A DNA stretch of 64,000 nucleotides from a phage. Every line of letters starts with the position of its first letter. Position 1 is the stretch's first letter. Below are positions 1 to 64,000 of the stretch, one piece after another. The notes beneath the pieces were generated by a model. That model searched no databases and was not told the origin of the DNA. It was given only the letters and a program-made list of their open reading frames with translations. The translations under genes were made by a program, and so were the position numbers. The stretch lies in the sequence record PZ452594.1; one strand, written 5' to 3'.

Positions 1-183
1 CATAAATCCAACCAGTAAAGAAATTATGAACTTGAATTGTAAAGGTGAAATCTGTTCCCATACCTTCTGTTGTTTCTACTTCAATAATATCACCTTCAAC
101 TGCCATTAAAAACCACATAGTTTCATCATATTTACCATTGAAACATTTAGTTTTAACTGTAGCGTTCAGATTAATCGTTTTCA
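1..183 (-). CDS. hypothetical protein, N-terminal part (ORF runs off the window start)
   Basis: ATG at 181-183 (minus) preceded by SD-like GGAG; frame open to position 1; translated start MKTINLNATVKTKCFNGKYDE. Confidence 0.45.
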
Positions 184-211
184 TTTTATTCTCCTTTGTT
201 TGTATAAGATA

Positions 212-241
212 ATACTATCACAAAGGAGCTATACTGTAAAC
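212..241 (-). promoter_or_regulatory. T4-type early promoter (GTTTAC, 18-bp spacer, TAGTAT) upstream of the 1-183 ORF
   Basis: Minus-strand GTTTAC at 236-241 and -10-like hexamer at 212-217, AT-rich upstream. Confidence 0.45.
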
Positions 242-264
242 AACTTTTTATGCAATCTTTGGAA

Positions 265-292
265 AATAAAAAAGGACTCCCGAAGGAGTCCT
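265..292 (-). terminator. intrinsic terminator hairpin after the 297-473 ORF
   Basis: Stem AGGACTCC / loop CGAA / stem GGAGTCCT followed on the minus-strand RNA by a U-run; same hairpin recurs at 53724-53743. Confidence 0.55.
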
Positions 293-296
293 CAAC

Positions 297-473
297 TTAT
301 GCTTTCTGCTTACCAAAACGAGAAGCATCATCTCGAAGAACCGCACGTGCTCGGCGCATAATCTTCTCAACAGTTTGATTGATACGAGAGTTCGACCCAC
401 GCTTGTAGCCAGCGCGTTTAGAATCACCAACTTTCTTTTCAACTGCTTTCTTTGCTTTAACTTGTTTTGCCAT
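297..473 (-). CDS. small basic protein, 58 aa (30.9-like by position)
   Basis: Track ORF 297-515 trimmed to internal ATG at 471-473; lysine/arginine-rich. Confidence 0.5.
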   Translation of the reverse strand: MAKQVKAKKAVEKKVGDSKRAGYKRGSNSRINQTVEKIMRRARAVLRDDASRFGKQKA

Positions 474-718
474 TATAAATTCTCTTTTAAATGAAAATGC
501 AGGACTTATTGGCATTGCCTGCGCAAGCCCTCAAGGGGAACATAGGTTTTTGGATATTTAACGACCAGGATAACCATAAACCCGTCATCATTCACATTCA
601 AGAGGTACACCGTAAAACTGCCGGGGTCTTAAAACTATAATGATTCGCAAATCATTAATCAGACAGTTCGACGGCTCCTCGATTTTAGCTCACACTAAGG
701 CAGTGAATCTCCAATAAA

Positions 719-967
719 TTACTTCAGTGTTACCACAAAGTGACGAACTGCTTTTCGTGCAGCAGAAGCCAGAGGCTTAGCATATTTAAGTTCATCTTTT
801 TCCTGAAGCTCAGCAGCTAATGCAGTTTGAGCAGGATTCAGATGTTTGAAATAACGCAGGATTTCAAGAGCTTCGGCTTCAACATCAATAGATGCGCCAT
901 AGTTTTCGTGACCATTATTCCATGCGTTTCGTTGCAGTTCAAGAGCGTGTTGTAATTGTTTAATCAT
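719..967 (-). CDS. rIII: rIII lysis-inhibition accessory protein
   Basis: 82-aa ORF matching T4 RIII in length, sequence recall and position next to gene 31. Confidence 0.85.
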   Translation of the reverse strand: MIKQLQHALELQRNAWNNGHENYGASIDVEAEALEILRYFKHLNPAQTALAAELQEKDELKYAKPLASAARKAVRHFVVTLK

Positions 968-1106
968 TTAAAAATTCTCGTTAGAGATTAAAACTCGGTA
1001 GTCACGTTCTTCTGAATTTCATCTTCTTTCGACAGATCTCTCAGTTGTAGACTACCACATAGAATTGTTCGGTTAACTTATTATTCCGACACCCAATTCA
1101 TATTAT

Positions 1107-1114
1107 TATTTATA
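1107..1114 (-). promoter_or_regulatory. late-promoter box TATAAATA (minus strand) between 31 and rIII
   Basis: Exact TATAAATA on minus strand; T4 late promoters are defined by this -10 box. Confidence 0.4.
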
Positions 1115-1450
1115 TCACTTATAAAGACACGGAATAGCTTTATAGTGACAAGTAACGAATTTTTGTTTAATTTCTTTTGGCTGCTTAAGACCCAGAGCTA
1201 CAAAAGGATGCGGAACATTTCGAATTTGACCAACTGGAAGAGAAGTCAAATCACCAACTTCGCAGAAACCCTCAGGAACATCAGGACCAACAGAGTGAAC
1301 TACACACAATTCAGGAACTTCACCTTGAACACGTTTACCGATAATAAGTCCTGATTCTGTAACTTCTTCATCACCGGCTTGTGCAGGTTCAGAAACTAAA
1401 ATAACATATTCACCGACAGCACGAATTGGTAGCTGTTGTACTTCAGACAT
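1115..1450 (-). CDS. 31: gp31 co-chaperonin (GroES analogue)
   Basis: 111-aa ORF matching T4 gp31 in length and sequence recall; conserved position between rIII and cd. Confidence 0.9.
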
Positions 1451-1506
1451 CGTTTTTCCTTTTTGCTAACAGATGAATTAATAATAACAAATAATTCTTA
1501 AAGCAT

Positions 1507-1815
1507 TTATTTACCAATAAATTGAAGCAAATGCTCAACTTTCATACCATTAACAGAAATCAATTTGTCAATAGAAAAACCTCGCCAAGCGCCAAGTTCA
1601 ACATCAAATACTGGAATCATATCCGTAGATTCTTTCCGAGTAGATTCAGTCAATTTACCAGTTTGCATGGTTGGCATAAAGTCTGCATCACGAGTACCTT
1701 TCATAGTACGAATAGTACCATCAGACTTTTCAAAAACTATGTTTGAAACACCCATAGACAATTTAGTTTTCAAAATTTCACGAATTGCTACTTTCTGCTC
1801 AGTTGTCAGTTTCAT
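1507..1815 (-). CDS. hypothetical protein (31.1-like)
   Basis: 102-aa ORF in the early-gene orientation. Confidence 0.55.
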   Translation of the reverse strand: MKLTTEQKVAIREILKTKLSMGVSNIVFEKSDGTIRTMKGTRDADFMPTMQTGKLTESTRKESTDMIPVFDVELGAWRGFSIDKLISVNGMKVEHLLQFIGK

Positions 1816-2052
1816 TTATTTACCTATTACAGTTTTAATATGAGTTGTTCCACGTTCTTTAAGGGTGGAAAGTAATTTTTGGCATTTTTCTAAATCAGAT
1901 TTCCAACTATATGGTCTATCAATACTAGTCCAATCAGTTTTATAATACTGTTTCCATTTAGAGAAAAAATATTTCTTATACTCTACAGCAAATGAGATGT
2001 TCTCGTTAGAATAAGAACTAATTGCTGTGAGCTTTACCAAACGAAATTTCAT
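1816..2052 (-). CDS. hypothetical protein (31.2-like)
   Basis: 78-aa ORF; stop overlaps cd-upstream arrangement. Confidence 0.5.
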   Translation of the reverse strand: MKFRLVKLTAISSYSNENISFAVEYKKYFFSKWKQYYKTDWTSIDRPYSWKSDLEKCQKLLSTLKERGTTHIKTVIGK

Positions 2053-2633
2053 TATTCACCACAGAATTCGTTGATATTTTCCCAGTTTAACTTATTCAAG
2101 TTTTTCTTAGGAACATTAAACACTTCAATACCCGCATTTCGCAGAATATCATCCCAGCCAGGTTTATTTTTATCGTATGTTTCGCAATAAACCAGCTTTT
2201 TAATACCAGATTGAGCTATCGCTTTTGCACAATCTGGGCAAGGAGAAAGTGTTACATACATAGTAGCACCTTCAATAGAAGAACCATTTCGTGCAGCAAA
2301 CAAAATTGCATTTAGTTCAGCATGAATTTCATTTTTAGATGACCATTCCGAGTGAGCGCTGCGGTGTTCTTTCGCCAAGACAAAACGATCAGTTGAACCA
2401 AATGATACACATTCAGGCTTATGACCTTGAATGATAGTATGTTTAGGCTTATTCAGTAACCAGCCTTGCTCAGCAGCATAATCACAACAGTTCACACCCC
2501 CTGCGGGTGAACCATTATACCCAGTAGAAATAATACGTCCATTCTTTTCAATTACTGCTCCTACCTTCCAGGAGCAACATTTTGATTCCTGTGATACTAA
2601 ATATGCAATTTGAAGTACTGTACTCGCTTTCAT
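2052..2633 (-). CDS. cd: dCMP deaminase
   Basis: 193 aa; zinc-binding HAE...PCxxC deaminase motifs (HAELNAI, SPCPDCAKAI). Confidence 0.9.
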   Translation of the reverse strand: MKASTVLQIAYLVSQESKCCSWKVGAVIEKNGRIISTGYNGSPAGGVNCCDYAAEQGWLLNKPKHTIIQGHKPECVSFGSTDRFVLAKEHRSAHSEWSSKNEIHAELNAILFAARNGSSIEGATMYVTLSPCPDCAKAIAQSGIKKLVYCETYDKNKPGWDDILRNAGIEVFNVPKKNLNKLNWENINEFCGE

Positions 2634-2968
2634 TTCATAATCACCAGATAAGCAGATTTAGCAGTTTCAACACGATAAATTTCGTGACGAAGTTTAGTTA
2701 TACTTTTAATAACAGAACTAATTATATTCTGCCCATCTTTAAAGCGGTTTTTCTTATCAATAAAAACTGCGCCAGTCATCTTTTTGTGAAGCTCAACCGG
2801 ATACTTCGTCACAATAATAGCATCATACACAGAAGGATGAATACTATTCACCAGAGTATCATTCATTAAAGTTATTCTAATGAACTGTGCTGTTTCAGAA
2901 TCAAGCGCTCTATGATCGCCAGTATCATTTTCAAGACAATTATCAATTATATCAGTTAAATTCATCAT
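2630..2968 (-). CDS. hypothetical protein (cd.1-like)
   Basis: 112-aa ORF, start overlaps next gene stop. Confidence 0.5.
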   Translation of the reverse strand: MMNLTDIIDNCLENDTGDHRALDSETAQFIRITLMNDTLVNSIHPSVYDAIIVTKYPVELHKKMTGAVFIDKKNRFKDGQNIISSVIKSITKLRHEIYRVETAKSAYLVIMK

Positions 2969-3201
2969 AGTACGCCATACACCCTTTGTGCTTCAACTAA
3001 TCCATCAAAATCTAATTTAAGATGCGATATTTGATCGCCATCACCTGGATTCACAATTACTAATACTGAACGAGGGGTTTCAGTAATAACACGAACCGAT
3101 GTTTCAGGAAATCGTTCAGAAACCTTATTTACTAATTCCTGTGCAAATAGTTTAACTTTTTCTTGGAATTCTTTAACAGTAATTGGTTTTTCACTTAGCA
3201 T
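2965..3201 (-). CDS. hypothetical protein
   Basis: 78-aa ORF with SD GAGGAAAACAAA before ATG. Confidence 0.5.
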   Translation of the reverse strand: MLSEKPITVKEFQEKVKLFAQELVNKVSERFPETSVRVITETPRSVLVIVNPGDGDQISHLKLDFDGLVEAQRVYGVL

Positions 3202-3231
3202 TTTGTTTTCCTCATTTGTTTTGGTAGAGCT

Positions 3232-3261
3232 ATAATATCACAACTCTACCGTAAAGTAAAC
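3232..3261 (-). promoter_or_regulatory. T4-type early promoter (GTTTAC-18-TATTAT)
   Basis: GTTTAC at 3256-3261 (minus), -10 at 3232-3237, just upstream of the 2965-3201 ORF. Confidence 0.5.
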
Positions 3262-3263
3262 TA

Positions 3264-3539
3264 TTAAATTGCTTTGAATTCTGATGTCTGTGATTCAAAG
3301 CGAATATCGCCTTTGATGACTAGCTCAGCATCAAGACCGAATACGACAATGATATGCGCTGAACCTGGATACAACGTGATGGCAACAGAATCCACCTGGT
3401 CTGGAAGCAAAGTATTCAATACATGAGTCACTTGAGCATGGATTCGAAGCTCAGCTGCATTATCAAGTTTTTCAAACATATTATTAGCGATAATTTGGCT
3501 AAACACTACTTCTACGATTTTAGAGTAAGTCGGAAACAT
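3264..3539 (-). CDS. hypothetical protein
   Basis: 91-aa ORF. Confidence 0.5.
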   Translation of the reverse strand: MFPTYSKIVEVVFSQIIANNMFEKLDNAAELRIHAQVTHVLNTLLPDQVDSVAITLYPGSAHIIVVFGLDAELVIKGDIRFESQTSEFKAI

Positions 3540-3541
3540 AT

Positions 3542-3734
3542 TTACCTCACATAATTTTCTTCAAGCCAATCAATAACATCCAAAGCGTTATCAAAAGTTG
3601 CGCCATCTACTTTGTCTTCTGTTTCATAATCAAGAACATCTAGGCCTACTCTTCCGTCAACAATAGGCCATAGACAAAATAGATATTTCTTTTCTTTTTC
3701 AATTTTATCACAAAGACGATAAATCTTTTCTAGG

Positions 3735-3742
<8 letters not shown>
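3542..3742 (-). CDS. hypothetical protein
   Basis: 66-aa acidic ORF. Confidence 0.45.
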
Positions 3743-4840
<1,098 letters not shown>

Positions 4841-4936
4841 TTAATCCTATTCCATAGTCCAAATCCATGTATACTGCACCATTGTATACATCGTTGTAAC
4901 GGTATAACGGTCTGAGCATTCTAACATAGTTTTCAT

Positions 4937-5164
4937 TTATTTTTTCTCAACCAATGATTGAATATAATCATGCAGGTCTTTAGATGCTTTACCCCACTTA
5001 TTTTGATATTCATTTTTGAGATTAGCACGTGATTGAGCTAATAAAACATCATTAGTTGGAGGTAAAGATTCTAATCGCTGAATTTGGCGTCCATAAATCA
5101 TTGCAGCCATCTCGGATTCATAAATCAATCCTTTGAGATGTTCAAATTGATGCCATGAAATCAT
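4937..5164 (-). CDS. hypothetical protein (pseT.1-like)
   Basis: 75-aa ORF. Confidence 0.5.
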   Translation of the reverse strand: MISWHQFEHLKGLIYESEMAAMIYGRQIQRLESLPPTNDVLLAQSRANLKNEYQNKWGKASKDLHDYIQSLVEKK

Positions 5165-5460
5165 TTACATTTATCCTCTTTTAACTCTTGACGATAATAA
5201 CATATCATAGTTTTCTGGTCATGTACATATCGTTTTACATCATTAAGCCAAATACGAAATTCCTGAGAATCTTCAAATGGCATACCGACCCAAGCTTTAC
5301 CATCGATAACTTTAACTTGCCAAGATAGTTTAGCTTCGTCATATGACTTTATTTGCACAGGCCAATTAGGATGAACTGTTTCTTTCTTTACTTCTAGAGG
5401 CTTTGTAGAACAACCAACTAGAAGACCAATAGATAATATTACTGCTGATAGTTTAATCAT
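5161..5460 (-). CDS. outer-membrane spanin (lipoprotein), pseT.2-like
   Basis: 99 aa; signal peptide with lipobox LLVGC; directly downstream of a coiled-coil membrane protein. Confidence 0.65.
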   Translation of the reverse strand: MIKLSAVILSIGLLVGCSTKPLEVKKETVHPNWPVQIKSYDEAKLSWQVKVIDGKAWVGMPFEDSQEFRIWLNDVKRYVHDQKTMICYYRQELKEDKCK

Positions 5461-5810
5461 TTAGAAAGGTCCTGGATGTCTTCTGCGAACTTGTTGAAGG
5501 AGTTGTTGATTTGTTTTTCAACCAATCCTGGCTTATGAGCCACCACATCCGCCTTCTTTGCATCTTTGCGCAGTTTTTCATTTTCACGCTCAATAGCAGC
5601 AATTGCCTCACGATTTTTATTATTCATCGCATCAATATAATTATACTGAATTCGCAAATTATTTAATGCTAAGGCGTTTTCATTGGCCGTTTTTGTAATT
5701 TCTACAACAGACGTTTCTAATCTTTCAATTTTATTTTTTAAAATTAAAGAAGTTCCGCCTAATGCAATTACAATTAATAGCAAACCTGCTGTCGTATTAC
5801 TTAATTGCAT
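5457..5810 (-). CDS. inner-membrane spanin, pseT.3-like
   Basis: 117 aa; N-terminal transmembrane anchor followed by coiled-coil-like periplasmic domain. Confidence 0.65.
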   Translation of the reverse strand: MQLSNTTAGLLLIVIALGGTSLILKNKIERLETSVVEITKTANENALALNNLRIQYNYIDAMNNKNREAIAAIERENEKLRKDAKKADVVAHKPGLVEKQINNSFNKFAEDIQDLSK

Positions 5811-6304
5811 AAAGTTTTAATAACCTCTATAATATCGTCTTGAGAAAGACCGTTAATTAAAATATGATGTTCAGCTGGAGATTTAGAAATTTTAAAGCAC
5901 GCCTCAACATCTTCTGCCATATCCGATGCACTACGATTTGGATTACTAATACCAAGGCGGTGTTTTCCCGTCAAAGGATTAACGATGATATAGCATTTGC
6001 AGCTATTGATATGAACATTGGGTTGAGTCTGATTAATGAACACTTCACAATCATACTTAGCGAGTTGATTTTCTAAAAAGACTTTCATCTCCTCAACCGC
6101 ATCAGGAAGCATATCACGGGCTTGCTCAAGACGACGATTTCGATATTCTTTAATGGTCGTTTTCCGCTTGACTTGCTTAGCTAAATCTTTCTTAAGATCG
6201 GTGATATATCCAACTCGACGATTTCCTTTGAATACAGAAATCCCATCTGTAGTATCACCGTATGCTTCAACGACCATTTCAGTAGTAATAAGCTGCAAAT
6301 CCAT
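5801..6304 (-). CDS. alc: Alc-like host transcription inhibitor
   Basis: 167 aa from second ATG; assigned from conserved position between the pseT cluster and rnlA and matching length. Confidence 0.55.
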   Translation of the reverse strand: MDLQLITTEMVVEAYGDTTDGISVFKGNRRVGYITDLKKDLAKQVKRKTTIKEYRNRRLEQARDMLPDAVEEMKVFLENQLAKYDCEVFINQTQPNVHINSCKCYIIVNPLTGKHRLGISNPNRSASDMAEDVEACFKISKSPAEHHILINGLSQDDIIEVIKTLCN

Positions 6305-6335
6305 CATAAAGTCCTCATGTTATGTCAGTAAGATT

Positions 6336-6365
6336 ATTATAACACAACATGAGGGACTTGTAAAC
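6336..6365 (-). promoter_or_regulatory. T4-type early promoter (GTTTAC-18-TATAAT)
   Basis: GTTTAC at 6360-6365 and TATAAT at 6336-6341 (minus strand), just upstream of alc. Confidence 0.55.
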
Positions 6366-6368
6366 AGC

Positions 6369-7956
<1,588 letters not shown>

Positions 7957-7983
7957 AATAAAATGGGCCTTGCGGCCCACTCC

Positions 7984-9162
7984 TTAAAAATATTTTTTAA
8001 AACTCATCATAACTTTATCATCAACATCATTATCAATCTGTGCTACAAGGTAAGATGACAGTTCTACTTCTTGCGGTGCAGATTGAACATTATCAGAATT
8101 AAGATATTCACGAATCCAAGGATATGGATGTTTAACCGGAGCATCGGCAATTGGGCATGGAAGACCGCACTGTTTCATACGAGATACAGTTAAGTAATCA
8201 ATAAAGCTCCACATGCTATTTGTATTTAATCCAGGAACATCGCCATCTTTAAATAAATGAACTGCCCAGTCTTTTTCTTGACGGTTAACTTCCATGAAAA
8301 TATCAACTGCTTCTTGTTCACACTCTTGGGCGATTTTAACCCATTCATCACCATCAGTGCCAAGTTGAAGTTGACGAATAATATATTGGGTGCCTTTAAG
8401 GTGAAGCTGCTCATCACGAGCAATGAACTTCATAATCTTGGCATTACCTTCCATGATTTCCATGTTCTTATGGAAGTTAAAGGTACATGCGAAAGATACA
8501 TAAAAACGAATAGCTTCCAATGCGTTGATTACATGCAAACAGAGGTAAAGAGATTTCATTAGCTCATGCTTCCAATATGTCTCATGCTCAATAGCATCTT
8601 CAATAACGTCTTCGTCTGCATTAATTTCTTTTTGGTATTCGATATCAGCTTTAGCGTTTTCCCAATAACGAGTTTTAATCAGAACATCATCATAATAGCG
8701 TCCAATAGATTCGGCTCGTTTCATAATAGCTTCATCTAATACAATTTCATCAAATACCTTCGATGGATCAGTATAAAGATTTCGCATGATATGAGTATAT
8801 GAACGACTGTGAATAGTTTCACTAAAAGTCCATGTAGCAACCCATGTATCAAGGCTTGGGTCTGAAATTAATGACATAAGTACAGCAGATGGCGCGCGAC
8901 CCTGAATGCTATCTAAAAGTGATTGATACTTCAAGTTGTTAGTAAAAATATTTTGCTGATACTGAGGAAGCTTATTAAACTGTGCAGCATCCATCATCAA
9001 GTTTACTTCTTCAGGACGCCAGAAAAAACTGATCTGCCGCTCAATGAGTTCTTCAAATACTCGATGTCGTTGAATATCATATCGAGCTAAACCTAATCCA
9101 GAACCAAAGAACATCGGTTCATTCAAAACATCAACTGGATTTGTATTAAAAACTGTACTCAT
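7984..9162 (-). CDS. nrdB: ribonucleotide reductase small subunit, uninterrupted
   Basis: 392-aa continuous ORF; di-iron ligand E/H pattern; no intron in the reading frame. Confidence 0.93.
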   Translation of the reverse strand: MSTVFNTNPVDVLNEPMFFGSGLGLARYDIQRHRVFEELIERQISFFWRPEEVNLMMDAAQFNKLPQYQQNIFTNNLKYQSLLDSIQGRAPSAVLMSLISDPSLDTWVATWTFSETIHSRSYTHIMRNLYTDPSKVFDEIVLDEAIMKRAESIGRYYDDVLIKTRYWENAKADIEYQKEINADEDVIEDAIEHETYWKHELMKSLYLCLHVINALEAIRFYVSFACTFNFHKNMEIMEGNAKIMKFIARDEQLHLKGTQYIIRQLQLGTDGDEWVKIAQECEQEAVDIFMEVNRQEKDWAVHLFKDGDVPGLNTNSMWSFIDYLTVSRMKQCGLPCPIADAPVKHPYPWIREYLNSDNVQSAPQEVELSSYLVAQIDNDVDDKVMMSFKKYF

Positions 9163-9857
9163 TTAGAATCCTTAAATTTACATTTATCATAATGCCATCT
9201 TAAAGCATTGCCTTTATTAACTTTCTTACCACAGTGCGGGCAAGGTGGATACTCTGCTCCTTGTTTAGTTCTCAAAGAAATCAAATCACGGGTTTCTTTA
9301 GTATGAGGAACATCTCTTGTCGGAGAAATTGTACCATACATCGGATTAAGCACGCCGACTTTAGCAGCAGCTATATTCTTTTTAGCTTCTTCAGTTTTAG
9401 GCTTTCTCATCTTTTTCTTAGTTTCTTCGCTTTTAGCCCTTCCTTTGGTTGCCGCCGATATTTTGTGTTTGGTTTCTTCTGTTAAACGCAGACCTGTTTT
9501 CGCTTTTGACATTTTCAGTCTCGTTTCTTCAGAAATGACCGTACCTTTGCGAAATTGTGAATTTAACTTCTTTGCATGGGCATATATTTTAGAATGAACT
9601 TTATAATGACGTTTCTTAGTTCCTTTCATATTGCACATCATGAAAAATGCGAATATAACAGATTTTACCGGATAAATCTTTGATAAAATAGCATGCGCTA
9701 TAAAATGTTCTCTAGCTGTTAATTCAACTAAATTTTCTTTATCATCAGAACCTCCCATGCATTTAGGGACTATATGATGTGTCTCTTTATATTCGGATAA
9801 AGGTTCCCGAGCCTGAGCTCGGGAAATTAGGTCGTTATAGATTTTTTGATAATTCAT
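9159..9857 (-). mobile_element. mobE: free-standing HNH homing endonuclease with NUMOD3-type repeats (mobE-like)
   Basis: 232 aa; HNH core HHIVPKCMGGSDDKENLVELTAREHFIAHA; three repeats of the form SEETR/KxKxS..K; sits between nrdA and nrdB. Confidence 0.8.
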
Positions 9858-12121
9858 TACAATTTACACGCTGCACAATCGTCGGCTTTTGGAGTTTCTA
9901 TTTCATAATCATCAGTACCAGAACCATCGCGGGTATTATGATAATAGAAATTTTTTCCGCCAAAATACCAAAAATACAAAAGGTCATCAATCATTATTGA
10001 CATTGGAACCTTTCCTTTAGGGAAGATTTGGGGGTCATAGTATGTATTCGCTGAAGCTGATTGACATACCCATTTCAGCATAATAGCTACCTGCGTAAGA
10101 TAAGGTTTATTACCTTTCTTAGCTAATTTCCATGTATAATCATAGAGGTCTATGTTATGCTCAATATTGGGCACGACTTGATTAAAGGAGCCCTCTTTTG
10201 ATTCTTTAACAGAGACTGGTCCACGTGGAGGCTCGATACCGTTTGTACTGTTAGAAACTTGGGAAGATGACTCACATGGCATAAGTGCTGATAATGTGCT
10301 ATTACGGATGCCAAAGAGCTTAAGGTCTTCCCGCAGCGACGACCAGTCACAAACGTATTTTGGAGCTGCGATTTGGTCAATCTTTTTATTGTACCAGTCG
10401 ATAGGTAATTCGCCTCGAGACCAACGAGTGTCTGAATAATATTCGCAAGGTCCTTTTTCTTTGGCGATCTTAATGGATGCTTTAATGAGTCCATACTGTA
10501 ATCTCTCAAATAGTTCATGTGTTAAATCGTTAGCATCTTCATAAGAAGCAAAGTTACTTGCCAGCCAAGCTGCATAGTTAGTAACACCTACACCAAGGTT
10601 TCGACGCTTTTTAGCTTTTTCTGCTTCAGGAACTGGATATCCTTGGTAATCCAAAAGATTATCAAGAGCACGAACTTGAACTTCTGCTAATTCATTAATT
10701 TTATCTTGGTCTTGCCAATCGAAGTTATCCAGCACAAATGCAGATAACGTGCACAATCCAATTTCAGCATCAGGACTATTCACATCATTTGTTGGAATAG
10801 CAATTTCACAGCACAAGTTACTCTGACGAATAGGTGCCTTTTCACGAATAAACGGAGTGTAGTTATTCGTATTATCAATGAACTGCACATAAATCCTTGC
10901 TGTTCCTGAACGTTCAGTCATGAGCAATTCAAATAGTTCACGGGCTTTAATACGCTTTTTACGAATATTAGGGTCTTTTTCTGCTGCTTCGTATAATTCA
11001 CGGAAACGGTCTTGGTCTTTAAAATAAGAATAATAAAGCTCTCCACCCATTTCATGTGGACTGAACAAAGTAATGTAATCGTTCTTTCCAAAACGTTCCA
11101 TCATTAGATCATTCAGTTGAACACCATAATCCATATGACGAATGCGGTTTTCTTCTACGCCTTTGTTATTTTTTAAAACGAGAAGATTTTCAACTTCCAA
11201 ATGCCAAATAGGATAATAAGCAGTAGCAGCGCCGCCACGAATTCCACCCTGTGAGCATGATTTAACTGCAGTCTGAAAATGTTTCCAAAAAGGAATAACA
11301 CCAGTATGGCGTACTTCACCCATGCCAATCTTAGAACCTTCGGCACGAATCATACCAACGTTAATACCAATTCCAGCGCGTTTAGAGATATATTCAACAA
11401 TTGAAGCGGAAGCCTTATTGATAGACTTTAATGAATCACCTGCCTCAATAACAACACATGAACTAAACTGTCGAGTCGGAGTACGACAACCAGCCATAAT
11501 AGGAGTTGGCAATGAAATCTGTCGAGTAGATACTGCTTCATAAAAACGGATAACATGTTTTAATCTATCAACAGGTTCATCTTGATGCAGTGCCATTCCA
11601 ATAGTCATAAATGCAAACTGTGGAGTTTCATAAATTTGACCAGTGGTTTTATCTTTGACTAGATATTTTTCTTTTAATTGCATCGCCCCGGAATAAGTAA
11701 ATTCCATATCCCGCTCGTGCTTAATTTTTGATTCTAAAAATGTAATTTCTTCTGCTGAATATTTTGACAATAATTCAGGGTCATATTTACCTGCATTTAC
11801 ACAATAAGAAATATGGTCAATAAATGAACGTGGTTCATACTGCCCATAAACATGCTTACGAAGAGAGAACATTAAACAGCGAGCGGCTACATATTGGTAA
11901 TCAGGCTCTTCAACTGAAATAGAATTTGCAGCAGCCTTAATGACAATAGTCTGAATATCATCAGTTGTCATTCCATCACGGAGATAAGATTTAATATTTT
12001 CATATAATTCATAAGGATCTACTGATGTTCCCTCAGCTGCCCAAGATAAAACTTTAATAATTTTTTGTGGGTCAAAGCTCTGAGAAACACCACTACTTTT
12101 GATAACATTAATTAATTGCAT
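9857..12121 (-). CDS. nrdA: ribonucleotide reductase large subunit
   Basis: 754 aa; class I RNR catalytic-site motifs (NLCCEI, PCESSS) and C-terminal CxxC redox pair. Confidence 0.95.
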   Translation of the reverse strand: MQLINVIKSSGVSQSFDPQKIIKVLSWAAEGTSVDPYELYENIKSYLRDGMTTDDIQTIVIKAAANSISVEEPDYQYVAARCLMFSLRKHVYGQYEPRSFIDHISYCVNAGKYDPELLSKYSAEEITFLESKIKHERDMEFTYSGAMQLKEKYLVKDKTTGQIYETPQFAFMTIGMALHQDEPVDRLKHVIRFYEAVSTRQISLPTPIMAGCRTPTRQFSSCVVIEAGDSLKSINKASASIVEYISKRAGIGINVGMIRAEGSKIGMGEVRHTGVIPFWKHFQTAVKSCSQGGIRGGAATAYYPIWHLEVENLLVLKNNKGVEENRIRHMDYGVQLNDLMMERFGKNDYITLFSPHEMGGELYYSYFKDQDRFRELYEAAEKDPNIRKKRIKARELFELLMTERSGTARIYVQFIDNTNNYTPFIREKAPIRQSNLCCEIAIPTNDVNSPDAEIGLCTLSAFVLDNFDWQDQDKINELAEVQVRALDNLLDYQGYPVPEAEKAKKRRNLGVGVTNYAAWLASNFASYEDANDLTHELFERLQYGLIKASIKIAKEKGPCEYYSDTRWSRGELPIDWYNKKIDQIAAPKYVCDWSSLREDLKLFGIRNSTLSALMPCESSSQVSNSTNGIEPPRGPVSVKESKEGSFNQVVPNIEHNIDLYDYTWKLAKKGNKPYLTQVAIMLKWVCQSASANTYYDPQIFPKGKVPMSIMIDDLLYFWYFGGKNFYYHNTRDGSGTDDYEIETPKADDCAACKL

Positions 12122-12438
12122 AAGTCCTCAACTTGAAAATCGTCTTTAAACAATCGGTTAACTATATGAGCTATTATATCACCATGACACGGCTTTGGTT
12201 TACATGTGCATCCTAGCCTCATTCCACGTAAAGGCTCTAAATGTGCTTTAGTTATTTCTCCGGATTTAATTCGACGTATAAAATCTTTTTTGAATAATTC
12301 AATGGCAGCCTCCCGGCTGCCAGCATCTTTACCGACGTAATTTCCCCAAAATGTACCACGGTGAATATTAACATCAAAGTCGGATTTGTATTTATTCACT
12401 ACCCGGCATAGACGGCCCACGCTGGAATAATTCGTCAT
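12112..12438 (-). CDS. hypothetical protein (nrdA.1-like)
   Basis: 108-aa ORF overlapping nrdA start. Confidence 0.5.
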
Positions 12439-12667
12439 ATTGTTTTTCCGTTAATACAGTAATATCATAGTAACAATCGGAAGAAGTTTTAACTGTGGAA
12501 ATTTTATTATCAAAATACTCACGAGTCATTTTATGAGTATAGTATTTTTTACCATAAATGGTAATAGGCTGTTCTGGTCCTGGAACTTCTAACTCGCTTG
12601 GGTTAGGAAGTGTAAAAAGAACAACGCCAGAAGTATCTTTAAATCGTAAAATCATATATCCTCGCAA
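12392..12667 (-). CDS. hypothetical protein (nrdA.2-like)
   Basis: 91-aa ORF. Confidence 0.5.
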
Positions 12668-12675
12668 TAATAAAA

Positions 12676-13536
12676 TTACACCGCCATCTTTCCTTTAATA
12701 GGAGGGTGTGATTCATAGTTGTTAAGAACAAAATTATGCGGCTTTGCGAATTGACTCAACCAAAATACCTGCGATTCTGTGTCCCATTCATCAAATTCAT
12801 CTGGAAATTTTAATTGCAATTCGCATAAATCCATAGGTTCACGACGTAAAATTTCTTTACATTGTTCTACGTGATTCATATAGATATGAGTATTACCGCC
12901 AGAAAATATCAAATCTCCCGGAATAAGATTACACATCTTAGCTACAATATGAACTAACGTAGCATATGATGCAATATTAAATGGAAGACCGAGGAAAACA
13001 TCTACCGAACGTTGATACCACTGGAGGTCAAGGTATCCGTTACGAACATTAAATTGATAGAACATATGACAAGGCGGTAATGCCATATATTTAAGTTCAG
13101 CTGGATTCCATGCAGAAACAATTTGACGCCTATCATTTGGCAGTTTTTTAATACGATCAATAACTTCTATAATTTGGTCTACACCGCCAAAATCACGCCA
13201 CTGTTTTCCATAAATTGGACCAAGTTCACCGCTATGGTATCCTAAATCTTTTGCTTGATTTTCGTAATTTTCATCCCAGACTGTTTTGCCTTGGATTAAC
13301 GAATCATGCTGAATTAATCGTAAATCATTGACATTTGTGCTTCCTGACAAAAACCATATTAACTCAGCAATGCAAGCTTTCCAGGCGAGCTTTTTAGTTG
13401 TTACTGCAGGAAAACCTTTGGTTAAATCCCAACGCAATTTAGTACCAAACAAAGCAATTGTTCCTGTGCCTGTTCGGTCATCGGTTTCATAACCATTTTC
13501 AAAAATGTCTTTAATTAAATCTTGGTATTGTTTCAT
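12676..13536 (-). CDS. td: thymidylate synthase, uninterrupted
   Basis: 286 aa; ThyA active-site region with catalytic Cys (PPCH); no intron. Confidence 0.95.
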
Positions 13537-13580
13537 TTAGTACCTTATATAAATTATAATACATTTTATGAAGCTAATAA

Positions 13581-13940
13581 TCAATACGGTTTAGCATCAA
13601 ATTTTCTCTCAATTTCAGGCGTGAAATATAATTCTTTACCGCGTTTGGAAAAACGACCAATAATATGATAATTATTCTCATCAAACGTGATATTACCAAT
13701 ATTCATAGCTTTCAACCAAATATCGATATTTCTATCCAGCTTTATGTCAAAATTCCAGTACGGAGAACTATTACCGAAAATACTGCAAGCGGATTCAGTG
13801 AAACAACTGCTATAAATCTTGTCCTTAGGAACTACTAATTGATAGACACCTTTAATAAACTGAGGACCCTGCCATTTTGGTTGTTTCGTGTCTTTTTCTA
13901 ATAGAATAGGGTAATAATTAAAATTCATATTTTCCGCCAC
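13581..13940 (-). CDS. hypothetical protein located between frd and td
   Basis: 119-aa ORF with no recognisable motif. Confidence 0.55.
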   Translation of the reverse strand: MAENMNFNYYPILLEKDTKQPKWQGPQFIKGVYQLVVPKDKIYSSCFTESACSIFGNSSPYWNFDIKLDRNIDIWLKAMNIGNITFDENNYHIIGRFSKRGKELYFTPEIERKFDAKPY

Positions 13941-13948
13941 GCGTTATT

Positions 13949-14771
<823 letters not shown>

Positions 14772-14787
<16 letters not shown>

Positions 14788-15131
14788 TGAAAGGGGCCAG
14801 AAGCAAATCCGCTATCTTTAATCATTTTAACTAAAGTTACCATTCCTCTGTTAACTGCTTGCGCGATTTCATCAAAAACTTCATCATTATCACCATAAAG
14901 ATCGCTAAAAAGTTCTAACACATTCTTCTGAACTTTTAATTTACAGCCAACAAATTCGCCTACAGTAAATTCGTTTCCGCCAACTCCAGCGTAAAACGTA
15001 ATTACACCAGTTAATGGTCTTTCACTAGAACATAGGTCGTGTGATAAATTAATATAAGCCGTCCCGGGTACAGTTTTAAGTTGGCAACGAATACTTACTC
15101 GAGCAATTCCAGCTACATGAATGTCAGACAT
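14772..15131 (-). CDS. hypothetical protein
   Basis: 119-aa ORF. Confidence 0.5.
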
Positions 15132-15141
15132 AATATTTTCC

Positions 15142-15384
15142 TCAAATAGACTTTTTCACAATTTTCCAATCAGCTTTAAACTGCTCGACGTCAGAATGAT
15201 AAATCCAGAATCCTGCGCTTTCTCCATCCTCATAAAGAGGGCATCCATCGCATTCATCTTCCCATCCCATGCCACGTAAAAGGTGTTCAGCTTTTTCAAC
15301 AAGTTCAGAATCTTTACCGATGATATTAAAATACCATTTACCTCTAACTTCCGAATCTTTGATGCTCTGACGTTGTAATCTCAT
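15142..15384 (-). CDS. hypothetical protein
   Basis: 80-aa ORF with SD AAGGAGAATAAA before ATG. Confidence 0.5.
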   Translation of the reverse strand: MRLQRQSIKDSEVRGKWYFNIIGKDSELVEKAEHLLRGMGWEDECDGCPLYEDGESAGFWIYHSDVEQFKADWKIVKKSI

Positions 15385-15409
15385 TTTATTCTCCTTAATT
15401 GATAGGGTA

Positions 15410-15439
15410 ATAGTATCACACTACTACCCTTCTGTAAAC
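15410..15439 (-). promoter_or_regulatory. T4-type early promoter (GTTTAC-18-TACTAT)
   Basis: GTTTAC at 15434-15439, -10 at 15410-15415 (minus), upstream of the 15142-15384 ORF. Confidence 0.5.
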
Positions 15440-15804
15440 TACTTTTTGAAAGTTTTTTGCAAAAGTTCAATGATTTCGTCTGCATTGTTTTCGTCAACAA
15501 TGCAGTGAATTTTTGTTACGCCAGAAACCTTGTCTTCGATTTCATCTTCTTCAGAAGTCGGTTCTTTATACTCACGAAAACAATGAAATTCGTCTTCACA
15601 AACGTTAAAGTAAAAATGCTTTCCATTTGCGCATTCAATGTGTTTTATTACTCTAAATCCATCAACAAAGAAAGCTTCTTTAACTTCAAACCATCCGCCA
15701 TTTTCTTGAATAATTTTAACTATTGCTGAATTAGAACGTGGGCGATAATTAATAAATGTATCAATAAGTCTTGGAACAAGTTCATACTTTTTACCGATAT
15801 ACAT
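15439..15804 (-). CDS. hypothetical protein
   Basis: 121-aa ORF. Confidence 0.5.
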   Translation of the reverse strand: MYIGKKYELVPRLIDTFINYRPRSNSAIVKIIQENGGWFEVKEAFFVDGFRVIKHIECANGKHFYFNVCEDEFHCFREYKEPTSEEDEIEDKVSGVTKIHCIVDENNADEIIELLQKTFKK

Positions 15805-15848
15805 TATGTTTTCCTCATTTTAACGGGGCTGTAATAGCCCCTTGATAA

Positions 15849-16076
15849 TTATTGTTCAATCAATCCCATGTAAAATTCTGCGTCTTCAGAATCCATACCA
15901 TCACAATATTCATTAGCCATAAAGCGGGTGAGGTCTTCAAGAGGACCTTCAATAACGATTTGAATACTCCAAAACTTAGAATCTTGCACGCTTGTGATAC
16001 TAAGTTCAGGATAACGATTACGAATAATTTCTTCGATATATTCAAAATCAACGATGTCAATATCAACTTTAGCCAT
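15849..16076 (-). CDS. hypothetical protein, 75 aa
   Basis: Track ORF 15849-16139 trimmed to the internal ATG with SD AAAGAGGAAAATAAT; the extension would overlap the promoter. Confidence 0.5.
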
Positions 16077-16119
16077 ATTATTTTCCTCTTTAATCATCAG
16101 CAGTATTGCCGATAGTTGT

Positions 16120-16149
16120 ATAGTACCATAGAAGGACAAGGATGTAAAC
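16120..16149 (-). promoter_or_regulatory. T4-type early promoter (GTTTAC-18-TACTAT)
   Basis: GTTTAC 16144-16149, -10 16120-16125 (minus); shares the conserved box ATAGTTGTATAGTACCA with other copies. Confidence 0.6.
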
Positions 16150-16173
16150 CGTTTTGTGAAAAAATTTTTTGAA

Positions 16174-16199
16174 ATAAAAAGGGGACCTCTAGGGTCCCC
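16174..16199 (-). terminator. intrinsic terminator after gene 32
   Basis: Hairpin GGGGACC / TCTAG / GGTCCCC followed by U-run on the minus-strand RNA. Confidence 0.6.
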
Positions 16200-16221
16200 A
16201 ATTAATTAGTAATATAATCTA

Positions 16222-17130
16222 TTAAAGGTCATTCAAAAGGTCATCCAGGTCCGTGTCATCAGCACTAGATGAACTACCAGAGCTTGAGCTCATAAAATCA
16301 TCTTCAGTTTTTGTATTGAAGTCATCAACATTGAATGCATCCAAATCATCAGCAACTTTATCAGCTTTCTTAGCAGCAGTTGCAGCGGCACCACCCATAG
16401 CAGCAGTTCCCATAACTTGGCTGAACTTAGTGCTCAGTTCTTCAAATGATTTGAATTTATCTTTAGAAGTCATTTCAGAAAGGTCAACCATTTGTTCGAA
16501 CAGTTCTTTCTGGAAAGATTCATCATCAATGTTTGGAATCGCAGATTGATTCAGGAATTTAGATTCATCGTAGTTACTAAATCCGGAAACTTGTTTAACT
16601 TTCAGTACAAAGTTAGCACCTTCCCACGGACAAGTTACATCAACCGGAGTTTCACCCATTTCAACATCAACTGCAATCATTGCATTGATTTTATCCCAGA
16701 TTTTCTTACCAAAACGGTATTTAAATACTTTACCTTCGTTTTCTGGAGCAGCTGGGTCTTTTACTACAAGAATGTTAGCCCAGTAAGAAGTTTTACGTTT
16801 AACAAGACTGTACTCTTTATTGTCAGTGTTGTACAGATCATTTTTACTGATGTATTGACATACTGGGCAAGAATCGTAATCACCGTGGGTAGATGAACAG
16901 TTTTCAATATACCATTTACCATTTTTCTTGAAACCGTGATTTACAAGAATTGCGAATGGTGCTTGTTCATCATTTTTAGACGGAAGAAAACGAATTACTG
17001 CTTGACCGTTACCCGCATTGTCGAGTTTCAGTTTCCACTCGCCTTTATCTTCAGAAGAAAAACCACCTTTATTTCCAGCCAGTTTAGCCATTTGTGCAGC
17101 GAGTTCAGCAGTAGATTTACGTTTAAACAT
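16222..17130 (-). CDS. 32: gp32 single-stranded DNA-binding protein
   Basis: 302 aa; zinc-ligand region and acidic serine/aspartate-rich C-terminal tail typical of T4 gp32. Confidence 0.95.
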
Positions 17131-17200
17131 TTTTATTTCCTTTTTAATTTAATTAACAGTTGGTGCTATGACGATGTATGACCTCATAGCTGGTCAGTGA
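17131..17200 (-). promoter_or_regulatory. gene 32 autoregulatory translational operator (pseudoknot plus unstructured A/U-rich leader)
   Basis: Minus-strand leader GCTATGAGGTCATACATCGTCATAGCAC followed by AACTGTTAATTAAATTAAAAAGGAAATAAAAATG. Confidence 0.65.
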
Positions 17201-17213
17201 GATAATTATAATC

Positions 17214-17221
17214 TATTTATA
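17214..17221 (-). promoter_or_regulatory. late-promoter box TATAAATA upstream of gene 32
   Basis: Exact TATAAATA on minus strand. Confidence 0.45.
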
Positions 17222-17229
17222 ATAAGCAA

Positions 17230-17883
17230 TTAATACTTGCAAGATTTCACAGTTTCAATGAAAACACTTTTAGCTTTCTGTGAATCAATATTTAAAATTT
17301 TTCTATAAGCCTTTAACTTTATAGAATAATTATTCCAGACTAAATTATCAGTCTGTTCATCGTGTTTATCAATTATATTTAAAAACGAATCAAGCAAGAT
17401 AAACGTTTCAAACGAAATTATATTCGACTGAAGCAGTTTAAAAATATAACTTGATTGAACCTTTGGATTATATTCAAAGATTTCTTTAAAAGCAGAAACT
17501 TCAACTTTTTTACTAAAATAATAAATGTTGCGAATATCTTCTTCAAACTTAAATTTAATTTGCTTTAAGCGTCCGATATATTCACGATAAAACACAAGTG
17601 CATCAGCGTCAGAGATGTCACCAATCCAAGCATCTTGGTTAGCAACCAAATTGCTTATAAAGATTAAAGCAAGTTCCTTTAATTTATATTTTTCTGATAA
17701 CTTCTGGAAAAAATACTTATCCCTTCGCTTTTGATAAGCGGCATCAGACACCCGCATGCACCAATTATACTTAATAACATCATACTTTCCATTCATATGT
17801 TGTTTTATCATTAAGTATAATTTATAAACTGATTTACCATCAATGTATCTTTCACCACCAGCAGGCATGCGGAGTTTAATCAT
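17230..17883 (-). CDS. 59: gp59 helicase-loading protein
   Basis: 217 aa matching T4 gp59 by recall; conserved position after gene 33. Confidence 0.9.
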   Translation of the reverse strand: MIKLRMPAGGERYIDGKSVYKLYLMIKQHMNGKYDVIKYNWCMRVSDAAYQKRRDKYFFQKLSEKYKLKELALIFISNLVANQDAWIGDISDADALVFYREYIGRLKQIKFKFEEDIRNIYYFSKKVEVSAFKEIFEYNPKVQSSYIFKLLQSNIISFETFILLDSFLNIIDKHDEQTDNLVWNNYSIKLKAYRKILNIDSQKAKSVFIETVKSCKY

Positions 17884-18218
17884 AGCAGAAAATCTAATGT
17901 ATTAGTTTTTTCACAACGAACAACAGAAGGACGTAAAAGATTTTCGTCAATAGCTTCTGACTGAATTTTTTCAATTATACCCGAAGGAATAAATTTAGCA
18001 AATTGAGTTTCAGGAATAGAGTTTTCTTCCAAGAATGCTGTCGTAGCTTCAAGATAACTCATTCCAAACTCTTCTACCATTTTTTCAATAATAAATCCAT
18101 TTTCTTGACGATCAAGAAGCTTTGCTATTTCATCCTTTTCTTTTTTGATTGAAAGTTCTTTTTCTGAAAGACCGGTCTCATCGACCGGACGAATATCATT
18201 TAGAGAAAACTGTGTCAT
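17880..18218 (-). CDS. 33: gp33 late-transcription co-activator
   Basis: 112 aa from internal ATG (MTQFSLNDIR...). Confidence 0.85.
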   Translation of the reverse strand: MTQFSLNDIRPVDETGLSEKELSIKKEKDEIAKLLDRQENGFIIEKMVEEFGMSYLEATTAFLEENSIPETQFAKFIPSGIIEKIQSEAIDENLLRPSVVRCEKTNTLDFLL

Positions 18219-18465
18219 AAAGTTCAACTACCTCTTCAGTTTCAGCTTCAAACACATCACGGTTATCTTTATGATACAAAGCTAACAGACGATTAAACAT
18301 CTTGCCATCAACACCAAGTTCATCTTTGGCACGAATTCGAATATCTTTAATCAGTTCATTATAACCGGAAATTTTCAGTTTATGATCAGATGCTTCTTTA
18401 ATAAATTTAGCCAAGTCTTCGCCATGGATAGCTTCATCAAATTCAACCATTTCTTTTTTAGCCAT
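18196..18465 (-). CDS. dsbA: DsbA double-stranded DNA-binding protein
   Basis: 89-aa ORF; position and length as in T4. Confidence 0.8.
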   Translation of the reverse strand: MAKKEMVEFDEAIHGEDLAKFIKEASDHKLKISGYNELIKDIRIRAKDELGVDGKMFNRLLALYHKDNRDVFEAETEEVVELYDTVFSK

Positions 18466-18473
18466 TATTCACC

Positions 18474-19391
18474 TCAAAATTCATTAATGCTATTAGTTAA
18501 TTTAGAAAGACCCGCTTTTACAAAATATGAATAAATTTTGCCACGCGGTGGTAATTTATATGAATTATAGTAATTCACAATGTTTGAAGCAATATTATCA
18601 GGAATATAATCAAAATCAATTAGAACTAAATTTTCTTTATAACGATTATATTCAGATTCTGTGAGAAGCACCTTAGCTTGCTCACGGTCATTAGCAATAG
18701 CTTCAACGATTGAAGTTTTCATTGAAGGAGTTCGTTCACCTTCAACTTTGGTAAACCAAAAGTCAGATCGTACTTTAACTGAAGCAACGTTATCCTTTTT
18801 GTCGCCTTTAAGGATTTTAGTCATACAGTCAATTTCAGCAGAACCGCTTTTAATTTTAACCCATTTCTTATGCATCGGTGACCATTGCTTAACATTTGGA
18901 TATTTGTGAAGTTGAGTAAAGTCACCATCAGATGAAATGATTAAAATCTTGTGTCCTTCTAAAGAGAACTTTTTAACAAGAACAGCAATGTGGTCATCTG
19001 CTTCATACTTATCAATATCCATAACAATGTATGGCATATAAGCTTTCAATTCATCTATGACTTTATGACTGGATTCAAAATAACCTTCCCAGTCCCAAGT
19101 AGATTCTTCTCGTGCTTTTCCGCGGTTTTTCTTGTAATAGTAAGCGAAATCACGACGCCAATATCCAGATTTCGCGTTATCAATACACAGTACAATTTTA
19201 GTGTATCCAAGCGTTTTTGCTTTTTTGACATTAAACTTAATTGAGTTCAATATCAAATGACGAACCATTGATAAATTAATTTTTTCTTTATCTGGGAAGT
19301 TTACCAAAGCAGTTGAAAGCGCAATTTGACTAAAGTCAATAAAGCAAATTCCTTCTTTGTAATCTTCATCCAGCATCATTTCTAAATCCAT
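18474..19391 (-). CDS. rnh: RNase H (5'-3' exonuclease, FEN-1 family)
   Basis: 305 aa from internal ATG (MDLEMMLDEDYKEG...). Confidence 0.92.
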   Translation of the reverse strand: MDLEMMLDEDYKEGICFIDFSQIALSTALVNFPDKEKINLSMVRHLILNSIKFNVKKAKTLGYTKIVLCIDNAKSGYWRRDFAYYYKKNRGKAREESTWDWEGYFESSHKVIDELKAYMPYIVMDIDKYEADDHIAVLVKKFSLEGHKILIISSDGDFTQLHKYPNVKQWSPMHKKWVKIKSGSAEIDCMTKILKGDKKDNVASVKVRSDFWFTKVEGERTPSMKTSIVEAIANDREQAKVLLTESEYNRYKENLVLIDFDYIPDNIASNIVNYYNSYKLPPRGKIYSYFVKAGLSKLTNSINEF

Positions 19392-19453
19392 ATGAACCTC
19401 GTTCAATTAGTGAGATTTCTATTATATACCATCCAAATCTTAAAGTAAACAAG

Positions 19454-19461
19454 TATAAATA
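19454..19461 (+). promoter_or_regulatory. late promoter TATAAATA for gene 34
   Basis: Exact TATAAATA ~35 nt upstream of the gene 34 ATG with SD GGAG. Confidence 0.6.
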
Positions 19462-19495
19462 CTTATTATTGAAAACACAATAGGAGCCCGGGAGA

Positions 19496-22400
19496 ATGGC
19501 CGAGATTAAAAGAAAGTTCAGAGCAGAAGATGGTCTGGACGCAGGTGGTGATAAAATAATCAACGTAGCTTTAGCTGATCGTACCGTAGGAACTGACGGT
19601 GTTAACGTTGATTACTTAATTCAAGAAAACACAGTTCAACAATATGATCCAACTCGTGGATATTTAAAAGATTTTGTAATCATTTATGATAACCGCTTTT
19701 GGGCTGCTATAAATGATATTCCAAAACCGGCAGGAGCTTTTAATAGCGGACGCTGGAGAGCATTACGTACCGATGCTAACTGGATTACGGTTTCATCTGG
19801 TTCATATCAATTAAAATCCGGTGAAGCTATTTCGGTTAACACCGCAGCTGGAAATGACATCACGTTTACTTTACCATCTTCTCCAATTGATGGTGATACT
19901 ATCGTTCTCCAAGATATTGGAGGAAAACCTGGAGTTAACCAAGTTTTAATTGTAGCTCCAGTGCAAAGTATTGTAAACTTCAGAGGCGAGCAAGTACGTT
20001 CAGTACTAATGACTCATCCAAAGTCACAGTTAGTTTTAATTTTTAGTAATCGTCTGTGGCAAATGTATGTTGCTGATTATAGTAGAGAAGCTATAGTTGT
20101 AACACCAGCAAGTCTCTATCAGGCGCAATCTAATGATTTTATCGTACGTAGATTTACTTCTGCTGCACCAATTAATGTTAAACTTCCAAGATTTGCTAAT
20201 CATGGCGATATTATTAATTTCGTTGATTTAGATAAACTGAATCCACTTTATCATACAATTGTTACTACATACGATGAAACGACTTCAGTACAAGAAGTTG
20301 GAACTCATTCCATTGAAGGCCGTACATCGATTGACGGTTTCTTGATGTTTGATGATAATGAGAAATTGTGGAGATTGTTTGACGGGGATAGTAAAGCGCG
20401 TTTACGCATTATAACGACTAATTCTAATATTCGTCCAAACGAAGAAGTTATGGTATTTGGTGCGAATAACGGAACAACTCAAACAATTGAGCTTCAGCTT
20501 CCAACTAATATTTCTGTTGGTGATACTGTTAAAATTTCCATGAATTACATGAGAAAAGGACAAACAGTTAAAATCAAAGCTGCCGGTGAAGATAAAATTG
20601 CTTCTTCAGTTCAATTACTGCAATTCCCAAAACGCTCAGAATATCCGCCTGAAGCTGAATGGGTTACAGTCCAAGAATTAGTTTTTAACGGTGAAACTAA
20701 TTATGTACCAGTTTTAGAACTTGCTTATATTGAAGATTCTGATGGAAAATATTGGGTTGTACAGCAAAACGTTCCAACCGTAGAAAGAGTAGACTCTTTA
20801 AATGATTCTACTAGAGCAAGATTAGGCGTAATTGCTTTAGCTACACAAGCTCAAGCTAATGTCGATTTAGAAAATTCTCCACAAAAAGAATTAGCAATTA
20901 CTCCAGAAACATTAGCTAACCGTACTGCTACTGAAACTCGTAGAGGTATCGCAAGAATAGCAACTACTGCTCAAGTGAATCAGAACACCACATTCTCTTT
21001 TGCTGATGACCTTATCATCACTCCTAAAAAGCTGAATGAAAGAACTGCTACAGAAACTCGCAGAGGTGTCGCAGAAATTGCTACGCAGCAAGAAACTAAT
21101 ACAGGTACTGATGATACTACAATCATTACTCCTAAAAAGCTTCAAGCTCGTCAAGGTTCTGAATCATTATCTGGTATTGTAACTTTTGTATCTACGGCGG
21201 GTGCTACTCCAGCTTCTAGTCGTGAATTAAATGGTACAAATGTTTATAATAAAAACACTAATAACTTAGTTGTTTCACCTAAAGCCTTGGATCAGTATAA
21301 AGCTACTCCAACACAGCAAGGTGCAGTAATTTTAGCAGTTGAAAGTGAAGTAATTGCTGGACAAAGTCAGGAAGGATGGACAAATGCTGTTGTAACGCCA
21401 GAAACGTTACATAAAAAGACATCAACTGATGGAAGAATTGGTTTAATTGAAATTGCTACGCAAAGTGAAGTTAATACAGGAACTGATTATACTCGTGCAG
21501 TCACTCCTAAAACTTTAAATGACCGTAAAGCAACTGAAAGTTTAAGTGGTATAGCTGAAATTGCTACGCAAGTTGAATTCGACGCAGGCGTCGACGATAC
21601 TCGTATCTCTACACCATTAAAAATTAAAACCAGATTTAATAGTACTGATCGTACTTCTGTTGTTGCTCTATCTGGATTAGTTGAATCAGGAACTCTCTGG
21701 GACCATTATACACTTAATATTCTTGAAGCAAATGAGACACAGCGTGGTACACTTCGTATAGCTACACAAGTTGAAGCTGCTGCAGGAACATTAGATAATG
21801 TTTTAATAACTCCTAAAAAGCTTTTAGGTACTAAATCTACTGAAGCACAGGAAGGTGTTATTAAAGTTGCAACCCAGTCTGAAACTGTGACTGGAACGTC
21901 AGCGAACACTGCTGTATCTCCAAAAAATTTAAAATGGATTGTGCAGAGTGAACCTACTTGGGCAGCTACTACTGCGATAAGAGGTTTTGTTAAAACTTCA
22001 TCTGGTTCAATTACATTCGTTGGTAATGATACAGTCGGTTCGACCCAAGATTTAGAACTGTATGAGAAAAATAGCTATGCGGTATCACCATATGAATTAA
22101 ACCGTGTATTAGCAAATTATTTGCCGTTAAAAGCAAAAGCTGCTGATACAAATTTATTGGATGGTCTAGATTCATCTCAGTTCATTCGTAGGGATATTGC
22201 ACAGACGGTTAATGGTTCACTAACCTTAACCCAACAAACGAATCTGAGTGCCCCTCTTGTATCATCTAGTACTGCTACGTTTGGTGGTTCAGTTTCGGCA
22301 AATAGTACATTAACTATTTCTAATACTGGAACGACTTCTTCTCGATTTACATTTGAGAAAGGTCCTGCTTCTGGTAGTAATGCTGATTCTGCATTGTATG

Positions 22401-23368
22401 TTCGTGTATGGGGTAATAAGTACAGCGGCGGTTCTGATGTAACTCGTGCAACGATTATAGAATTCTCTGATGCTACCGGCTCTCATTTCTATTCTCAAAG
22501 AGATACGTCAAATAATGTGTTGTTCAACATTTCAGGTACGATGCAATCAGTCAACGCTAACGTTCGTGGTGTTCTGAACGTTACAGGTGTCTCAACGTTT
22601 AATAGTTCAGTTACAGCCAATGGTGAATTCATTAGCAAGTCTGCAAATGCTTTCAGAGCAATAAATGGTGATTATGGATTCTTTATCAGGAATGATGGCG
22701 GTAGCACATATTTTATGCTTACTGCATCTGGTGATCAGACTGGCGGATTTAATGGATTACGTCCATTATCAATTAATAATGCATCTGGCCAAGTAACGAT
22801 TGGTGAAAGCTTAATCATTGCCAAAGGTGCTACTATAAATTCAGGTGGTTTGACTGTTAACTCGAGAATTCGTTCTCAGGGTACTAAAACATCTGATTTA
22901 TACACCCGTGCACCAACATCTGATACTGTAGGATTCTGGTCAATTGATATTAACGATTCAGCCACTTATAACCAGTTTCCGGGTTATTTTAAAATGGTTG
23001 AAAAAACTAATGAAGTGACTGGGCTTCCATACTTAGAACGTGGAGAAGAAGTTAAATCTCCTGGTACACTGACTCAGTTTGGTAACACACTTGATTCGCT
23101 TTACCAAGATTGGATTACTTATCCAACGACGCCAGAAGCGCGTACCACTCGCTGGACACGTACATGGCAGAAAACCAAAAACTCTTGGTCAAGTTTTGTT
23201 CAGGTATTTGACGGAGGTAACCCTCCTCAACCATCTGATATCGGTGCTTTACCATCTGATAATGCTACAATGGGGAATCTTACTATTCGTGATTTCTTGC
23301 GAATTGGTAATGTTCGCATTGTTCCTGACCCAGTGAATAAAACGGTTAAATTTGAATGGGTTGAATAA
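19496..23368 (+). CDS. 34: gp34 long tail fibre proximal subunit
   Basis: 1290-aa ORF; length, position after rnh and internal repeat architecture match T-even gp34. Confidence 0.93.
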   Translation: MAEIKRKFRAEDGLDAGGDKIINVALADRTVGTDGVNVDYLIQENTVQQYDPTRGYLKDFVIIYDNRFWAAINDIPKPAGAFNSGRWRALRTDANWITVSSGSYQLKSGEAISVNTAAGNDITFTLPSSPIDGDTIVLQDIGGKPGVNQVLIVAPVQSIVNFRGEQVRSVLMTHPKSQLVLIFSNRLWQMYVADYSREAIVVTPASLYQAQSNDFIVRRFTSAAPINVKLPRFANHGDIINFVDLDKLNPLYHTIVTTYDETTSVQEVGTHSIEGRTSIDGFLMFDDNEKLWRLFDGDSKARLRIITTNSNIRPNEEVMVFGANNGTTQTIELQLPTNISVGDTVKISMNYMRKGQTVKIKAAGEDKIASSVQLLQFPKRSEYPPEAEWVTVQELVFNGETNYVPVLELAYIEDSDGKYWVVQQNVPTVERVDSLNDSTRARLGVIALATQAQANVDLENSPQKELAITPETLANRTATETRRGIARIATTAQVNQNTTFSFADDLIITPKKLNERTATETRRGVAEIATQQETNTGTDDTTIITPKKLQARQGSESLSGIVTFVSTAGATPASSRELNGTNVYNKNTNNLVVSPKALDQYKATPTQQGAVILAVESEVIAGQSQEGWTNAVVTPETLHKKTSTDGRIGLIEIATQSEVNTGTDYTRAVTPKTLNDRKATESLSGIAEIATQVEFDAGVDDTRISTPLKIKTRFNSTDRTSVVALSGLVESGTLWDHYTLNILEANETQRGTLRIATQVEAAAGTLDNVLITPKKLLGTKSTEAQEGVIKVATQSETVTGTSANTAVSPKNLKWIVQSEPTWAATTAIRGFVKTSSGSITFVGNDTVGSTQDLELYEKNSYAVSPYELNRVLANYLPLKAKAADTNLLDGLDSSQFIRRDIAQTVNGSLTLTQQTNLSAPLVSSSTATFGGSVSANSTLTISNTGTTSSRFTFEKGPASGSNADSALYVRVWGNKYSGGSDVTRATIIEFSDATGSHFYSQRDTSNNVLFNISGTMQSVNANVRGVLNVTGVSTFNSSVTANGEFISKSANAFRAINGDYGFFIRNDGGSTYFMLTASGDQTGGFNGLRPLSINNASGQVTIGESLIIAKGATINSGGLTVNSRIRSQGTKTSDLYTRAPTSDTVGFWSIDINDSATYNQFPGYFKMVEKTNEVTGLPYLERGEEVKSPGTLTQFGNTLDSLYQDWITYPTTPEARTTRWTRTWQKTKNSWSSFVQVFDGGNPPQPSDIGALPSDNATMGNLTIRDFLRIGNVRIVPDPVNKTVKFEWVE
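20860..21960 (+). repeat. tandem ~30-33-aa coding repeats inside gene 34
   Basis: At least eight units of the form TATETRRG(I/V)A.IAT...N(T)GTD.T.ITPKKL. Confidence 0.7.
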
Positions 23369-23376
23369 GAGGTATT

Positions 23377-24492
23377 ATGGAAAAATTTATGGCAGAGTTT
23401 GGACAAGGATATGTCCAAACGCCATTTTTATCGGAAAGCAATTCAGTAAGATACAAAATAAGCATAGCGGGTTCTTGCCCGCTTTCTACAGCAGGACCAT
23501 ACGTTAAATTTCAGGATAATCCTGTAGGAAGTCAAACATTTAGCGCAGGTCTTCATTTAAGAGTTTTTGACCCTTCCACGGGAGCATTAGTTGATAGTAA
23601 GTCATATTCTTTTTCGACTTCAAATGATACTACATCTGCTGCTTTTGTTAGTTTCATGAATTCTATTTCAAGCAATAGACTTGTTGCTATATTAACTAAC
23701 GGAAAGGTTAATTTTCCTCCTGAAGTAGTATCTTGGTTAAGAACCGCCGGAACGTCTGCCTTTCCATCTGATTCTATATTGTCAAGATTTGACGTATCAT
23801 ATGCTGCTTTTTATACTTCTTCTAAAAGAGCTATTGCATTAGAGCATGTTAAACTGAGTAATAGAAAAAGCACAGATGATTATCAAACTATTTTAGATGT
23901 TGTATTTGACAGTTTAGAAGACGTCGGAGCTACCGGGTTTCCAAGAAGAACGTATGAAAGTGTTGAGCAATTTATGTCGGCAGTCGGTGGAACTAATAAC
24001 GAAATTGCGAGATTGCCAACTTCAGCTGCTATAAGTAAATTATCTGATTATAATTTAATTCCTGGTGATGTTCTTTATCTTAAAGCACAGCTATATGCTG
24101 ATGCTGATTTACTTGCTCTTGGAACTACAAATATATCTATCCGTTTTTATAATGCATCTAATGGATATATTTCCTCGACACAAGCTGAGTTTACTGGGCA
24201 AGCTGGGTCATGGGAATTAAAGGAAGATTATGTAGTTGTTCCAGAAAATGCAGTAGGATTTACGATATATGCACAAAGAACTGCACAAGCTGGTCAAGGC
24301 GGAATGAGGAACTTAAGCTTTTCTGAGGTATCAAGAAATGGCGGTATTTCAAAACCTGCTGAATTTGGCGTCAACGGTATTCGTGTTAATTATATCTGTG
24401 AATCTGCTTCACCTCCGGATATAATGGTACTTCCTACACAAGCATCGTCTAAAACTGGTAAAGTGTTTGGGCAAGAATTTAGAGAAGTTTAA
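23377..24492 (+). CDS. 35: gp35 long tail fibre hinge protein
   Basis: 371-aa ORF immediately after gene 34. Confidence 0.85.
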   Translation: MEKFMAEFGQGYVQTPFLSESNSVRYKISIAGSCPLSTAGPYVKFQDNPVGSQTFSAGLHLRVFDPSTGALVDSKSYSFSTSNDTTSAAFVSFMNSISSNRLVAILTNGKVNFPPEVVSWLRTAGTSAFPSDSILSRFDVSYAAFYTSSKRAIALEHVKLSNRKSTDDYQTILDVVFDSLEDVGATGFPRRTYESVEQFMSAVGGTNNEIARLPTSAAISKLSDYNLIPGDVLYLKAQLYADADLLALGTTNISIRFYNASNGYISSTQAEFTGQAGSWELKEDYVVVPENAVGFTIYAQRTAQAGQGGMRNLSFSEVSRNGGISKPAEFGVNGIRVNYICESASPPDIMVLPTQASSKTGKVFGQEFREV

Positions 24493-24497
24493 ATTGA

Positions 24498-24520
24498 GGG
24501 AGCCTTCGGGTTCCCTTTTT
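24498..24520 (+). terminator. plus-strand intrinsic terminator / stabilising hairpin after gene 35
   Basis: GGGAGCC / TTCG / GGTTCCC followed by TTTTTCTTT. Confidence 0.55.
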
Positions 24521-24523
24521 CTT

Positions 24524-24531
24524 TATAAATA
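24524..24531 (+). promoter_or_regulatory. late promoter TATAAATA for genes 36-37
   Basis: Exact TATAAATA 24 nt upstream of the gene 36 ATG. Confidence 0.6.
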
Positions 24532-24554
24532 CTATTAAAATAAAGGGGCATACA

Positions 24555-25220
24555 ATGGCTGATTTAAAAGTAGGTTCAACAACCGGAGGCTCTGTCATTT
24601 GGCATCAAGGAAATTTTCCATTGAATCCAGCCGGTGACGATGTACTCTATAAATCATTTAAAATATATTCAGAATATAATAAACCACAAGCTGCTGATAA
24701 CGATTTCGTTTCTAAAGCTAATGGTGGTACTTATGCATCAAAGGTAACATTTAACAGTGGCGTGCAAATACCATATGCTGTAAACAATACAAACCAAAGC
24801 GGTATTTATCCTGGCAATGGTGATGCTGCTACTTTTGATACAGCAAATATTGATATTGTTTCATGGTATGGCATTGGTTTTAAATCATCACAAGGATCTG
24901 CAGGTAGAACTGTTGTTGTTAACACTCGTACCGGTGATATCAGCACTAAAGGTGGTATTTATGCAATCGGACCCGTCCGTTCTAACGTTACCGCTCCAGT
25001 TGCAGCAAATGACCTTACTAGAAAGGACTATGTTGATGGAGCAATAAATACTGTTACGGCAAATGCGAACTCTAGAGTGTTGCGTTCTGGCGACACTATG
25101 ACAGGTAATTTAACCGCACCAAACTTTTTCTCGCAGAATCCTGCATCTCAACCTTCACACGTTCCACGATTTGACCAAATCGTAATTAAGGATTCTGTTC
25201 AAGATTTCGGCTATTATTAA
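24555..25220 (+). CDS. 36: gp36 long tail fibre distal connector
   Basis: 221-aa ORF; length and position as in T4. Confidence 0.85.
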
Positions 25221-25228
25221 GAGGACTT

Positions 25229-28200
25229 ATGGCTACTTTAAAACAAATACAATTTAAAAGAAGCAAAACCGCAGGTGCACGTCCTGCTGCTTCAGTATTA
25301 GCCGAAGGTGAATTGGCTATAAACTTAAAAGATAGAACAATTTTTACTAAAGATGATTCAGGAAATATCATTGATCTAGGTATTGCTAAAGGCGGTCAAA
25401 TTGATGGAAATGTAACTATTGATGGAACTTTACGCGTCAATGGACCAATAAACAACTTTGGAAATTTTTCTACAAATGGTACTATTACGGCAAGTAATAT
25501 TGTTTCTGCTACAGTATTCAGATCAACATCCGGTTCATTTTATACAAGAGCAATAAATGATACTGCAAATGCCCATCTTTGGTTTGAAAATACAAATGGC
25601 TCAGAACGTGGCGTTTTATATTCAAAACCGCAGTCTGAAAATGAAGGCGTAATTACAATGCGTGTTCGTCAAGGAACCGCTGCGGGAGCTCAAAATTCAG
25701 AATTTCATTTCATTTCTACTGATGGCGGTATCTTCCAGGCACGTAAGTTAACTGCTTTAACTTCTATTAGTACACCAACTATTAGTGTTAATTTAATTAA
25801 TCATGATTCTAAATCATTTGGACAATACGATTCACAATCTTTGGTTAACTATGTTTATCCTGGAACTGGTGAAACAAATGGCGTAAACTATCTTCGTAAA
25901 GTTCGCGCTAAGTCCGGTGGTACAATTTATCATGAAATTGTTACTGCCCAAACAGGCCTGGCTGATGAAGTTTCTTGGTGGACTGGTAATACACCGTTAT
26001 TTAAACTATATGGTATTCGTAACGACGGTAGAATGATTATTCGCAATAGCTTGGCCATTGGTACTGTGACGCAAGGGTTTCCGTCAAGCGATTATGGAAA
26101 TGTTGGGGCACTAGGAAATATATTTCTTGCTTTAGGTGATAATGGAACTGGTCTAGTTTATAGAAAAACCGGCGTATTTGATTTTGTTGGTTCTGGTTTA
26201 TCTTTGGCATCTATTACACCTGATAGTTTCCGTAGTACCCGTAAAGCAATTTTTGGTCGTTCCGAGGACCAAGGTACAACATGGATTATGCCTGGCACTA
26301 ATGCTGCTTTCTTGTCTGTTCAAACACAAGCTGATACTAACAATGCTGGAGACGGGCAAACTCATATTGGGTACAATGCTGACGGTAAAATGAGTCATTA
26401 TTTCCGCGGTAAAGGCAAAACTAATATTAATACTCAGGAAGGTGTGGACGTTAACCCTGGTATTTTAAAATTGGTAACTGGTTCTAATAACGTACAGTTT
26501 TATGCTAACGGAACAGTATCTTCAATACAAAGAATTAAATTTGATAATGGATTAGTTCTTACTGGTGCTAGACCCGATGGTATTCAACTTGACGCTCCTA
26601 CAACAACAGATGGCACTAAAACTATATTGTGGGCCGGTGGTACTCGCGCAGGTCAGAATAAAAGTTATGTATCTATCAAAGCATGGGGTAATGCCTTTAA
26701 CGCATCTGGCGATCGTTCCCGTGAAACAGTTTTTGAGGTAGGTGATGGGCAAGGTTACCATTTTTATTCTCAACGTGTAGCTCCTGCGCCTGGTTCGACT
26801 GTCGGGCCTATTCAACTACGAGTTAATGGTGGTTTATTAACTTCAGGTAGTATTGTTGCTTCTGGTTCTATTACAACCGAATCTTCTTTGAGTGTTAATA
26901 ATGGCATGTCAGTAAACGGTGAATTAAAGGTTGGTGGTACCGCAGATAACTTCCGTATTTGGAACGCTAAATACGGCGCTATTTTCCGTCGTTCAGAAGA
27001 TTCCTTGTATATAATTCCTACAGCCATTAACCAAGGCGAAAGCGGTGGAATAAGCGATATAAGACCGTTCAGTATTAACCTTGGCACTGGCTCTGTTGTA
27101 ATGGGTAACCATACTCAAGCGGGTAAAAACCTTTTCACGGTTGATAACGTTTCTAAATTAGTACAAACTGATGTTCGTTTCCGTGTTAACATGGATTCCG
27201 ACGGTATTGTTTTGAATGCTTCTTCTCAAGCAGCGTCTAACTTTATCCAAGGACGTAAAGCGGATGTTACAAAATGGTATCTCGGTATTGGCGACGGTGG
27301 TAACGTTGTTCGTTTACATAACTATACCTATTCCCACGGTATTGCATTAAACTCTGATACTGTAGATATTACTAAGCCTCTTAAAATTAATAATATTCGA
27401 ATTGGTACAGATGGCAACATCACAGGTGGTACTGATAATTTTGCCAATTTAAATACAACGTTAAACAATAAAGTCAATGTTGGTGGTTGGTCAGGCGGAG
27501 CTACAACTGGGTGGTATAAGTTTGCGACAGTTAATATTCCTCAATCTACTGGAACAGTATCATTTAAAATATATGGTGGTTCAGGATTTAATTTTAAAAG
27601 TTATGGGCAAGCTTCTGTCGCAGAAATAATTCTTAGAACTGGAAATAATCCTAAAGGACTTAACGCTACATTATGGAACAGAACTTCTGAAGCATTTTCA
27701 CAAATTGCTACAGTTAACACAAGCAATGATACATATGACGTTTATGTTTATGTGGGAGGATATTCAAATGCTTTAGTCGTCGAATATTCATGTACCAGTA
27801 ATAGTACAGTAACTGTTGTTGGTGTTAATGGAGGAATTCAACCTATTGTTGAAACACTTCCAGAAGGTCATGTAGTAGGTAAAACTGTAAGATTATTGAA
27901 TAACATCGATGGAATGTTTGCTGCTGGTGAATCTGATGTTGTTACTCGTGGTGAATTTGTTACCAATAACCAAAAAGGTTTACGCATTAAATCTAGAGGC
28001 AACGATATTGATTCTAATGCTGTTATTATTCGAAATGATGGTGGAAGTTTTTATATTCTAGCTACAGATAAGAATACATCATCAAATCCTGATGCTGCAT
28101 CAGGTAATTGGAATAATTTAAGACCTTTCTCCATTAATATGGCTGATGGTCGCGTTGGTATGAACCATGGTCTAAATATTACCGGCGGTGGCTTGAATGT

Positions 28201-29071
28201 TACTGGTGGCTTGAATGTTACTAGCGGTAATACTAGTTTAGGTAATATCTCGTCTCGTGTAGTAGCAGGTTGGCGAGGAGCGTCTGGTTGGGCTGATAAC
28301 TCGGATACAATGAAATCTAAAATCACCTTTATGGCAGACCATGGGGATTTATCTAATTCAGGCAGTTATTATCCTATTGTAGGTGCATACAGCAACTATG
28401 GTTCAGCAGGTTATCGTCAAACCTTTGAATTTGGATGGGTCGGCTCTGGTACCACCGCTGGGTGGCGAGAAGGTATTATTCGTATTCGCGGAGATAATGC
28501 TAACGGCCAGCAAGCAAGATGGCGCTTTACAATGAACGGTATTTTAGATTGCCCTGGTAAAGTACAGATGCCACAAACAAGCGCATTTGGTGTCAATACA
28601 ACAAATGGATGGGGTGGTAACTCAATTGCGATAGGTGATAGCGATACTGGTTTTAGACAAGTAGGCGATGGGCTTTTAGAAACATGGGCAAACAACGTTA
28701 AGGTCGTTCGTTATACTTCAAGTGAAGTTTATTCCGAGAAAAACGTCAACGCTCCTAACGTTTATATTCGTTCTGATATTCGTTTGAAATCTAATTTCAA
28801 GCCTATTGAAAACGCGCTCGAAAAGGTTGAACAACTTGATGGTTTAATCTATGACAAAGCTGAATATATAGGCGGTGAACCTGTCCAAACAGAAGCAGGT
28901 ATTATAGCTCAAACGTTGCAAGACGTTTTACCAGAAGCCGTCCGTGAAACAGAAGACAGCAAGGGTAATAAAATACTCACTGTTTCTTCTCAAGCCCAGA
29001 TTGCTCTTCTGGTTGAAGCTGTGAAAACACTTTCTTCTCGTGTAAAAGAACTTGAATCTAAACTTATGTAA
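25229..29071 (+). CDS. 37: gp37 long tail fibre distal subunit
   Basis: 1280-aa ORF following 36; C-terminal ~110 aa resemble a fibre chaperone-like domain. Confidence 0.9.
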
Positions 29072-29101
29072 AAGAGGGCTTCGGCCCTCTAAGGATTTTT
29101 A

Positions 29102-29887
29102 ATGGCAATTGTAGGTGTTCCTGGCTGGATTGGCGAATCTGCCGTGAATGAAACTGGACAACGCTGGATGGATGCTGCAATGAGAGCTGTTCGTGTTTCA
29201 GTTCCTGGTTGGATGAGCTCAATGGCTGGACAATCTAAAGAAGTATATTACAGCATTGGTGCTAGTAATTCTTATAATAAAGACACGTTAATAAACTGGA
29301 TAAAAGCCCAAGGCAGTACTCCTGTTGTTATTACTATTACAGGAAATATTGTTTCTCAATCTACTGGTGTTCCATGCTTAGATTTTCCTAGCTCATTAAC
29401 TAATGCATACGTGACACTTAATATCAATTCAGGCGTGCATGTTTGGGGCCGTGGCGGGAATGGCGGAAATAACTCTGCCGGTGGAGCAGGAGGAACTGCA
29501 ATAAATAATGGAATTGGAACTAGATTGCGTATTAACAACAATGGTGTTATCGCAGGAGGCGGTGGCGGCGGTGGAGGCGGATATTATTCTCCTTTTTCAC
29601 AAATGAAATTGACTTTTGGCGGTGGCGGCGGTCGTCCATTTGGTGCTGCTGGCGGGTCTGCTAATATGGAACAGGGCGCTACTGCTGGTACTATTTCTGC
29701 ACCTGGTAAAGGGTCTGTCAATGGTATCTATAATGGCGGGAATGGCGGTGATGCTGGTGCCGCAGGTGGTAAATGTAATATTCGTGGGCAAGGATCAGAA
29801 TATAACGGCGGTGCTGCTGGTAAGGCTGTTACTGGTAATGCTCCAACTTGGACTAAAGTTGGTACAATATATGGTTCAAGAGTATAA
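29102..29887 (+). CDS. 38: gp38 receptor-recognising adhesin (T2 type, glycine-rich)
   Basis: 261 aa with poly-glycine blocks (GGGGGGGGGY, GGGGGRPFGAAGG, NGGNGGDAGAAGG) separated by variable segments. Confidence 0.85.
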   Translation: MAIVGVPGWIGESAVNETGQRWMDAAMRAVRVSVPGWMSSMAGQSKEVYYSIGASNSYNKDTLINWIKAQGSTPVVITITGNIVSQSTGVPCLDFPSSLTNAYVTLNINSGVHVWGRGGNGGNNSAGGAGGTAINNGIGTRLRINNNGVIAGGGGGGGGGYYSPFSQMKLTFGGGGGRPFGAAGGSANMEQGATAGTISAPGKGSVNGIYNGGNGGDAGAAGGKCNIRGQGSEYNGGAAGKAVTGNAPTWTKVGTIYGSRV

Positions 29888-29918
29888 TTTTGAATAAATA
29901 TCCTTAAAAGGAGGGTCT

Positions 29919-30575
29919 ATGGCAGCACCTAGAATATCATTTTCGCCCTCTGATATTCTGTTTGGTGTTCTAGATCGCTTGTTCAAAGATAATGCTACCG
30001 GGAAGGTTCTTGCTTCCCGAGTAGCTGTCGTAATTCTTTTATTTATGATGGCGATTGTTTGGTATAGGGGAGATAGTTTCTTTGAGTACTATAAGCAATC
30101 AAAGTATGAAACATACAGTGAAATTATTGAAAAGGAAAGAAATGCACGCTTTGAATCTGTCGCCCTGGAACAACTCCAGATAGTTCATATATCATCTGAG
30201 GCAGACTTTAGTGCGGTGTATTCTTTCCGCCCTAAAAACTTAAACTATTTTGTTGATATTATAGCATACGAAGGAAGATTACCTTCAACAATAACTGAAA
30301 AATCACTTGGAGGATATCCTGTTGATAAAACTATGGATGAATATACAGTTCATTTAAATGGACGTCATTATTATTCCGATTCAAAATTTGCTTTTTTACC
30401 AACTAAAAAGCCTACTCCCGAAATAAACTACATGTACAGTTGTCCATATTTTAATTTGGATAATATCTATGCTGGAACGATAACCATGTACTGGTATAGA
30501 AATGATCATATAAGTAATGACCGCCTTGAATCAATATGCGCTCAGGCGGCCAGAATATTAGGAAGGGCTAAATAA
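29919..30575 (+). CDS. t: holin
   Basis: 218 aa; single N-terminal transmembrane segment and large periplasmic domain as in T4 T. Confidence 0.92.
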   Translation: MAAPRISFSPSDILFGVLDRLFKDNATGKVLASRVAVVILLFMMAIVWYRGDSFFEYYKQSKYETYSEIIEKERNARFESVALEQLQIVHISSEADFSAVYSFRPKNLNYFVDIIAYEGRLPSTITEKSLGGYPVDKTMDEYTVHLNGRHYYSDSKFAFLPTKKPTPEINYMYSCPYFNLDNIYAGTITMYWYRNDHISNDRLESICAQAARILGRAK

Positions 30576-30848
30576 TTATTTGTTCGTATACATCTCTAGA
30601 TATCGATATACACCCTCAAAACCCTCGTTGAATTCGTCGATGAGGGTTTTCTTATCTTCTTGAGTTAATTCAGAAACAATTTTACGGAATGAATTCTGAT
30701 TTAACTTTCTACCTTCATGCGTTACTCCAATCTCATTCAGAAATGCAATAAAATTAGCACGATTCTCAACAATATCTTCTCTGGAAAATTTAATCAAAAT
30801 AGACGCAACAGTAATAATTTCACGAACTGTATCAATGTTTTTATTCAT
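30576..30848 (-). CDS. asiA: anti-sigma-70 factor
   Basis: 90-aa ORF matching T4 AsiA by recall. Confidence 0.92.
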   Translation of the reverse strand: MNKNIDTVREIITVASILIKFSREDIVENRANFIAFLNEIGVTHEGRKLNQNSFRKIVSELTQEDKKTLIDEFNEGFEGVYRYLEMYTNK

Positions 30849-31009
30849 TAACTATACCACTCAATTAGTTGACTTTGTTATAATATCATCAGACGCTTGA
30901 TTTGTAAACTGGTCTGTGTTATTTTCTTCAAAAATTTTTTCTACGAATTCTTTGAACGACTCACGTTCCTGAGCTACATTATGCTCGATTACCTTTTCAA
31001 GATTATGAC

Positions 31010-31288
31010 TCATTCGAAATAATCTTCAATTTCATAATCATGGACATAAATCATTATAGTTTTTAATACATCATCAATACTTTTTCCTGGAGCTGGAATT
31101 ACGTAAAAATATCCTGCTTTTGAGAGGTCTTTATAAGTTCCAATTAAGAAATCATTATTCTCAAGATGTAGTTCTTCAACTAATTCATTAACAATTGAAT
31201 GGTATAAATTTGGTAGAAACTTATATAGCTTTTCTAGAATATCAATTTTGATTGTGTATTGAACCACGGACTGAGAATCAATAATCAT
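31010..31288 (-). CDS. arn: Arn-like anti-restriction protein (McrBC inhibitor)
   Basis: 92-aa ORF at the expected position. Confidence 0.55.
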   Translation of the reverse strand: MIIDSQSVVQYTIKIDILEKLYKFLPNLYHSIVNELVEELHLENNDFLIGTYKDLSKAGYFYVIPAPGKSIDDVLKTIMIYVHDYEIEDYFE

Positions 31289-31371
31289 AGACCTTCCCCT
31301 TATGTTTCTGTTTGCGATTAGATTCTTTAAACGCTTTCTTCTTATCCTTATGAACAGAAGCTTTATTAAAA

Positions 31372-31584
31372 TTATGTTTTGCGACTAAATTGTTCATAGT
31401 GCTGAATTACCTCTCTCAAACATTTGCATGTGAATGAAAACTTTTTAGCTACACCACATTCAAATATATGTTCTCTTAAATCGCGTGTATCGGTATATCC
31501 CATCTCAACAATAAAATGCCGTATTAGATTTTTATCATTGAGAGAATTAAAATAGTCAGATTTTGAATTAATTTCCCTGGCCAA
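31372..31584 (-). CDS. hypothetical protein
   Basis: 70-aa ORF containing cysteines. Confidence 0.45.
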   Translation of the reverse strand: MAREINSKSDYFNSLNDKNLIRHFIVEMGYTDTRDLREHIFECGVAKKFSFTCKCLREVIQHYEQFSRKT

Positions 31585-31864
31585 ATTGAATCACCTTCAG
31601 TTGACGTTTTAGCTCTTTTATCATTTCTTCGTTCATCGCAATATAAAGATCGCGTAAAGCAGGTTTTAGCATGTCATTTATTATAGAACTAAATGGGCAT
31701 ACATATTCTTTTCCTACAAGCTTTTTGGTGAATTCCATATCACAGAACTTAAATCCCGGCTCATTGGTATAAATTCCCCAATTAGTTGACATCATTTTAT
31801 TGGCATATTCTAGTGCCTGGATTTGATTCATAATTCCATCAATTTGAAACTTTTTAATATTCAT
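31568..31864 (-). CDS. hypothetical protein
   Basis: 98-aa ORF. Confidence 0.5.
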   Translation of the reverse strand: MNIKKFQIDGIMNQIQALEYANKMMSTNWGIYTNEPGFKFCDMEFTKKLVGKEYVCPFSSIINDMLKPALRDLYIAMNEEMIKELKRQLKVIQFGQGN

Positions 31865-32325
31865 TAGTAAAGGTCCTCAGAGTAAAGTTCTTTTTCACTA
31901 CCACCACGTTCAATACGTACTTGTCCAGCGTAAGTTGCAATAATCATTGCTTCTTCACGTGTCCAATAATTACTATATTGGTCAATAAACCCTTGGTCAT
32001 CATCACAAACTTGCTGAGTAACTAATTGAGGTTTAACTACATCTAAAACTTCTGCCATATCTTTAGAATAATGACGAGCACCTGGAATAATAAGAGTTCG
32101 TCCATCTTTTAATTTAAAACGGTTGGCTGCACAGACAATTCGTCGTTGATACTTTTGGTTTTCATCCCAATATGCAGTCTGCCAACAGATTTCAGGAACT
32201 TCTTTCAGAATATCTTCTTCTGTACATTTATAACCATGCGCTTTAAATTTTTCAACAAGACTTTCTGGAGTCTCACGAGATAAAGGCACATTCAGCATTT
32301 TTAAACGATTAATAAATGGGTTCAT
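31864..32325 (-). CDS. hypothetical protein
   Basis: 153-aa ORF. Confidence 0.5.
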
Positions 32326-32651
32326 TTAAACCATCCTTTAATACGTTGCCACAAAGTTTTCTGTTGAGCTTTGTTAACACCAATTGAGCGAATAACTGGT
32401 TGAGATTCCTGGAATTCTTTATAATCAGCAAGGTAAATTTCGTAAGCTGCATCCGTAAATGAACTTATCGCTGCCATAAAATTATTGCGAATACCTACTG
32501 GAGCATCTTTACTTTCACGAATAATCATGTATTTACCAGTCTTAATCTTTACAATAGTTCCAAGATAAGCTCCATGGTACCAAATATCCCAACCCTCTTG
32601 TGTAGGTTCTGCACAACGACGAAGTTCATTAACAATTTCTAACTTGTTCAT
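32322..32651 (-). CDS. hypothetical protein
   Basis: 109-aa ORF. Confidence 0.5.
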
Positions 32652-32661
32652 TATTTATTCC

Positions 32662-33297
32662 TCACAGTTCAGATGCTACAGTGATTACAGCTTCAATGTT
32701 TTCTGCTGAGCGTTTAATGTCAAGATACACATTACCGTTTTTAGCGATTTTACATGACATTCCGATGTCAGTAAATTTCTGAATATGATGTTCCATCATT
32801 TTGTATCCAAAAATTCGCATATTTCCATTATTGTTAATTTCAAAATTGCGAATTCCATGAGTACGTTTTTCTAAAATAGCAAGATAATTACTACGATAAG
32901 TTTCAACCTTTTTAAGAACAAATCCATTTTCATCTAAAAGTTTTAACATGAGGTCTTTATCTTCTTCCATATCGGAAGTAATCTCGCGAGCTTTACGAGT
33001 TGCTCGTTTTTTCAGTAGTTCCGGAGCATTTTCCTGTGCGTATAAAGTTGCTGCGTTTGAAATAATATCCTGAGCTTCACCTGTAATGATTAATCCATCA
33101 CCAGATTTCTCCACCAGGCCTTTTTTAATCAATACCCCAATATTACTATTAACTACTGCGTTACCTAAATCTGGATGCACCTCACGAACTTCTGCAGCTG
33201 TAATGAAATCTTTCTTAGCAATAGTAATTAAAATCGCAGCAGTTTTTTCATTCAGAACATCGTTAGAAGTTTTGATGATGTAAGTTACTTTAGACAT
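32662..33297 (-). CDS. motA: MotA middle-transcription activator
   Basis: 211-aa ORF matching T4 MotA in length and position. Confidence 0.9.
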   Translation of the reverse strand: MSKVTYIIKTSNDVLNEKTAAILITIAKKDFITAAEVREVHPDLGNAVVNSNIGVLIKKGLVEKSGDGLIITGEAQDIISNAATLYAQENAPELLKKRATRKAREITSDMEEDKDLMLKLLDENGFVLKKVETYRSNYLAILEKRTHGIRNFEINNNGNMRIFGYKMMEHHIQKFTDIGMSCKIAKNGNVYLDIKRSAENIEAVITVASEL

Positions 33298-33338
33298 TTT
33301 CTAATCTCCGTAATTCTGTATCAGTAGTTGATAGTTGT

Positions 33339-33368
33339 ATAGTACCACAGTATGCTTTGGTTGTAAAC
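33339..33368 (-). promoter_or_regulatory. T4-type early promoter (GTTTAC-18-TACTAT) upstream of motA
   Basis: GTTTAC 33363-33368, -10 33339-33344, AT-rich UP region; conserved box GTAGTTGATAGTTGTATAGTACCAC. Confidence 0.65.
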
Positions 33369-33391
33369 CGTTTTGTGAAAAAAATTTAAAA

Positions 33392-33418
33392 TAAAAAAGG
33401 GAGAGCCTCGGCTCTCCC
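33392..33418 (-). terminator. intrinsic terminator
   Basis: Hairpin GGGAGAGCC / GAG / GCTCTCCC followed by U-run on the minus-strand RNA. Confidence 0.6.
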
Positions 33419-33423
33419 TAAAA

Positions 33424-33573
33424 TTACTGCTCGAACGCGATAACTATCGTGATAACACGTTGAATTCCGAACGCAAGAAGACCTCCTGCTACGGCTGGAA
33501 CAACGCCTAAACCCGCCAGTAAAATGCTACCAGATACTAATGCAGCGCTTGTAATACCTATGAATGGACTCAT
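33424..33573 (-). CDS. small hydrophobic protein, 49 aa (below track cutoff)
   Basis: ATG overlaps the gene 52 stop (ATGA); predicted membrane peptide MSPFIGITSAALVSGSILLAGLG... Confidence 0.45.
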   Translation of the reverse strand: MSPFIGITSAALVSGSILLAGLGVVPAVAGGLLAFGIQRVITIVIAFEQ

Positions 33574-34898
33574 TTGATTTCCTCTAAATCTTTGGCGTAT
33601 TCTGTAACTACATCAGTAGTTTTCCAATATTCGTTTTCTTCTTTTTTAGCTTTAGCTTCTTCAGCAAGTTTCTTCGCTTCATCGGAAGTCATATGAAAAA
33701 TATTCATTCCAACTAGTTTATCAACATAAGAAGAATACATATCGATTTTCGAAAGTTCTTCGGTCAGTTCTTTACGAGTTTTACCCTGTACAACAATTTC
33801 ACCTGAAATTACTTTCTTAATGAAATGTGCCTTGGCAAAGGCTAAACGAAAAGCTGACTCAGTTTCTTTAATTTTGTTATCAATTCGTTTTTGAACATAA
33901 GTTTTACGAACTTCAACAAAGTCTTTAATTAAATCAACTACGTTATCGTAAACTTGTAGTTTTCCTTTCTCATTAATGACGGTAATATTCTGAGAACGAC
34001 GCTCAATCAACCCGAAGTCTTTCATAATTTTTGCATGGCGTTCTTCTTCGTTATCGCTCAAAGAATATTCTTTACGGAATTTAACTTTGAACCCAAAACC
34101 ATGCTCACCACAAGCATCATCCCACGTAATGAAGCCTTTATCTTCAAGTGGGTCTAAGATTTTACTCACATAAGTTTCACGATCATACTTATACGGAATC
34201 TCAGTGATATGCATTTGAGTTCGTGAAGTAAACTTATATGTTCCACGAATTTCATATTGCCCATCAATTTCAACGACTTCACCACGAAATTCTGGGAATT
34301 CTACCTTCGGTTTAGTTACTTTCTTTCCTTGAAGAGCTTGTAATACAGCTTTCTTAACAGAAGAAACACTATGAGGAAGAATGTAAGTTGCATAACCAGT
34401 TGCAATACCGGAAACGCCATTAAGAAGAACAGTAGGAATAATAGGCAAATAGAAAGCAGGCGGAATGTGTTCTTTATCTTGATGTACCGGAGCATATTCA
34501 GTATCTTTATATACGTTATAGAAATTTTTACTTACACGAGCAAAAATATAACGACTTGCTGCTGCTTTTTGGACGGTACGAGAACCAAAGTTTCCTTGAC
34601 CATCTAACAGAGGAAAGTTATTATTCCAAGTGTTAGCCATCAAAGCACCTGCGTCTTGCGCAGAGTTTTCACCATGATGATATCCAAGGTCCGCTACACC
34701 GCCTGCGATAGAAGCGAGTTTGTGAAACTTATCTTTATTTCCTCGTGCCAAATCAAGAGCTCGAGCAATAACAAATCGTTGAACTGGCTTAAATCCATCA
34801 ATCATATTTGGAATGGCACGATTTTCAACCGTGTACATAGCATAAGCCAATGCTTCATTATCAATGATACTTTTTAAATCGCGATTATTCAGTTGCAT
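33570..34898 (-). CDS. 52: gp52 topoisomerase II medium subunit (GyrA-like)
   Basis: 442-aa ORF; length and position as T4 gp52. Confidence 0.92.
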   Translation of the reverse strand: MQLNNRDLKSIIDNEALAYAMYTVENRAIPNMIDGFKPVQRFVIARALDLARGNKDKFHKLASIAGGVADLGYHHGENSAQDAGALMANTWNNNFPLLDGQGNFGSRTVQKAAASRYIFARVSKNFYNVYKDTEYAPVHQDKEHIPPAFYLPIIPTVLLNGVSGIATGYATYILPHSVSSVKKAVLQALQGKKVTKPKVEFPEFRGEVVEIDGQYEIRGTYKFTSRTQMHITEIPYKYDRETYVSKILDPLEDKGFITWDDACGEHGFGFKVKFRKEYSLSDNEEERHAKIMKDFGLIERRSQNITVINEKGKLQVYDNVVDLIKDFVEVRKTYVQKRIDNKIKETESAFRLAFAKAHFIKKVISGEIVVQGKTRKELTEELSKIDMYSSYVDKLVGMNIFHMTSDEAKKLAEEAKAKKEENEYWKTTDVVTEYAKDLEEIK

Positions 34899-34902
34899 AA
34901 AT

Positions 34903-35043
34903 TTACCATACTAGTGAATGTAGTGCCATAATAACATCAGAAATGAAAAGCACGACTTGAATTAATCCGAACATTACTCCATAATATAGTGCTATTAATA
35001 AAATAGCAAGGGCTAATGAATAGCCCAAGATTTTCTTAATCAT
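34903..35043 (-). CDS. small hydrophobic protein, 46 aa (52.1-like; below track cutoff)
   Basis: ATG overlaps the stop of the next ORF; sequence MIKKILGYSLALAILLIALYYGVMFG... Confidence 0.4.
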   Translation of the reverse strand: MIKKILGYSLALAILLIALYYGVMFGLIQVVLFISDVIMALHSLVW

Positions 35044-35191
35044 TAGATAACAACACAAATGTTAAATATGCACACATACCCTGAGCTAAAGCTTGCGAAA
35101 ACACACTGCTGGCATCAATACAGATAGTTAAAACACATGCTACTATCCAACAAATAAATGAAATAACTCCTAATAATTTTGCAATATTCAT
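35036..35191 (-). CDS. ac: small membrane protein, 51 aa (ac-like; below track cutoff)
   Basis: SD GAGGAAAATA before ATG; 51 aa hydrophobic (MNIAKLLGVISFICWIVACVL...). Confidence 0.5.
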   Translation of the reverse strand: MNIAKLLGVISFICWIVACVLTICIDASSVFSQALAQGMCAYLTFVLLSND

Positions 35192-35198
35192 ATTTTCC

Positions 35199-35279
35199 TC
35201 ACTGGCGTCCGAAGACGCCTTTAGTTTTAAAATTATTACGATAGAACTGCATCACATGTTCGTTATGGAAATTACTCAT
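35199..35279 (-). CDS. stp: Stp peptide, 26 aa (below track cutoff)
   Basis: [29 protein letters not shown]; ATG overlaps ndd stop; matches T4 Stp by recall. Confidence 0.8.
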
Positions 35280-35737
35280 TAATATGCCTGCAAAACAAAT
35301 TTAAAGTTATCAGCCAACATACGGTTCATTTCTTCAAGTGTTTGATACTCAGAATGATGATTACGAGTAAACGCCAAAGCTAACTGACCTTTACCAAATC
35401 CTGTCGTCAGAGGTTTCATCTTAGAAGCAGGCAGATAAAATACTGTGTATGGAACATTGTTATTTGCAATAGTACGTGCAAGCTGAGACCGACGTTGACG
35501 AATATGACTTAGAACTGCACTGAATCCTTGCTTAGAACGCTGATTACCTACATAAAATCGTGCAGACACACATGGATTACTAAATGGACGACCATCTAAT
35601 TTACTTACTAAAAAGTAAAATCCAGGTTTAGATAAAATATCTTTATGCGGAGTTCCCAAAAACCATTCACCACCCTTGATTGTACCAATAACGGTAGCGC
35701 CCGCATTATTCAGATCAGTAACAGTCATGTATTTCAT
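35279..35737 (-). CDS. ndd: Ndd nucleoid disruption protein
   Basis: 152 aa from internal ATG with SD GAGGAAATTAAT. Confidence 0.85.
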
Positions 35738-35797
35738 ATTAATTTCCTCTAAATTATTTTCTACTCCAAGGCCGCATGAATACACACGGCCATTAAA

Positions 35798-36013
35798 TTA
35801 ATCGTCGCAGTCGACGCTCAATTCCCAAAACTCTTCTACGGTATAAGTTTCAGTATCATTTTCAATACAGAAACGTTCATTACTATTGTTTGCTAAAGTA
35901 GCGTTAACTGTCATTTTCTCGCTGGTGCTCTTAAGAGGTGAAATACGAATTAACTGATCGCCGTTATCTAAACAAAAAATTTCACCAACTTTTACATCTT
36001 TAAAGATTTTCAT
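35798..36013 (-). CDS. hypothetical protein (ndd.1-like)
   Basis: 71-aa ORF. Confidence 0.45.
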   Translation of the reverse strand: MKIFKDVKVGEIFCLDNGDQLIRISPLKSTSEKMTVNATLANNSNERFCIENDTETYTVEEFWELSVDCDD

Positions 36014-36128
36014 AATTCACCTCAAGGAGTATAAAATCCAAACGCAGTTGTTGACCATCCCATCCAATACGGGAAATTTGCGCCAATGTAAAACATAAGA
36101 ATATAAAACCAACCGCTCAGCAAATTCA

Positions 36129-36347
36129 TCATTTTACACCATTCCAAATTGTTTCAATCACGGATTTTAAACCATTTTGATGAATATCAATTCCGACAAC
36201 TGCCATCAAATAGATTCCAACTACAACTGAACCCAAGGCGAAAATCAGCATGAAAATGAATAAAGCCGGAAAAATATTATCGAAAAACCATTCAATAAAT
36301 GTAAAAGCACTGCGTTTACGCTTCATATTTTCCTCACATAAATCCAA
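36129..36347 (-). CDS. small membrane protein
   Basis: 72 aa with two hydrophobic segments. Confidence 0.5.
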   Translation of the reverse strand: MDLCEENMKRKRSAFTFIEWFFDNIFPALFIFMLIFALGSVVVGIYLMAVVGIDIHQNGLKSVIETIWNGVK

Positions 36348-36447
36348 AGTAAACGTTTAATACATCAATCATTAAAACGATTGGGAATATACTCAAAACT
36401 ATTAGTATTATAACTACATTCCATATAGCTTTAACAATCTTTTTCAT
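36334..36447 (-). CDS. small membrane peptide, 37 aa
   Basis: Internal ATG with SD GGAGGAACAGAAA; track extension lies in the promoter. Confidence 0.45.
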   Translation of the reverse strand: MKKIVKAIWNVVIILIVLSIFPIVLMIDVLNVYFGFM

Positions 36448-36475
36448 TTTCTGTTCCTCCGTAGTTGATAGGGTA

Positions 36476-36505
36476 ATAGTACTACGGAGGAACAGTCTTG
36501 TAAAC
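36476..36505 (-). promoter_or_regulatory. T4-type early promoter (GTTTAC-18-TACTAT)
   Basis: GTTTAC 36500-36505, -10 36476-36481; 14-bp inverted repeat CTGTTCCTCCGTAG / CTACGGAGGAACAG flanks the -10. Confidence 0.55.
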
Positions 36506-36754
36506 AACTTTTTTAAAAATATTCGTAATAAATGTGAATACCAATCACTACTGCCGAAACCTGTGCAACCCACCACGCACAAGCAATAAGTACAGAATTC
36601 AAAATTTTCATAATAACCTCATCACAAAAGTAAATGTTAAACAAATTACTGGAATACTAATTAACCAAACAAAACACCACCATAATGAACTCATAGTTCA
36701 ATCTCAGCGATTTTCATTTTATTCTCCAAATCTGTATCAGTAGTTGATAGTTGT

Positions 36755-36784
36755 ATAGTACCACGGTCCTTGTGGTATGTAAAC
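36755..36784 (-). promoter_or_regulatory. T4-type early promoter (GTTTAC-18-TACTAT)
   Basis: GTTTAC 36779-36784, -10 36755-36760; conserved box as at 33339 and 62983. Confidence 0.6.
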
Positions 36785-36799
36785 CATTTTGTGAAATTT

Positions 36800-37357
36800 T
36801 TAAATGGAAAGATACCATCCGTTGTAGTTGCTTTTTCTTACAACCTTACGAAGGTCTTCTCTGTCACCGATGAACTTCGGAGTGTACTGGATGACACCTG
36901 GATGAATTTCTTTAGTGTTGAATATAATTATACAGTCAGCGACTTGATGATTCAGAATGGGCCCTAGATTTATTCCAGAACCGTATGGATACTCTCCGCT
37001 GCATCCGGTTGTTACCGAAATCCATCGTGAGTCAGTTTGATGTGTTTTGACTTCTACACGAAGCCCACAGTATTTTGGATGCGCCAATACATCCCATGCA
37101 TATGTATATGGGTCATTAACATCCTCTTGGCCTTTGTTAACATACCCGCTTAGCCAATCTGCTACAAAAAATTCTGCGTACACAGCGATACGACATCTTT
37201 CAATAACTTCTGCTTTATCCTGGTTCGGGTTTTGTTTTAAAGAGTATCTTGCTGTATCAGCAATTTTGGCCTTCATTTCACTAGTCAAGTCACTGTTCGA
37301 TAGGGTAAATGTCGGAATCTGAAATAGTCTCTGCAAACCCGGATTCGTTTTCTGCAT
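36800..37357 (-). CDS. denB: endonuclease IV
   Basis: 185-aa ORF; length and position as T4 DenB. Confidence 0.8.
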   Translation of the reverse strand: MQKTNPGLQRLFQIPTFTLSNSDLTSEMKAKIADTARYSLKQNPNQDKAEVIERCRIAVYAEFFVADWLSGYVNKGQEDVNDPYTYAWDVLAHPKYCGLRVEVKTHQTDSRWISVTTGCSGEYPYGSGINLGPILNHQVADCIIIFNTKEIHPGVIQYTPKFIGDREDLRKVVRKSNYNGWYLSI

Positions 37358-37420
37358 TTAAACTTTCCTTTATGTCGGAATCATAATTTCCCTTAAAACA
37401 AAAGGGCCGAAGCCCTTATT

Positions 37421-37615
37421 TTATTTGAATTGTGCAATTCTTTTTTCTAAACAATCTGCGTAAGATTTCATTGAGATGAACTGTGAAAGCAACAGTTCTT
37501 GCTCAACTGCACTAACCGTTAGAAACTTTGCGCTTTCTAAAAATTTGCTAAGTGCATTAATTTTGAGCATTAATTGATCGTATTCTTCTTTTACTCGTGC
37601 TTGATAACCTAACAT
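37421..37615 (-). CDS. hypothetical protein (rIIB.1-like)
   Basis: 64-aa ORF flanked by GGGC-CGAA-GCCC hairpins. Confidence 0.5.
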   Translation of the reverse strand: MLGYQARVKEEYDQLMLKINALSKFLESAKFLTVSAVEQELLLSQFISMKSYADCLEKRIAQFK

Positions 37616-37643
37616 AATTTTCCTTAGTTAAGGGCCGAAGCCC

Positions 37644-38582
37644 TTATTTAAATTGTTCAGTAACGTCTTCAACTACTTCGTATTGGCAGGTACGCATTTT
37701 AGCATCGTTGTAATCAATCGGAATTGATACTACATCACGCGGATGTACTTTAACTTTTACGACTCGGATGGTTGAACTGCCAAAGTGACGAATATAAGAT
37801 TTAGAACATACATGCAGACCACGAGAACAAGTTTGTGTATCATCGTCATTCACACGAGTACGTGGCATTTTAACTACTTTACCCGGACTGTTATCAAAGG
37901 TGTTTGAGTGACAGTCAAAGTAATTGCTGCGAACTACTTTCCAAGCATAGAAGTAACCATCTTCTGTAATTTCAATATCGTTTGCTACCAAGAAATCAAA
38001 GAGTCGAGATACTGCTTTTTGGCTCGGGTTTTCCAACAGATTTTCCAAGAACGGAAAATAAAATTCAAAGTTTTCGCCTTTTTCCATCGAATCGAGAATA
38101 CGATCAACTAAACCAGACCGCAATTCAATATTTTGATAGAACAAGCTTCCACCTTCAATTCGAACATCACCGGAAATATATTTTTCAACAGCGCGTCGAA
38201 CATTAATTTTTTGTGCAGCTTCTTCTAATTTATCTGCAACAAGCAGATTAAGAATTTCCTGGAAATTTGAATGAGTATTAGGGGTTGCGTTATAAGTTAC
38301 ACCATCAACAGTAATTGAAATGAATTTTTTAGATGCATTCCAAATAATGTCAGATTTAGCAACTGGAGCAATAACTGCATCGCTATTAACTTTAACTGTA
38401 ATATCACCGCTAATAGTAACTTTAGGGTGTTTAGCTTCTTCAGCATTTTTCAAAACACGACGGATTGTGTCAACCGATACACCTTGCCAATCAGCCAATT
38501 CCTGCTGAGTGTAATTACCACTTGAATACAGTTTAACAATTTCAGCTTGTTCGTTTTTGGTCAGGCATTTAATATTGTACAT
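37644..38582 (-). CDS. rIIB: rIIB protein
   Basis: 312-aa ORF directly downstream of rIIA. Confidence 0.9.
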   Translation of the reverse strand: MYNIKCLTKNEQAEIVKLYSSGNYTQQELADWQGVSVDTIRRVLKNAEEAKHPKVTISGDITVKVNSDAVIAPVAKSDIIWNASKKFISITVDGVTYNATPNTHSNFQEILNLLVADKLEEAAQKINVRRAVEKYISGDVRIEGGSLFYQNIELRSGLVDRILDSMEKGENFEFYFPFLENLLENPSQKAVSRLFDFLVANDIEITEDGYFYAWKVVRSNYFDCHSNTFDNSPGKVVKMPRTRVNDDDTQTCSRGLHVCSKSYIRHFGSSTIRVVKVKVHPRDVVSIPIDYNDAKMRTCQYEVVEDVTEQFK

Positions 38583-38593
38583 AATTTTCCTTA

Positions 38594-40771
38594 TTAGGCC
38601 GCAAGGGCCTTCATAGTTTTGGCGATTTGGGAAACTTCATCATCACTTAAAGAGTTGCGATATCCGATGAAGTCGGAAACAATACGGAATTTCTTGGTAA
38701 ACTCAGCAACCATTTTATCACTGTTTTTTGAAGCATTATTTGATAATACATCAAAAAGATTAGTTACTGTCCAGATGTCATGACCGATGGTATCTTTTCC
38801 ACCATTGAAATATACGCCCCGTAATGAACTAACTATATTAGCGAGTCGTGTATATTCTTCAGAAACATCATCTGTACTGAAATACTTCATCATAAAATCT
38901 AGTTCAGGATATTTAATAATTTTATCAATATATCGTTGAGCTGAACTTGAATAACCTACATACTTATCATAATCTACATCATCAAAAGCATCTACATATA
39001 AATCACGCAAAGCTTCAAAAATACATTGGCACTGACCGAGTTCTTTTACCTTTTTCTGTAAAAGCGGACGAATAACATAAAATTCATTAATGCCAATAAG
39101 ATTAGCCATACGAATCAAAATATTCATAGATGGATGACAAAGAGATGTAGTACCATCCATAGAGAAAATATCAGAACGATGCATATACGCTACATAACCA
39201 GTAATTTCATCTGCTTCTGATGTGAGCGTAAATAATTCCTCTTTTTCCCAACGCCCATCTTTAATTTCAAACTTAAACGCTGTAGCAGCTTTAGGACGAG
39301 GAGCTTTACTTTTAACTACCTTTGGAATATAACTTTTTACTAAAGCTTCAATTTCTGACAAATAATGAATGTTAACTTCATCACTTTCAAACATCGCCAT
39401 AATATCAGGGAGTAAATCAATCTGCGATTCTACTTCTGGGTTAATAAACAGAAGGCGTTCGTTATGATGAATATTTAAAGTGTTATTAAATTCACTATCA
39501 TCTAACGCATGTGCTAATCCACGGACAATATTAACACGATTTTTAATATTATCAATAACGATATTAATTTTTGTTGTATTAATACCAAACAGACGATAAC
39601 TTGATGCAACGGCTGAAGTTTCATGACTTTGCTTAATGCGCTTCAGTCGAGGGTCAAGATTTACTTCATACACAACTCCTGCATTGCATAACTTACTATC
39701 AGGTTCAAACATGCTTTGCATCTTCTTATATGACAGATTTTTAGTCGTAAATTTGACTGAATTACTAATCATATAATCTCGAGCAGAATACCCCATCTTC
39801 ATCAATTCACGATATGTATGACGGGGAGATGTGGATTCTTTAAATCGTTTTACATCTTCATTAAATGCTTTCTCACTGAGTTCTTTAACTCGTTCAATAA
39901 TATTTTTACGAGTACGATCATCCAGTGAAAGAGCCTCGCGAGATGGAGCAATATCAAGTGAACCCATTGGAAACTTAATGTAATTCACTTCATTGCGAAT
40001 GCTTAGCCAGTTACGGTCTCTAATAACACCATCGATAGGATAAACAATACCGCCATAGATAGCATATAATCCACCACGATCAGGCCAGTATCTTTCTGGA
40101 TTTACACCATAATAATCATCAAAATCCGGAAAATAATCAATTTCACGGTCAAGACCATTAATGATAGCCAAATCTTTGAACGGTCGCATGATATAAGAAA
40201 CTTCATAAGCAAAGTTTCTAAAGTCTTTTTCTTCAACTGGAACTACGATTTCAATACCAGTTTTATCATCTGGACCCATTTCTTTTACGAATGTAGGTTT
40301 AATCTGTGGACCATCACCATCCATGTAAGCTACATAACCACGAATTTCACCTTTATGATACGAAGTAATACTAAACGTATCAGTATAACTAAATGGAGAT
40401 TTAGAACCTAAACCAAATCCGCCAATAAAGTCATTAGATTCGGCTTTCGATGAACTGAAGTATGAATTATACAACCCAGGAGAATTATCATCACCTTGAA
40501 TATCAAAATCACTCATACCCGGACCAAAATCTCGACAAACAAATCGTGGATCTAATCGTCCTGGAACTTGAATGATAAATTTTTCAGGATTTCCATTGAG
40601 AGCATGGGCATCAATCATGTTGGTAATCAATTCACGGACTACTGCGCGAATCTTGTTTGTATACAAATCAGATGACAGAATTTTAAATACTTTAGGATTT
40701 GCTGCGATGCTAAATGCTTTTGATTTAGCACCATTACCAAGAATTGTTTCTTTTTCAGTGGTGATAATCAT
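38594..40771 (-). CDS. rIIA: rIIA protein
   Basis: 725-aa ORF; matches T4 rIIA in length and N-terminal sequence by recall. Confidence 0.92.
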
Positions 40772-40781
40772 AATTTCCTCA

Positions 40782-40985
40782 TTAATTCATATTGCGTTTA
40801 ATAACTTCAGCAACTTCTAGTAGTTCATCTTTAGTTGCGGTGTCGGATTGAATTTTATCTCTAATATCCTTAAAGCGGTTTTTAAACTCTTCGGCTTCTC
40901 CCATATCGAAAAAGCGTTGAATGATTCTATATTCTCGATGAACTGCTTTATCAAAAAGTTCTAAATTTACTCTGTATGATTTCAT
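40782..40985 (-). CDS. hypothetical protein (rIIA.1-like)
   Basis: 67-aa ORF with SD GAGGATATTGAA. Confidence 0.5.
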
Positions 40986-41010
40986 TTCAATATCCTCATT
41001 TGCCCAATTA

Positions 41011-41040
41011 ATTATACCACATCCTTGTGGTAAAGTAAAC
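41011..41040 (-). promoter_or_regulatory. T4-type early promoter (GTTTAC-18-TATAAT)
   Basis: GTTTAC 41035-41040 and TATAAT 41011-41016; spacer contains the inverted repeat CCACA...TGTGG. Confidence 0.6.
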
Positions 41041-42860
41041 TACTGGCTCATCCATTCTTTGCGAAGGTCAGCATTATCTCCCATGAGCATTTCAAAAAGC
41101 TCTTTCCAGTTCTCAGGAAGTTTAACAACATCATATACTGGGTTTTGAATCATCTCACGATATTCAGATTTTTCTAAAGAGCCAAGTCCCTTAATATAAC
41201 GGATGCTATGTTTAGGTAGAGCATCTTTAGCACTCTCATATTCAGCGACTGTATAAAACCATTCTTGTTTTTTACCGACCTGAGCGATGATTACAGGAGT
41301 TTTGACAAAGCGAATTCTTCCTTGTTCAAACAGTTCTGGCCAATTACTAAAAAATCCGAGCAGAGAAGGATAAATGCTTCCTAGACCATCATGGTCAGCA
41401 TCAGTCATAATAGCAATATTATGATAATTCAAGTTTTCAGCTTTTTCACCGAGAACTAGACCAGTGATTGCGCAAATATCAAATAGTTCTTTGTTTTTAA
41501 GCATATCTGCATAAGACATACCCCAACTGTTGAGAACTTTACCACGTAATGGATAACCACCATGAAGTTCTTTATCACGAACATCAATAAGATATCCGAT
41601 AGCAGAATCACCCTCAGTCAAGAAAAGAGTAGTGTCAGCATCTTTACCACAAAGATTCGCTTTGATATGTTTATGAACCTTAGCTTTAGAAGCCTTTTTA
41701 GCTGCTTTAGTTTCTGCTGCTTTTTCTGCCGCCAATTTACGAGCCAAAGCAGCTTCGATAATCGGCATTAGAATTGCTTCATTATTTAGAATAGCACGTG
41801 AAATCTTTTTAGCATCAAGCTGAATATGACTACGGATTTCACCAAATGGAGAAGTCAAACGCTCTTTAGTTTGAGAATCAAATCGCATGTTTTTCATATC
41901 ACGAACAAACATAACGATAGTCAAACATTCTTTGACACGCGCTTTAGTCACATCAATTTTGAACTTACGTTTGATTTGTGGAATAAGGTCTTCACAAATA
42001 TCATCCATAACACAGTCAATGTGATGGCCACCATTCTTAGTGTGGATGTTATTCACATAAGTTAATTGACGAAATCCATCCGGTGAACGACCAACCGCAA
42101 TAGAACAATTTTCTTGTTCTTGAACGATAGCATGCTCATCATATTGGCGTGCATATTTCTTAAAATTGCCCTGAACCTTTTTACCATTAAAGGTAAATTG
42201 AATATCAGGATAAACAACAGCAAGTGTCTGGAGACGATCTAGTGTAATGTCAAGATAAACTTGGGACAGCTCATTAGTTTCAAATGACATAAAATCAGGA
42301 ATGAAAGTAACACGAGTTCCTTTCCATTTTCCTGGAATAGTTTCCCATGATTTATTTTCCATGCCATTTGAACAACGAACTACAATATTATTTTGACCAT
42401 CGCCAGTTTCACCGACAAACATCACAGAAAAAATGTTAGTTAAACTAGAACCAACACCATTCATACCACCGGTGACACGTTCTTTATCATCACCAAAGTT
42501 ACCACCCGCTTTTGGAATAGTCCAAGCAGCAACTGGACCAGGAATTTCTTCACCGGTAGGTGTTTTAACCATCGCTTGTGGAATACCACGACCGTTATCT
42601 TCAACTGTTACTTGATTGTTTTTGATGGTAACATTAATTTTATTCGCGAATTTAAACTTAGTACGAATACCTTCATCTACTGAGTTATCGATAATTTCAT
42701 CAATAAGCTTAACAAGACCAGGTACATACTGAACACTTTCCCATTTACCAAACAGAAAGCGCTCATGCATTTCATTAGCAGAAGAGCCAATGTACATGCC
42801 ACTACGCTTTTTGATATGTTCAATATCGCTCAGAATTTTAATTTCATTCTTAATCATCAC
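41040..42860 (-). CDS. 39: topoisomerase II large subunit (GyrB-like), single unsplit ORF
   Basis: 606-aa continuous ORF; GHKL ATPase N-terminus and TOPRIM-like region (LTEGDSA). Confidence 0.92.
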   Translation of the reverse strand: MMIKNEIKILSDIEHIKKRSGMYIGSSANEMHERFLFGKWESVQYVPGLVKLIDEIIDNSVDEGIRTKFKFANKINVTIKNNQVTVEDNGRGIPQAMVKTPTGEEIPGPVAAWTIPKAGGNFGDDKERVTGGMNGVGSSLTNIFSVMFVGETGDGQNNIVVRCSNGMENKSWETIPGKWKGTRVTFIPDFMSFETNELSQVYLDITLDRLQTLAVVYPDIQFTFNGKKVQGNFKKYARQYDEHAIVQEQENCSIAVGRSPDGFRQLTYVNNIHTKNGGHHIDCVMDDICEDLIPQIKRKFKIDVTKARVKECLTIVMFVRDMKNMRFDSQTKERLTSPFGEIRSHIQLDAKKISRAILNNEAILMPIIEAALARKLAAEKAAETKAAKKASKAKVHKHIKANLCGKDADTTLFLTEGDSAIGYLIDVRDKELHGGYPLRGKVLNSWGMSYADMLKNKELFDICAITGLVLGEKAENLNYHNIAIMTDADHDGLGSIYPSLLGFFSNWPELFEQGRIRFVKTPVIIAQVGKKQEWFYTVAEYESAKDALPKHSIRYIKGLGSLEKSEYREMIQNPVYDVVKLPENWKELFEMLMGDNADLRKEWMSQ

Positions 42861-42926
42861 TTATCCTCGTTTGGTTTCGGGAATATTATACTCCGGTAAT
42901 CATAAAGCTAAAGGCCCGAAGGCCTT

Positions 42927-43196
42927 TTATTTAAAACGGATAGTCGAATCCTTGAAGAATAGACCAGAACACACGGTTCCTTCTACTTTCTGCCCAGTAG
43001 GTCCAATAGCACGAAATCCAGTATGCTGGAAATCATTTTCAGAGCAACCGAACCAGTTATATCCAGTGATTTCAATATTCGTAAAACCACTTGAAGATAA
43101 AACTTTGGTTGCATTATCAGCATCAGTACATCCTGCTAAAGACACTGCTAATACTAATGCTGCGATAGAACGATTAACATATTTCATAATTTTCAC
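42927..43196 (-). CDS. putative lipoprotein
   Basis: 89 aa; signal peptide with lipobox LAGC. Confidence 0.5.
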   Translation of the reverse strand: MKIMKYVNRSIAALVLAVSLAGCTDADNATKVLSSSGFTNIEITGYNWFGCSENDFQHTGFRAIGPTGQKVEGTVCSGLFFKDSTIRFK

Positions 43197-43564
43197 TTAA
43201 ATTTAATGGCTTGAAGAAGACTAATAACTCTCAAGCGACTTCTTTCATCTTTAACTGTAAAAGAAAGAGGGTCACCAGATTTCATAGTAATGGTACATTC
43301 AAAATCAAAATCTTCTGTAACTTCTTCGAAGAAGTCAAATTCTTCATCATAAATTAGAACATTACTCTGACAACTATGAAGAATTTTTCCATCATTTCCA
43401 GATGCTGTACTAATCATTGTAACATTATGACCTTTCATATCTTCAACGATAAATTCACTAGTCAATATTACAGCATTAATAGAACTATTCCTATTACTAG
43501 CAGAAAGTAGATATTTCTGTTCTTCACCTTCACGAATGCAATATTTCTTACCGATTTTAAACAT
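43193..43564 (-). CDS. hypothetical protein
   Basis: 123-aa ORF. Confidence 0.5.
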   Translation of the reverse strand: MFKIGKKYCIREGEEQKYLLSASNRNSSINAVILTSEFIVEDMKGHNVTMISTASGNDGKILHSCQSNVLIYDEEFDFFEEVTEDFDFECTITMKSGDPLSFTVKDERSRLRVISLLQAIKFK

Positions 43565-43566
43565 AA

Positions 43567-43743
43567 TTACCCTTTAAGTAAGTCGTAAAAACCACCATTC
43601 ACATGCTTAGGAGCAGAAGGCCGACGAGTAGACAAACGATGACATTTAGGGCAAACATCATTTTCTCGTTCAGAAATCTTTTTAATTTTTTCATATTCAT
43701 GCCCGCAATCTTCGGATTGGCATTTATAATCATACATTGGCAT
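43567..43743 (-). CDS. zinc-ribbon protein, 58 aa (FmdB-like; below track cutoff)
   Basis: Hand-translated MPMYDYKCQSEDCGHEYEKIKKISERENDVCPKCHRLSTRRPSAPKHVNGGFYDLLKG; two CxxC-type pairs. Confidence 0.5.
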   Translation of the reverse strand: MPMYDYKCQSEDCGHEYEKIKKISERENDVCPKCHRLSTRRPSAPKHVNGGFYDLLKG

Positions 43744-43745
43744 AA

Positions 43746-44165
43746 TTATTCCTTAAAGTGTGCTTTCAACATCTGATACAAGGACCATGCCTGTTCATTA
43801 TTTTCAATAGTAACTTTCATGACTGGGAATTCTGTGAAATCTTCTATTTGTTCTTGCTCTTTCTCTTCCTGCTCTTCAGCTGCCTGGTATGGATTTTCAA
43901 CTTCATCAAAGAACCCAGCTTCGTTAGTAGAAAGCCAGATAAAGTTTTCGTCAAGGATATCACCATGTGTTGCATATCCAACTGTGCCAGTAGATGTCAC
44001 AATTTTAGTAGGACGACCAAGATGGTCAACATCTAAAATTTTAAAAGGATGCATACCTAAACGGCGTGCATAGATTCCGTTATCAGTATGGTCTTTAATA
44101 AAATTTTCTTGAGCTTGTTTATTTTTAAATTGATACCATTTATTAACTTCAAATTTAATAGCCAT
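43746..44165 (-). CDS. hypothetical protein (possibly goF-like by position and length)
   Basis: 139-aa ORF with acidic central region. Confidence 0.4.
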
Positions 44166-44413
44166 TAATAAATTTCCTTCCAGTAAGTTGTGCCATCTTC
44201 AGTAATTTCACGAAATACACCGTAAATTGGTTGTTTATCACCAACCTTTTCATACACATAAACCGAAGTCAAGTGAGTAAACTTGATGGTGTGTTCCTTT
44301 TGAACTACTACCAAATCTGGATCGAATAATACATCTTCAAATTCGTCATTAGTGCAATTCTGAACAATTTTACGTTTCATTACAATTTCCTCATTAATTG
44401 AACAGTGGAGCAA
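44165..44413 (-). CDS. hypothetical protein
   Basis: 82-aa ORF. Confidence 0.45.
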
Positions 44414-44675
44414 TGCGTTTCAGAAGAGTAGTAGCACCTTTGGCGAATTTTACATCATGAAAAACAGTTTCTTCTTCTGTAACAACTCGAACTTTAATAT
44501 TTTCACAATCCCAATTTTTACGAGCAATCTTCAAAAGCTGCAGTAAATCTTTACATTCAGCAATATCGATAACACATCCACGAGAATCTTCCATTATCGC
44601 ACGATAACCGTAAGCCATACCATAATCGTTGAAAGATTGCTCGATGATAATTAAGTTTTCCATTTTATTCTCCAA
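44394..44675 (-). CDS. hypothetical protein
   Basis: 93-aa ORF. Confidence 0.45.
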   Translation of the reverse strand: MENKMENLIIIEQSFNDYGMAYGYRAIMEDSRGCVIDIAECKDLLQLLKIARKNWDCENIKVRVVTEEETVFHDVKFAKGATTLLKRIAPLFN

Positions 44676-44760
44676 GTTGTTTTCTGTATCAGTAGTTGAT
44701 ATTGATATAGTACCATAATCAACTACTGATGTATATAGTTTTATGAAAAAATTTTAAACT

Positions 44761-45252
44761 TTATGCATAGCGAGCTTTGCTATAGTGTTTAATCCAACTT
44801 TCAGGAATGACTTTGTATGTTCCTAAAAATACCGCGTTGTATAACTTAACGCCATCTTCTACCCATTGATCAGTAATGTATGCACACATGGCGCGAGTAC
44901 GGTTAACAACCCCTTCCTCACCTTCAGTAAATTCAAACTCATAAGGAGCAACGAACTTAATAGCTTGACCGAGTTTCCACTTAAAGTCTACGCCTACATG
45001 CGAAGTATCAATCGTTTCAATTCCTTTAGCGGGAACAGCTTTCAAAAACGCAGGCTCAAGAAATTTCCATCGAACATAACCAAACTGAGGTTTAGACATT
45101 CCATCTTTAGGAATGATACGCACTTTTACTTCAGAATCTTCATCTTTAACACCATGTTTAAGCTGAATGCTTACGACTTCAACCAATTTTCCTGCTGCCT
45201 TAGAACGGGATTTATCAGATACACGAGCAATTTCACCGATATTAATATTCAT
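44761..45252 (-). CDS. motB: MotB-like protein
   Basis: 163-aa ORF; position and length as T4 MotB; C-terminal ITDQWVEDGVKLYNAV. Confidence 0.5.
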   Translation of the reverse strand: MNINIGEIARVSDKSRSKAAGKLVEVVSIQLKHGVKDEDSEVKVRIIPKDGMSKPQFGYVRWKFLEPAFLKAVPAKGIETIDTSHVGVDFKWKLGQAIKFVAPYEFEFTEGEEGVVNRTRAMCAYITDQWVEDGVKLYNAVFLGTYKVIPESWIKHYSKARYA

Positions 45253-45296
45253 AATTATCTCTCACTTGTTAAAAAGATTTTATACTCCGCAGGACC

Positions 45297-45326
45297 ATTA
45301 TACTCTGGTCCCAAGAGTTTGTAAAC
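45297..45326 (-). promoter_or_regulatory. T4-type early promoter (GTTTAC-18-TATAAT)
   Basis: GTTTAC 45321-45326, TATAAT 45297-45302; inverted repeat GGACCA...TGGTCC around the -10. Confidence 0.6.
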
Positions 45327-45826
45327 TAGCTTACACGAACATTAATCACTGCGCTGCGAGGAACTACGGAGTACTCTCCAGCATGAACTACATTAAGAAG
45401 TTCAACGCCATCTTCAATCCACTGGTCAGTTACCCAACCGCCAATCGGATTCGCGAATGGACGACGAATATAAACTGCCTTACACAACAAATCAGTCGGG
45501 TCTTCAATTTTTTCAACTGGTGTTACATACATAGAAACTAAATCCATATCAATATGGGATTTTTCTTGTTCTTCTTTTTCAATTTCTGTCAATAAATTGA
45601 AATCTTCTTCATAGATGATGAATGATGATACCCTTCCATAATAGTTTCTAATTTCCATGTACACTGTACCAATGAGAATTCCGCTATTAACACTAATAAC
45701 AGTAAAAGGATATCCGCCAGTTGTACCAAGAAGTTCCCAAAACTTGCTATCAGTCGTATTCGACATTGTCTGGAAATCAATTTCAGATGGTTTTTTCATT
45801 TGATACGTAGTATTAATTTTAATCAT
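45326..45826 (-). CDS. MotB paralogue (C-terminal domain)
   Basis: 166 aa; C-terminus VTDQWIEDGVELLNVVHAGEYSVVPRS aligns with the upstream MotB-like ORF. Confidence 0.5.
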   Translation of the reverse strand: MIKINTTYQMKKPSEIDFQTMSNTTDSKFWELLGTTGGYPFTVISVNSGILIGTVYMEIRNYYGRVSSFIIYEEDFNLLTEIEKEEQEKSHIDMDLVSMYVTPVEKIEDPTDLLCKAVYIRRPFANPIGGWVTDQWIEDGVELLNVVHAGEYSVVPRSAVINVRVS

Positions 45827-45835
45827 AATTTTCCT

Positions 45836-46348
45836 TTAATCTAAGGTAATAAAGCCTTTTAATTCGGCATGCGATTTGCGAAACATTACTTGATGCCCAC
45901 CAATGATAACTTGATCATCTGGCACTTCATAAATCGCAATGTACATTCCACGATCTTTTAAGTCTTCACGCTCTTCTCGAGTAAACCATCTCATTATATC
46001 ATATTCACTAGCGAAAGCAAAATGATATAATGCAATAAACCACAATGGAATATAATTTTCAATTCGTGAATAATCTTTATTCCATTTAGTTTTAATAGCA
46101 TCATTAGCATTTTCAACTAATAACTTATCATCGTGTGGAATAGGAATACTTTCATGACTTTCATAATCATTGCTATGATGATGAAATGATGATGAATTAA
46201 TACCGCAAAATTTTAGCCAAGTTCGAGTTTTCATAGAATCAAATCCACGATAAGGAGTTGATTGAACACATAACTCTTGCCTAATTTTCATTATACCACT
46301 ATCATCATTTAATGCGCTAAACGATGATTCAACACGATAAATTTTCAT
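45836..46348 (-). CDS. hypothetical protein
   Basis: 170 aa from internal ATG with SD GAGGATAATAAA; the track start lies inside the promoter. Confidence 0.45.
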   Translation of the reverse strand: MKIYRVESSFSALNDDSGIMKIRQELCVQSTPYRGFDSMKTRTWLKFCGINSSSFHHHSNDYESHESIPIPHDDKLLVENANDAIKTKWNKDYSRIENYIPLWFIALYHFAFASEYDIMRWFTREEREDLKDRGMYIAIYEVPDDQVIIGGHQVMFRKSHAELKGFITLD

Positions 46349-46375
46349 TTTATTATCCTCAGTAGCTATGGTGTT

Positions 46376-46405
46376 ATAATACCACAACTAACCGAGGAAG
46401 TAAAC
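46376..46405 (-). promoter_or_regulatory. T4-type early promoter (GTTTAC-18-TATTAT)
   Basis: GTTTAC 46400-46405, -10 46376-46381. Confidence 0.5.
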
Positions 46406-46411
46406 AACTTT

Positions 46412-47095
46412 TTATCGTTTAGTTGGAAGAGATAGAGGATCGCATTCTTCCTCTGATGGAGCGTCTTCAAGACCCATAGCATAGCGCAAAGCATACTTCA
46501 TCATCAGGATGTCTTTCGCACAGTCATGAATAGAATCATGTGCAACGAATCCATCTAAAGTTCCCTTTGGAAGAGGACATGTGGTCATATCACGAACAAG
46601 TAGAAGTGCTTCAATTCTGGTACGAATATCACGCTGATTCCAGAATTTACACGGTTCTAACTTAAATGTATCAAGCTCATTCTCGGAAACGCCATTAAGA
46701 CGTTGAATATCGCGAATGAGATCGACTAAAATTGGAAAATCAAACGACATTCCACGGCACCAGCCTTGAGATTTCCAAGGATCGATATTATGTGCATTGA
46801 TGTAATCGTTGAATTTTGCAATACCATCAATGGTGCTTACATCTTCATCGGATGGTGCAATATTTTTTCGAGCTTCAGGAGACTGATTTTTCCACCATTC
46901 GATAGTGCTTTTAGTAAAAAGACGATGTCCTTTTTGGCTTTTTAAATCAAATTTGATTTTAATGCCACGTGAAACTAATTCATCAAATGTTTCAACAACT
47001 TCTGGGTTAGGGTCAAAGGCAATAACAGCCAAATCAATAACCGCTGCTTTTTCACCGCTTCCCATTGTTTCAAAATCTATAATAAAATCAAACAT
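46412..47095 (-). CDS. dexA: exonuclease A (DEDD 3'-5' exonuclease)
   Basis: 227 aa; N-terminal DxE motif (DFETMG) and later H/D motifs. Confidence 0.85.
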   Translation of the reverse strand: MFDFIIDFETMGSGEKAAVIDLAVIAFDPNPEVVETFDELVSRGIKIKFDLKSQKGHRLFTKSTIEWWKNQSPEARKNIAPSDEDVSTIDGIAKFNDYINAHNIDPWKSQGWCRGMSFDFPILVDLIRDIQRLNGVSENELDTFKLEPCKFWNQRDIRTRIEALLLVRDMTTCPLPKGTLDGFVAHDSIHDCAKDILMMKYALRYAMGLEDAPSEEECDPLSLPTKR

Positions 47096-47352
47096 TAAAT
47101 TTTCCTTGCTAAATCGCGAATTTGACCTACAGTATAGTCTTGAATATAAACTTTATTAATAGGTTCATCAATAAATTTTGCCATAGATTCAATATCTTTT
47201 TGCATCTCTTCAAGACTGTATATTATCTTTAAAGCTTTTTCGCGAATAGTAATATTTTCAGGACCTGGATTTTCTTTAATGACAGCTTTAACATTTGTCA
47301 TAAGAGATTTAAACTGGTACCAACTCAACTCAATCATTAATAATCGCCTCAT
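47095..47352 (-). CDS. hypothetical protein
   Basis: 85 aa; paralogous pattern with the next ORF (MR.L, QF, LEE, DY.G.I). Confidence 0.5.
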   Translation of the reverse strand: MRRLLMIELSWYQFKSLMTNVKAVIKENPGPENITIREKALKIIYSLEEMQKDIESMAKFIDEPINKVYIQDYTVGQIRDLARKI

Positions 47353-47590
47353 AAAGATAGCTAATTTCGCCTAAAACGTAATCATTGATTGTAACAGTTT
47401 TCACTTCACCACAAAAGAATTCTAACGCAATTAAATCTCGTTCAATTTCTTCTAATTGAAGCATCAACTTACTAGATTCAATTTTTACAGTTTCACGATT
47501 TTTACCATGAGCAATTTCATAAATTTCGCTAACTTTATCCTGAAGAAGATAAAACTGATCTTTAGTTATTTCCACGAATAGCTTCCTCAA
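47330..47590 (-). CDS. hypothetical protein
   Basis: 86-aa ORF. Confidence 0.5.
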   Translation of the reverse strand: MRKLFVEITKDQFYLLQDKVSEIYEIAHGKNRETVKIESSKLMLQLEEIERDLIALEFFCGEVKTVTINDYVLGEISYLYEAIIND

Positions 47591-47822
47591 ATTTAATTAG
47601 TAATTTACAGACACTTTCATCTAGTGTAATTACCGTATCTGTATTACTGTGATATGATTGTTTTTCAATTCGTTTAATTGCTAATATAGTATCACTTATA
47701 AGATAAAGCTTATGAAGGAGCTCAGCTCCTGTTACCATAACATCGAGATTATCTTGCTTATTAGTATGCTTCCTTATACCATCTATTAGACGATTTAAAT
47801 ATTTTGAATTGATGTTAATCAT
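47562..47822 (-). CDS. hypothetical protein
   Basis: 86-aa ORF. Confidence 0.5.
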   Translation of the reverse strand: MININSKYLNRLIDGIRKHTNKQDNLDVMVTGAELLHKLYLISDTILAIKRIEKQSYHSNTDTVITLDESVCKLLIKFEEAIRGNN

Positions 47823-47828
47823 ATATCC

Positions 47829-49148
47829 TCACACATAAAATACGTCATAACGACCACGGGTAACACCAACATAAAGAAGTTGTTGAGCTAGTTCAGCATC
47901 TGCATAATGAATACAAGGCGTATAAATGAAAGCACGGTCTACAGACATACCCTGAGCTTTATGGAATGTTGATGCAGGAAGTGCTTTCACTTTACTAAAC
48001 TGTGATTTAGCATCCCAAAAATCACTCCACGGAGCTTTTCCGCCTTTGTTCCAATTTTTATAAGTTTCTGCAGTTTTACCTAAAAATAGGTTAAACTTAT
48101 ATAGCTCTTCATCAGATGAAATTATTTTAATCTTTTCACTATAATATTCATCATCGCCGTAAGTTTCTACTGTTAAATCCCAATGACGAATTAAGTATTC
48201 TCCAGGAACACCACGGGCTTTAACAAACGTCGATGTATACTCTGCTTCTATAATACGAACTAATTGTCCGTTATTAAAAATAATTTCTGACACAGGCTTT
48301 CCATCAATTTTATATGTTTTAATTAATGGTTCCTGCATTACAATAATTTCACCTACAATAAAATCTTTATCAGTTTCAAAAATCTTTTTACGAATAATGC
48401 TATTTAACTTGTCAACAGATTTATTCGTAAATGCCATTACGCGATTTTCAAACAAATCATCTAGAGATTTGACGATTGAAAAATAATTTACCATAAAATC
48501 GCGTAAAGCGGTATCACCTGTAAATCCACGTACTCCATGCCCGTCAACAACTTTATCATAAATCCACTTACCGTTGCGAACATCAGTAGCTACATCAATA
48601 ATAGGAGCATTACTGCGTTTAACTTCAGTAAGTTCACACTGATAAAAATCTTTGTGTGTAAAGAATGGACTGATATAAGCAGTATTTTCTCCTGGATCAA
48701 CAGGTCTAATTTGCTTATTATCACCTATTCCAATTATAGTACACCAAGGTGGAATAGTTGAAAGCAGAATTTTAAATAGCTTTCTATCATACATTGACAC
48801 TTCGTCGCAGATTAATACCCTGCATTTAGCTAAATCTGGTACTTCCTTCTGTTCAAAAAGAACGTTTTCTTCATACGTAACTGGGTTAATTTTAAGAATA
48901 CTGTGAATAGTACTCGCTTCTTTCCCCGACAGTTTTGAAAGAATCTTTTTAGCTGCATGTGTAGGAGCTGCCAAAATGATACCAGTTTCGCCTGTTGATA
49001 TTAAAGCTTCAATGATGAACTTAGTAAGAGTAGTCTTACCAGTACCAGCAGGTCCATTAATAGTTACATGATGTTTCTTTTCTTTAATAGCCCTCATAAC
49101 GATGTTAAAGGCATTTTTCTGGCCTTCTGTCAAATCATCAAATGTCAT
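47829..49148 (-). CDS. dda: Dda DNA helicase (SF1)
   Basis: 439 aa; Walker A GPAGTGKTT and SF1 helicase motifs. Confidence 0.93.
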   Translation of the reverse strand: MTFDDLTEGQKNAFNIVMRAIKEKKHHVTINGPAGTGKTTLTKFIIEALISTGETGIILAAPTHAAKKILSKLSGKEASTIHSILKINPVTYEENVLFEQKEVPDLAKCRVLICDEVSMYDRKLFKILLSTIPPWCTIIGIGDNKQIRPVDPGENTAYISPFFTHKDFYQCELTEVKRSNAPIIDVATDVRNGKWIYDKVVDGHGVRGFTGDTALRDFMVNYFSIVKSLDDLFENRVMAFTNKSVDKLNSIIRKKIFETDKDFIVGEIIVMQEPLIKTYKIDGKPVSEIIFNNGQLVRIIEAEYTSTFVKARGVPGEYLIRHWDLTVETYGDDEYYSEKIKIISSDEELYKFNLFLGKTAETYKNWNKGGKAPWSDFWDAKSQFSKVKALPASTFHKAQGMSVDRAFIYTPCIHYADAELAQQLLYVGVTRGRYDVFYV

Positions 49149-49456
49149 CGGAAAGTCCCTGCAATTGGAATACTAACAATACGCCCAGTATCTAGAATTC
49201 GTTGATATAATCTTTGTGTGTCTATGTCAGGCTTAACATGTTTAACTTCTATTTTATTAAACCAAAATTTACGTGGAGTCTCAACTAATCTTGGAATTCC
49301 CTTACCTAAAGCTAGTCGATACTGCTCTTTAAGAGTAGTAAATACTTTATCAGCAATATTCCATTCAAAAAATACAGCAGGACGATGTTCATCAAGTGGA
49401 ACTGGCGCCGTAAATCCGTCTTTGTCTCGGTAAACTATCGCGTATACATAAACCAT
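49145..49456 (-). CDS. hypothetical protein (dda.1-like)
   Basis: 103-aa ORF. Confidence 0.5.
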   Translation of the reverse strand: MVYVYAIVYRDKDGFTAPVPLDEHRPAVFFEWNIADKVFTTLKEQYRLALGKGIPRLVETPRKFWFNKIEVKHVKPDIDTQRLYQRILDTGRIVSIPIAGTFR

Positions 49457-49457
49457 A

Positions 49458-50204
49458 TTATCCTCGGATAAGTTTAAAAATTGAACAATTTAGCGGATAT
49501 CCTCTTTTCAGTTTAAGTTTATCAATAAAAGACAAATTTTGATACCGCTCTACACCTTGAATAATTTTATCACACATATCATATTGCATTTCTGCTTCTG
49601 ACAACTTTTTCACAATTTTCCAATCCGAGCCTTTAAGAAGAACGTTCAGTTTAACAACTTCAGCGCCTTCTGCTATGCGAGAACCATCAATACGAGCTTT
49701 GAGTGCTATAATCCTTAGCTTAATGTCAGATGTCTGTTTTGATTTAGAAAGCTGAGAAATGTGTTCAATTCGATTTTCACGTTTTTTCTGTATAGCTTTA
49801 ATTTGATTATAAGTCTTTTTGATTTTAGCCCATTTCTTTTCATCTAAATTTAGTTTATGAACTTTTTTCGCAGATGAACGACCAATTCGCAAAGCAAATA
49901 AATCACGCTTTTCAATCAACTCTTCTAAAGTATAATCAGAACGAAATGTATTATACTTTTTCTTTACTGCAATAACATTCCCTTTAATGTATCCAACGTT
50001 ATTATCAAAACGTTCTAATGATAATTTCTCTCCTTCAATACGATTATCAAAAGGTTCTCCCGAGTAAGCGCAAACTTTTTGATCTAAAATGTTCTTAATG
50101 TAATTGAAGTCTAAGTTAAAATCTTTAGAACGTCTTTTTGCAGATGCCTGAGTATGCTCTAGACGACGTTTAATTTTACGAATTTGATTATTAGACAGCT
50201 TCAT
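49458..50204 (-). CDS. basic protein, tentatively Srd-like
   Basis: 248 aa, lysine/arginine-rich; assigned by position only. Confidence 0.35.
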   Translation of the reverse strand: MKLSNNQIRKIKRRLEHTQASAKRRSKDFNLDFNYIKNILDQKVCAYSGEPFDNRIEGEKLSLERFDNNVGYIKGNVIAVKKKYNTFRSDYTLEELIEKRDLFALRIGRSSAKKVHKLNLDEKKWAKIKKTYNQIKAIQKKRENRIEHISQLSKSKQTSDIKLRIIALKARIDGSRIAEGAEVVKLNVLLKGSDWKIVKKLSEAEMQYDMCDKIIQGVERYQNLSFIDKLKLKRGYPLNCSIFKLIRG

Positions 50205-50240
50205 ATTTTTCTCACATCTTACGGACGGTTAACTACTTAT

Positions 50241-50270
50241 ACTATAACATTTTTACTTTAACTTGTAAAC
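50241..50270 (-). promoter_or_regulatory. T4-type early promoter (GTTTAC-18-TATAGT)
   Basis: GTTTAC 50265-50270, -10 50241-50246. Confidence 0.45.
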
Positions 50271-50327
50271 AACTTTATGTAAAAATGCTTTAAAAATTTC
50301 ATGGTATAATGAATCTAAGTCCTTCCA

Positions 50328-50930
50328 TTATAGATTAAATCCTTCAAAATCAAGAGTATAGATAGTGTATGTTGAATACTTTTTGTACTCATATCTATCT
50401 GCAATTTTAAATACACTTCCAGCTGGTATCATTACTTCTTGTTCATCTGAAACTAATTCCATATTACGATAACGATGGCTATCCGGAAACTTAAAGTTTG
50501 GATTGTATTCTTTACAGCGTAGAGCTTTTATAGCATACTCCTGGAAATTGAATACCATAGGAGCTTTGAATTCAAAAATAACCTGTGTGTTATACTCTAA
50601 ACCGGAAGCAAAATGTAGAGCTATATTTTTATCATATGAAGCTGATACGACTTTATCAAATGTAATAATATCAATTCCTTGATTTAACACCTGCTTAGTC
50701 TCAGCTGGAACACCTCTCCAAAGAGGTTTATCGTTTGGAACCAAACGAGATTTGATTATTTCATTTAACCAAGTATGGTCATCTGGTTTGTTGGTAATAC
50801 AATGAATTAAAAGTTCAATTTCAGATAAATTAAACCCTTCAGAAAGTAATTCTTCACGAATAGAAGCACGCACCGATGCATCCATTGATTTTATTTTAAA
50901 ATCTTTTAGTTGCATTACTGAGTATTTCAT
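50328..50930 (-). CDS. modA: ADP-ribosyltransferase ModA
   Basis: 200 aa; R / S.S / E.E signature (LWRGV, SASYD, EQEVMIP). Confidence 0.8.
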   Translation of the reverse strand: MKYSVMQLKDFKIKSMDASVRASIREELLSEGFNLSEIELLIHCITNKPDDHTWLNEIIKSRLVPNDKPLWRGVPAETKQVLNQGIDIITFDKVVSASYDKNIALHFASGLEYNTQVIFEFKAPMVFNFQEYAIKALRCKEYNPNFKFPDSHRYRNMELVSDEQEVMIPAGSVFKIADRYEYKKYSTYTIYTLDFEGFNL

Positions 50931-51562
50931 TCAACTACCTCAATATCATAAACTTTAAATGTTCCAAATGAATCGTGTAATTTTTCTTTTGAAATAGAAG
51001 TTATTCTATACTTTCCAATTGGAATCATCCATTCTTGTTCATGTACAATCATCATTAAGTTATCAGTACGCTCTGAATCTAATCCATCAGTGTCTTCATA
51101 CGTGTACTTAAACTCAGTATTAGGAGAAGAAAGTATAATATCGCTGATATGGTCAGAGTAATTAAAAGCTTTATCAGTTTTTAAACGAAGTATTGTTTCA
51201 GTGAAATATTCAGCATAAGAAAAAGAACACGCTGTATGCAAACTAGTAGTAAATGAATCTACCCTGTTCGTTGAAAACACTTCTCCAACCTGTAAATCTT
51301 TAATAAGTTCTTTTGTCGATTTTGATATACCACGATATAATTGATAAGGTGATTTAGTTAAATGCTTTTTAATGATTTTATTCAATTGCCGATGAAGAGC
51401 TTCATTCTTTTTAGCTTCCATACATTGCCAAAGAACAGACTGCTCAAAGTCAGTAAATTTTTCACAGACTTTTTTATACATATCATATTGAAAATCAACG
51501 CTTTCAGCTTTTATAGATAACTGTTCAACATCTGCAAGATTAATAATCATGATAGCCTCCAT
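50927..51562 (-). CDS. modB: ADP-ribosyltransferase ModB
   Basis: 211 aa paralogue of ModA with EQEWMIP motif. Confidence 0.8.
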   Translation of the reverse strand: MEAIMIINLADVEQLSIKAESVDFQYDMYKKVCEKFTDFEQSVLWQCMEAKKNEALHRQLNKIIKKHLTKSPYQLYRGISKSTKELIKDLQVGEVFSTNRVDSFTTSLHTACSFSYAEYFTETILRLKTDKAFNYSDHISDIILSSPNTEFKYTYEDTDGLDSERTDNLMMIVHEQEWMIPIGKYRITSISKEKLHDSFGTFKVYDIEVVE

Positions 51563-51576
51563 ATACTTCAGAAGCT

Positions 51577-51606
51577 ATCATATCATCGTTAGAAAGGAAA
51601 GTAAAC
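51577..51606 (-). promoter_or_regulatory. T4-type early promoter (GTTTAC-18-TATGAT)
   Basis: GTTTAC 51601-51606, weaker -10 at 51577-51582. Confidence 0.4.
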
Positions 51607-51617
51607 AACTTTTTGAA

Positions 51618-51800
51618 TTATTTTGCCCAGGGAGCCCAAGGCGGAGGGTCAAGATGGTATGAAGCTAGTTCTTCTAGAAGAGCATCTGGGGCTTCAATTC
51701 CATAATTCTGTAATACTATACGGTACTCTTTCTTATAATCGCTAGAATCATTCTGGATATTCGTAGAATGATTATCTTCTAACATCTCAAATAAATCCAT
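51618..51800 (-). CDS. hypothetical protein
   Basis: 60-aa acidic ORF. Confidence 0.4.
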   Translation of the reverse strand: MDLFEMLEDNHSTNIQNDSSDYKKEYRIVLQNYGIEAPDALLEELASYHLDPPPWAPWAK

Positions 51801-51808
51801 ATTAATTC

Positions 51809-52279
51809 CTAGCGATAAAAACCAAATTGACGATTAGCTTCAATAATCTTTCTTTCTTCTTCTGACATTCTCCAGCGTAGTCCAACGTCAAAATGAGCCC
51901 AGACCATCTTAACAAATGCATTTATATCTTTAATATCTTCAATAATGAATGTTTTACTTTTAGAAGGTTGACTCGCTAATTTAACTTTATCATCTTCAAA
52001 CAGGTCAAAAAGACCATATTCGTGAGCTCTTTTATAGCCTTTAATAGTTAAAGCTTCAGAAGAAGAAAATGGTGAATCTGTATTCTGCAAAATATCTTCA
52101 GTATGCTTTATAACTAGAATAACATTTTCTGGATATTTTCTTTCTTTTATATCTTTAATTAAAATATCCGGATTTTCTGCTAAAGGAATAATTAATGAGC
52201 ACTTTTTATCAAGTGTATTTACTGATTTACCTTCTTTAGACATAAATTCTATTGAATAATGTTTTGCTACTTCAATCAT
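51809..52279 (-). CDS. hypothetical protein
   Basis: 156-aa ORF. Confidence 0.5.
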
Positions 52280-52432
52280 GTGATTTCCTCTTGCCTACTA
52301 ATGGGCCGTCAGGAATTTTGTTTTCCTGAATGTATTTCTCATTTTCTTCCATCATTTTAATGCCAATTTTAAGAAGCAAATCCATTGCTTCATTTGCTTT
52401 AGCTTTAGCCTCTTCTAACGTCATATCTCTGT

Positions 52433-52636
52433 TCATGATTTATCCCCATAGATGTCTCTCATCAATTTAAGCGCTGAGCGTTCTAATTTCTTTTCTTTCT
52501 CAACGCTAATCATTGATTTCATCCATTCTTCTGATTCGTTCTGCATTTCTTTATTTGCCTGTTCAACCCAACCATCATCAATGTACATTGAGTTTGGTCT
52601 ATTGAACCATTCAAACATTTTCTTCAGAACTTTCAT
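52433..52636 (-). CDS. hypothetical protein
   Basis: 67-aa ORF. Confidence 0.45.
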
Positions 52637-53108
52637 TTGTTTTACCTAAAACGATAGTATGGACACCGTCAAATTCATGAATTTTTAGCAAATTAGGATT
52701 TAAATTATTCCATAAAGAGGTAATAAAATATGATAGCGCACTTTCGTCCGTAATTATAAATTTATTTCCTTTATCTATTTTCCAATCATATATTGAATCG
52801 TATGAATAGAAGGATAACGGTTTATTATTATAGTATGCTTCAGCAACATCAATATAGTTAGATTTAGTAAATGCTTGAATTGCCATAAATGGAGAATTTT
52901 GTACAGTTTCAATAATTCCGATCTTTTTAAGTTTTATTTCAACATCTTCTGGAACTGGCATTGAAATAAAATCTTCTACTAGATACATGTCATTGTCATA
53001 TCTTTTATCAATCATTACTGCTACTGTAATTGGAACATCCTTGACAAACGCCATACTAATACTATTGATAGACATTTCAAACAAAATCGCTTCCATAATT
53101 TTCCTCAA
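52611..53108 (-). CDS. hypothetical protein
   Basis: 165-aa ORF. Confidence 0.5.
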
Positions 53109-53446
53109 TCACAAGATGTAGATGAACAACTAGAATCACAAGAACTTCCACATGAATCGCCCGTCCATACATGAACAGGAACATTAGTATCATATGAATC
53201 AGAACTAGACTGTGTATTCTGTGCATTAGATGATGTAGTAGGTACTGACCAGCGCCAAGGATTTTTATAATATTCTTGGGCTTCTTCATAAGTCATAGTA
53301 ACTGCTTCTACTGTTCCATCTCCCATATAAACATATTCAACTACAGTTAAAGGAATGTAGTCATTTGAAATAGGAACTACACCTTCTCCGGGAGTTGTAG
53401 AGAAAAAATCCGTAAAGAAACTTTTAAACCAATTAAAGATAAACAT
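53105..53446 (-). CDS. hypothetical protein with Cys/Ser-rich C-terminus
   Basis: 113 aa ending [18 protein letters not shown]. Confidence 0.5.
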
Positions 53447-53652
53447 TACAAAAAGCCTCTTTTGAATTCGACTTGCTTTTCGCCATAATCATATCGAATC
53501 TCTGCATTAAATTCGACAGAACCATCTGCATACATCATAAATGAATGCACAACAACTTCTGTAGACCATGGTTGTAGTTCATATTTCTTCATTACATGTC
53601 GTGAAATGATAATATCTAAATCTTCATTCGGTTTAATCCAACGATTTAACAT
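53446..53652 (-). CDS. hypothetical protein
   Basis: 68-aa ORF with SD GAGGAGAGCGCT. Confidence 0.5.
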   Translation of the reverse strand: MLNRWIKPNEDLDIIISRHVMKKYELQPWSTEVVVHSFMMYADGSVEFNAEIRYDYGEKQVEFKRGFL

Positions 53653-53678
53653 AGCGCTCTCCTCTATAAGATAATTTT

Positions 53679-53708
53679 ATTATACCATACTCATTTTGGA
53701 AAGTAAAC
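53679..53708 (-). promoter_or_regulatory. T4-type early promoter (GTTTAC-18-TATAAT)
   Basis: GTTTAC 53703-53708, TATAAT 53679-53684. Confidence 0.55.
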
Positions 53709-53717
53709 CATTTAAAT

Positions 53718-53743
53718 GAAAAAAGGACTCCCGAAGGAGTCCT
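53718..53743 (-). terminator. intrinsic terminator after soc
   Basis: Hairpin GGACTCC / CGAA / GGAGTCC plus U-run; identical to the hairpin at 273-292. Confidence 0.6.
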
Positions 53744-53748
53744 TGAAT

Positions 53749-53994
53749 TTATTCACCAGTTACTTTCCACAAATCTTCATTTGCAGCAATCCATTCAGTA
53801 CGTTGATTTTCTTCATATACTGTAGAATATGCTGCTTTTTCTGAAGGGAATGTCTGGTAATGTGCACCAGAAATTTTGTGAACGTCAGAATAAAGAGGGA
53901 AAGCTACGGAAATTTCCTTTCCTTCAATTTTCTTATTTCCATCTAATTTCTGCTCAAATGTTTTGATATTAACATAACCGCGAGTACTAGCCAT
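53749..53994 (-). CDS. soc: Soc small outer capsid protein
   Basis: 81-aa ORF MASTRGYVNIKTFEQ... matching T4 Soc by recall. Confidence 0.9.
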   Translation of the reverse strand: MASTRGYVNIKTFEQKLDGNKKIEGKEISVAFPLYSDVHKISGAHYQTFPSEKAAYSTVYEENQRTEWIAANEDLWKVTGE

Positions 53995-54024
53995 GTAATT
54001 CTCCTTTTATTTAAATTACATGAT

Positions 54025-54032
54025 TATTTATA
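54025..54032 (-). promoter_or_regulatory. late promoter TATAAATA for soc
   Basis: Exact TATAAATA (minus) about 30 nt upstream of the soc ATG. Confidence 0.6.
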
Positions 54033-54077
54033 ATAAATTCTCGCGGCTTTTAAGTCGTCGTTTATTTAAACGAGCTA

Positions 54078-54596
54078 TTAATAGCCTCGGTCTTGACGAG
54101 CGAAATTTTCAGCATTTTTCAGATAATAAAGTTTAAATATTTCTTCAGCTGACATTCCAAGAGCAATAAATTTATTCATGAAAAAGTGAAATTGGTCAAT
54201 CAGTTCAAATTTAATTTCAAGCTGATCTTCAGGAGATAAGTCTTGAATTTTCTTGGATTGCATTTCAGAATAACGTTTCTTCCAAGGTTTCCATACGGCA
54301 GAAGCTTCTTTTTCACCATTACTCATACCACCAAGAGAAGTATATAGCTCGCGAGTTTCATCTGCGATATAATCGTCTTGGTTTCGCAACCAAGCAAGAA
54401 CTTCTCCTGCAGTTTCAAGTGAATCAGGATGACGATTTGTTTCTGGTTTATCATTAGCCAAACGAATCTGTAAATGCCGCTGCATATCAAGCATAACCTG
54501 CAGTGGGTCAATATTGTGCATAATATTCTCAGCATATGCACGATTTGCTTTATCAACACCTTCGATCAAATGAGCGCATTCATTAAAGTAAGCCAT
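54078..54596 (-). CDS. 56: dCTPase / dUTPase (gene 56, MazG-like)
   Basis: 172 aa from internal ATG with SD AGGAAAATA; track N-terminal extension rejected. Confidence 0.8.
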   Translation of the reverse strand: MAYFNECAHLIEGVDKANRAYAENIMHNIDPLQVMLDMQRHLQIRLANDKPETNRHPDSLETAGEVLAWLRNQDDYIADETRELYTSLGGMSNGEKEASAVWKPWKKRYSEMQSKKIQDLSPEDQLEIKFELIDQFHFFMNKFIALGMSAEEIFKLYYLKNAENFARQDRGY

Positions 54597-54667
54597 TATT
54601 TTTCCTTTCAATTCATGGGTTAGTAGATTAATTATACAATAAATATATAAAGCAATAAGGAGGACAT

Positions 54668-54868
54668 ATGGTACAAAAATTAATGGCACTTGTTAATGCC
54701 ATAAAAGGTAATAAAAAACGTATAGCTTTTACTATTTCTGCTATGGTAGGAATTTTACTCTGGAACTTTATTCTATCACCTGTTGCAATTGCACATGGTA
54801 TTAATATTCCAGTAGTTACTCTTGATACATTTGTAGATTTAGCATTTGCTTTAGTTGGGTTGATTTAA
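54668..54868 (+). CDS. plus-strand small membrane protein, 66 aa
   Basis: Strong SD AAGGAGG 6 nt before ATG; hydrophobic; stop overlaps the gene 61 stop on the opposite strand. Confidence 0.5.
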   Translation: MVQKLMALVNAIKGNKKRIAFTISAMVGILLWNFILSPVAIAHGINIPVVTLDTFVDLAFALVGLI

Positions 54869-55893
54869 ATCTTAGCATATTTAGATAGCCGCATTTTAGC
54901 CATCAACCCCTGGGCAATATTATTTTTCATATATTCCATAATTTGTTCAGGGGTTGCACCTTCCTTTCTAATCATATCATTAACATCTTTTGATTTCCAG
55001 GGAGATTTATCCCAAAACATAACCCTTTCTCCTGCATCAACTAATTTAGTCATTCGCTTAATAGTGTCAGGATGACGAGGTTCATTATCTAAAACCCACA
55101 CTCGTCTATCTTTAAATGGAACAACTTCTAGGTCTAATTGACCACCCGTAATAGCTATACCATTTTCAATAAAAAGTGAATCTATAGGTCCTTCTAGAAC
55201 ATATACATCACCATCTTTAACTCGTTCGACTCCATAGATTTTTGTTGCTTCAGGATAAGCTTTGATGGTGATATATTTTTGGGGAGCATCTTTCTTTAAT
55301 GCACGTCCTTGAAAAGACTCAGCTTTTCCATTAGCATTATAAATTGGAATAACAAGACGAGGCTCAGGTATTTCCTTTTTATATGTTCCCGGTGCTATGC
55401 TATTAACTAATTTAGGCCATTCAGTTGTAAACCAAAGATATTTCCATTTATCCTTTGGAATACAACGAGCTTTTATATATTTTATAATTGCATGGTCTTC
55501 CGCCAGTTTATCTAATCTAACACATGACGGAAGAGATTTAATTATTTTCTTCTCAGGTTGTTTAGGAAGTTCTTTAGGTTTTTCTACTGGACGACTTTTA
55601 CCTTTTTCTTTTCTTATTTCAAAGATATACTCACGATATAAATCGGGTTCAAACTCCTTTAAATATATTCCGATTGGCGCATGATAGTTGCAGTTATAAC
55701 AATGAATATTTCCTTCATTATTATCACCATAATACCATCCACGGGCTTTATTTTGATCGGTTTTTGAATCTCCACAAACAGGACATCTAAACCGTAATTT
55801 AAAAGTTGAACTATTATTTACTTGCGCGAATTTAGGTAAATGAGCCAATGCACGGTATGCAAACTCATTATCAATCCAAGGTATTGATGACAT
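54865..55893 (-). CDS. 61: gp61 DNA primase
   Basis: 342 aa; N-terminal zinc ribbon (CPVCGDS...CYNC) and TOPRIM-like region. Confidence 0.93.
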   Translation of the reverse strand: MSSIPWIDNEFAYRALAHLPKFAQVNNSSTFKLRFRCPVCGDSKTDQNKARGWYYGDNNEGNIHCYNCNYHAPIGIYLKEFEPDLYREYIFEIRKEKGKSRPVEKPKELPKQPEKKIIKSLPSCVRLDKLAEDHAIIKYIKARCIPKDKWKYLWFTTEWPKLVNSIAPGTYKKEIPEPRLVIPIYNANGKAESFQGRALKKDAPQKYITIKAYPEATKIYGVERVKDGDVYVLEGPIDSLFIENGIAITGGQLDLEVVPFKDRRVWVLDNEPRHPDTIKRMTKLVDAGERVMFWDKSPWKSKDVNDMIRKEGATPEQIMEYMKNNIAQGLMAKMRLSKYAKI

Positions 55894-55895
55894 TT

Positions 55896-56060
55896 TTACT
55901 CTTCTTTTTCTTTAGATTCCTCTTTTTTCTTTTTAGGAATCTGTTCAGGGCCTTTATTTACTACAGCACCTGATGTTGTTCCAGTAGAGATATTTTCAGG
56001 ATTACCACCTGAATCTCCAGCAACCATATCTTCTTTGATAAATTCTTTATATGTTTTCAT
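55896..56060 (-). CDS. small hydrophilic protein, 54 aa (61.1-like; below track cutoff)
   Basis: SD GAGGTTAAT before ATG; MKTYKEFIKEDMVAGDSGGNPEN... Confidence 0.4.
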   Translation of the reverse strand: MKTYKEFIKEDMVAGDSGGNPENISTGTTSGAVVNKGPEQIPKKKKEESKEKEE

Positions 56061-56061
56061 A

Positions 56062-56418
56062 TTAACCTCTATTCATAAAAGCATTAAAAATTTGGTCATC
56101 AATCGATGGAATAGCAACCTTTTCGGCATCATTTAGCAAATCATTAATTTCATCAGATAGCATAACGCATGTACCTTTATTTCCTGTAATTGTTACTGCG
56201 CAATTACGAACGTTTTCTTTATCAAATTTTAGGTTAATATTTTCGTAGTGAAAATCCTTTAATGCCGAATATATTTTTAAAATGAAATTGTCTTTTACTA
56301 CAATAAACCCAACCTCACTATTAAAACGTGGTTCATGGAAACTGTAATAAACCTTTTCATCTATAAAATCGTATGAAATTTTTTCCATTTTTAAATATGA
56401 AAATTCAGAACTATACAT
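56062..56418 (-). CDS. hypothetical protein (61.2-like)
   Basis: 118-aa ORF. Confidence 0.5.
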   Translation of the reverse strand: MYSSEFSYLKMEKISYDFIDEKVYYSFHEPRFNSEVGFIVVKDNFILKIYSALKDFHYENINLKFDKENVRNCAVTITGNKGTCVMLSDEINDLLNDAEKVAIPSIDDQIFNAFMNRG

Positions 56419-56430
56419 ACTAACCTCTAA

Positions 56431-56724
56431 TTACTCACCTACCACTTCAGCGATGATATTTTTATTATTAAAGTTTTTATCACAATACAGAACGTAATTG
56501 TATTGCATTACACCACCAGACTTAAGCTGTTTTTGCACTTCAGCTTTCATTTCAGGGCGATCGCGCTCAACGATATTCATAATATCTGCTTCAATTTGAG
56601 TTTCAACCTCAGTCTGATCAGCAGTCATAGACCACTCACACAAATCTTTATCATAACCTGCCATAGCAGGCTGAGCAGCACAAGAAGCTAAAGCAAAAAT
56701 TGTAGCAAAGATAAATTTTTTCAT
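56431..56724 (-). CDS. sp: Spackle-like periplasmic superinfection-exclusion protein (61.3)
   Basis: 97 aa with cleavable signal peptide MKKFIFATIFALASCAAQPAMA; third ORF after gene 61. Confidence 0.65.
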   Translation of the reverse strand: MKKFIFATIFALASCAAQPAMAGYDKDLCEWSMTADQTEVETQIEADIMNIVERDRPEMKAEVQKQLKSGGVMQYNYVLYCDKNFNNKNIIAEVVGE

Positions 56725-56784
56725 GATAATCTCCTCAGCAGTTTATGTTTATATAGTATCTCAATTTCCAACAAAAGTAAATAG

Positions 56785-57042
56785 TTATTTTAAAACTTCT
56801 GCGTAATCACATGTTACAAACTGTTTCTCTAGCTTGACGATTTTACGAAAGTATCTTTTACATTGACGAATCTGTCGCTTAGTAGGGCGCACAGCAAACT
56901 TAATAAATTCCACTCGACCAAATGGAGGGCTTTCTTCTGATGGAATATCTAACACCAATTCCCACGTATCTGCAATAAGTGCTTTGAATTGAGTATTTTT
57001 CCTAACGTTATACGGAGTAGGTTTAAATAAAACAATATGCAT
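56785..57042 (-). CDS. hypothetical protein (61.4-like)
   Basis: 85 aa from internal ATG adjacent to the dmd stop. Confidence 0.45.
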   Translation of the reverse strand: MHIVLFKPTPYNVRKNTQFKALIADTWELVLDIPSEESPPFGRVEFIKFAVRPTKRQIRQCKRYFRKIVKLEKQFVTCDYAEVLK

Positions 57043-57043
57043 A

Positions 57044-57226
57044 TTATCCTCGGCAATCCACTTCACATACTTTCTTGTCATCAATGAAAGCTTTAACTAA
57101 TGCTTTATTAACTTCAGCATACTGAGTAGTAGCCCATTGAACGTCATCTTTCATCATTGTGGTTTCTTTAGTAAACATGCTTTCATTCTTAAACCACCCC
57201 ATAAAAACTACCTTTACCAATTCCAT
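57044..57226 (-). CDS. dmd: Dmd antitoxin (inhibitor of RnlA/LsoA mRNA endoribonuclease toxins)
   Basis: 60-aa ORF MELVKVVFMGWFKNESMFTKE... matching T4 Dmd by recall. Confidence 0.85.
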   Translation of the reverse strand: MELVKVVFMGWFKNESMFTKETTMMKDDVQWATTQYAEVNKALVKAFIDDKKVCEVDCRG

Positions 57227-57255
57227 AACAATCTCCTCATTTAACCAACAAGACT

Positions 57256-57285
57256 ACTATACCATAGTCTCGTCAGCTTGTAAAC
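57256..57285 (-). promoter_or_regulatory. T4-type early promoter (GTTTAC-18-TATAGT) upstream of dmd
   Basis: GTTTAC 57280-57285, -10 57256-57261. Confidence 0.45.
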
Positions 57286-58712
57286 TAAAATTTTAATTCA
57301 TTTGCCAAAGCATCTAACTGAGCTCGAGTAGATTCATTTCTTTGATAGCGATTCTGTTCAGCCTGAATCTGTTGTGAACCTGCTACTTCACTCACTTCAG
57401 TTGGAGTAGAATCTTGTTCAATTTCTACCCATTTCTGATTTCCCTTTTGAACACCCATCAAAAACTTATTCCATTTATTCTTATCACCATATCGTGATTT
57501 GATTTGCTTAATTAGTTGTTGTTCAGCAGCTGCTAACTCCTCGGTTTCAATGACCGCAAGCATAAAATCGGCTGTTGCTGGAAGACCGGCAGATTCTGCA
57601 ATATCGCTCATGTTAACATCAGAAGAATCCCAAGCTTGCTTACCAACTTGTGCTGCGGTCCAAAGAACAGTTTCGGTTTCAACAGCCAGAGCACGCAATT
57701 CCTCTGCGATAGCTTTAACAGTTGTGTAACTATTTTCTGAATAAACTCTGATGCGACAAGATTTACAAATACCCAGATAGTCAACAATAATGATTGTTGG
57801 AACAAAATTCTTCTTGAGCTTTAATTCATTTAAAAGCGACCGAAATGTATTAGCGTCTGCTCCACCAGTAGGATACTGTTTAACGATTAAACGTCCAAGA
57901 GTAGATTTCTCACGCCATTTTTCCATTTTTCCTTTATATTCAGCGTAAGAAATATGCCCATCATCAATGTCATCAAGAGAAACATCAAGCATGTTAGCGT
58001 CAATACGTTTAGCACAGACTTCTTCTGCCATTTCCATTGAAATGTAAAGAACATTATGACCGAGCTGTAAATAATCTGCTGCCAATGAACACAGACCTAA
58101 TGACTTACCAACGTTAACACCAGCCATTAAAACGTTCAGTGTTCCAGTCTCAGCTCCGCCTTTAGTAATTTTATTTAGAATTTTGAGTTTAAATGGAACC
58201 TTACGAGCTTTATTCATATAAGATAGCCAACGTGCTTCGTAGTCATCCATCCAATCATGACCAACGTAGCTATCAAATGAAATTGATAATGCTTGGCGCA
58301 TGATGTCAGGAATAGCACCTACATCTGGCATTTTCTTATTTCGTTTTTCCGGAGGAAGCTCAGCATTAGTTTGAATTTCAATTATTTTAGATGTGGCGTT
58401 AAACATCGCCCTTTGCTGAACATATTTTTCTGTTTCTTTTACTAACCAGCTATGGTCTTCTGGAGAATCAGCTAGTTTTGAAATAAGTGTTTTTACACCA
58501 GAATATTCTGTTTCAGTAAATGAACTATTTTCTAATGCAACATTTAACGCATTAATAGATGGAACGCTATGGTACTCATTAACATGAGATTTAATTAATT
58601 TGAATGTATTTTTAGCTGGACCACTTTCAAAATATTCTGAATCCATATATGGCCAAACTTTTGAAAAATAAGCTTGATCAAATATAAGATGAGAAAGAAT
58701 AATTTCTACCAC
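57285..58712 (-). CDS. 41: gp41 replicative DNA helicase (DnaB family)
   Basis: 475 aa; Walker A GVNVGKS and DnaB-like motifs. Confidence 0.95.
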   Translation of the reverse strand: MVEIILSHLIFDQAYFSKVWPYMDSEYFESGPAKNTFKLIKSHVNEYHSVPSINALNVALENSSFTETEYSGVKTLISKLADSPEDHSWLVKETEKYVQQRAMFNATSKIIEIQTNAELPPEKRNKKMPDVGAIPDIMRQALSISFDSYVGHDWMDDYEARWLSYMNKARKVPFKLKILNKITKGGAETGTLNVLMAGVNVGKSLGLCSLAADYLQLGHNVLYISMEMAEEVCAKRIDANMLDVSLDDIDDGHISYAEYKGKMEKWREKSTLGRLIVKQYPTGGADANTFRSLLNELKLKKNFVPTIIIVDYLGICKSCRIRVYSENSYTTVKAIAEELRALAVETETVLWTAAQVGKQAWDSSDVNMSDIAESAGLPATADFMLAVIETEELAAAEQQLIKQIKSRYGDKNKWNKFLMGVQKGNQKWVEIEQDSTPTEVSEVAGSQQIQAEQNRYQRNESTRAQLDALANELKF

Positions 58713-58721
58713 ACTTACTCC

Positions 58722-59084
58722 TTAAAAGAATTTAAATTTTTTCTTTGACCTTTTATTAAATGCATCTTGTAGTTGCATTGTAATACATTTTTCTACATGA
58801 GGAGCTAACTCAGCTTTTCTTTCTTGGTCAAGAACAGCAAAGTCCATTACAACCTTTCCATTAACCCAATCTAATTTTGTCACATACACAATGTGTGTAG
58901 AACCATCTTCTAGTTTAATGACAATCTCCTGGATAACATTTTCCATGGCAGATTTAATTATCTTAAGAGATTCATTAAAAAGACGTTCTTTTCTTTCTTC
59001 TTCCCCCTCCGAAGAGGGGGATTCATCGATAATTTCTAGATCTAAATCTAAATCATCTTTATTCATTAAATTCTTCCATATCAC
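58722..59084 (-). CDS. 40: gp40 head-assembly accessory protein
   Basis: 120-aa ORF between 41 and uvsX. Confidence 0.6.
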   Translation of the reverse strand: MIWKNLMNKDDLDLDLEIIDESPSSEGEEERKERLFNESLKIIKSAMENVIQEIVIKLEDGSTHIVYVTKLDWVNGKVVMDFAVLDQERKAELAPHVEKCITMQLQDAFNKRSKKKFKFF

Positions 59085-60240
59085 TTAGCTGATCTAGGTC
59101 AGTTTCTAAATCAGCTGCTGATTTACTTTTACTTTCTGAGGATTTAAATTTTTCAACTTTTGAGTTAATTAATTCATCAACTTCCGCTTCAACAATTTCA
59201 TTACTATCAATAGCACCTAACTGATAAGCACGCTTAATAGCATCACGGAATGGTTGATGCTTAAATAAAGGACCCCAGAATGTAGTGCAGTTGGTATCTT
59301 TTGCACGCCAAGATTTTTCTTCGCGAATCATCTCGCCGGTTTCTTCATCAAGAAATTCACGAGCATACCAACCATTCTTAGGTTTTACTACAAATCCTAA
59401 TTCTAGAGCCATATCTAACAATCCAGAATAAGGATCGATACCGCCGTCAAATTTAACATCAATAAAGAATTTACTTTTTTCTTTAACTGTACGAGATTTT
59501 TCTACATTTAGAACAAATTGATACCCCTGAAGATCAGAACCATCTTTAATCTGACGCTTACCGATAATGAATACAGTATCAGCCGAATACATTACACCTG
59601 TACCGCCTGTCATTACGGTTTTGCTAAACATTTCAATTGTTTCAATTGTATGGTTAACCGCAACACATGGAATATTTTTAATGCTAAAATAAGGAGTAAC
59701 AATACGGAATAATGACTTCAGTGATTTAGCACGAGTCATATCTGCCACAGATTTTTCATTCAAGGCATCTTCCGTTTCTTTCTTAGAAGCCATATTACCG
59801 ATTGAGTCGATGAATACAATAACTTTTTCACCGCGCTCAATAGCTTCAAGCTGATTCACCATATCAATTTTCAGCTGTTCAACTGACTGAATTGGCGTAT
59901 GAATTACTCGTTCCGGGTCAACTCCCATGGATCGCAAATAAGCTGGAGTAATACCAAATTCGCTATCATAGAATAGACAAACCGCGTCAGGATATTTGTT
60001 CAAATACGCCGCAACCATAGTCAAAGACATATTTGATTTAAAGTGTTTAGAAGGCCCTGCGAAAATAGTTAAACCAGACTGCATACCGCCATCAATCGCA
60101 CCAGAAATAGCGATATTAAGCATTGGGATTTTTGTACGGATTACATCCTTTTCATTAAAGAATTTAGATGTAGTCAGTTCAGCAGTCATTTTAGAAGTGG
60201 AAGCTTTAATCAAACGGGATTTTAAATCTGCAATAGACAT
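59059..60240 (-). CDS. uvsX: UvsX recombinase (RecA-like)
   Basis: 393 aa; Walker A GPSKHFKS and RecA-fold motifs. Confidence 0.93.
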   Translation of the reverse strand: MSIADLKSRLIKASTSKMTAELTTSKFFNEKDVIRTKIPMLNIAISGAIDGGMQSGLTIFAGPSKHFKSNMSLTMVAAYLNKYPDAVCLFYDSEFGITPAYLRSMGVDPERVIHTPIQSVEQLKIDMVNQLEAIERGEKVIVFIDSIGNMASKKETEDALNEKSVADMTRAKSLKSLFRIVTPYFSIKNIPCVAVNHTIETIEMFSKTVMTGGTGVMYSADTVFIIGKRQIKDGSDLQGYQFVLNVEKSRTVKEKSKFFIDVKFDGGIDPYSGLLDMALELGFVVKPKNGWYAREFLDEETGEMIREEKSWRAKDTNCTTFWGPLFKHQPFRDAIKRAYQLGAIDSNEIVEAEVDELINSKVEKFKSSESKSKSAADLETDLDQLSDMEEFNE

Positions 60241-60317
60241 TCATTTTTTCCATAGGCATCATTATATTTTCCTCACTGGTTAAAGATAGAGTAATTATAA
60301 CACAATAAATTTAGGCA

Positions 60318-61166
60318 TTAATCAACTGCTATTGGATGAATAGCATTAAACTTATGAAATGCTTCTGATTTTTCTTTACGCGAAACACACATGCGAAGAA
60401 CCTTTAATGGCTCATCTTCTTCACCCAACGATTTTCGTTTTTCAATATTAGAAGTTTTCCAACGAGCTTGCTCTGGAAACTCTCTGTTGATTTGCTCAAG
60501 CGCTCTATTATGTTTAGAATTACTACGAATTGAACTGCACCCGCCAGGAGCTTGTGCTTTTCCAGATACAACCAGATATTTGAACAAGGCCAAATGCGGA
60601 TAACCTTGATTAATTAAATTGAGAAATGCATACATATCTTCGCACAAATCAATTTTTCCATACCCAATTTGTTCTGTCGTAAGTTTTCCAAGGTCATACC
60701 ATGTATTCGTGAATCCATATGAATTTTCACGATAATTACCCCAAGATGAAGTAATTTTAAAAATTGGTAGACGAGCATGGCCATGATAATACCCACAATC
60801 CATGGCATCCTCAACATATTGAATCAATTCATAGAACTGTTCACGGGTTAATTGATTGACTTTATCTACACAGCGACGATCATCTCTTTTTCGCATTGAG
60901 CTCATACGAATCGTAGTATCATCGTCAATCATCCAGATTCGTTGACCTGCATACATATCAGTAATTGCTTTACGAGTACCGGCAATTCCATTTACGTCAT
61001 CAGGAATAGTTATAATTTTAGCTCTAGACCCATAGGCATCATAATAAGCTTTTTCTTCATGTTCACGCACTACAATATGGGGTTCATAATCAGTCGGAAA
61101 CATATCAAGGGCAGAAACTGCCCCGACACGCTGATAACTTGGAATTACGAATTGAATCATTTCCAC
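60318..61166 (-). CDS. putative DNA-modifying glycosyltransferase (non-T4 type, DxD motif)
   Basis: 282-aa ORF at the locus where T4 carries beta-gt; contains WMIDDDTT. Confidence 0.55.
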   Translation of the reverse strand: MEMIQFVIPSYQRVGAVSALDMFPTDYEPHIVVREHEEKAYYDAYGSRAKIITIPDDVNGIAGTRKAITDMYAGQRIWMIDDDTTIRMSSMRKRDDRRCVDKVNQLTREQFYELIQYVEDAMDCGYYHGHARLPIFKITSSWGNYRENSYGFTNTWYDLGKLTTEQIGYGKIDLCEDMYAFLNLINQGYPHLALFKYLVVSGKAQAPGGCSSIRSNSKHNRALEQINREFPEQARWKTSNIEKRKSLGEEDEPLKVLRMCVSRKEKSEAFHKFNAIHPIAVD

Positions 61167-61897
61167 TCACCTTTATAGTCTTTTTTCACAATATGAGTTT
61201 CGCCAGTATTCCACCAATGATCAACCAAGTAAAAATGACGAGAATATACATGAAGACTTCCAACATTCCATATAATAGAACCTGCTTTATACTGACGAGT
61301 TGAATCGCCGGCATTCAAATCAGATACTAATTTATCTAATACGTATTTTTGCCATGCATAATCATTACGGAATCCGAAGACCACGTCATTTGAGCGCATG
61401 TTAACAACCGCATTGACTTTCTTATCACGAATCAGGTACTGTACTGTATTAGTACACATGAAATCTGACATACCATCTTTATTGTAGTCAAATTGCATGG
61501 ATGGACGAGTATAAATCATGATACCACGTCGAGAATCAGGATTTTGACCAAGTTCAGCTAAACACATATCATATTGAGCATAGTTATCTTCTGACCAGAT
61601 AGCCCAACCATAATTCGAGTTAATTTCACCTTTAGAAGATGCTACTTGTTGCCAAATCTTCGGTGTTTCACCCGGAATATCTTTAACGAACAAGCTCTTA
61701 GATTTATACCATTCAAGTTCACGCTGAATGTATTCATCATTAAGAGCGCCAAAAATAAACGGTTCATCTGCTATAAATGATGCGCCAATAATTTCAATAG
61801 TTTTAACGCCAGTTTTATCAACTACGAAATCTTTTTCCTTTAATGCAAGACCCAAATGAAGACGGATTTCTTCAACTGTCATAGAGTCACTAATCAT
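61157..61897 (-). CDS. 42: dCMP hydroxymethylase
   Basis: 246 aa; thymidylate-synthase-like fold, matches T4 gp42 by recall. Confidence 0.93.
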   Translation of the reverse strand: MISDSMTVEEIRLHLGLALKEKDFVVDKTGVKTIEIIGASFIADEPFIFGALNDEYIQRELEWYKSKSLFVKDIPGETPKIWQQVASSKGEINSNYGWAIWSEDNYAQYDMCLAELGQNPDSRRGIMIYTRPSMQFDYNKDGMSDFMCTNTVQYLIRDKKVNAVVNMRSNDVVFGFRNDYAWQKYVLDKLVSDLNAGDSTRQYKAGSIIWNVGSLHVYSRHFYLVDHWWNTGETHIVKKDYKGEWK

Positions 61898-61904
61898 TTA
61901 AACC

Positions 61905-62054
61905 TCAATTGATACATTCATATTTAACTTGTAACAGTAATAAACCCCAACCTATAATAAGTGGCGGAATCATAAGAGGAACTGTTACGCTATAGTATAT
62001 ACTTATTATAACCATCAAGATTAAAAGCAACACTGCTATAATTTTGCTTTTCAT
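61905..62054 (-). CDS. small hydrophobic protein, 49 aa (below track cutoff)
   Basis: ATG overlaps the imm stop (ATGA); MKSKIIAVLLLILMVIISIYYSVTVPLMIPPLIIGWGLLLLQ... Confidence 0.4.
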   Translation of the reverse strand: MKSKIIAVLLLILMVIISIYYSVTVPLMIPPLIIGWGLLLLQVKYECIN

Positions 62055-62302
62055 TCTTTCTCTCTGATGATAATTACCTGATTTGGATGTGCAGACTTTT
62101 TGGTTTCACCCGCAATTGACCAAATGAATGTAATAAACCAACCAATAATTGACCAATTAAACAGTAAAGACGTGAAAAAGATTCCTACTGTCGATTTTGA
62201 CCCACGCATCAAGGCGATGAACCATGGAAGCATGTATATAATAATAGCCAACACACCTGAAACTAAAACCATAAAAATTGAACCTGCTACTAAAGTTTCC
62301 AT
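62051..62302 (-). CDS. imm: Imm immunity-to-superinfection membrane protein
   Basis: 83 aa with two transmembrane segments; length and position as T4 Imm. Confidence 0.65.
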   Translation of the reverse strand: METLVAGSIFMVLVSGVLAIIIYMLPWFIALMRGSKSTVGIFFTSLLFNWSIIGWFITFIWSIAGETKKSAHPNQVIIIREKE

Positions 62303-62309
62303 GTTTTCC

Positions 62310-62690
62310 TCACTTAGTCAAATTTTTTACGCATGAATTATAAGAATTCACTACATACTCCATCGGAGCATTTTTACCGGTACGCCATTGGTAATTATTA
62401 GCCCAATTTGCCCAAAGCTCGGCGCAGTAGTTTTCAATTTTTTCTTCGCGTGTAATTACATCCGAATTACGATATGCTTGAGCAGATTCATCTGGACGAA
62501 TAGCTTCGTCAAAATTCGCCTGCATTTGTTCTACTGTTTGCTTTGGAGCTTCTTTATAACACTTGACATTAGGATTATAAAATTTGCTTGAACAGTTTAC
62601 AATTTTTCCTACATCAGACTGATTTACTACCGGTTCTTGAGCTACACAACCAGTAAGACCTAATGCAATAACCAAAATAGCGATTTTCAT
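62310..62690 (-). CDS. putative lipoprotein
   Basis: 126 aa; signal peptide with lipobox LTGC. Confidence 0.5.
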   Translation of the reverse strand: MKIAILVIALGLTGCVAQEPVVNQSDVGKIVNCSSKFYNPNVKCYKEAPKQTVEQMQANFDEAIRPDESAQAYRNSDVITREEKIENYCAELWANWANNYQWRTGKNAPMEYVVNSYNSCVKNLTK

Positions 62691-62702
62691 AATAATTTCC
62701 TC

Positions 62703-62954
62703 TTAAAACTTAACAAATAACTTTAAAGCATCTTCAATTTTAATTCCTTTTCTTACACCCATAACAGAAATTGGCTGTGACTGAAATTTTCCTTTACCAT
62801 TATAAATTTCTAATCCAGTCACCATTCCATTTTGTTCTATAATACCGTAAGTGTTACCTTCATTTTCAAATTCTTTAACTTTAAAGAGTTTATTAGCTTT
62901 TTCTGCGTTAACAACTTTTAAATTTTGAATAAAATTAGTTTGAATATTTTTCAT
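62703..62954 (-). CDS. hypothetical protein
   Basis: 83-aa ORF with SD GGAGGAACACAAA. Confidence 0.5.
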   Translation of the reverse strand: MKNIQTNFIQNLKVVNAEKANKLFKVKEFENEGNTYGIIEQNGMVTGLEIYNGKGKFQSQPISVMGVRKGIKIEDALKLFVKF

Positions 62955-62982
62955 TTTGTGTTCCTCCGTAGTTGATAGTTGT

Positions 62983-63012
62983 ATAGTACCACAGAGGAAC
63001 AGTCTTGTAAAC
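62983..63012 (-). promoter_or_regulatory. T4-type early promoter (GTTTAC-18-TACTAT)
   Basis: GTTTAC 63007-63012, -10 62983-62988; conserved box CGTAGTTGATAGTTGTATAGTACCACAG. Confidence 0.6.
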
Positions 63013-63094
63013 AGTTTTGTGAAAATTTTTTAGGGAATTCTAAAGGTCCAGAATCATCTGTTTTTCATAAGTATAGATTTATATTACTTGTATG

Positions 63095-63115
63095 AAAAAG
63101 GGACCCGGAGGTCCC
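63095..63115 (-). terminator. intrinsic terminator after gene 43
   Basis: Hairpin GGGACC / CGGA / GGTCCC followed by U-run on the minus-strand RNA. Confidence 0.55.
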
Positions 63116-63128
63116 TAGATTTATTCTA

Positions 63129-64000
63129 TCAGCCAAACAGGAAGTCTAACGAAGCTTTTTCTTCATAGTCCATACCAGCCGATTCACACATGCCTGCAAG
63201 CGGTTTAACAAACGATTTTTGGAACAAAGTTGAGTAGTCAATCCAAGATAGTACATCAGAACGAATTTCTTTTGGAAGTTCTGTACCCGACGGCCAAGCA
63301 ATGCACTTGTCGCCAAATGGATTTCCTTCACGTAATGGAAGAACCATTACCTTATTTCCATCCAAAATTGGAGCTACACCCAAACCACTAACAGCTCGAC
63401 GATAAGTTAGCACACCACGAATATGGAACGGGCATTTAAATCCTGGCCAACCTTTATCATCATATTTCGCTATATCGTTCGCAGTTTTTACTTCAGCAAT
63501 AACTTTATAGTCAAGTTGACGATATTCTTTCTCGAAGTTCTTGTAATATTCTTGGACAGACTCTTCACCTTCCTGAAGAATACGACGAATACTTTCTTCA
63601 AGAGCTTCTTGTACTGCTTTTGGTGTTGAACTTTGCTGAGTTTCCATACCCATGATTTTTAGATGCGGTTCAGCAAATCGCTTATCTTCCATATCATAAA
63701 CGTTCAGAGCATAACGTTTTTTCGCTTTCCAAAATCCACCAACACCCTTTGAACCGAGCGGAGGACAAGAAATAGCTTCACGGTCCATATGCATCAGATG
63801 CTCGCGGTTATTCATATAGTCACATAACTCACGATATGCAACATCAATCATAGGTTCCATCTTTTTCTTACCGAACTGATTCATGAATTCAACTAAATCG
63901 TTCTGCTCTTTGAATCGGTCAAGACCAACTTTTTCAATAACTTTATCTACACAAACATATACCGAATCAGTATCACCTGCTGCGATGAAATCTTCACCAT
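63129..64000 (-). CDS. 43: gp43 DNA polymerase, C-terminal part (gene continues beyond window end)
   Basis: Frame open to the window edge; C-terminal clamp-binding tail ...SLDFLFG. Confidence 0.88.
   Translation of the reverse strand, partial: GEDFIAAGDTDSVYVCVDKVIEKVGLDRFKEQNDLVEFMNQFGKKKMEPMIDVAYRELCDYMNNREHLMHMDREAISCPPLGSKGVGGFWKAKKRYALNVYDMEDKRFAEPHLKIMGMETQQSSTPKAVQEALEESIRRILQEGEESVQEYYKNFEKEYRQLDYKVIAEVKTANDIAKYDDKGWPGFKCPFHIRGVLTYRRAVSGLGVAPILDGNKVMVLPLREGNPFGDKCIAWPSGTELPKEIRSDVLSWIDYSTLFQKSFVKPLAGMCESAGMDYEEKASLDFLFG

Follow-up and report, generated by a model that had tools for sequence, protein, structure and literature searches.

We find that the interval between modB and soc in the window (the whole 64,000-nucleotide stretch of phage DNA analyzed, record PZ452594.1) is, with near certainty on sequence grounds, this phage's copy of the T4 early cluster mrh.2-mrh.1-mrh-srh-modA.4-modA.3-modA.2 (51618-53652, minus strand), and that one of its products, Mrh.1, ends in a conserved Cys/Ser-rich tail that we tentatively interpret as a docking element. 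We put the probability of this overall explanation, which joins the identity of the cluster, the conservation of the tail, and an inferred docking role, at roughly 85%. As judged from its sequence, the window derives from a T4-like phage of the genus Tequatrovirus. The locus itself is already known and represents one more copy of a cluster that was annotated in T4 decades ago.

Gene content of the modB-soc interval

Seven closely packed open reading frames (ORFs), all on the minus strand and each preceded by a Shine-Dalgarno-like sequence, occupy the interval between modB and soc. They correspond one-to-one to annotated T4 genes, with amino acid identities of 94-98.5%.

51618-51800, minus strand: modA.2, 60 aa; 98.3% identical to T4 ModA.2; phrog_1647
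51809-52279, minus strand: modA.3, 156 aa; 94.2% identical to T4 ModA.3; Pfam T4_MRH, E = 3e-38
52272-52436, minus strand: modA.4, 54 aa; 96.3% identical to T4 ModA.4 (AF158101); phrog_2681
52433-52636, minus strand: srh, 67 aa; 97% identical to T4 Srh; phrog_2441, E = 2e-40
52611-53096, minus strand: mrh, 161 aa from ATG or 165 aa from an upstream TTG; Pfam T4_MRH, E = 8e-41
53105-53446, minus strand: mrh.1, 113 aa; 96.5% identical to T4 Mrh.1; Pfam DUF7206 (PF23836)
53446-53652, minus strand: mrh.2, 68 aa; 98.5% identical to T4 Mrh.2; phrog_1873

The T4 annotation (AF158101) maps onto the block gene for gene, and every family assignment is backed by Pfam and PHROG matches. Across the whole 2.5 kb, the DNA is 97.6% identical to phage AR1 and 96.9-97.0% identical to T4. 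Genes, order, strand, overlaps, and the modB and soc flanks are the same as in the T4 modA.2-mrh.2 cluster (AF158101.6/NC_000866, 13198-15232), and the Mrh.1 tail is identical in the two phages; the window differs from T4 by a few amino acid substitutions and by the absence of segF between soc and gene 56.

The original prediction, made from the DNA alone, had named both flanking genes correctly: the product of modB shares 97.6% identity with T4 ModB, and that of soc hits the Pfam Soc model with E = 2e-55. The ORFs and the Cys/Ser tail that it reported are likewise real and lie at the positions given. An additional ORF, thought to be unannotated and to encode about 57 aa at about 52262-52435, is instead modA.4, which is annotated in T4 (AF158101) and encodes 54 aa at 52272-52436. 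The view that small ORFs of unknown function fill the block holds for most of them, although mrh and srh have published genetic phenotypes and modA.3 is a paralogue of mrh. Overall, the earlier interpretation is thus partly supported: orthologues exist for all seven ORFs, with published phenotypes only for mrh and srh.

Both mrh and modA.3 score far above the curated cutoff of Pfam T4_MRH (PF24070; phrog_1234), at 139.7 and 131.2 bits, respectively, against 24.4. ModA.3 and Mrh share 24% identity (pairwise E = 3e-4), which identifies modA.3 as a paralogue of mrh at the level of protein families, although a phenotype is on record for mrh alone. The Mrh protein of the window is 95% identical to T4 Mrh and 98.8% identical to that of AR1, and it is nearest to the wV7/AR1 allele. 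According to PMC6070864, which cites Frazier & Mosig 1990 and Mosig 1998, mrh and srh both influence late transcription in rpoH mutants as well as under heat shock at 42 °C; Mrh is accordingly described as the "modulator of rpoH." The T4 annotation postulates that Srh is a decoy of host sigma-32; the similarity of Srh to residues 244-279 of Escherichia coli RpoH is weak (29% over 38 aa, E = 0.002 for a single pairwise comparison). ModA.2 carries a conserved MDLF motif at its N terminus and DPPPWAPW at its C terminus, and its orthologues match Pfam PF26838. The modA.2, mrh.2, and modA.4 genes are found in 993, 743, and 588 phage records, respectively. The end of mrh.2 and the start of mrh.1 share the sequence ATGA, in which the stop and start codons overlap, and the two genes are translationally coupled.

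Other searches of the block added little. Sequence and profile searches of the PDB with Mrh.1, Mrh/ModA.3, Mrh.2, Srh, ModA.2, and ModA.4 gave nothing below E = 0.7, NCBIfam and PADLOC scans of all seven proteins gave nothing meaningful, and an Rfam scan of the region returned no RNA families. An AlphaFold2 model of Mrh from a 16-sequence alignment had a pLDDT of 46 and is unusable for mechanism.

Transcription, expression, and fitness

Three candidate transcription signals frame the block.

53679-53707, minus strand: early-promoter-like site; TTTACT, 17-nt spacer, TG-TATAAT; 10 of 12 positions match
51577-51605, minus strand: early-promoter-like site upstream of modB; TTTACT, 17-nt spacer, TG-TATGAT; a consensus match alone
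53723-53744, minus strand: intrinsic terminator hairpin directly after soc; 9-bp stem, UUCG loop, T-run

The site at 53679-53707 would be the promoter of all seven genes, mrh.2 to modA.2. The terminator sets soc apart from the block, and the site upstream of modB, which is built like T4 early promoters (a G-TTTAC -35 hexamer and an extended -10), marks its downstream boundary. In T4, supplements 4 and 6 of PMC9697503 class the RNAs of all seven genes as early. Supplement 4 of the same work lists the Mrh.1 protein as "NA," that is, unclassified, in its proteome time course; a small number of tryptic peptides predicted from the Mrh.1 sequence may be the cause.

The T4 region is described in the literature as dispensable in the laboratory. 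In supplements 1 and 15 of the CRISPRi-ART knockdown screen (PMC11879866), mrh.1 is rated "Semi-Fit" (0.79, p = 0.069), and its six neighbors in the block are rated "Not Fit." As given there, knockdown in DH10B has no fitness effect for the block genes save the marginal one for mrh.1, which is among the five T4 genes with no known function at all that the genome-wide screen flagged as fitness contributors. Nothing in the block is flagged in the main text of the HIDEN-SEQ preprint. In the literature that we searched, no phage paper names mrh.1 or modA.2 in its main text, and none describes the conserved Mrh.1 tail.

Conservation of the block

The block had been called variable, and comparison of synteny overturns this description within the genus. 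At least 80% of the 2.5 kb is present at about 90% DNA identity or more in 498 of the 527 matching phage records, and the order of the seven genes is unchanged at every Tequatrovirus locus examined (T2, SH-2, Sf24, Bas43, and the IMG/VR relatives L007 and L009). Gene content is constant within Tequatrovirus and differs only between T-even genera, of which the others carry a reduced version of the block. The trio of mrh.1, modA.2, and an MRH-family gene is retained between soc and a Mod ADP-ribosyltransferase gene in the remotest relatives as well.

A hypervariable accessory region, in which cassettes differ from phage to phage, would account for several observations made chiefly across genera: mrh is absent from relatives L013-L017, additional ORFs of 81-84 aa are present, and PS2 retains mrh.1 only. 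Within the genus, divergent alleles occur (315 records at 60-80% identity for Mrh and 128 for Mrh.2), the Sf24-type Mrh.1 is a mosaic, and the adjoining gap between soc and gene 56 holds segF, two small ORFs, or nothing. The near-constant coverage among Tequatrovirus records, the single gene order, and the persistence of the mrh.1/MRH-family/modA.2 core nevertheless make such a region improbable.

The Mrh.1 family

Mrh.1 matches DUF7206 (PF23836) with 103.2 bits (cutoff, 25.6) over residues 3-113, that is, up to its last residue. In the searches made here, the family is found only in T-even-like phages and always at one genomic position, downstream of soc and mrh.2 and upstream of an MRH gene and the Mod ADP-ribosyltransferases. 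Like other members of DUF7206/phrog_2031, the Mrh.1 of the window has an N-terminal helix, an EYVYMGDG motif, and a C-terminal S-C-D...S-C-D end. The protein can be divided into an N-terminal amphipathic helix, an EYVYMGDG β-hairpin followed by a helix, a hypervariable, disordered Ser/Thr-rich linker, and a strictly conserved Cys-bearing end rich in Ser, Asp, Gly, and Tyr. The middle is Ser/Thr/Asn-rich in T4-type proteins, whereas in other genera it is Lys/Arg/Glu-rich and then runs into a hydrophobic "IVVTAAAVSSW" segment.

In the AlphaFold2 model of Mrh.1, a β-hairpin lies between a short helix and a second helix, and the tail beyond is disordered; pLDDT is 75-86 at roughly residues 31-60 and below 50 for most of residues 70-113. 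The model is weak overall, with a mean pLDDT of 58, a pTM of 0.28, and about 30 confident residues. Homology between the hairpins of Mrh.1 and Mrh.2 (VVHSFMMYADGSVE in the latter) was considered and rejected (hhalign probability 0.3%, E = 0.22). Library-wide phmmer searches with Mrh.1 returned, beyond the family, compositional matches to long Ser/Thr-rich proteins alone. We also note that mrh.1 can be lost, because it is frameshifted in at least one natural isolate, Bas43/TadeuszReichstein.

The C-terminal tail of Mrh.1

All four cysteines of Mrh.1 fall within its last 18 residues.

53108-53161, minus strand: codons of the Mrh.1 tail, residues 96-113, with Cys99, Cys103, Cys107, and Cys112

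That this Cys/Ser-rich end is unusual had been noticed beforehand, and family comparison upholds the observation: the tail is real, conserved across the protein family, and functionally constrained. The family-wide end motif is S-C-D-S-x(3-8)-[SG]-C-[DN]-COOH. A C-terminal C[DN] occurs in 113 of the 120 DUF7206 family clusters, as it does in the window; the seven clusters without it are fragments of 53-73 aa, except for one out-of-frame sequence of 141 aa. Exactly two cysteines are present in the last 25 residues in 107 of the 113 clusters, and an aspartate directly follows the penultimate cysteine in 98. Across the family, the last 20 residues consist of 45% Ser, 17% Asp, 15% Gly, 10% Cys, and 8% Tyr. 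The T4-type phages are the four-Cys outlier, in that other DUF7206 members have two tail cysteines and the other two T4-type positions are replaced by Ser or Tyr in other genera.

The tail is the most conserved part of the family, and codon usage points in the same direction. Over 21 tail codons, L014 and L017 differ by eight synonymous changes and one nonsynonymous change, and the serine codons mix TCN and AGY. Because synonymous changes prevail, we conclude from this comparison that the tail is under selection at the protein level. The opposite view, that the tail is functionless low-complexity sequence left by slippage or created by a miscalled frame, could draw on its masking by the BLAST low-complexity filter and on an alternative-frame ORF (53077-53289) that is open across the tail and annotated in one record. 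A tandem-repeat scan of the region, however, found no repeat in the coding DNA of the tail, and the amino acids are kept across genera despite synonymous changes and changes of serine codon class. The terminal C-[DN] is moreover present in all 113 sequences that are neither truncated nor frameshifted, and the Pfam model extends to the last residue of Mrh.1. These comparisons effectively refute the reading, to which we give almost no credence.

Possible roles of the tail

The four cysteines of the T4-type tail could form a self-contained site for one metal ion within a single chain, similar to a metallothionein or zinc knuckle (C-x3-C-x3-C-x4-C). All four lie within 14 residues, with none elsewhere in Mrh.1, and all are kept in every Tequatrovirus sequence examined; across the family, four is the commonest total of Tyr plus Cys over the last 25 residues (61 of 113), a further hint of four ligands. 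Four ligand cysteines are not conserved among homologues, however: exactly two are found in 107 of 113 clusters, and these two are conserved family-wide, whereas every other genus has Ser or Tyr in place of the remaining two. The tail has neither CxxC nor CxxH spacing, is predicted by AlphaFold2 to be disordered, and matched no solved metalloprotein. We regard such a site as unlikely.

A second alternative is that the tail is a substrate for posttranslational modification, either as a RiPP-like Ser/Cys/Gly core or as a site of phosphorylation, thiolation, or ADP-ribosylation by host or phage enzymes. Microcin B17 McbA is a Gly/Ser/Cys-rich RiPP precursor, and Mrh.1 resembles it in having a Ser/Cys/Gly-rich C-terminal segment after a conserved N-terminal part. 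The Ser/Cys/Gly/Asp-rich composition of the tail, the "leader-like" N-terminal region before it, and the ADP-ribosyltransferase genes located a few genes downstream in all examined genomes would all fit. Unlike McbA-type precursors, however, Mrh.1 has no modifying enzymes in its neighborhood, and its tail is acidic and conserved rather than variable; typical RiPP precursors show the reverse of what is seen here, where the putative core varies less than the middle of the protein. At the examined loci, mrh.1 is not adjoined by any cyclodehydratase, YcaO, radical-SAM, or kinase gene, and the ±5 kb or so around it in T4, T2, and distant relatives contain no gene for a RiPP-type modifying enzyme (YcaO/cyclodehydratase, LanM, or radical SAM). 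The tail also lacks arginine, whereas T4 Alt, ModA, and ModB are Arg-specific. Modification of the tail therefore seems very improbable.

We favor, tentatively and at less than even odds, the reading of the tail as a thiol- or metal-dependent docking motif. Mrh.1, like its neighbors, would be an early host-takeover protein, and its disordered tail would act as a short linear motif in which two thiols, together with Asp and Tyr, bind a ligand. The likeliest ligand would be either a metal ion that the tail coordinates jointly with a second chain or with a host partner, in a "clasp"-type site, or a host protein bound directly. Intermolecular cysteine metal sites are exemplified by the CD4-Lck zinc clasp and the Rad50 zinc hook. 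In these sites, as in Mrh.1, each chain carries two cysteines on a flexible stretch, and four ligands would be reached only with a second chain or partner. The likeness goes no further: Mrh.1 has no CxxC spacing and is not related to them in sequence or structure. Two cysteines spaced by 4-10 residues do not form a canonical metal-binding signature. The docking reading is also weakened by the only marginal effect of mrh.1 knockdown (p = 0.069), the low overall quality of the AlphaFold2 model, the "NA" entry of Mrh.1 in the T4 proteome time course, and the frameshifted mrh.1 of Bas43. The conserved tail nonetheless offers a precise handle, namely two cysteines and a terminal Asp, on the function of an orphan T4 early gene.

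A bolder and decidedly doubtful extension of the docking reading is that Mrh.1/DUF7206 represents a new class of small phage effectors, in which the two-Cys acidic end clasps a host protein through a metal or thiol; the partner would be, for example, a defense or stress-response factor. The corresponding motif is S-C-D...S-C-D-COOH, with Tyr and Cys interchangeable at positions further upstream. If true, this extension would account for the fact that, within the block, mrh.1 alone makes a detectable, albeit marginal, fitness contribution in CRISPRi-ART.

Identity of the block

The block between modB and soc is a T4 gene cluster that is already known and annotated. The ORFs that the original prediction placed there are real, with seven closely spaced on the minus strand at 51618-53652. 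Neighboring ORFs have overlapping start and stop codons or lie 8 nt apart, and a Shine-Dalgarno-like sequence stands 5' of each. A megablast search with window positions 51400-53900 against 50,697 phage records returned 527 matching records, nearly all from Tequatrovirus, 498 of them with query coverage of 80% or more; phage AR1 is the top match (97.6%), and T4 matches at 96.9-97.0%. Gene for gene, the region agrees with the T4 reference AF158101.6 (modB, modA.2, modA.3, modA.4, srh, mrh, mrh.1, mrh.2, and soc), and the AR1 annotation has the same layout as T4 across the block. The ≈57-aa ORF described as unannotated is present, but it encodes 54 aa and is modA.4, annotated in T4.

Proteins of the block in window order, all minus strand: length; identity to the T4 protein; phage records matched (tblastn, E ≤ 1e-3)
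ModA.2 (51618-51800): 60 aa; 98.3%; 993 records
ModA.3: 156 aa; 94.2%; 598 records
ModA.4 (52272-52436): 54 aa; 96.3%; 588 records
Srh: 67 aa; 97.0%; 603 records
Mrh (52611-53096): 161 aa; 95.0%; 656 records
Mrh.1 (53105-53446): 113 aa; 96.5%; 502 records, tail masked by the low-complexity filter
Mrh.2 (53446-53652): 68 aa; 98.5%; 743 records

Each protein is assigned to a separate PHROG. In the family scan, Mrh and ModA.3 both matched Pfam T4_MRH and Mrh.1 matched DUF7206; a sequence-level search of the PDB found no relative of any of the seven. Srh shows only weak similarity to residues 244-279 of sigma-32. AR1 also annotates a plus-strand ORF inside srh, AR1_027, which is without a database match.

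In dozens of deposited T4-like genomes, modA.2, modA.3, and modA.4 (51618-52436) are mislabeled [quoted passage not shown] The error was propagated by name from the symbol of the T4 gene modA, which is unrelated to molybdate transport.

The Mrh.1 tail is a conserved motif of DUF7206

The Cys/Ser-rich tail is likewise a real feature, the 113-aa ORF ending exactly as originally predicted. All four Cys residues of Mrh.1 are confined to this C-terminal tail, which is identical in T4. A profile search yielded 119 clusters of DUF7206 proteins, whose named members and long contigs all belong to T-even-like phages of Escherichia, Salmonella, Enterobacter, Serratia, Cronobacter, or Edwardsiella. Their alignments contain an N-terminal helix, M-[IF]-x-[WF]-[LI]-K-x-[LF]-F, and the motif E-Y-x-Y-M-G-D-G, which is invariant or nearly so; a hypervariable middle and then the tail follow.

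Over 120 family clusters, 113 end in C-[D/N] (SCD in 102); the other seven are fragments of 53-73 aa, except for one 141-aa out-of-frame sequence. Exactly two Cys residues lie within the last 25 positions in 107 of the 113, and 98 have exactly two in the entire protein. The two are spaced 4-10 residues apart, with modes at 6 and 8, and the penultimate Cys is followed by Asp in 98/113. Across the family, the last 20 residues consist of 45% Ser, 17% Asp, 15% Gly, 10% Cys, and 8% Tyr. T4-type Mrh.1, with four tail Cys residues, is the outlier; one of its extra Cys residues aligns to the Tyr of a widespread S-S-Y-D-S-G unit, and Tyr and Cys together most often number four within the final 25 positions (61/113). 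The tail is the defining, selected motif of DUF7206 with a conserved core of two Cys, not four, which is the one small addition that the locus offers.

Tail codons change synonymously (TGT/TGC, GAT/GAC, and TCN/AGY) while the amino acids are kept; between two loci of other genera (L014 and L017), the 21 tail codons differ at eight synonymous positions and one nonsynonymous position. The pattern shows purifying selection at the protein level rather than DNA slippage. Together with the conserved C-[D/N] end in 113 of the 120 clusters, it refutes the view that the tail is meaningless low complexity.

An AlphaFold2 model of Mrh.1 built with 61 sequences predicts a helix at residues 3-15, a hairpin (34-40 and 46-52), and a second helix at 53-61, with pLDDT of 75-86 over roughly residues 31-60; residues 70-113 mostly fall below 50, that is, are predicted to be disordered. 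Mrh.1 would combine a small folded core with an invariant terminal motif, the two joined by a linker that is variable and disordered; such an anatomy suggests that a flexible tether displays a short linear motif.

The tail offers two conserved thiols, with Asp usually next to each on the C-terminal side, as well as a free C-terminal carboxylate and upstream positions at which Tyr and Cys interchange. These features are best fit by ligand binding through the thiolates, in which the tail would either share a metal with a second chain or host partner or dock directly. We hold this reading tentatively, at a probability of roughly one in three. A self-contained site formed by four Cys, as the T4-type tail might allow, is less well supported, being contradicted by the conservation of just two Cys family-wide. 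The same holds for a RiPP-like or modification role, since no neighboring enzyme occurs at the loci examined.

An alternative-frame ORF (53077-53289, minus strand, 70 aa, rich in His, Leu, and Val) lies inside mrh.1 and the start of mrh and reads through the DNA that encodes the tail. Phage TadeuszReichstein, in which a frameshift divides mrh.1 in two, has this ORF annotated as CDS bas43_0140. The ORF is probably spurious.

Variation within and between genera

The block was predicted to be variable. Within the Tequatrovirus loci examined, gene content and order are constant, the same seven genes recurring in the same order in T2, SH-2, Sf24, Bas43, and two close IMG/VR relatives (L007 and L009); content changes between genera. 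Variation within the genus is of the allele type. For Mrh, 315 records lie at 60-80% identity to the window allele and just 61 at 95% or above, and Mrh.2 has a second allele at ≈62% identity. The presence of two or more divergent alleles of mrh and mrh.2 in Tequatrovirus amid neighboring genes that are >90% identical suggests allele shuffling or diversifying selection. The Mrh of wV7 is 100% identical to the window allele. The Sf24-type Mrh.1 (164 aa; L005, 2447-2941; P0003; 17 member sequences) is a mosaic in which an RB69/JS98-like middle (EEIIRQPEKAGNVG...AVSSW) sits between an N-terminal half and a four-Cys tail that are both T4-type, which is evidence for inter-genus recombination inside mrh.1.

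Between genera, mrh is absent from JS98-like and related loci (L013-L017), an additional ORF of 81-84 aa is present in L013-L016, and Serratia phage PS2 keeps mrh.1 as its sole block gene. The remotest metagenomic relatives retain soc, DUF7206, (MRH), ModA.2 (PF26838), and the Mod ADP-ribosyltransferase. ModA.2 is the widest-spread gene of the block, its records including Klebsiella and Enterobacter phages. Its middle varies, but both ends are sharply conserved, with MDLF[ED][ML] at the N terminus and ASY..DPPPWAPW.K at the C terminus. In sequence it resembles a docking peptide with two ends.

The gap between soc and gene 56 (53995-54077; gene 56, 54078-54596, encodes dCTPase) is a local insertion/deletion hotspot adjoining the block. 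It holds no gene in the window or in AR1, the homing endonuclease gene segF in T4, and two small ORFs in T2, SH-2, and Sf24. In the T2 RefSeq record (L003, NC_054931, 4385-5006), modB is broken into ORFs of 142 and 42 aa, through either a frameshift or deletion or else a sequencing error.

Transcription and expression

Scans of the block region for Rfam families and tandem repeats found neither. Three candidate transcription signals were located:
53744-53723, strong terminator hairpin (UUCG loop, T-run), after soc
53707-53679, early-promoter-like site (-10 element TG-extended), just upstream of mrh.2
51605-51577, second early-promoter-like site, preceding modB

In T4, all seven genes have RNAs of the early class; among the proteins, ModA.2 was detected as "late" and ModA.3, ModA.4, Srh, Mrh, and Mrh.2 as "middle," and Mrh.1 was left unclassified in the time course (PMC9697503, suppl. 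4 and 6). The block probably acts as an early host-takeover operon. In a CRISPRi-ART screen, modA.2, modA.3, modA.4, srh, mrh, and mrh.2 scored "Not Fit" and mrh.1 "Semi-Fit" (0.79, p = 0.069), and its authors deem mrh.1 one of five T4 genes of purely unknown function worthy of follow-up (PMC11879866, suppl. 1 and 15). The literature searched yielded no main-text discussion of mrh.1 or modA.2.

The mrh.2 stop and mrh.1 start overlap at 53446 (ATGA, 1 nt in Tequatrovirus; up to 11 nt in other genera), and the two genes overlap or abut within ≈10 nt in most genera examined, which suggests that they are translationally coupled and possibly form a complex. The pairing is not universal, since mrh.1 directly follows soc at one locus that has no mrh.2-like gene (L021) and different ORFs lie upstream of it at another (L022).

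What the first reader, a model, noticed from the sequence alone, without database searches (positions are those of the whole stretch)
54668..54868. Plus-strand membrane-peptide gene embedded among minus-strand early genes
A 66-aa hydrophobic ORF with a near-perfect Shine-Dalgarno sequence (AAGGAGG) is oriented against the surrounding early transcription. Its stop codon overlaps the gene 61 stop on the other strand, and an AATAAATA late-promoter-like box lies upstream. I do not recall a gene at this position in T4.
Basis: partly seen in the sequence, partly recalled or inferred. Interest (0 to 1): 0.5.

Follow-up and report, generated by a model that had tools for sequence, protein, structure and literature searches.

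The report
Overlooked T4 late membrane-protein gene dam.1
The 66-codon plus-strand ORF is a real, strongly conserved T-even phage gene (already annotated as "dam.1" in phage T4T and as a hypothetical protein in hundreds of relatives, but missing from the T4 reference record) that encodes a small inner-membrane protein, most likely made late in infection; its function has never been tested.

Summary
The ORF runs from 54668 to 54868 on the + strand. AAGGAGG lies 4 nt before the ATG, and AATAAATA lies 22 nt upstream. The stop codon overlaps the stop of primase gene 61 on the other strand.

It is not a new gene. It is the orthologue of T4T "dam.1" (98.5% identical) and belongs to PHROG 2024, function unknown. 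The T4 RefSeq record leaves it unannotated.

It is protein-coding:
- dN/dS is 0.10-0.15.
- An intact copy occurs in about 503 Tequatrovirus records, against 502 that carry a close gp61.
- Relatives at 20-55% identity sit in the same place and orientation in other Tevenvirinae genera.

An xATAAATA box and a strong Shine-Dalgarno sequence precede it in every T4-like lineage examined. ATAAATA is three-fold under-represented in the window. AATAAATA is the commonest natural variant of the T4 late promoter.

The predicted product has a short amphipathic helix, a basic cluster, one transmembrane helix with an invariant mid-membrane Trp-Asn, and a conserved periplasmic loop.

Function is inferred only. 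Distant relatives lie beside lysis genes in other phages and give repeated sub-threshold matches to holin families, so a lysis-associated role is my best guess (about 0.3).

Verdict: real gene, already catalogued, uncharacterised, moderately interesting.

The parts
54638..54645 (+). AATAAATA, a T4 late-promoter-type box (positions -13 to -6). The predicted transcription start is near 54651, giving a leader of about 17 nt.
   Evidence: An xATAAATA box lies 16-33 nt before the ATG in every T4-like lineage examined, although the flanks are not alignable. A at -13 is the commonest natural variant (PMC2988020; PMC1524935). The holin gene t in this window uses the same variant. The transcription start is not mapped.
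54657..54663 (+). Shine-Dalgarno sequence AAGGAGG, 4 nt before the ATG.
   Evidence: AAGGAGG, AGGAGG or AAGGAG is conserved upstream of all the T4-like homologues. There are only 2 copies of AAGGAGG on the + strand of the window.
54668..54868 (+). Orthologue of T4 dam.1: a 66-aa small inner-membrane protein of family phrog_2024.
   Evidence: ORF; 98.5% identity to T4T Dam.1; phrog_2024, E 1.4e-31; dN/dS 0.10-0.15; AF2 pLDDT 80.8; helices 2-12, 16-42 and 52-63.
54631..54654 (-). Neighbouring element, not part of the gene. MotA-type middle-promoter-like site for gene 56: TGCTTTA, 11 nt, TATAAT. It lies back-to-back with the + strand late box and overlaps it.
   Evidence: An equivalent 'predicted middle promoter' is annotated in Yersinia phage fPS-90. 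This is a consensus match only.
54673..54702 (-). Terminator-like hairpin followed by a T-run on the minus strand, inside codons 6-12 of the ORF. It is a candidate terminator for the gene 61 transcript.
   Evidence: and (-8.9 kcal/mol, z = -2.1). It is annotated as a terminator in fPS-90. It is specific to Tequatrovirus and not conserved in Mosigvirus or Gaprivervirus.
54865..55893 (-). Gene 61 (DNA primase). It is convergent with the ORF and its 3' end overlaps the ORF by 4 nt.
54078..54596 (-). Gene 56 (dCTPase). It is divergent from the ORF across a 71-nt intergenic region.
   Evidence: The start is set at MAYFNEC..., and the GTG-extended ORF is an artefact.

Best explanation
The ORF is a genuine protein-coding gene and the orthologue of T4 dam.1.

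SHOWN:
- It is conserved as a protein across enterobacterial Tevenvirinae, always clockwise among counter-clockwise early genes.
- It is always preceded by an xATAAATA box and a strong ribosome-binding site.
- It usually ends in a 4-nt overlap with the convergent downstream gene.

INFERRED:
- Early and middle T4 transcription is exclusively counter-clockwise, so the gene can only be read by the gp55/gp33/gp45 late RNA polymerase from its own variant late promoter. Transcription would start near 54651, and with no terminator nearby it would continue antisense into gene 61.
- The 66-aa product inserts into the inner membrane with its N-terminus inside. It has an amphipathic helix (2-12) and a basic cluster KGNKKR in the cytoplasm, one transmembrane helix (about 16-42) with an invariant mid-membrane Trp32-Asn33 and Pro38, a conserved periplasmic loop (Gly44, Pro48, Val50, acidic residue 53) and a short C-terminal helix.
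- The buried Asn and the conserved outer-leaflet and loop motif suggest that it works by helix-helix association in the membrane, either with itself or with a partner.

MOST SPECULATIVE:
- I think its most likely role is in the late membrane and lysis programme, as a holin-like or holin-modulating accessory protein. I put this at about 0.3.
For: Identity:
- 98.5% identical to T4T Dam.1, and 100% identical to annotated proteins of Shfl2 and others.
- Matches phrog_2024 at E 1.4e-31.

Coding:
- NG86 dN/dS is 0.10-0.15 within Tequatrovirus and against Mosigvirus, and changes concentrate at third codon positions.
- In-frame 3-codon deletions are tolerated (P0025, P0078).
- 503 phage records carry a copy at 90% identity or more, against 502 records with gp61 at 95% or more.
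- Two subfamilies and a tandem paralogue share the invariant residues W32, N33, P38, G44, P48 and G64.
- An exhaustive profile search found remote members that sit in the same place and orientation in diverged T4-like contigs, again with a 4-nt convergent overlap.

Late promoter:
- xATAAATA lies 16-33 nt before the ATG in all eight lineages. Its position relative to the minus-strand middle promoter shifts, or that promoter is absent.
- ATAAATA is three-fold depleted in the window, and the only two other such box, SD and ATG combinations on the + strand serve genes 34 and t.
- The literature describes the A(-13) variant and the counter-clockwise polarity of all early and middle transcripts (PMC2988020; PMC1524935).

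Membrane protein:
- Hydropathy and the AF2 model.

Lysis lead:
- Remote members give repeated, co-linear but sub-threshold hits to holin families: PF11351, phrog_3427 and phrog_11161.
- In an E. coli prophage inserted in yegD, the family member closes a late operon. That operon contains a DUF2730 (Mu releasin family) gene and a signal-less lysozyme. The family member is one of only two membrane proteins near that endolysin (PMC9239132).
- In L022 and L024 it lies one gene away from a protein with an N-terminal TM segment and a coiled coil, the same architecture.
Against: - I could obtain no transcript, transcription-start or peptide evidence. The T4 dRNA-seq start-site table is not held.
- The box is never the perfect TATAAATA. 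G or C at -13, as in T4 and Gaprivervirus, are rarer variants of unknown strength.
- For the lysis guess, the window protein itself matches no holin family. All holin hits are below the curated thresholds (13.6-15.3 bits against 24.8) and could reflect hydrophobic composition.
- The protein lacks the charged C-terminal tail typical of holins.
- T4 already has a complete and intensively studied lysis system (t, rI, rIII, e, pseT.3/pseT.2), and no lysis mutation is known to map here. That last point rests on my own knowledge.
- In T4-like genomes the gene is not near any lysis gene.
- A few frameshifted copies exist (P0026, P0027, P0029).
Confidence: 0.75

Rival explanations
1. The gene is real and late-expressed, but its membrane product works outside lysis. 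It could modulate a host inner-membrane protein, as small bacterial regulators such as MgrB or AcrZ do. It could protect the infected cell envelope against late superinfection or lysis from without. It could counter a membrane-acting host defence. It could help membrane-associated prohead initiation (gp20/gp40).
For: - The architecture is the same as in the best explanation.
- The most conserved part is the outer-leaflet half of the TM helix and the periplasmic loop. That fits recognition of a specific partner rather than bulk hole formation.
- There is no holin-type charged C-terminus.
- The gene lies in the same gene block as sp (spackle) and gene 40.
- One remote member sits directly upstream of a RelA/SpoT-family gene (L025).
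- In L022 and L023 the gene travels with a 179/196-aa protein weakly matching a 'minor tail protein' PHROG.
Against: - No specific partner is indicated by any result.
- The known exclusion proteins Imm and Sp are early proteins, whereas this gene cannot be transcribed early.
- The only recurring functional hints in searches are to holin or lysis families and lysis-gene neighbourhoods.
Confidence: 0.35
2. The important product is the clockwise late RNA. It would act as an antisense transcript that runs into gene 61 (and onward to 41) to shut down primase and helicase expression, or to interfere with the oriA-type middle promoter late in infection. The ORF would be secondary.
For: - The late-type box lies back-to-back with the middle-promoter-like site of gene 56 and overlaps it.
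- The ORF converges on gene 61 and overlaps it by 4 nt.
- No + strand terminator-like site occurs before about 58.8 kb, so any transcript must become antisense to 61.
- T4 is known to transcribe both strands at some sites at different times (PMC2988020).
Against: - An antisense role does not explain dN/dS of 0.1, the conserved strong SD, the conserved amino-acid motif at 20-30% identity, or the tandem paralogue.
- It does not explain members that are co-oriented with their neighbours in non-T4 phages, where no antisense target exists.
- It can only be an additional function, not the only one.
Confidence: 0.1
3. The ORF is not a gene. The conservation would reflect overlapping minus-strand regulatory DNA, namely the terminator after gene 61 and the promoter for 56 or dam. 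The open frame would be fortuitous and propagated by automatic annotation.
For: - A terminator-like hairpin (54702..54683) and a middle-promoter-like site lie in or next to the ORF.
- The T4 reference curators did not call the ORF.
- No experimental paper mentions dam.1.
Against: - The hairpin is confined to Tequatrovirus, and the DNA diverges to saturation at synonymous sites while the protein motif persists.
- The frame is open in about 690 phage records spanning several genera, with more found using a remote query.
- A profile built from the proteins retrieves members in unrelated genomic contexts.
- Regulatory elements occupy only about 30 of the 201 nt.
Confidence: 0.03

Closest known systems
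T4T gene dam.1 (ADJ39749.1, HM137666.1 17724..17924) / PHROG phrog_2024
   Same: The protein is 98.5% identical. It has the same length, strand and 4-nt overlap with gene 61, and the same SD and ATAAATA box. It matches the PHROG over its full length at E 1.4e-31.
   Different: In T4 and T4T the upstream neighbour is dam and the box reads GATAAATA. In this window dam and segF are absent, gene 56 is the divergent neighbour and the box reads AATAAATA. No function is attached to either name, and the T4 RefSeq record lacks the gene.
T4 soc, a late gene embedded in an early region with its own late promoter
   Same: It is a small late-type gene lying among early genes and served by a private TATAAATA-type box. 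In this window soc is at 53749..53994 with TATAAATA at 54032 on the minus strand, only about 0.6 kb away.
   Different: soc lies on the same strand as the early genes and encodes a soluble capsid decoration protein. The ORF here is on the opposite strand, convergent with gene 61, and encodes a membrane protein.
Phage holins: T4 T (class III), phage 21 pinholin S68, the GTA/phage '3TM holin' family PF11351, and phrog_3427
   Same: It is a small, late, inner-membrane protein. Like T4 T, it is predicted to be N-in with a single transmembrane helix. In this phage it uses the same AATAAATA variant as gene t. Remote family members align co-linearly with the last TM and tail of PF11351 and phrog_3427. 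In an E. coli prophage a member lies in the operon that carries the endolysin.
   Different: All scores are below family thresholds, and the window protein gives no hit. It has no charged C-terminal tail and no large periplasmic domain like that of T. It is not adjacent to an endolysin in T4-like genomes. Hole formation is untested.
T4 Imm and Sp (spackle), small envelope proteins of superinfection exclusion
   Same: They are small T-even proteins acting at the inner membrane or periplasm. sp lies in the same gene block (61.3).
   Different: Imm and Sp are early genes on the early strand. No sequence relationship was detected, since the PHROG scan returns only phrog_2024.
Mu gp25 releasin (DUF2730)
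   Same: In non-T4 relatives the family co-occurs with a DUF2730 or DUF2730-like protein (N-terminal TM segment plus coiled coil) next to the lysis genes (PMC9239132).
   Different: It is a neighbour, not a homologue. The architecture differs: the family has no coiled coil, and the predicted topology is opposite (gp25 is N-out/C-in). T4-like phages carrying dam.1 show no DUF2730 gene nearby.

Membership tests
T4 Dam.1 / phrog_2024 | Full-length sequence match to the family profile and to the named T4T protein. | tested here: met
   phrog_2024 at E 1.4e-31, covering residues 2-66 against profile positions 1-65 of 65. It is 98.5% identical to T4T Dam.1.
T4 Dam.1 / phrog_2024 | Syntenic position: clockwise, between the 56/dam block and gene 61, convergent with gene 61. 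| tested here: met
   The same holds in remote T4-like contigs L018 and L021.
T4 late gene (gp55/gp33/gp45-dependent transcription) | A TATAAATA-type element at -13 to -6 upstream of the gene. | tested here: met
   AATAAATA at 54638-54645. The A(-13) variant occurs at 9 of 50 listed T4 late sites (PMC2988020). The box is conserved as xATAAATA in all lineages.
T4 late gene (gp55/gp33/gp45-dependent transcription) | A late-appearing, replication- and gp55-dependent RNA 5' end at the predicted start. | not testable with these tools
   The T4 dRNA-seq start-site table (bioRxiv 10.1101/2024.04.04.588121) is not held as text.
Holin | A small protein with at least one transmembrane domain, located in the inner membrane. 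| tested here: met
   Hydropathy and the AF2 helix 16-42. This is prediction only.
Holin | A hydrophilic, highly charged C-terminal tail. | tested here: not met
   The C-terminus is ...DLAFALVGLI, hydrophobic and uncharged. The charge cluster is N-terminal.
Holin | A match above threshold to a curated holin family. | tested here: not met
   The window protein has no Pfam, NCBIfam or holin-PHROG hit. Remote members score 13.6-15.3 bits against PF11351, whose cut-off is 24.8. They match phrog_3427 at E 5e-4 to 2e-3.
Holin | Encoded next to the endolysin or within the lysis cassette. | tested here: not met
   In the window and all T4-like loci the neighbours are 56/dam and 61. Only the E. coli yegD prophage member shares an operon with a lysozyme, about 1.5 kb away.
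Holin | Lethal, energy-poison-triggerable hole formation that releases endolysin. | not testable with these tools
   This needs expression and DNP or cyanide triggering assays, or complementation of a lambda S-am mutant.
Superinfection-exclusion proteins (Imm/Sp type) | Early expression from the counter-clockwise strand, and sequence similarity to Imm or Sp. | tested here: not met
   The gene is on the clockwise strand. All early and middle transcripts are counter-clockwise (PMC2988020). The PHROG scan returns only phrog_2024.

The most novel reading that the evidence does not exclude
Dam.1 may be an unrecognised component of the T-even late membrane programme. It could be a small holin-like or holin-modulating protein, distantly related to the last transmembrane module of '3TM' holins. 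It would have escaped 60 years of T4 genetics and all modern omics because it is missing from the reference annotation. Its relatives might supply the missing holin of E. coli yegD-type prophages, whose lysozyme has no export signal.
Probability: 0.2. Interest if true: 0.6.

Novelty: already known. Interest (0 to 1): 0.3.

Why it matters
T4 is the reference organism for this phage group, yet its RefSeq record (NC_000866.4) has an unannotated 309-bp gap exactly here.

At least one major T4 transcriptome and proteome study counted only NC_000866.4 features (PMC9697503). A gene missing from that record is invisible to studies of that design.

The comparative evidence says the gap holds a protein under purifying selection, probably late-expressed. 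It is conserved wherever gp61 is at least about 60% identical. It is also one of the very few genes oriented against its early neighbours. In five T4-like genomes, novel ORFs "almost invariably" follow the direction of their flanks (PMC1524935).

Adding it to the reference annotation is cheap. It would let existing RNA-seq, dRNA-seq, Ribo-seq and mass-spectrometry data be re-read.

If it does act on the membrane late in infection, it bears on lysis timing and lysis inhibition, which are classic T4 problems. If it does not, it is still a compact, conserved single-pass membrane protein with an invariant buried Trp-Asn and an unknown partner.

Tried and rejected
- **Literature.** No paper in the library contains 'dam.1'. 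Searches for T4 ribosome profiling, small proteins and start-site mapping gave nothing specific. The one T4 dRNA-seq study reports 150 phage start sites, 22 of them antisense, but its table is not held.
- **Family and structure searches for the window protein.** Pfam, NCBIfam and PDB sequence searches gave nothing. Foldseek against viral models returned only the protein's own family. The UniProt label 'Holin' on the OE5505 homologue carries no evidence that I could see.
- **Terminator explanation.** I considered that a minus-strand terminator explains the conservation. I rejected this because the hairpin is Tequatrovirus-specific.
- **Middle-promoter explanation for the box.** I considered that the ATAAATA box is conserved only as part of the minus-strand middle promoter. 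I rejected this because T4, L012, L018 and L021 keep the box without any MotA-box match, and where a match was found (window, Gaprivervirus) its position relative to the box differs.
- **Prophage relatives in the species-representative genome collection.** Scans with P0120 and P0117 found nothing. The E. coli complete-genome collection did supply the context.
- **Outgroups.** The 61-56 regions of Slopekvirus KP27, Krischvirus KFS-EC, Acinetobacter phage Ac42 and Aeromonas phage PX29 contain no family member.

Full report
**1. What is in the sequence**

The window is a Tequatrovirus (T4-like) genome. The 341-bp query around the ORF (54560-54900) is 99.7% identical to Shigella phage ESh33 and matches 505 phage records.

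At 54668..54868 on the + strand there is a 66-codon ORF. AAGGAGG sits at 54657-54663, 4 nt before the ATG. AATAAATA sits at 54638-54645.

On the minus strand, gene 56 (dCTPase) lies to the left. Its real ATG is at 54596. Gene 61 (primase, 54865..55893) lies to the right. The two convergent stop codons overlap, so the genes share 4 nt.

**2. It is already an annotated ORF, though not in the T4 reference**

A tblastn search of the protein finds 693 phage records, and 687 of them cover at least 80% of it.

- In T4T (HM137666.1) the ORF is annotated as 'dam.1: hypothetical protein', at 98.5% identity.
- Most other records call it 'hypothetical protein' or 'Phage protein'.
- T4 RefSeq NC_000866.4 annotates nothing between dam (16846-17625) and 61 (17935-18963), although the ORF is intact there at 17738-17938.
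- It belongs to PHROG phrog_2024, 'unknown function', at E 1.4e-31.
- It has no Pfam, NCBIfam or PDB relative.
- No paper in the library contains 'dam.1'.

In T4, dam lies between gene 56 and this ORF. In the window, dam and segF are absent and gene 56 is the immediate divergent neighbour. No Dam DPPY motif occurs anywhere in the window.

**3. It is protein-coding**

- *Substitution pattern.* Nei-Gojobori dN/dS is 0.10-0.15 within Tequatrovirus and between Tequatrovirus and Mosigvirus. There synonymous sites are saturated (pS 0.73) while pN is 0.31. Third-position changes dominate.
- *Intactness.* 503 records carry a copy at 90% identity or more, against 502 records whose gp61 is at least 95% identical. 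Only a handful of frameshifted copies turned up among hundreds. In-frame 3-codon deletions occur.
- *Depth.* Mosigvirus and Gaprivervirus homologues (49-57% identity) lie in the same place and orientation. Gaprivervirus carries a second, diverged tandem copy, which is the main type in Klebsiella T4-like phages. Both types share the invariant residues W32, N33, P38, G44, P48 and G64.
- *Exhaustive search.* A profile search of 1.8 billion representatives found only 17 clusters at E of 1e-3 or better.
  - The remote members P0110 and P0111 sit between the gene 56 region and primase in diverged T4-like contigs. They are again clockwise and again overlap the convergent downstream gene by 4 nt.
  - A tblastn search with P0111 finds members in Jiaodavirus, Gelderlandvirus (S16), Moonvirus (CF1), Dhakavirus (JS98), Kanagawavirus and others. 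Several are unannotated.
- *Outgroups.* The 61-56 regions of Slopekvirus KP27, Krischvirus KFS-EC, Acinetobacter phage Ac42 and Aeromonas phage PX29 contain no member.
- *Regulatory DNA cannot explain this.* The terminator-like hairpin inside codons 6-12 (54702..54683; -8.9 kcal/mol, z = -2.1) is specific to Tequatrovirus.

**4. The late-promoter reading**

The literature gives four relevant facts.

- All T4 early and middle transcripts are counter-clockwise, while late transcripts have either polarity.
- Of 50 listed late sites, 32 are perfect TATAAATA and 9 have A at -13 (PMC2988020).
- In other T4-like phages the -13 position is A or T (PMC1524935).
- The box spans -13 to -6. That puts the predicted start near 54651 and gives a 17-nt leader.

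The comparative evidence is as follows.

| Lineage | Box |
|---|---|
| Window, fPS-90, Mosigvirus | AATAAATA |
| T4, L011, L012, L018 | GATAAATA |
| Gaprivervirus, L021 | CATAAATA |

- The box lies 16-33 nt before the ATG, and the flanks cannot be aligned.
- ATAAATA is rare in the window: 7 and 8 copies against about 21 and 25 expected.
- The only three + strand 'ATAAATA ... GGAG ... ATG' combinations precede gene 34, gene t (holin, also AATAAATA) and this ORF.
- The box is not just part of the minus-strand promoter.
  - In the window it lies in the spacer of a textbook MotA-type site for gene 56 (TGCTTTA, 11 nt, TATAAT; 54654..54631).
  - In Gaprivervirus it overlaps the MotA box.
  - In T4, L012, Mosigvirus MM02, L018 and L021 the same scan found no MotA-type site.

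Late transcription is thus well supported by inference, but it has not been shown. The one T4 dRNA-seq data set (150 phage start sites, 22 antisense) is not available as text.

No + strand terminator-like site follows the ORF for about 4 kb. Any transcript must therefore run antisense into gene 61. This may add a regulatory effect, but it cannot account for the protein-level constraint.

**5. The product**

- GRAVY is 1.25. There are five basic residues, four of them in K13-R18, and two acidic residues at D53 and D57.
- AlphaFold2 with a 16-sequence alignment gives pLDDT 80.8. It predicts helices 2-12, 16-42 and 52-63, with a loop at 43-51.
- By the positive-inside rule the N-terminus is cytoplasmic.
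- The 27-residue helix is the only segment long enough to span the membrane. W32 and N33 lie near its middle.
- The family-wide motif is [LVF]-W-N-[FYL]-x3-P-x5-G-x3-P-x-[VIM]-x-[LIM]-[DE]. It covers the outer half of the helix and the periplasmic loop.
- The cytoplasmic N-terminus varies in length and sequence but stays charged.
- A conserved polar Asn buried in a transmembrane helix is a classic driver of helix-helix association. This point rests on established membrane-protein biophysics and is my inference here.

**6. Functional leads**

Function is untested. Three independent but weak lines point towards lysis.

- *(a) Sub-threshold holin matches.* All hits fall below the curated thresholds, and the window protein itself gives none.
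  - P0119, P0114 and P0109 align co-linearly to the C-terminal 45-50 positions of Pfam PF11351, 'Holin of 3TMs'. Scores are 13.6-15.3 bits against a cut-off of 24.8.
  - P0119 and P0121 match holin PHROG 3427 at E 5e-4 and 2e-3.
  - P0111 and P0118 match holin PHROG 11161.
- *(b) Non-T4 contexts.* There the gene is co-oriented with late or structural genes.
  - In 25 complete E. coli genomes, a member is the last gene of a prophage inserted in yegD.
  - Upstream in that late operon are a tail fibre gene, a DUF2730 protein (PGAP's name; the Mu gp25 'releasin' family, PMC9239132) and a 135-aa T4-type lysozyme with no signal or SAR sequence.
  - The only membrane proteins near that endolysin are the DUF2730 protein and the Dam.1-like protein.
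  - In L022 and L024 the gene is one gene away from a protein with an N-terminal TM segment and a coiled coil, the same architecture.
- *(c) Shared promoter variant.* In this window the ORF and the holin gene t use the same AATAAATA variant.

Several points count against a lysis role.

- The protein has no charged C-terminal tail.
- In T4-like genomes the gene is not near any lysis gene.
- T4 already has a complete, well-studied lysis system.

Other roles remain open: a partner-specific membrane regulator, envelope protection, counter-defence, or head assembly at the membrane. One remote member lies upstream of a RelA/SpoT-family gene.

I put a lysis-associated role at about 0.3, other membrane roles at about 0.35-0.4, and 'RNA only' or 'not a gene' together below 0.15.

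**7. Comparison, novelty and score**

The closest known entity is the gene itself, T4T dam.1 / phrog_2024. As a kind, it resembles soc, a late gene with a private late promoter inside an early region. It differs in being on the opposite strand and in encoding a membrane protein.

It fails three of the holin membership criteria that I could test, so I do not file it as a holin.

The finding is real, but the ORF is already catalogued in hundreds of GenBank records, so I rate novelty as 'already known'.

The residual interest has four parts.

- The T4 reference annotation omits a conserved gene that is probably late-expressed. At least one large T4 omics study counted only reference features (PMC9697503).
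- Its orientation is exceptional among T4-like accessory ORFs (PMC1524935).
- The family reaches into unrelated prophages, next to lysis genes.
- Nobody has tested its function.

Interest: 0.3.

Noticed in passing
window 54631-54654 (-) and 54638-54645 (+): A textbook MotA-type middle-promoter-like site for gene 56 (TGCTTTA, 11 nt, TATAAT) lies back-to-back with the + strand late box. The late box sits inside its spacer. In T4 the transcript of gene 56 primes replication origin oriA, according to the record note. In this dam-less phage the two divergent promoters may therefore share about 25 bp at an origin-type promoter.
   Followed up: partly
window 53995-54667, compared with L001 (T4T) 1837-4000: Compared with T4, this phage lacks both segF (between soc and 56) and dam (between 56 and dam.1). 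No Dam DPPY motif occurs anywhere in the 64-kb window. In relatives the slot next to dam.1 is variable: a homing endonuclease in fPS-90 and DK-13, and dam in T4.
   Followed up: partly
window 54673-54702 (-): A terminator-like hairpin (ATGGCATTAACAAGTGCCAT followed by a T-run; -8.9 kcal/mol) for the gene 61 transcript is embedded in codons 6-12 of the + strand ORF. It is present in Tequatrovirus only. This stretch of DNA would then serve both as coding sequence and as a terminator.
   Followed up: partly
L006 2701-2901 (UPEC01); L013/L014 about 2201-2401; L005 and L017: Gaprivervirus phages carry a second, diverged tandem copy of the gene directly downstream. This second copy takes over the 4-nt overlap with primase. 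In TH40 (L005) and L017 it is frameshifted or truncated. In UPEC01 it is mis-annotated as 'DNA packaging ATPase'.
   Followed up: partly
L030 18278-20714 (E. coli NZ_CP024269.1, prophage in yegD); also L023: A prophage inserted in yegD, found in 25 complete E. coli genomes, has a signal-less T4-type lysozyme and a DUF2730 (Mu releasin family) gene but no annotated holin. The Dam.1-like 70-aa protein is its last gene. DUF2730 was reported only in transposable phages (PMC9239132). In the region I read, this prophage has an HK97-type head module, and I did not see a transposase there.
   Followed up: partly
L025 129-1383: A remote family member (P0119, 59 aa) lies 17 nt upstream of a 352-aa RelA/SpoT-family (small alarmone synthetase-like) gene, followed by a DUF2188 gene. 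The contig is a short metagenomic one and the pairing is unexplained.
   Followed up: no
whole window: The late-promoter core ATAAATA is about three-fold under-represented on both strands: 7 and 8 copies against about 21 and 25 expected. This is consistent with selection against spurious late promoters. The holin gene t (29919..30575) is served by the AATAAATA variant (29893), not by the perfect TATAAATA.
   Followed up: partly
window 54078..54689 (-): The mechanical ORF list shows a 203-aa ORF starting at a GTG. This is gene 56 with a spurious 31-codon upstream extension that runs across the intergenic region and into the first 22 nt of the + strand ORF. The real start is the ATG at 54596 (MAYFNEC...).
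   Followed up: yes
L027 3527-4117 (Krischvirus KFS-EC): An unannotated gap of about 590 bp follows the primase gene where dam.1 would lie in T-even phages. It holds no member of this family. I did not examine what else it holds.
   Followed up: no

Follow-up and report, generated by a model that had tools for sequence, protein, structure and literature searches.

Five small genes lie between the primase gene and the helicase gene of the phage DNA analysed here (record PZ452594.1; the window is the whole stretch of 64,000 nucleotides). The question is what these genes are, and in particular what is encoded by the ORFs of 54, 118 and 85 aa, to which the first-pass annotation assigned no function. 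The placement of five small ORFs between primase and helicase is confirmed by the ORF coordinates. Positions 55896-57226 are filled by five co-directional minus-strand ORFs of 60, 85, 97, 118 and 54 aa, and this run is flanked by gene 41 for the helicase (58712-57285) and gene 61 for the primase (55893-54865). The features of the locus, from gene 41 towards gene 61, are as follows.

57256..57284, minus strand: promoter-like site of the sigma-70/T4-early type (TTTACA, 17 nt, TATAGT, with TG upstream) within the 58 nt that separate gene 41 from dmd
57044..57226, minus strand: dmd (gene 61.5), 60 aa, inhibitor of the RNase toxins RnlA and LsoA; 98.3% identical to T4 Dmd
56785..57042, minus strand: tifA (gene 61.4), 85 aa, RNA-binding inhibitor of the endoribonuclease ToxN; 97.6% identical to T4 gp61.4
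56725..56784, minus strand: intergenic spacer of 60 nt between tifA and sp
56431..56724, minus strand: sp (spackle, gene 61.3), 97 aa, secreted periplasmic inhibitor of the gp5 lysozyme; 99.0% identical to T4 Sp
56062..56418, minus strand: gene for a 118-aa protein, probably a short paralogue of the AdfA family (PF23813; phrog_4122), in the slot of T4 61.2 (adfA)
55896..56060, minus strand: gene 61.1, 54 aa, with a putative leader (residues 1-10), a core resembling the gp23 N-fist and a Lys/Glu tail; 96.3% identical to T4 gp61.1; phrog_1823

The gene order and the gene sizes agree with the T4 annotation (61, 61.1, 61.2, sp, 61.4, dmd, 41), and the flanking proteins are 98.2% (primase) and 99.6% (helicase) identical to those of T4. 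When the locus DNA is used as a query, 510 phage records are matched at 90-99% identity, all of them T4-like, and many Tequatrovirus genomes are 97-98% identical to it. The host genome of the locus is a Tequatrovirus. The five ORFs are real conserved genes rather than chance ORFs; the Pfam, PHROG and PDB assignments are concordant for Dmd, Spackle, TifA and AdfA. The genes follow closely on one another: gaps of only 1-2 nt separate the stop and start codons at the dmd-tifA, 118-aa ORF-61.1 and 61.1-61 boundaries. The promoter-like site upstream of dmd is the best promoter match of the region (10 of 12 positions, as a match to the consensus only), and the early promoter of dmd-tifA has been placed upstream of dmd by Srikant et al. 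(PMC9391042). The island would be transcribed on the minus strand from this early-type promoter. The ribosome-binding region of sp repeats that of dmd as a 19-nt direct repeat (84% identical; 56719-56737 and 57221-57239), and the two copies are 502 nt apart, with dmd and tifA between them. A scan of positions 54000-58000 gives no match to an Rfam RNA family at E ≤ 1.

There is little doubt that this locus represents the T-even anti-TA island in its T2 form, a set of early minus-strand small genes between 41 and 61, with the roles proposed below for the 118-aa protein and gp61.1. It shares with the T4 island the position between 41 and 61, the strand, the gene order and the early-type promoter upstream of dmd. 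The two differ in the 61.2 slot, which is occupied by the 118-aa half-length AdfA paralogue here and by the 208-aa AdfA in T4. The architecture of the phage T2 island (AP018813, EcT2_00035 to EcT2_00039) is identical, with 61.1, the 118-aa gene, sp, tifA and dmd, and this arrangement with the 118-aa gene is common to T2 and about 140 sequenced phages. A plus-strand ORF of 66 aa lies beside the primase gene in both the window and T2, whereas the dam-type methylase gene that T2 carries between the primase and dCTPase genes has no counterpart in the window. The window begins at gene 31, and the gene for AdfN (30.3) falls just beyond that edge.

The island itself is ordinary and has already been described, because its five genes are the well-studied T4 cluster of dmd, tifA, spackle, an AdfA-like gene and 61.1. 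Both the name and the concept of a T4 "anti-TA island" have been published, with TifA as 61.4 and AdfA as 61.2 (Srikant et al. 2022, eLife, PMC9391042). The general idea of the first-pass annotation, that these genes lie in an anti-defence and exclusion neighbourhood, is correct. Because the region already bears this name, the description "no assigned function" no longer applies to the 85-aa ORF and applies only in part to the 118-aa ORF; in NCBIfam, the 54-, 118- and 85-aa proteins are all without a match. As an island, the locus adds nothing new: it is a T2-type version of a locus in which Dmd, TifA, Spackle and AdfA have been genetically characterised, and structures of Dmd and Spackle exist.

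The assignment of the 60-aa ORF as Dmd stands. It scores 153.5 bits against PF17587 (cut-off 27) with all 60 residues covered, belongs to phrog_2102, matches the 'Antitoxin Dmd' chain of PDB 5HY3 (chain B) at E 4e-36, and differs from T4 Dmd only by I23T. The crystallised T4 Dmd binds LsoA. The protein of this phage would bind and block the RnlA and LsoA RNase toxins, as shown elsewhere for a nearly identical protein. The 97-aa ORF is Spackle, as had been proposed. It scores 151.1 bits against PF25676 (cut-off 27), matches the PDB entries 'Protein spackle' (6X6O/6XC0/6XC1 and 7CN6/7CN7), and differs from T4 Sp only by K53E. Its N-terminus, MKKFIFATIFALASCAAQPAMA|GYDK, contains a hydrophobic core and an AxA site, and the crystallised chain of 75 residues (7CN6_A) begins to align at residue 23, consistent with cleavage of a predicted signal peptide after AMA22. 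After export to the periplasm, Spackle would bind the tail lysozyme gp5 of a superinfecting phage and thereby block its entry, as nearly identical proteins have been shown to do.

The 85-aa ORF was wrongly left without function. It is gp61.4, which now bears the name TifA and whose inhibition of ToxN has been demonstrated (PMC9391042, PMC10853763). The length of 85 aa is counted from the ATG codon; the ORF listing gives a 99-aa form that is extended to a TTG codon. The protein is identical to T4 gp61.4 at 83 of 85 residues and scores 72.5 bits against PF23945/DUF7279 (cut-off 24.5). TifA binds both RNA and ToxN, so that ToxN is trapped in an inactive ribonucleoprotein, and a Pro-Thr helix cap and the basic residues K55, R56 and R59 are required for RNA binding and ToxN inhibition (PMC10853763). 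P53, T54, K55, R56 and R59 are all retained in this phage (...AVRPTKRQIRQ...), and its TifA would likewise hold the ToxN endoribonuclease together with RNA in an inactive ribonucleoprotein. Residue 41 is located at the ToxN interface, where inhibition is strong with Ser or His and weak with Phe (PMC10853763). The protein of this phage has F41, the weaker allele of wild-type T4, and is therefore predicted to inhibit the tested ToxN weakly from a single gene copy.

The statement that the 118-aa ORF has no assigned function is true in part: the protein is a distinct half-length paralogue, but it falls in the AdfA family and its gene occupies the adfA slot. It scores 34.1 bits against PF23813 AdfA (gathering cut-off 27), and this match covers only profile positions 113-211 of 211, so that the architecture of full-length AdfA (~208-216 aa) is absent. 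With the C-terminal half of the 208-aa T4 gp61.2 it shares only 35% identity, and the last 14 residues are the same in both. With AdfA of RB69 and T4 (gp61.2) it shares the C-terminal domain, the slot downstream of sp and the C-terminal tail DDQIFNAFMNRG, which is invariant despite synonymous changes; it differs from them by lacking the N-terminal ~110 residues and by having Thr in place of His164 (RB69 numbering). Proteins of the AdfA family come in three or more size classes (about 118, 145 and 208-216 aa), which interchange in one genomic slot and end in an invariant 12-residue C-terminal tail. The AF2 model of the 118-aa protein is confident (pLDDT 83.8), and its comparison with the PDB gives no informative structural neighbour. 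From these similarities we infer that the gene encodes a single-domain paralogue of the anti-DarT1 toxin binder AdfA. An internal duplication of AdfA was considered as the source of the two halves but is not established, as the BLASTP signals among the N-terminal half, the C-terminal half and the 118-aa protein are only weak (E 0.03 in a tiny database). Deletion of adfA through a TGAATA microhomology was rejected, because the junction in the window differs from the exact product.

Two explanations of this gene can be weighed. That it is a degraded or truncated adfA pseudogene without function is suggested by the confinement of the alignment to the C-terminal half of AdfA and by the 49 nt at its 3' end that are identical to those of adfA, but this explanation is very improbable. 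The protein constitutes a PHROG family of its own, in which the matches are full-length. The gene is contained in 337 phage records, and the protein is 94-100% conserved across about 300 records (94% identical in T2), with homologues at 45-50% identity in Gaprivervirus and related phages. The gene is equipped with a start codon and a ribosome-binding site of its own, its product is confidently folded in the AF2 model, and an intact, full-length adfA lies side by side with it in about 154 genomes. A functional protein would most likely bind a host toxin stoichiometrically and inhibit it. We put forward, tentatively, that this toxin may be an ADP-ribosyltransferase of the DarT family that differs from the DarT1 examined to date. 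It is favoured by the score above the Pfam AdfA gathering cut-off, by the adfA slot with the same C-terminal tail, and by two published proposals, namely that variants of AdfA are directed at other homologues of DarT and that an anti-DarTG2 factor must exist in T-even phages (PMC11257639). It is weakened by the identity of only about 35%, by the uninformative structural comparison and by the residue at the position relevant to binding: His at position 164 of RB69 AdfA enables DarT1 binding (PMC11257639), and RB69 R164 and T4 H165 both align on Thr76 of the 118-aa protein. T2 also becomes sensitive to DarTG1 once adfN is deleted (PMC11257639). Because T2 is sensitive without adfN even though it has a 94%-identical copy of the 118-aa protein, an anti-DarT1 activity of this protein is unsupported, and its target is probably other than the DarT1 studied so far.

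The 54-aa ORF, gene 61.1, ends with a stop codon 2 nt ahead of the primase start. No function is assigned to gp61.1 in the literature searched, and in this respect the first-pass annotation holds. The gene does not appear to be variable cargo of the island; its product appears to be the remnant of a protein of ~150 aa whose gene adjoins that of the primase. An N-terminal leader is its most distinctive feature. The gp61.1 N-terminus, MKTYKEFIKE, resembles the capsid-targeting sequence (CTS) MKTYQEFIAE of the internal proteins IPII and IPIII and the MKTFKEF of IPI. Across the six reading frames of T4, the strict leader pattern has three occurrences, in IPII, IPIII and gp61.1, and 20 shuffles contain none. 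Positions 4 and 7 of the CTS determine targeting, and positions 8 and 10 determine processing (PMC9026906). All four mapped positions are present in gp61.1 (Y4, F7, I8 and E10), and the first 21 nt of gene 61.1 are identical to those of T4 ipI. Thus, gp61.1 is like the CTS-bearing internal head proteins of T4 in the leader, its four determinants and its DNA. It is unlike them in its mature part, which would be a slightly acidic and probably disordered peptide of 44 residues instead of a basic folded protein, and in the lack of a late promoter nearby. This capsid-targeting leader has apparently not been described before.

[quoted passage not shown] The core of gp61.1 aligns with gp23 residues about 58-94, which contain the maturation cleavage site and the N-fist, with 16 of 37 residues identical and the cleavage Glu aligned; I8-K9-E10|D11 of gp61.1 falls on the gp23 site L63-T64-E65|A66. 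When the gp61.1 family profile is compared with the PDB, gp23 is the sole match (E 1.4e-5), and when it is compared with six-frame segments of T4, gp23 is the sole non-self match (E 1.9e-7). Through gp23, gp61.1 in part shows the kind of match to a structural protein that the first-pass annotation had named as evidence against its reading. The profile search of 1.84 billion proteins gives 51 clusters of 50-251 aa, mostly forms of 50-60 aa or about 130-165 aa, and no major capsid protein at E ≤ 0.001, so that the link between gp61.1 and gp23 reaches significance only when the search is confined to the T4 proteome or the PDB. Unlike gp23, gp61.1 has no HK97-fold body, and it is a free peptide encoded beside the primase gene. 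Co-variation between gp61.1 and the capsid protein of its own phage is uninformative, since the N-fist of the capsid protein hardly varies (24-25 of 26 residues are the same among T4, S16 and an Acinetobacter phage).

The history of gene 61.1 is indicated by its relatives. In the four other Straboviridae genera inspected, a form of ~150 aa (phrog_2086), which would be ancestral, lies immediately upstream of the primase gene. The T4 form corresponds to the last ~44 residues of this protein, and in RB69 the 61.1 gene is split into two ORFs. A 30-residue core (EDMVAGDSGG..NIASGTTSGAVVNKGPE) is almost invariant in the short and long forms of 1,433 phage records from many genera. These comparisons of sequence and gene position suggest that gp61.1 is a shortened descendant of a primase-adjoining protein, not a cargo of the island. 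The 150-aa forms have no capsid-targeting leader, and packaging therefore cannot be the original role of the family. In T4-like phages, gp61.1 would have gained the leader of an internal protein, and with this acquired leader it probably enters the prohead core and is cut by gp21 after Glu10.

What the peptide does in T4-like phages can be read in two ways. It may be a fourth CTS cargo, which enters the core by its leader, is cut by gp21 after Glu10, and leaves a 44-residue N-fist-like peptide that is kept in the head or ejected with the DNA. The scarcity of the leader pattern in T4 and in shuffled frames, the agreement of residues 4, 7, 8 and 10 with the mapped determinants and the 5' DNA shared with the ip genes argue for this reading. 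So does the predicted cleavage site on that of gp23, since gp21 favours I/LxE (PMC12991175). The core, which is predicted to be disordered, is like the N-terminal regions of gp23 (later the N-arm and N-fist), which are disordered before capsid expansion (PMC9958956). Several results speak against it, and it is offered as a tentative proposal. On the minus strand, the late promoter TATAAATA is present neither inside the island nor upstream of it, although gp61.1 expressed early could last until prohead assembly. The predicted mature peptide, which begins at Asp11 with DMVAGDSGGNPENIS, is net acidic, with 9 acidic against 7 basic residues, and in this it departs from the known internal proteins, which are basic. 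Neither the supplementary files on T4 virion mass spectrometry nor the accessible literature on T4 head proteins mentions gp61.1. The leaderless 150-aa forms also count against this reading. Alternatively, gp61.1 may be a functionless relic of the 150-aa gene that is kept only because its 3' end holds the translation-initiation region of the essential primase gene, consistent with the retention of just the last ~44 residues in T4, the two ORFs of RB69 and the position of the stop codon. This alternative is unlikely. The near-invariant core of 30 residues in the 1,433 records is located far upstream of the primase ribosome-binding site, and the short forms have gained a specific new N-terminus instead of decaying.

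The interest of this locus thus lies in two of its small genes. The members of the AdfA family are candidate inhibitors of other toxins, among which an anti-DarTG2 factor of T-even phages may be found. If gp61.1 is a head peptide, T4 has a fourth CTS cargo, and the packaged peptide may act at the sites of the capsid lattice that are touched by the gp23 N-fist, or in the next host. The replication gene cluster would in that case be tied to capsid maturation by a conserved "N-fist mimic", which might serve, for instance, as a ligand of lattice sites or as a substrate or decoy of gp21. For gp61.1, a small T4 ORF without known function, the leader and the core provide a concrete hypothesis, in which an N-fist-like peptide would be packaged by its CTS and cleaved by gp21.

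The window derives from a T4-like phage of the genus Tequatrovirus, and 510 phage records match the DNA of the locus with an identity of 90-99%. The locus was compared with the T4 reference annotation, which lists 61, 61.1, 61.2, sp, 61.4, dmd and 41. Five small ORFs are present between the primase and helicase genes, exactly where the first-pass annotation placed them, and are tightly packed. The features of the locus, with the island ORFs as in the ORF listing, are as follows.

58712-57285, minus strand: helicase gene 41, upstream flank of the island
57226-57044, minus strand: dmd, 60 aa
57042-56785, minus strand: tifA (gp61.4), 85 aa counted from ATG
56724-56431, minus strand: sp (Spackle), 97 aa
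56418-56062, minus strand: AdfA-family ORF, 118 aa
56060-55896, minus strand: gene 61.1, 54 aa
55893-54865, minus strand: primase gene 61, downstream flank of the island
54668-54868, plus strand: hydrophobic 66 aa ORF between the primase and dCTPase genes, converging on gene 61
54081-54596, minus strand: gene 56 (dCTPase)
56719-56737 and 57221-57239: 19-nt direct repeat, 84% identical, 502 nt apart, covering the sp and dmd translation-initiation regions and flanking dmd-tifA on both sides
56416-56429 and 56058-56071: 14-nt repeat TAGAGGTTA(G/A)TATG, upstream of the 118 aa gene and 61.1 respectively
Upstream of dmd: putative early-type promoter, consensus match TTTACA-17-TATAGT with TG

Dmd, gp61.4, Sp and gp61.1 are 98.3%, 97.6%, 99.0% and 96.3% identical to their T4 counterparts respectively. 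The anti-defence setting proposed for the island is right. This T4 region has been published as the "anti-TA island", the name given by Srikant et al. (PMC9391042). The island is already known, and the T2-type version carried by the window is common. The 60 aa ORF encodes a Dmd homologue, as had been proposed, because it matches PF17587 (153.5 bits) and crystallised Dmd (PDB 5HY3). The 97 aa ORF is likewise confirmed as Spackle by its matches to PF25676 (151 bits) and PDB 6X6O/7CN6; its residue 23, located directly after the AMA signal-peptidase site, is the start of the mature crystallised chain. The statement that the 85 aa ORF has no assigned function is out of date, because this ORF encodes gp61.4, which was renamed TifA by Srikant et al. 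and inhibits ToxN (PMC9391042). RNA binding by TifA is mediated by a basic C-terminal helix with a P53-T54 cap, and the potency of TifA is tuned by residue 41 (Guegler et al., PMC10853763). P53, T54, K55, R56 and R59 are all conserved in the window TifA, and its residue 41 is F41, the weaker T4 allele. T4 escapes from ToxIN by amplification of dmd-tifA (Srikant et al., PMC9391042), and the 19-nt repeat is a possible substrate for these segmental amplifications.

The claim that the 118 aa ORF has no assigned function is partly out of date. This ORF exceeds the gathering score of Pfam AdfA (34.1 versus 27), but its match is confined to profile positions 113-211. AdfA, an anti-DarT1 factor, is encoded by T4 gene 61.2 (PMC9391042). 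The 118 aa protein is 35% identical to gp61.2 (208 aa) in the C-terminal half only, and belongs to a separate PHROG family, phrog_4122. A broken adfA is very unlikely, because the gene is found in 337 phage records and copies with 45-50% identity are present in Gaprivervirus and related phages. The AdfA family has three size classes (about 118, 145 and 208-216 aa), the bodies of which are only 21-47% identical to the window 118 aa protein. All three classes nonetheless share a nearly invariant C-terminal tail, DDQIFNAFM(N/K)R(G/D) (AdfA-family alignment A4; 56062-56103, minus strand, in the window), and synonymous codon changes in this tail indicate selection at the protein level. A confident AF2 model of the 118 aa protein (pLDDT 83.8) contains a five-stranded sheet and helices; no informative structural neighbour of this model was found. 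Binding of RB69 AdfA to DarT1 is decided by R164H (PMC11257639), and a Thr residue of the 118 aa protein aligns with this position. The 118 aa protein is insufficient against that DarT1, because deletion of adfN alone makes T2 sensitive to DarTG1 (PMC11257639). We read this protein as a putative single-domain toxin-binding paralogue. The ribosome-binding site of the following gene, together with its start, is located within the last codons of the 118 aa gene.

Three arrangements of the sp-61.1 slot are known. T4 contains adfA alone, slur03 contains adfA followed by the 118 aa gene, and the window contains the 118 aa gene alone. T2 has exactly the arrangement of the window, and its 118 aa protein is 94% identical to that of the window. 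In junction-specific searches, the window arrangement is found in about 141 records and both genes in about 154, and the adfA 3' end adjoins 61.1 in a further 233 records, the "both" type counted in. The 3' end common to adfA and the 118 aa gene is identical over 49 nt, and the T4 arrangement is explained by recombination across it. The 14-nt repeat copy after sp resembles a scar left by the loss of an adfA 3' end.

Downstream of the primase gene, no dam methyltransferase gene is present between genes 61 and 56 (54078-54865), and tblastn with T4 Dam gives no match in the whole window. In both T4 and T2, this position is occupied by a methylase gene. The plus-strand 66 aa ORF is preceded by a strong ribosome-binding site (AAGGAGG), and is also annotated in T2 and phage C2-3. 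The gene 56 dCTPase shares only 69% identity with its T4 counterpart, compared with 96-99% for the primase, helicase and island proteins that flank it. This drop in identity marks a mosaic boundary.

The 54 aa ORF (gp61.1) was correctly described as lacking an assigned function, and is the only island member that yields an apparently undescribed feature. It begins with MKTYKEFIKE, which matches the capsid-targeting sequence (CTS) of the internal proteins IPII and IPIII (MKTYQEFIAE) as well as the first residues of IPI (MKTFKEF). Residues 4 and 7 of the CTS are responsible for targeting and residues 8 and 10 for processing (reviews that cover the work of Mullaney and Black: PMC9026906, PMC8442874), and the prohead protease gp21 prefers I/LxE (PMC12991175). 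The corresponding residues of gp61.1 are Y4, F7, I8 and E10. A six-frame search of the assembled T4 genome finds the strict leader pattern only in IPII, IPIII and gp61.1; none of 20 shuffles contains it. The first 21 nt of T4 61.1 and ipI are identical. [quoted passage not shown] The aligned gp23 stretch corresponds to the N-fist, a 25-residue element that is in contact with four subunits and contributes to the Soc site (PMC9958956). With the gp61.1 family profile, gp23 is the sole match in the PDB (E 1.4e-5) and the only non-self match among 2,387 T4 six-frame segments (E 1.9e-7); capsid proteins are not significant in a 1.84-billion-protein library. AF2 predicts no stable fold for gp61.1 (pLDDT 61). 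Public labels of its homologues include 'major capsid domain-containing protein', 'major capsid protein' and 'putative head morphogenesis protein'.

Judged from these sequence similarities, putative packaging of gp61.1 into the head and cleavage by gp21 are reasonable. Three observations count against this proposal: no late promoter was found near gene 61.1, the predicted mature peptide is slightly acidic, and gp61.1 is not mentioned in the T4 head-proteomics literature searched. The literature searched, in which older T4 work is thinly covered, contains no description of gp61.1 as a CTS cargo or N-fist mimic.

The gp61.1 motif is found in 1,433 phage records. The long and split forms described below were observed at the following positions in loci of other phages.

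L013:1183-1659
L014:1204-1653
L015:1165-1641
L016:1177-1641
L004:2370-2836

In Gelderlandvirus, Lazarusvirus, Ceceduovirus and Schizotequatrovirus, this motif is the C-terminus of an approximately 150 aa protein, phrog_2086, which is encoded directly upstream of the primase in T4-like phages of Vibrio, Aeromonas, Acinetobacter and Salmonella. It is the sole gene between the helicase and primase genes in one Aeromonas phage, and is split into ORF032c and gp61.1 in RB69. This ancestry and the leader match indicate that T4-type gp61.1 is an internal-protein leader joined to the last 44 residues of an old protein encoded next to the primase. The gp61.1 protein may be a fourth CTS cargo and a mimic of the N-fist.

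Follow-up and report, generated by a model that had tools for sequence, protein, structure and literature searches.

The ba-gt enzymes of T2 and T6 produce gentiobiosylated 5-hydroxymethylcytosine (gentiobiosyl-hmC), at levels of 5% in T2 and 72% in T6 (PMC6024577). Deletion of ba-gt from T6 leaves only alpha-glucosyl-hmC and increases the sensitivity of the phage to Brig1, a glycosylase that does not degrade wild-type T6 DNA in vitro (PMC11078745). Analysis of NR1 DNA by HPLC/MS has shown approximately two thirds alpha-5-gentiobiosylmethyl-dC and one third 5-hmdC, with mono-glucosyl forms present only as background, and the position of the TAGT gene was noted by the NR1 authors to be syntenic with that of T4 beta-GT (PMC13390438). 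The TAGT of T6 has independently been placed as a GT-A enzyme within a sister group of GT2, in contrast to the GT-B alpha-GT and beta-GT (PMC13216743). There is nothing new in the system itself: its activity, the gene, the GT-A fold, the synteny with T4 b-gt and the counter-defence role are all published, the latest in 2024–2026.

The DNA analysed here, referred to as the window, is a stretch of 64,000 nucleotides of phage DNA (sequence record PZ452594.1). Between uvsX and gene 42 it carries a gene that almost certainly encodes a T2/T6-type beta-glucosyl-HMC-alpha-glucosyltransferase (ba-gt; Pfam TAGT, PF20691), a DxD-containing protein of about 32 kDa with a GT-A fold. Its identity, synteny, family and fold class come from the present analysis; the chemistry and the biological consequence are drawn from the literature.

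The ba-gt gene and its locus

A 282-aa open reading frame lies between uvsX and gene 42 on the minus strand (60318..61166), with a translation that includes ...QRIWMIDDDTTIRM... and the motif WMIDDDTT, and likewise ...GQRIWMIDDDTTIRMSS... Both the ORF list and the matches of the neighbouring genes bear out the earlier note, which had described such an ORF at this position. Its length of 282 aa holds for the reading frame itself but not for the start of the protein. That figure results from beginning the frame mechanically at the GTG at 61166. In the sequence GTG-GAA-ATG found there, the ATG two codons further on (61160) is most likely the true start, since this is the codon from which the homologues are annotated; it gives a protein of 280 aa. 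From this codon the gene overlaps gene 42 by 4 nt, as it does in the annotations of T2, Bas39 and NR1. The resulting ATGA layout (Table 1) is typical of translational coupling and suggests that ba-gt is probably translated in a manner coupled to gene 42.

Table 1. Features of the ba-gt locus, in window coordinates.
Feature	Position	Strand	Basis or remark
uvsX, RecA-like recombinase, 393 aa, downstream neighbour	59059..60240	-	RecA-family matches; UvsX annotated there in T2, T6, Bas39, NR1
ba-gt–uvsX spacer, 77 nt	60241..60317		
Extended -10 element TGtTATAAT	60294..60302		Within the spacer
ba-gt CDS, 280 aa + stop	60318..61160	-	ORF; start per T2, Bas39 and NR1 annotations
C-E-D, residues 173–175	60636..60644	-	D175 invariant
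WMIDDDTT, residues 76–83	60912..60935	-	Sequence; DDD (residues 79–81) at 60918..60926, DxD-type motif
GC-rich hairpin with T-rich tail	61108..61124	-	ba-gt codons 13–18
IPSYQR motif, residues 6–11, first beta-strand	61128..61145	-	Invariant residues; strand E2–6 in model
ATGA overlap	61157..61160	-	Read from sequence; ba-gt start codon 61160..61158 on gene 42 stop codon 61159..61157
Gene 42, dCMP hydroxymethylase, 246 aa	61157..61897	-	Thymidylate-synthase-family matches; gp42 annotated at syntenic position in T2, T6, T4, Bas39, NR1
49-aa ORF	61905..62054	-	Strongly hydrophobic
imm ORF	62051..62302		

The dCMP hydroxymethylase encoded by gene 42 supplies the hmC to which glucose is subsequently added. 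The order uvsX, ba-gt, 42, imm is the same in T2, T6, Bas39 and NR1. Over its final 20 kb, the window shows approximately 97% identity to Tequatrovirus phages, among them Maryam, EH2, AR1 and NR1, the last being one of its closest relatives. As judged from its sequence, the phage is a T2/T6-type Tequatrovirus carrying the classical T2/T6 ba-gt. Searches with tblastn found neither a-gt nor a T4-type b-gt in the 64-kb window. Bas39, T2 and T6 carry a-gt between genes 47 and 55, a locus that would fall some 12 kb past the window's right edge.

Several further features of the region were recorded. The spacer separating ba-gt from uvsX is short, and in T4 this interval holds the GIY-YIG homing-endonuclease gene segA. 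Within the spacer is an extended -10 element, and 13 nt upstream of it a TGCCT with one mismatch to the MotA-box core TGCTT; together these resemble a T4-type middle promoter for uvsX, which the consensus scan did not report. Consensus scans for promoters and terminators around ba-gt gave counts at chance level (11 against 11.0 expected; 2 against 1.2). Inside the 5' end of ba-gt, the hairpin GGGGCAGTTTCTGCCCT is GC-rich and precedes a T-rich tail; it appears terminator-like by a simple scan, with the count of such sites across the region equal to that in shuffled sequence. A small, strongly hydrophobic ORF between gene 42 and imm shares 4 nt with the end of the imm ORF. Bas39 and NR1 list it as a hypothetical gene, and the matching 153-nt gap of T4 is without annotation. 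No tRNA genes were found in the window. An apparent split of gene 43 at the right edge of the window was rejected, as the translation is a single continuous frame running off the window; the split is an artefact of the ORF list, which begins gene 43 at an internal ATG.

Family membership and fold

The protein matches PHROG 842, 'beta-glucosyl-HMC-alpha-glucosyltransferase', with an E-value of 2e-89 over residues 2–277. It also matches Pfam TAGT (TET-associated glycosyltransferase, PF20691) with 38.9 bits, above the gathering score of 27.5 bits, with residues 5–209 aligned to profile positions 2–205 of 205. Both matches agree with the earlier assignment of the ORF as a glycosyltransferase. The comparison with T2 and T6 that had been suggested identified the gene as that very enzyme: the protein shares 99% of its residues with the T2 enzyme over 280 aa, and 99% with that of T6 over the annotated 261 aa. 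Protein alignment gave 100% identity to the 'hmC beta-alpha-glucosyltransferase ba-gt' of Bas39 (FriedrichMiescher), and at least four of the phages listed by tblastn are 100% identical, Maryam, UTI-E2 and Sf25 among them. The NR1 protein agrees at 279 of 280 residues, the sole difference being the conservative change D24N.

The gene is intact and ordinary, and hundreds of sequenced phages carry it. Megablast against 50,697 phage records returned at least 475 records at 90–99% nucleotide identity. The phages are all T-even-like, with Escherichia, Shigella, Yersinia, Salmonella and Citrobacter as hosts, and many of the records annotate the gene as beta-glucosyl-HMC-alpha-glucosyltransferase. 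With tblastn, 689 records matched, 250 of them at 99% identity or more. NCBIfam holds no model for the protein, and a sequence search of all PDB chains found no relative, the best match (E-value 1.6) being an irrelevant PNPOx-like protein.

To describe conservation within the family, nine sequences with identities down to 28%, the lowest being metagenomic, were aligned. Invariant residues include I6, P7, S8, Y9 and R11 in the first beta-strand, M77, the three aspartates D79, D80 and D81, and D175. The IPSYQR motif is presumably the counterpart of the nucleotide-binding start in GT-A/GT2-like enzymes. In the predicted model the DDD motif follows a core beta-strand (E74–79). By analogy with the acid of the ED/TED motif of GT2 enzymes, D175 is a candidate for the catalytic base of an inverting GT-A enzyme.

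Structure prediction relied on a shallow alignment, the word-indexed protein search having returned 11 clusters, and this limits the confidence of the model. It is moderately confident, with pLDDT below 50 at residues 131–150, 203–211 and 243–251. Whole-chain comparison by Foldseek gave weak TM-scores of 0.2–0.43 to solved GT-A structures, while the N-terminal nucleotide-binding half fits well, at approximately 3.7–4.5 Å over some 95 residues. The GT-A matches comprise the catalytic domains of cellulose, chondroitin and hyaluronan synthases, WrtF, AvpGT, TarP/TarS, GalNAc-T, mannosylglycerate synthase and SpsA; related sugar-nucleotidyltransferases were also returned, and no GT-B enzyme was present among the top 60 fold matches. 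The model contains a single Rossmann-like alpha/beta/alpha nucleotide-binding domain with the conserved DxD at the end of a core strand, and the predicted fold is GT-A-like. With DDD invariant and the fold comparison in agreement, the DxD-type GT-A motif proposed from WMIDDDTT is upheld, and the same has been published for the T6 TAGT (PMC13216743).

Proposed reaction, allelic variants and alternative readings

After replication, the phage alpha-glucosyltransferase would add an alpha-linked glucose to 5-hydroxymethylcytosine in the DNA. The ba-gt enzyme would then transfer a second glucose from host UDP-glucose to alpha-glucosyl-hmC in a beta-1,6 linkage, giving gentiobiosyl-hmC. Because the donor UDP-glucose is alpha-linked and the product beta-linked, the reaction is expected to invert configuration. 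The DDD motif presumably binds the diphosphate of UDP together with a divalent metal, and D175 is the candidate for a conserved acid that may act as the base. The gentiobiose would change which modification-dependent defences attack the DNA and would shield alpha-glucosyl-hmC from Brig1-type glycosylases.

The earlier note had predicted an hmC sugar pattern different from that of T4, with altered sensitivity to host restriction. The first part agrees with the gentiobiosyl-hmC of T2 and T6 (PMC6024577) and with its share of about two thirds in NR1, whose enzyme matches at 279 of 280 residues (PMC13390438); the second agrees with the greater Brig1 sensitivity of T6 lacking ba-gt (PMC11078745). 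We predict that the phage has the high gentiobiosylation of T6 and NR1. The level is given as a prediction because those of T2 and T6 differ 14-fold despite enzymes that are 99% identical. For annotation, the gene marks the phage as a T2/T6-type rather than a T4-type T-even phage whose DNA most likely contains gentiobiosyl-hmC. From that modification one can predict how the phage will respond to Brig1-type glycosylases, to GmrSD/BrxU-type restriction and to laboratory restriction enzymes.

Two of the reference alleles show unusual codons near the N-terminus. In the T6 record (MH550421), positions 4951..4953 read TAG (amber) at ba-gt codon 10, corresponding to 61131..61133 of the window; this codon is CAG/CAA (Gln) in the window and T2. 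Because of the amber codon, T6 ba-gt is annotated from Met20 (261 aa), a start that would cost the protein its invariant first strand with IPSYxR, despite the standing of T6 as the classic example of a highly gentiobiosylated phage. The amber codon could reflect mutation of the stock, propagation on a suppressor host or an error in sequencing. In T2 (LC348380), codon 11 encodes His (61128..61130 of the window), at a position where all nine aligned family members have Arg, including the 28%-identical metagenomic relative. Speculatively, His11 may be a cause of the low gentiobiosylation of T2 (5% against 72% in T6). The broader idea, that small natural differences such as T2 His11 and the amber codon 10 of the T6 record set the extent of DNA gentiobiosylation by a near-identical enzyme, is considered unlikely. 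If true, it would explain the old gap between 5% in T2 and 72% in T6, and the window allele, which has Gln10, Arg11 and every invariant residue unaltered, would be the sign of a phage rich in gentiobiose and shielded from Brig1.

These variants bear on the reading in which ba-gt is inactive or hypomorphic in the window phage and its DNA is T2-like, mostly mono-alpha-glucosyl. Damaging-looking natural variants do occur in otherwise identical genes, as the amber codon of the T6 record and the His for Arg11 of T2 illustrate, and T2 has just 5% gentiobiosyl-hmC (PMC6024577). The window allele, however, is intact and matches the family consensus wherever a position is invariant, and it lies one conservative change (D24N) from the allele of NR1, which is highly gentiobiosylated (PMC13390438), making a loss of function here highly improbable. 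The enzyme might instead be a primary hmC glucosyltransferase of a different fold that functionally replaces T4 beta-gt on bare hmC, given that its gene sits at the exact T4 b-gt locus. Many phages carry a solitary TAGT homologue without alpha-GT or beta-GT (PMC13216743), and some family members may use unglucosylated bases. Against this, the protein is 99–100% identical to the T2, T6 and Bas39 enzymes, for which alpha-glucosyl-hmC is the established acceptor (PMC6024577, PMC11078745), T2, T6 and Bas39 also carry a-gt, and close relatives with a near-identical protein have no detectable beta-glucosyl-hmC (PMC13390438). Action on bare hmC therefore has very little probability; ba-gt does not functionally replace beta-gt but extends the alpha-gt product.

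A transfer of another sugar was also considered, following the suggestion in the earlier note of a comparison with RB69-type arabinosyltransferases. GT-A enzymes use many donors and the fold alone does not set the sugar. That comparison did not yield a match: with tblastn, the 18-kb RB69 interval around uvsX–43 (coordinates 14000–32000) gave a best E-value of 2.8 to the window protein, and an RB69-type identity was rejected on this result. A different gene cluster occupies that interval, and the window comes from a Tequatrovirus with about 97% identity to NR1, EH2 and AR1, a group in which the sugars measured are glucose and gentiobiose (PMC13390438). An RB69/Mosigvirus-type arabinosyltransferase, or a transferase of any other non-glucose sugar, is consequently given next to no probability, and the glucose-transferring T2/T6-type ba-gt is retained.

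Comparison with known systems

Cellular GT2-like GT-A enzymes (SpsA, TarS/TarP, K4CP and the cellulose and hyaluronan synthase domains) share the fold class and DxD with the window protein, at approximately 10–15% identity, and inverting chemistry is expected of both. They differ in that the window enzyme uses as acceptor a sugar carried by duplex DNA, with no membrane or carrier-lipid context. The TAGT homologues of T4-like phages of Klebsiella, Enterobacter, Citrobacter and Serratia (including Merlin and PS2) align over their full length and retain IPSYxR, DDD and D175. Their genes often adjoin gene 42, with the proteins only 48–66% identical to that of the window. Several of these homologues are paired with a beta-GT rather than an alpha-GT (PMC6024577, PMC13216743), and because of this their acceptor linkage may differ from that of the window enzyme.

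In RB69 (NC_004928), the region from uvsX to gene 43 (10048..16599) is a different 6-kb cluster that contains thymidylate-kinase-like, dCMP-hydroxymethylase-similar, phosphoheptose isomerase, sugar-1-P-nucleotidyltransferase-similar and arabinose-5-P isomerase genes, with imm and imm.1 relocated elsewhere. The content of this cluster shows the locus to be a hot spot for the exchange of DNA-modification modules.

T4 b-gt, like the window gene, lies between uvsX and gene 42, and its product likewise uses UDP-glucose to form a beta linkage on modified phage DNA (PMC13216743). The T4 locus contains a 1056-nt (351-aa) b-gt with the adjacent inserted segA. The T4 enzyme has a GT-B fold as opposed to the GT-A fold of the window protein (PMC13216743), and its acceptor is bare hmC rather than the alpha-glucosyl-hmC used by enzymes of the window type. 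A diverged b-gt was rejected, as BLASTP against T4 b-gt found nothing (best E-value 2.2), in keeping with the earlier description of the ORF as unrelated to the 351-aa T4 protein, and the b-gt Pfam family gave no match at E-values up to 1.

The closest correspondence is with ba-gt of T2 and T6, which shares with the window gene its length of 280 aa, its locus and its ATGA overlap onto gene 42. Two substitutions separate the window protein from that of T2 (R11 in the window to H in T2, and P251 to S) and three from that of T6 (Y40N, D55G and R106H), with the window gene free of the amber codon at position 10 of the T6 record.
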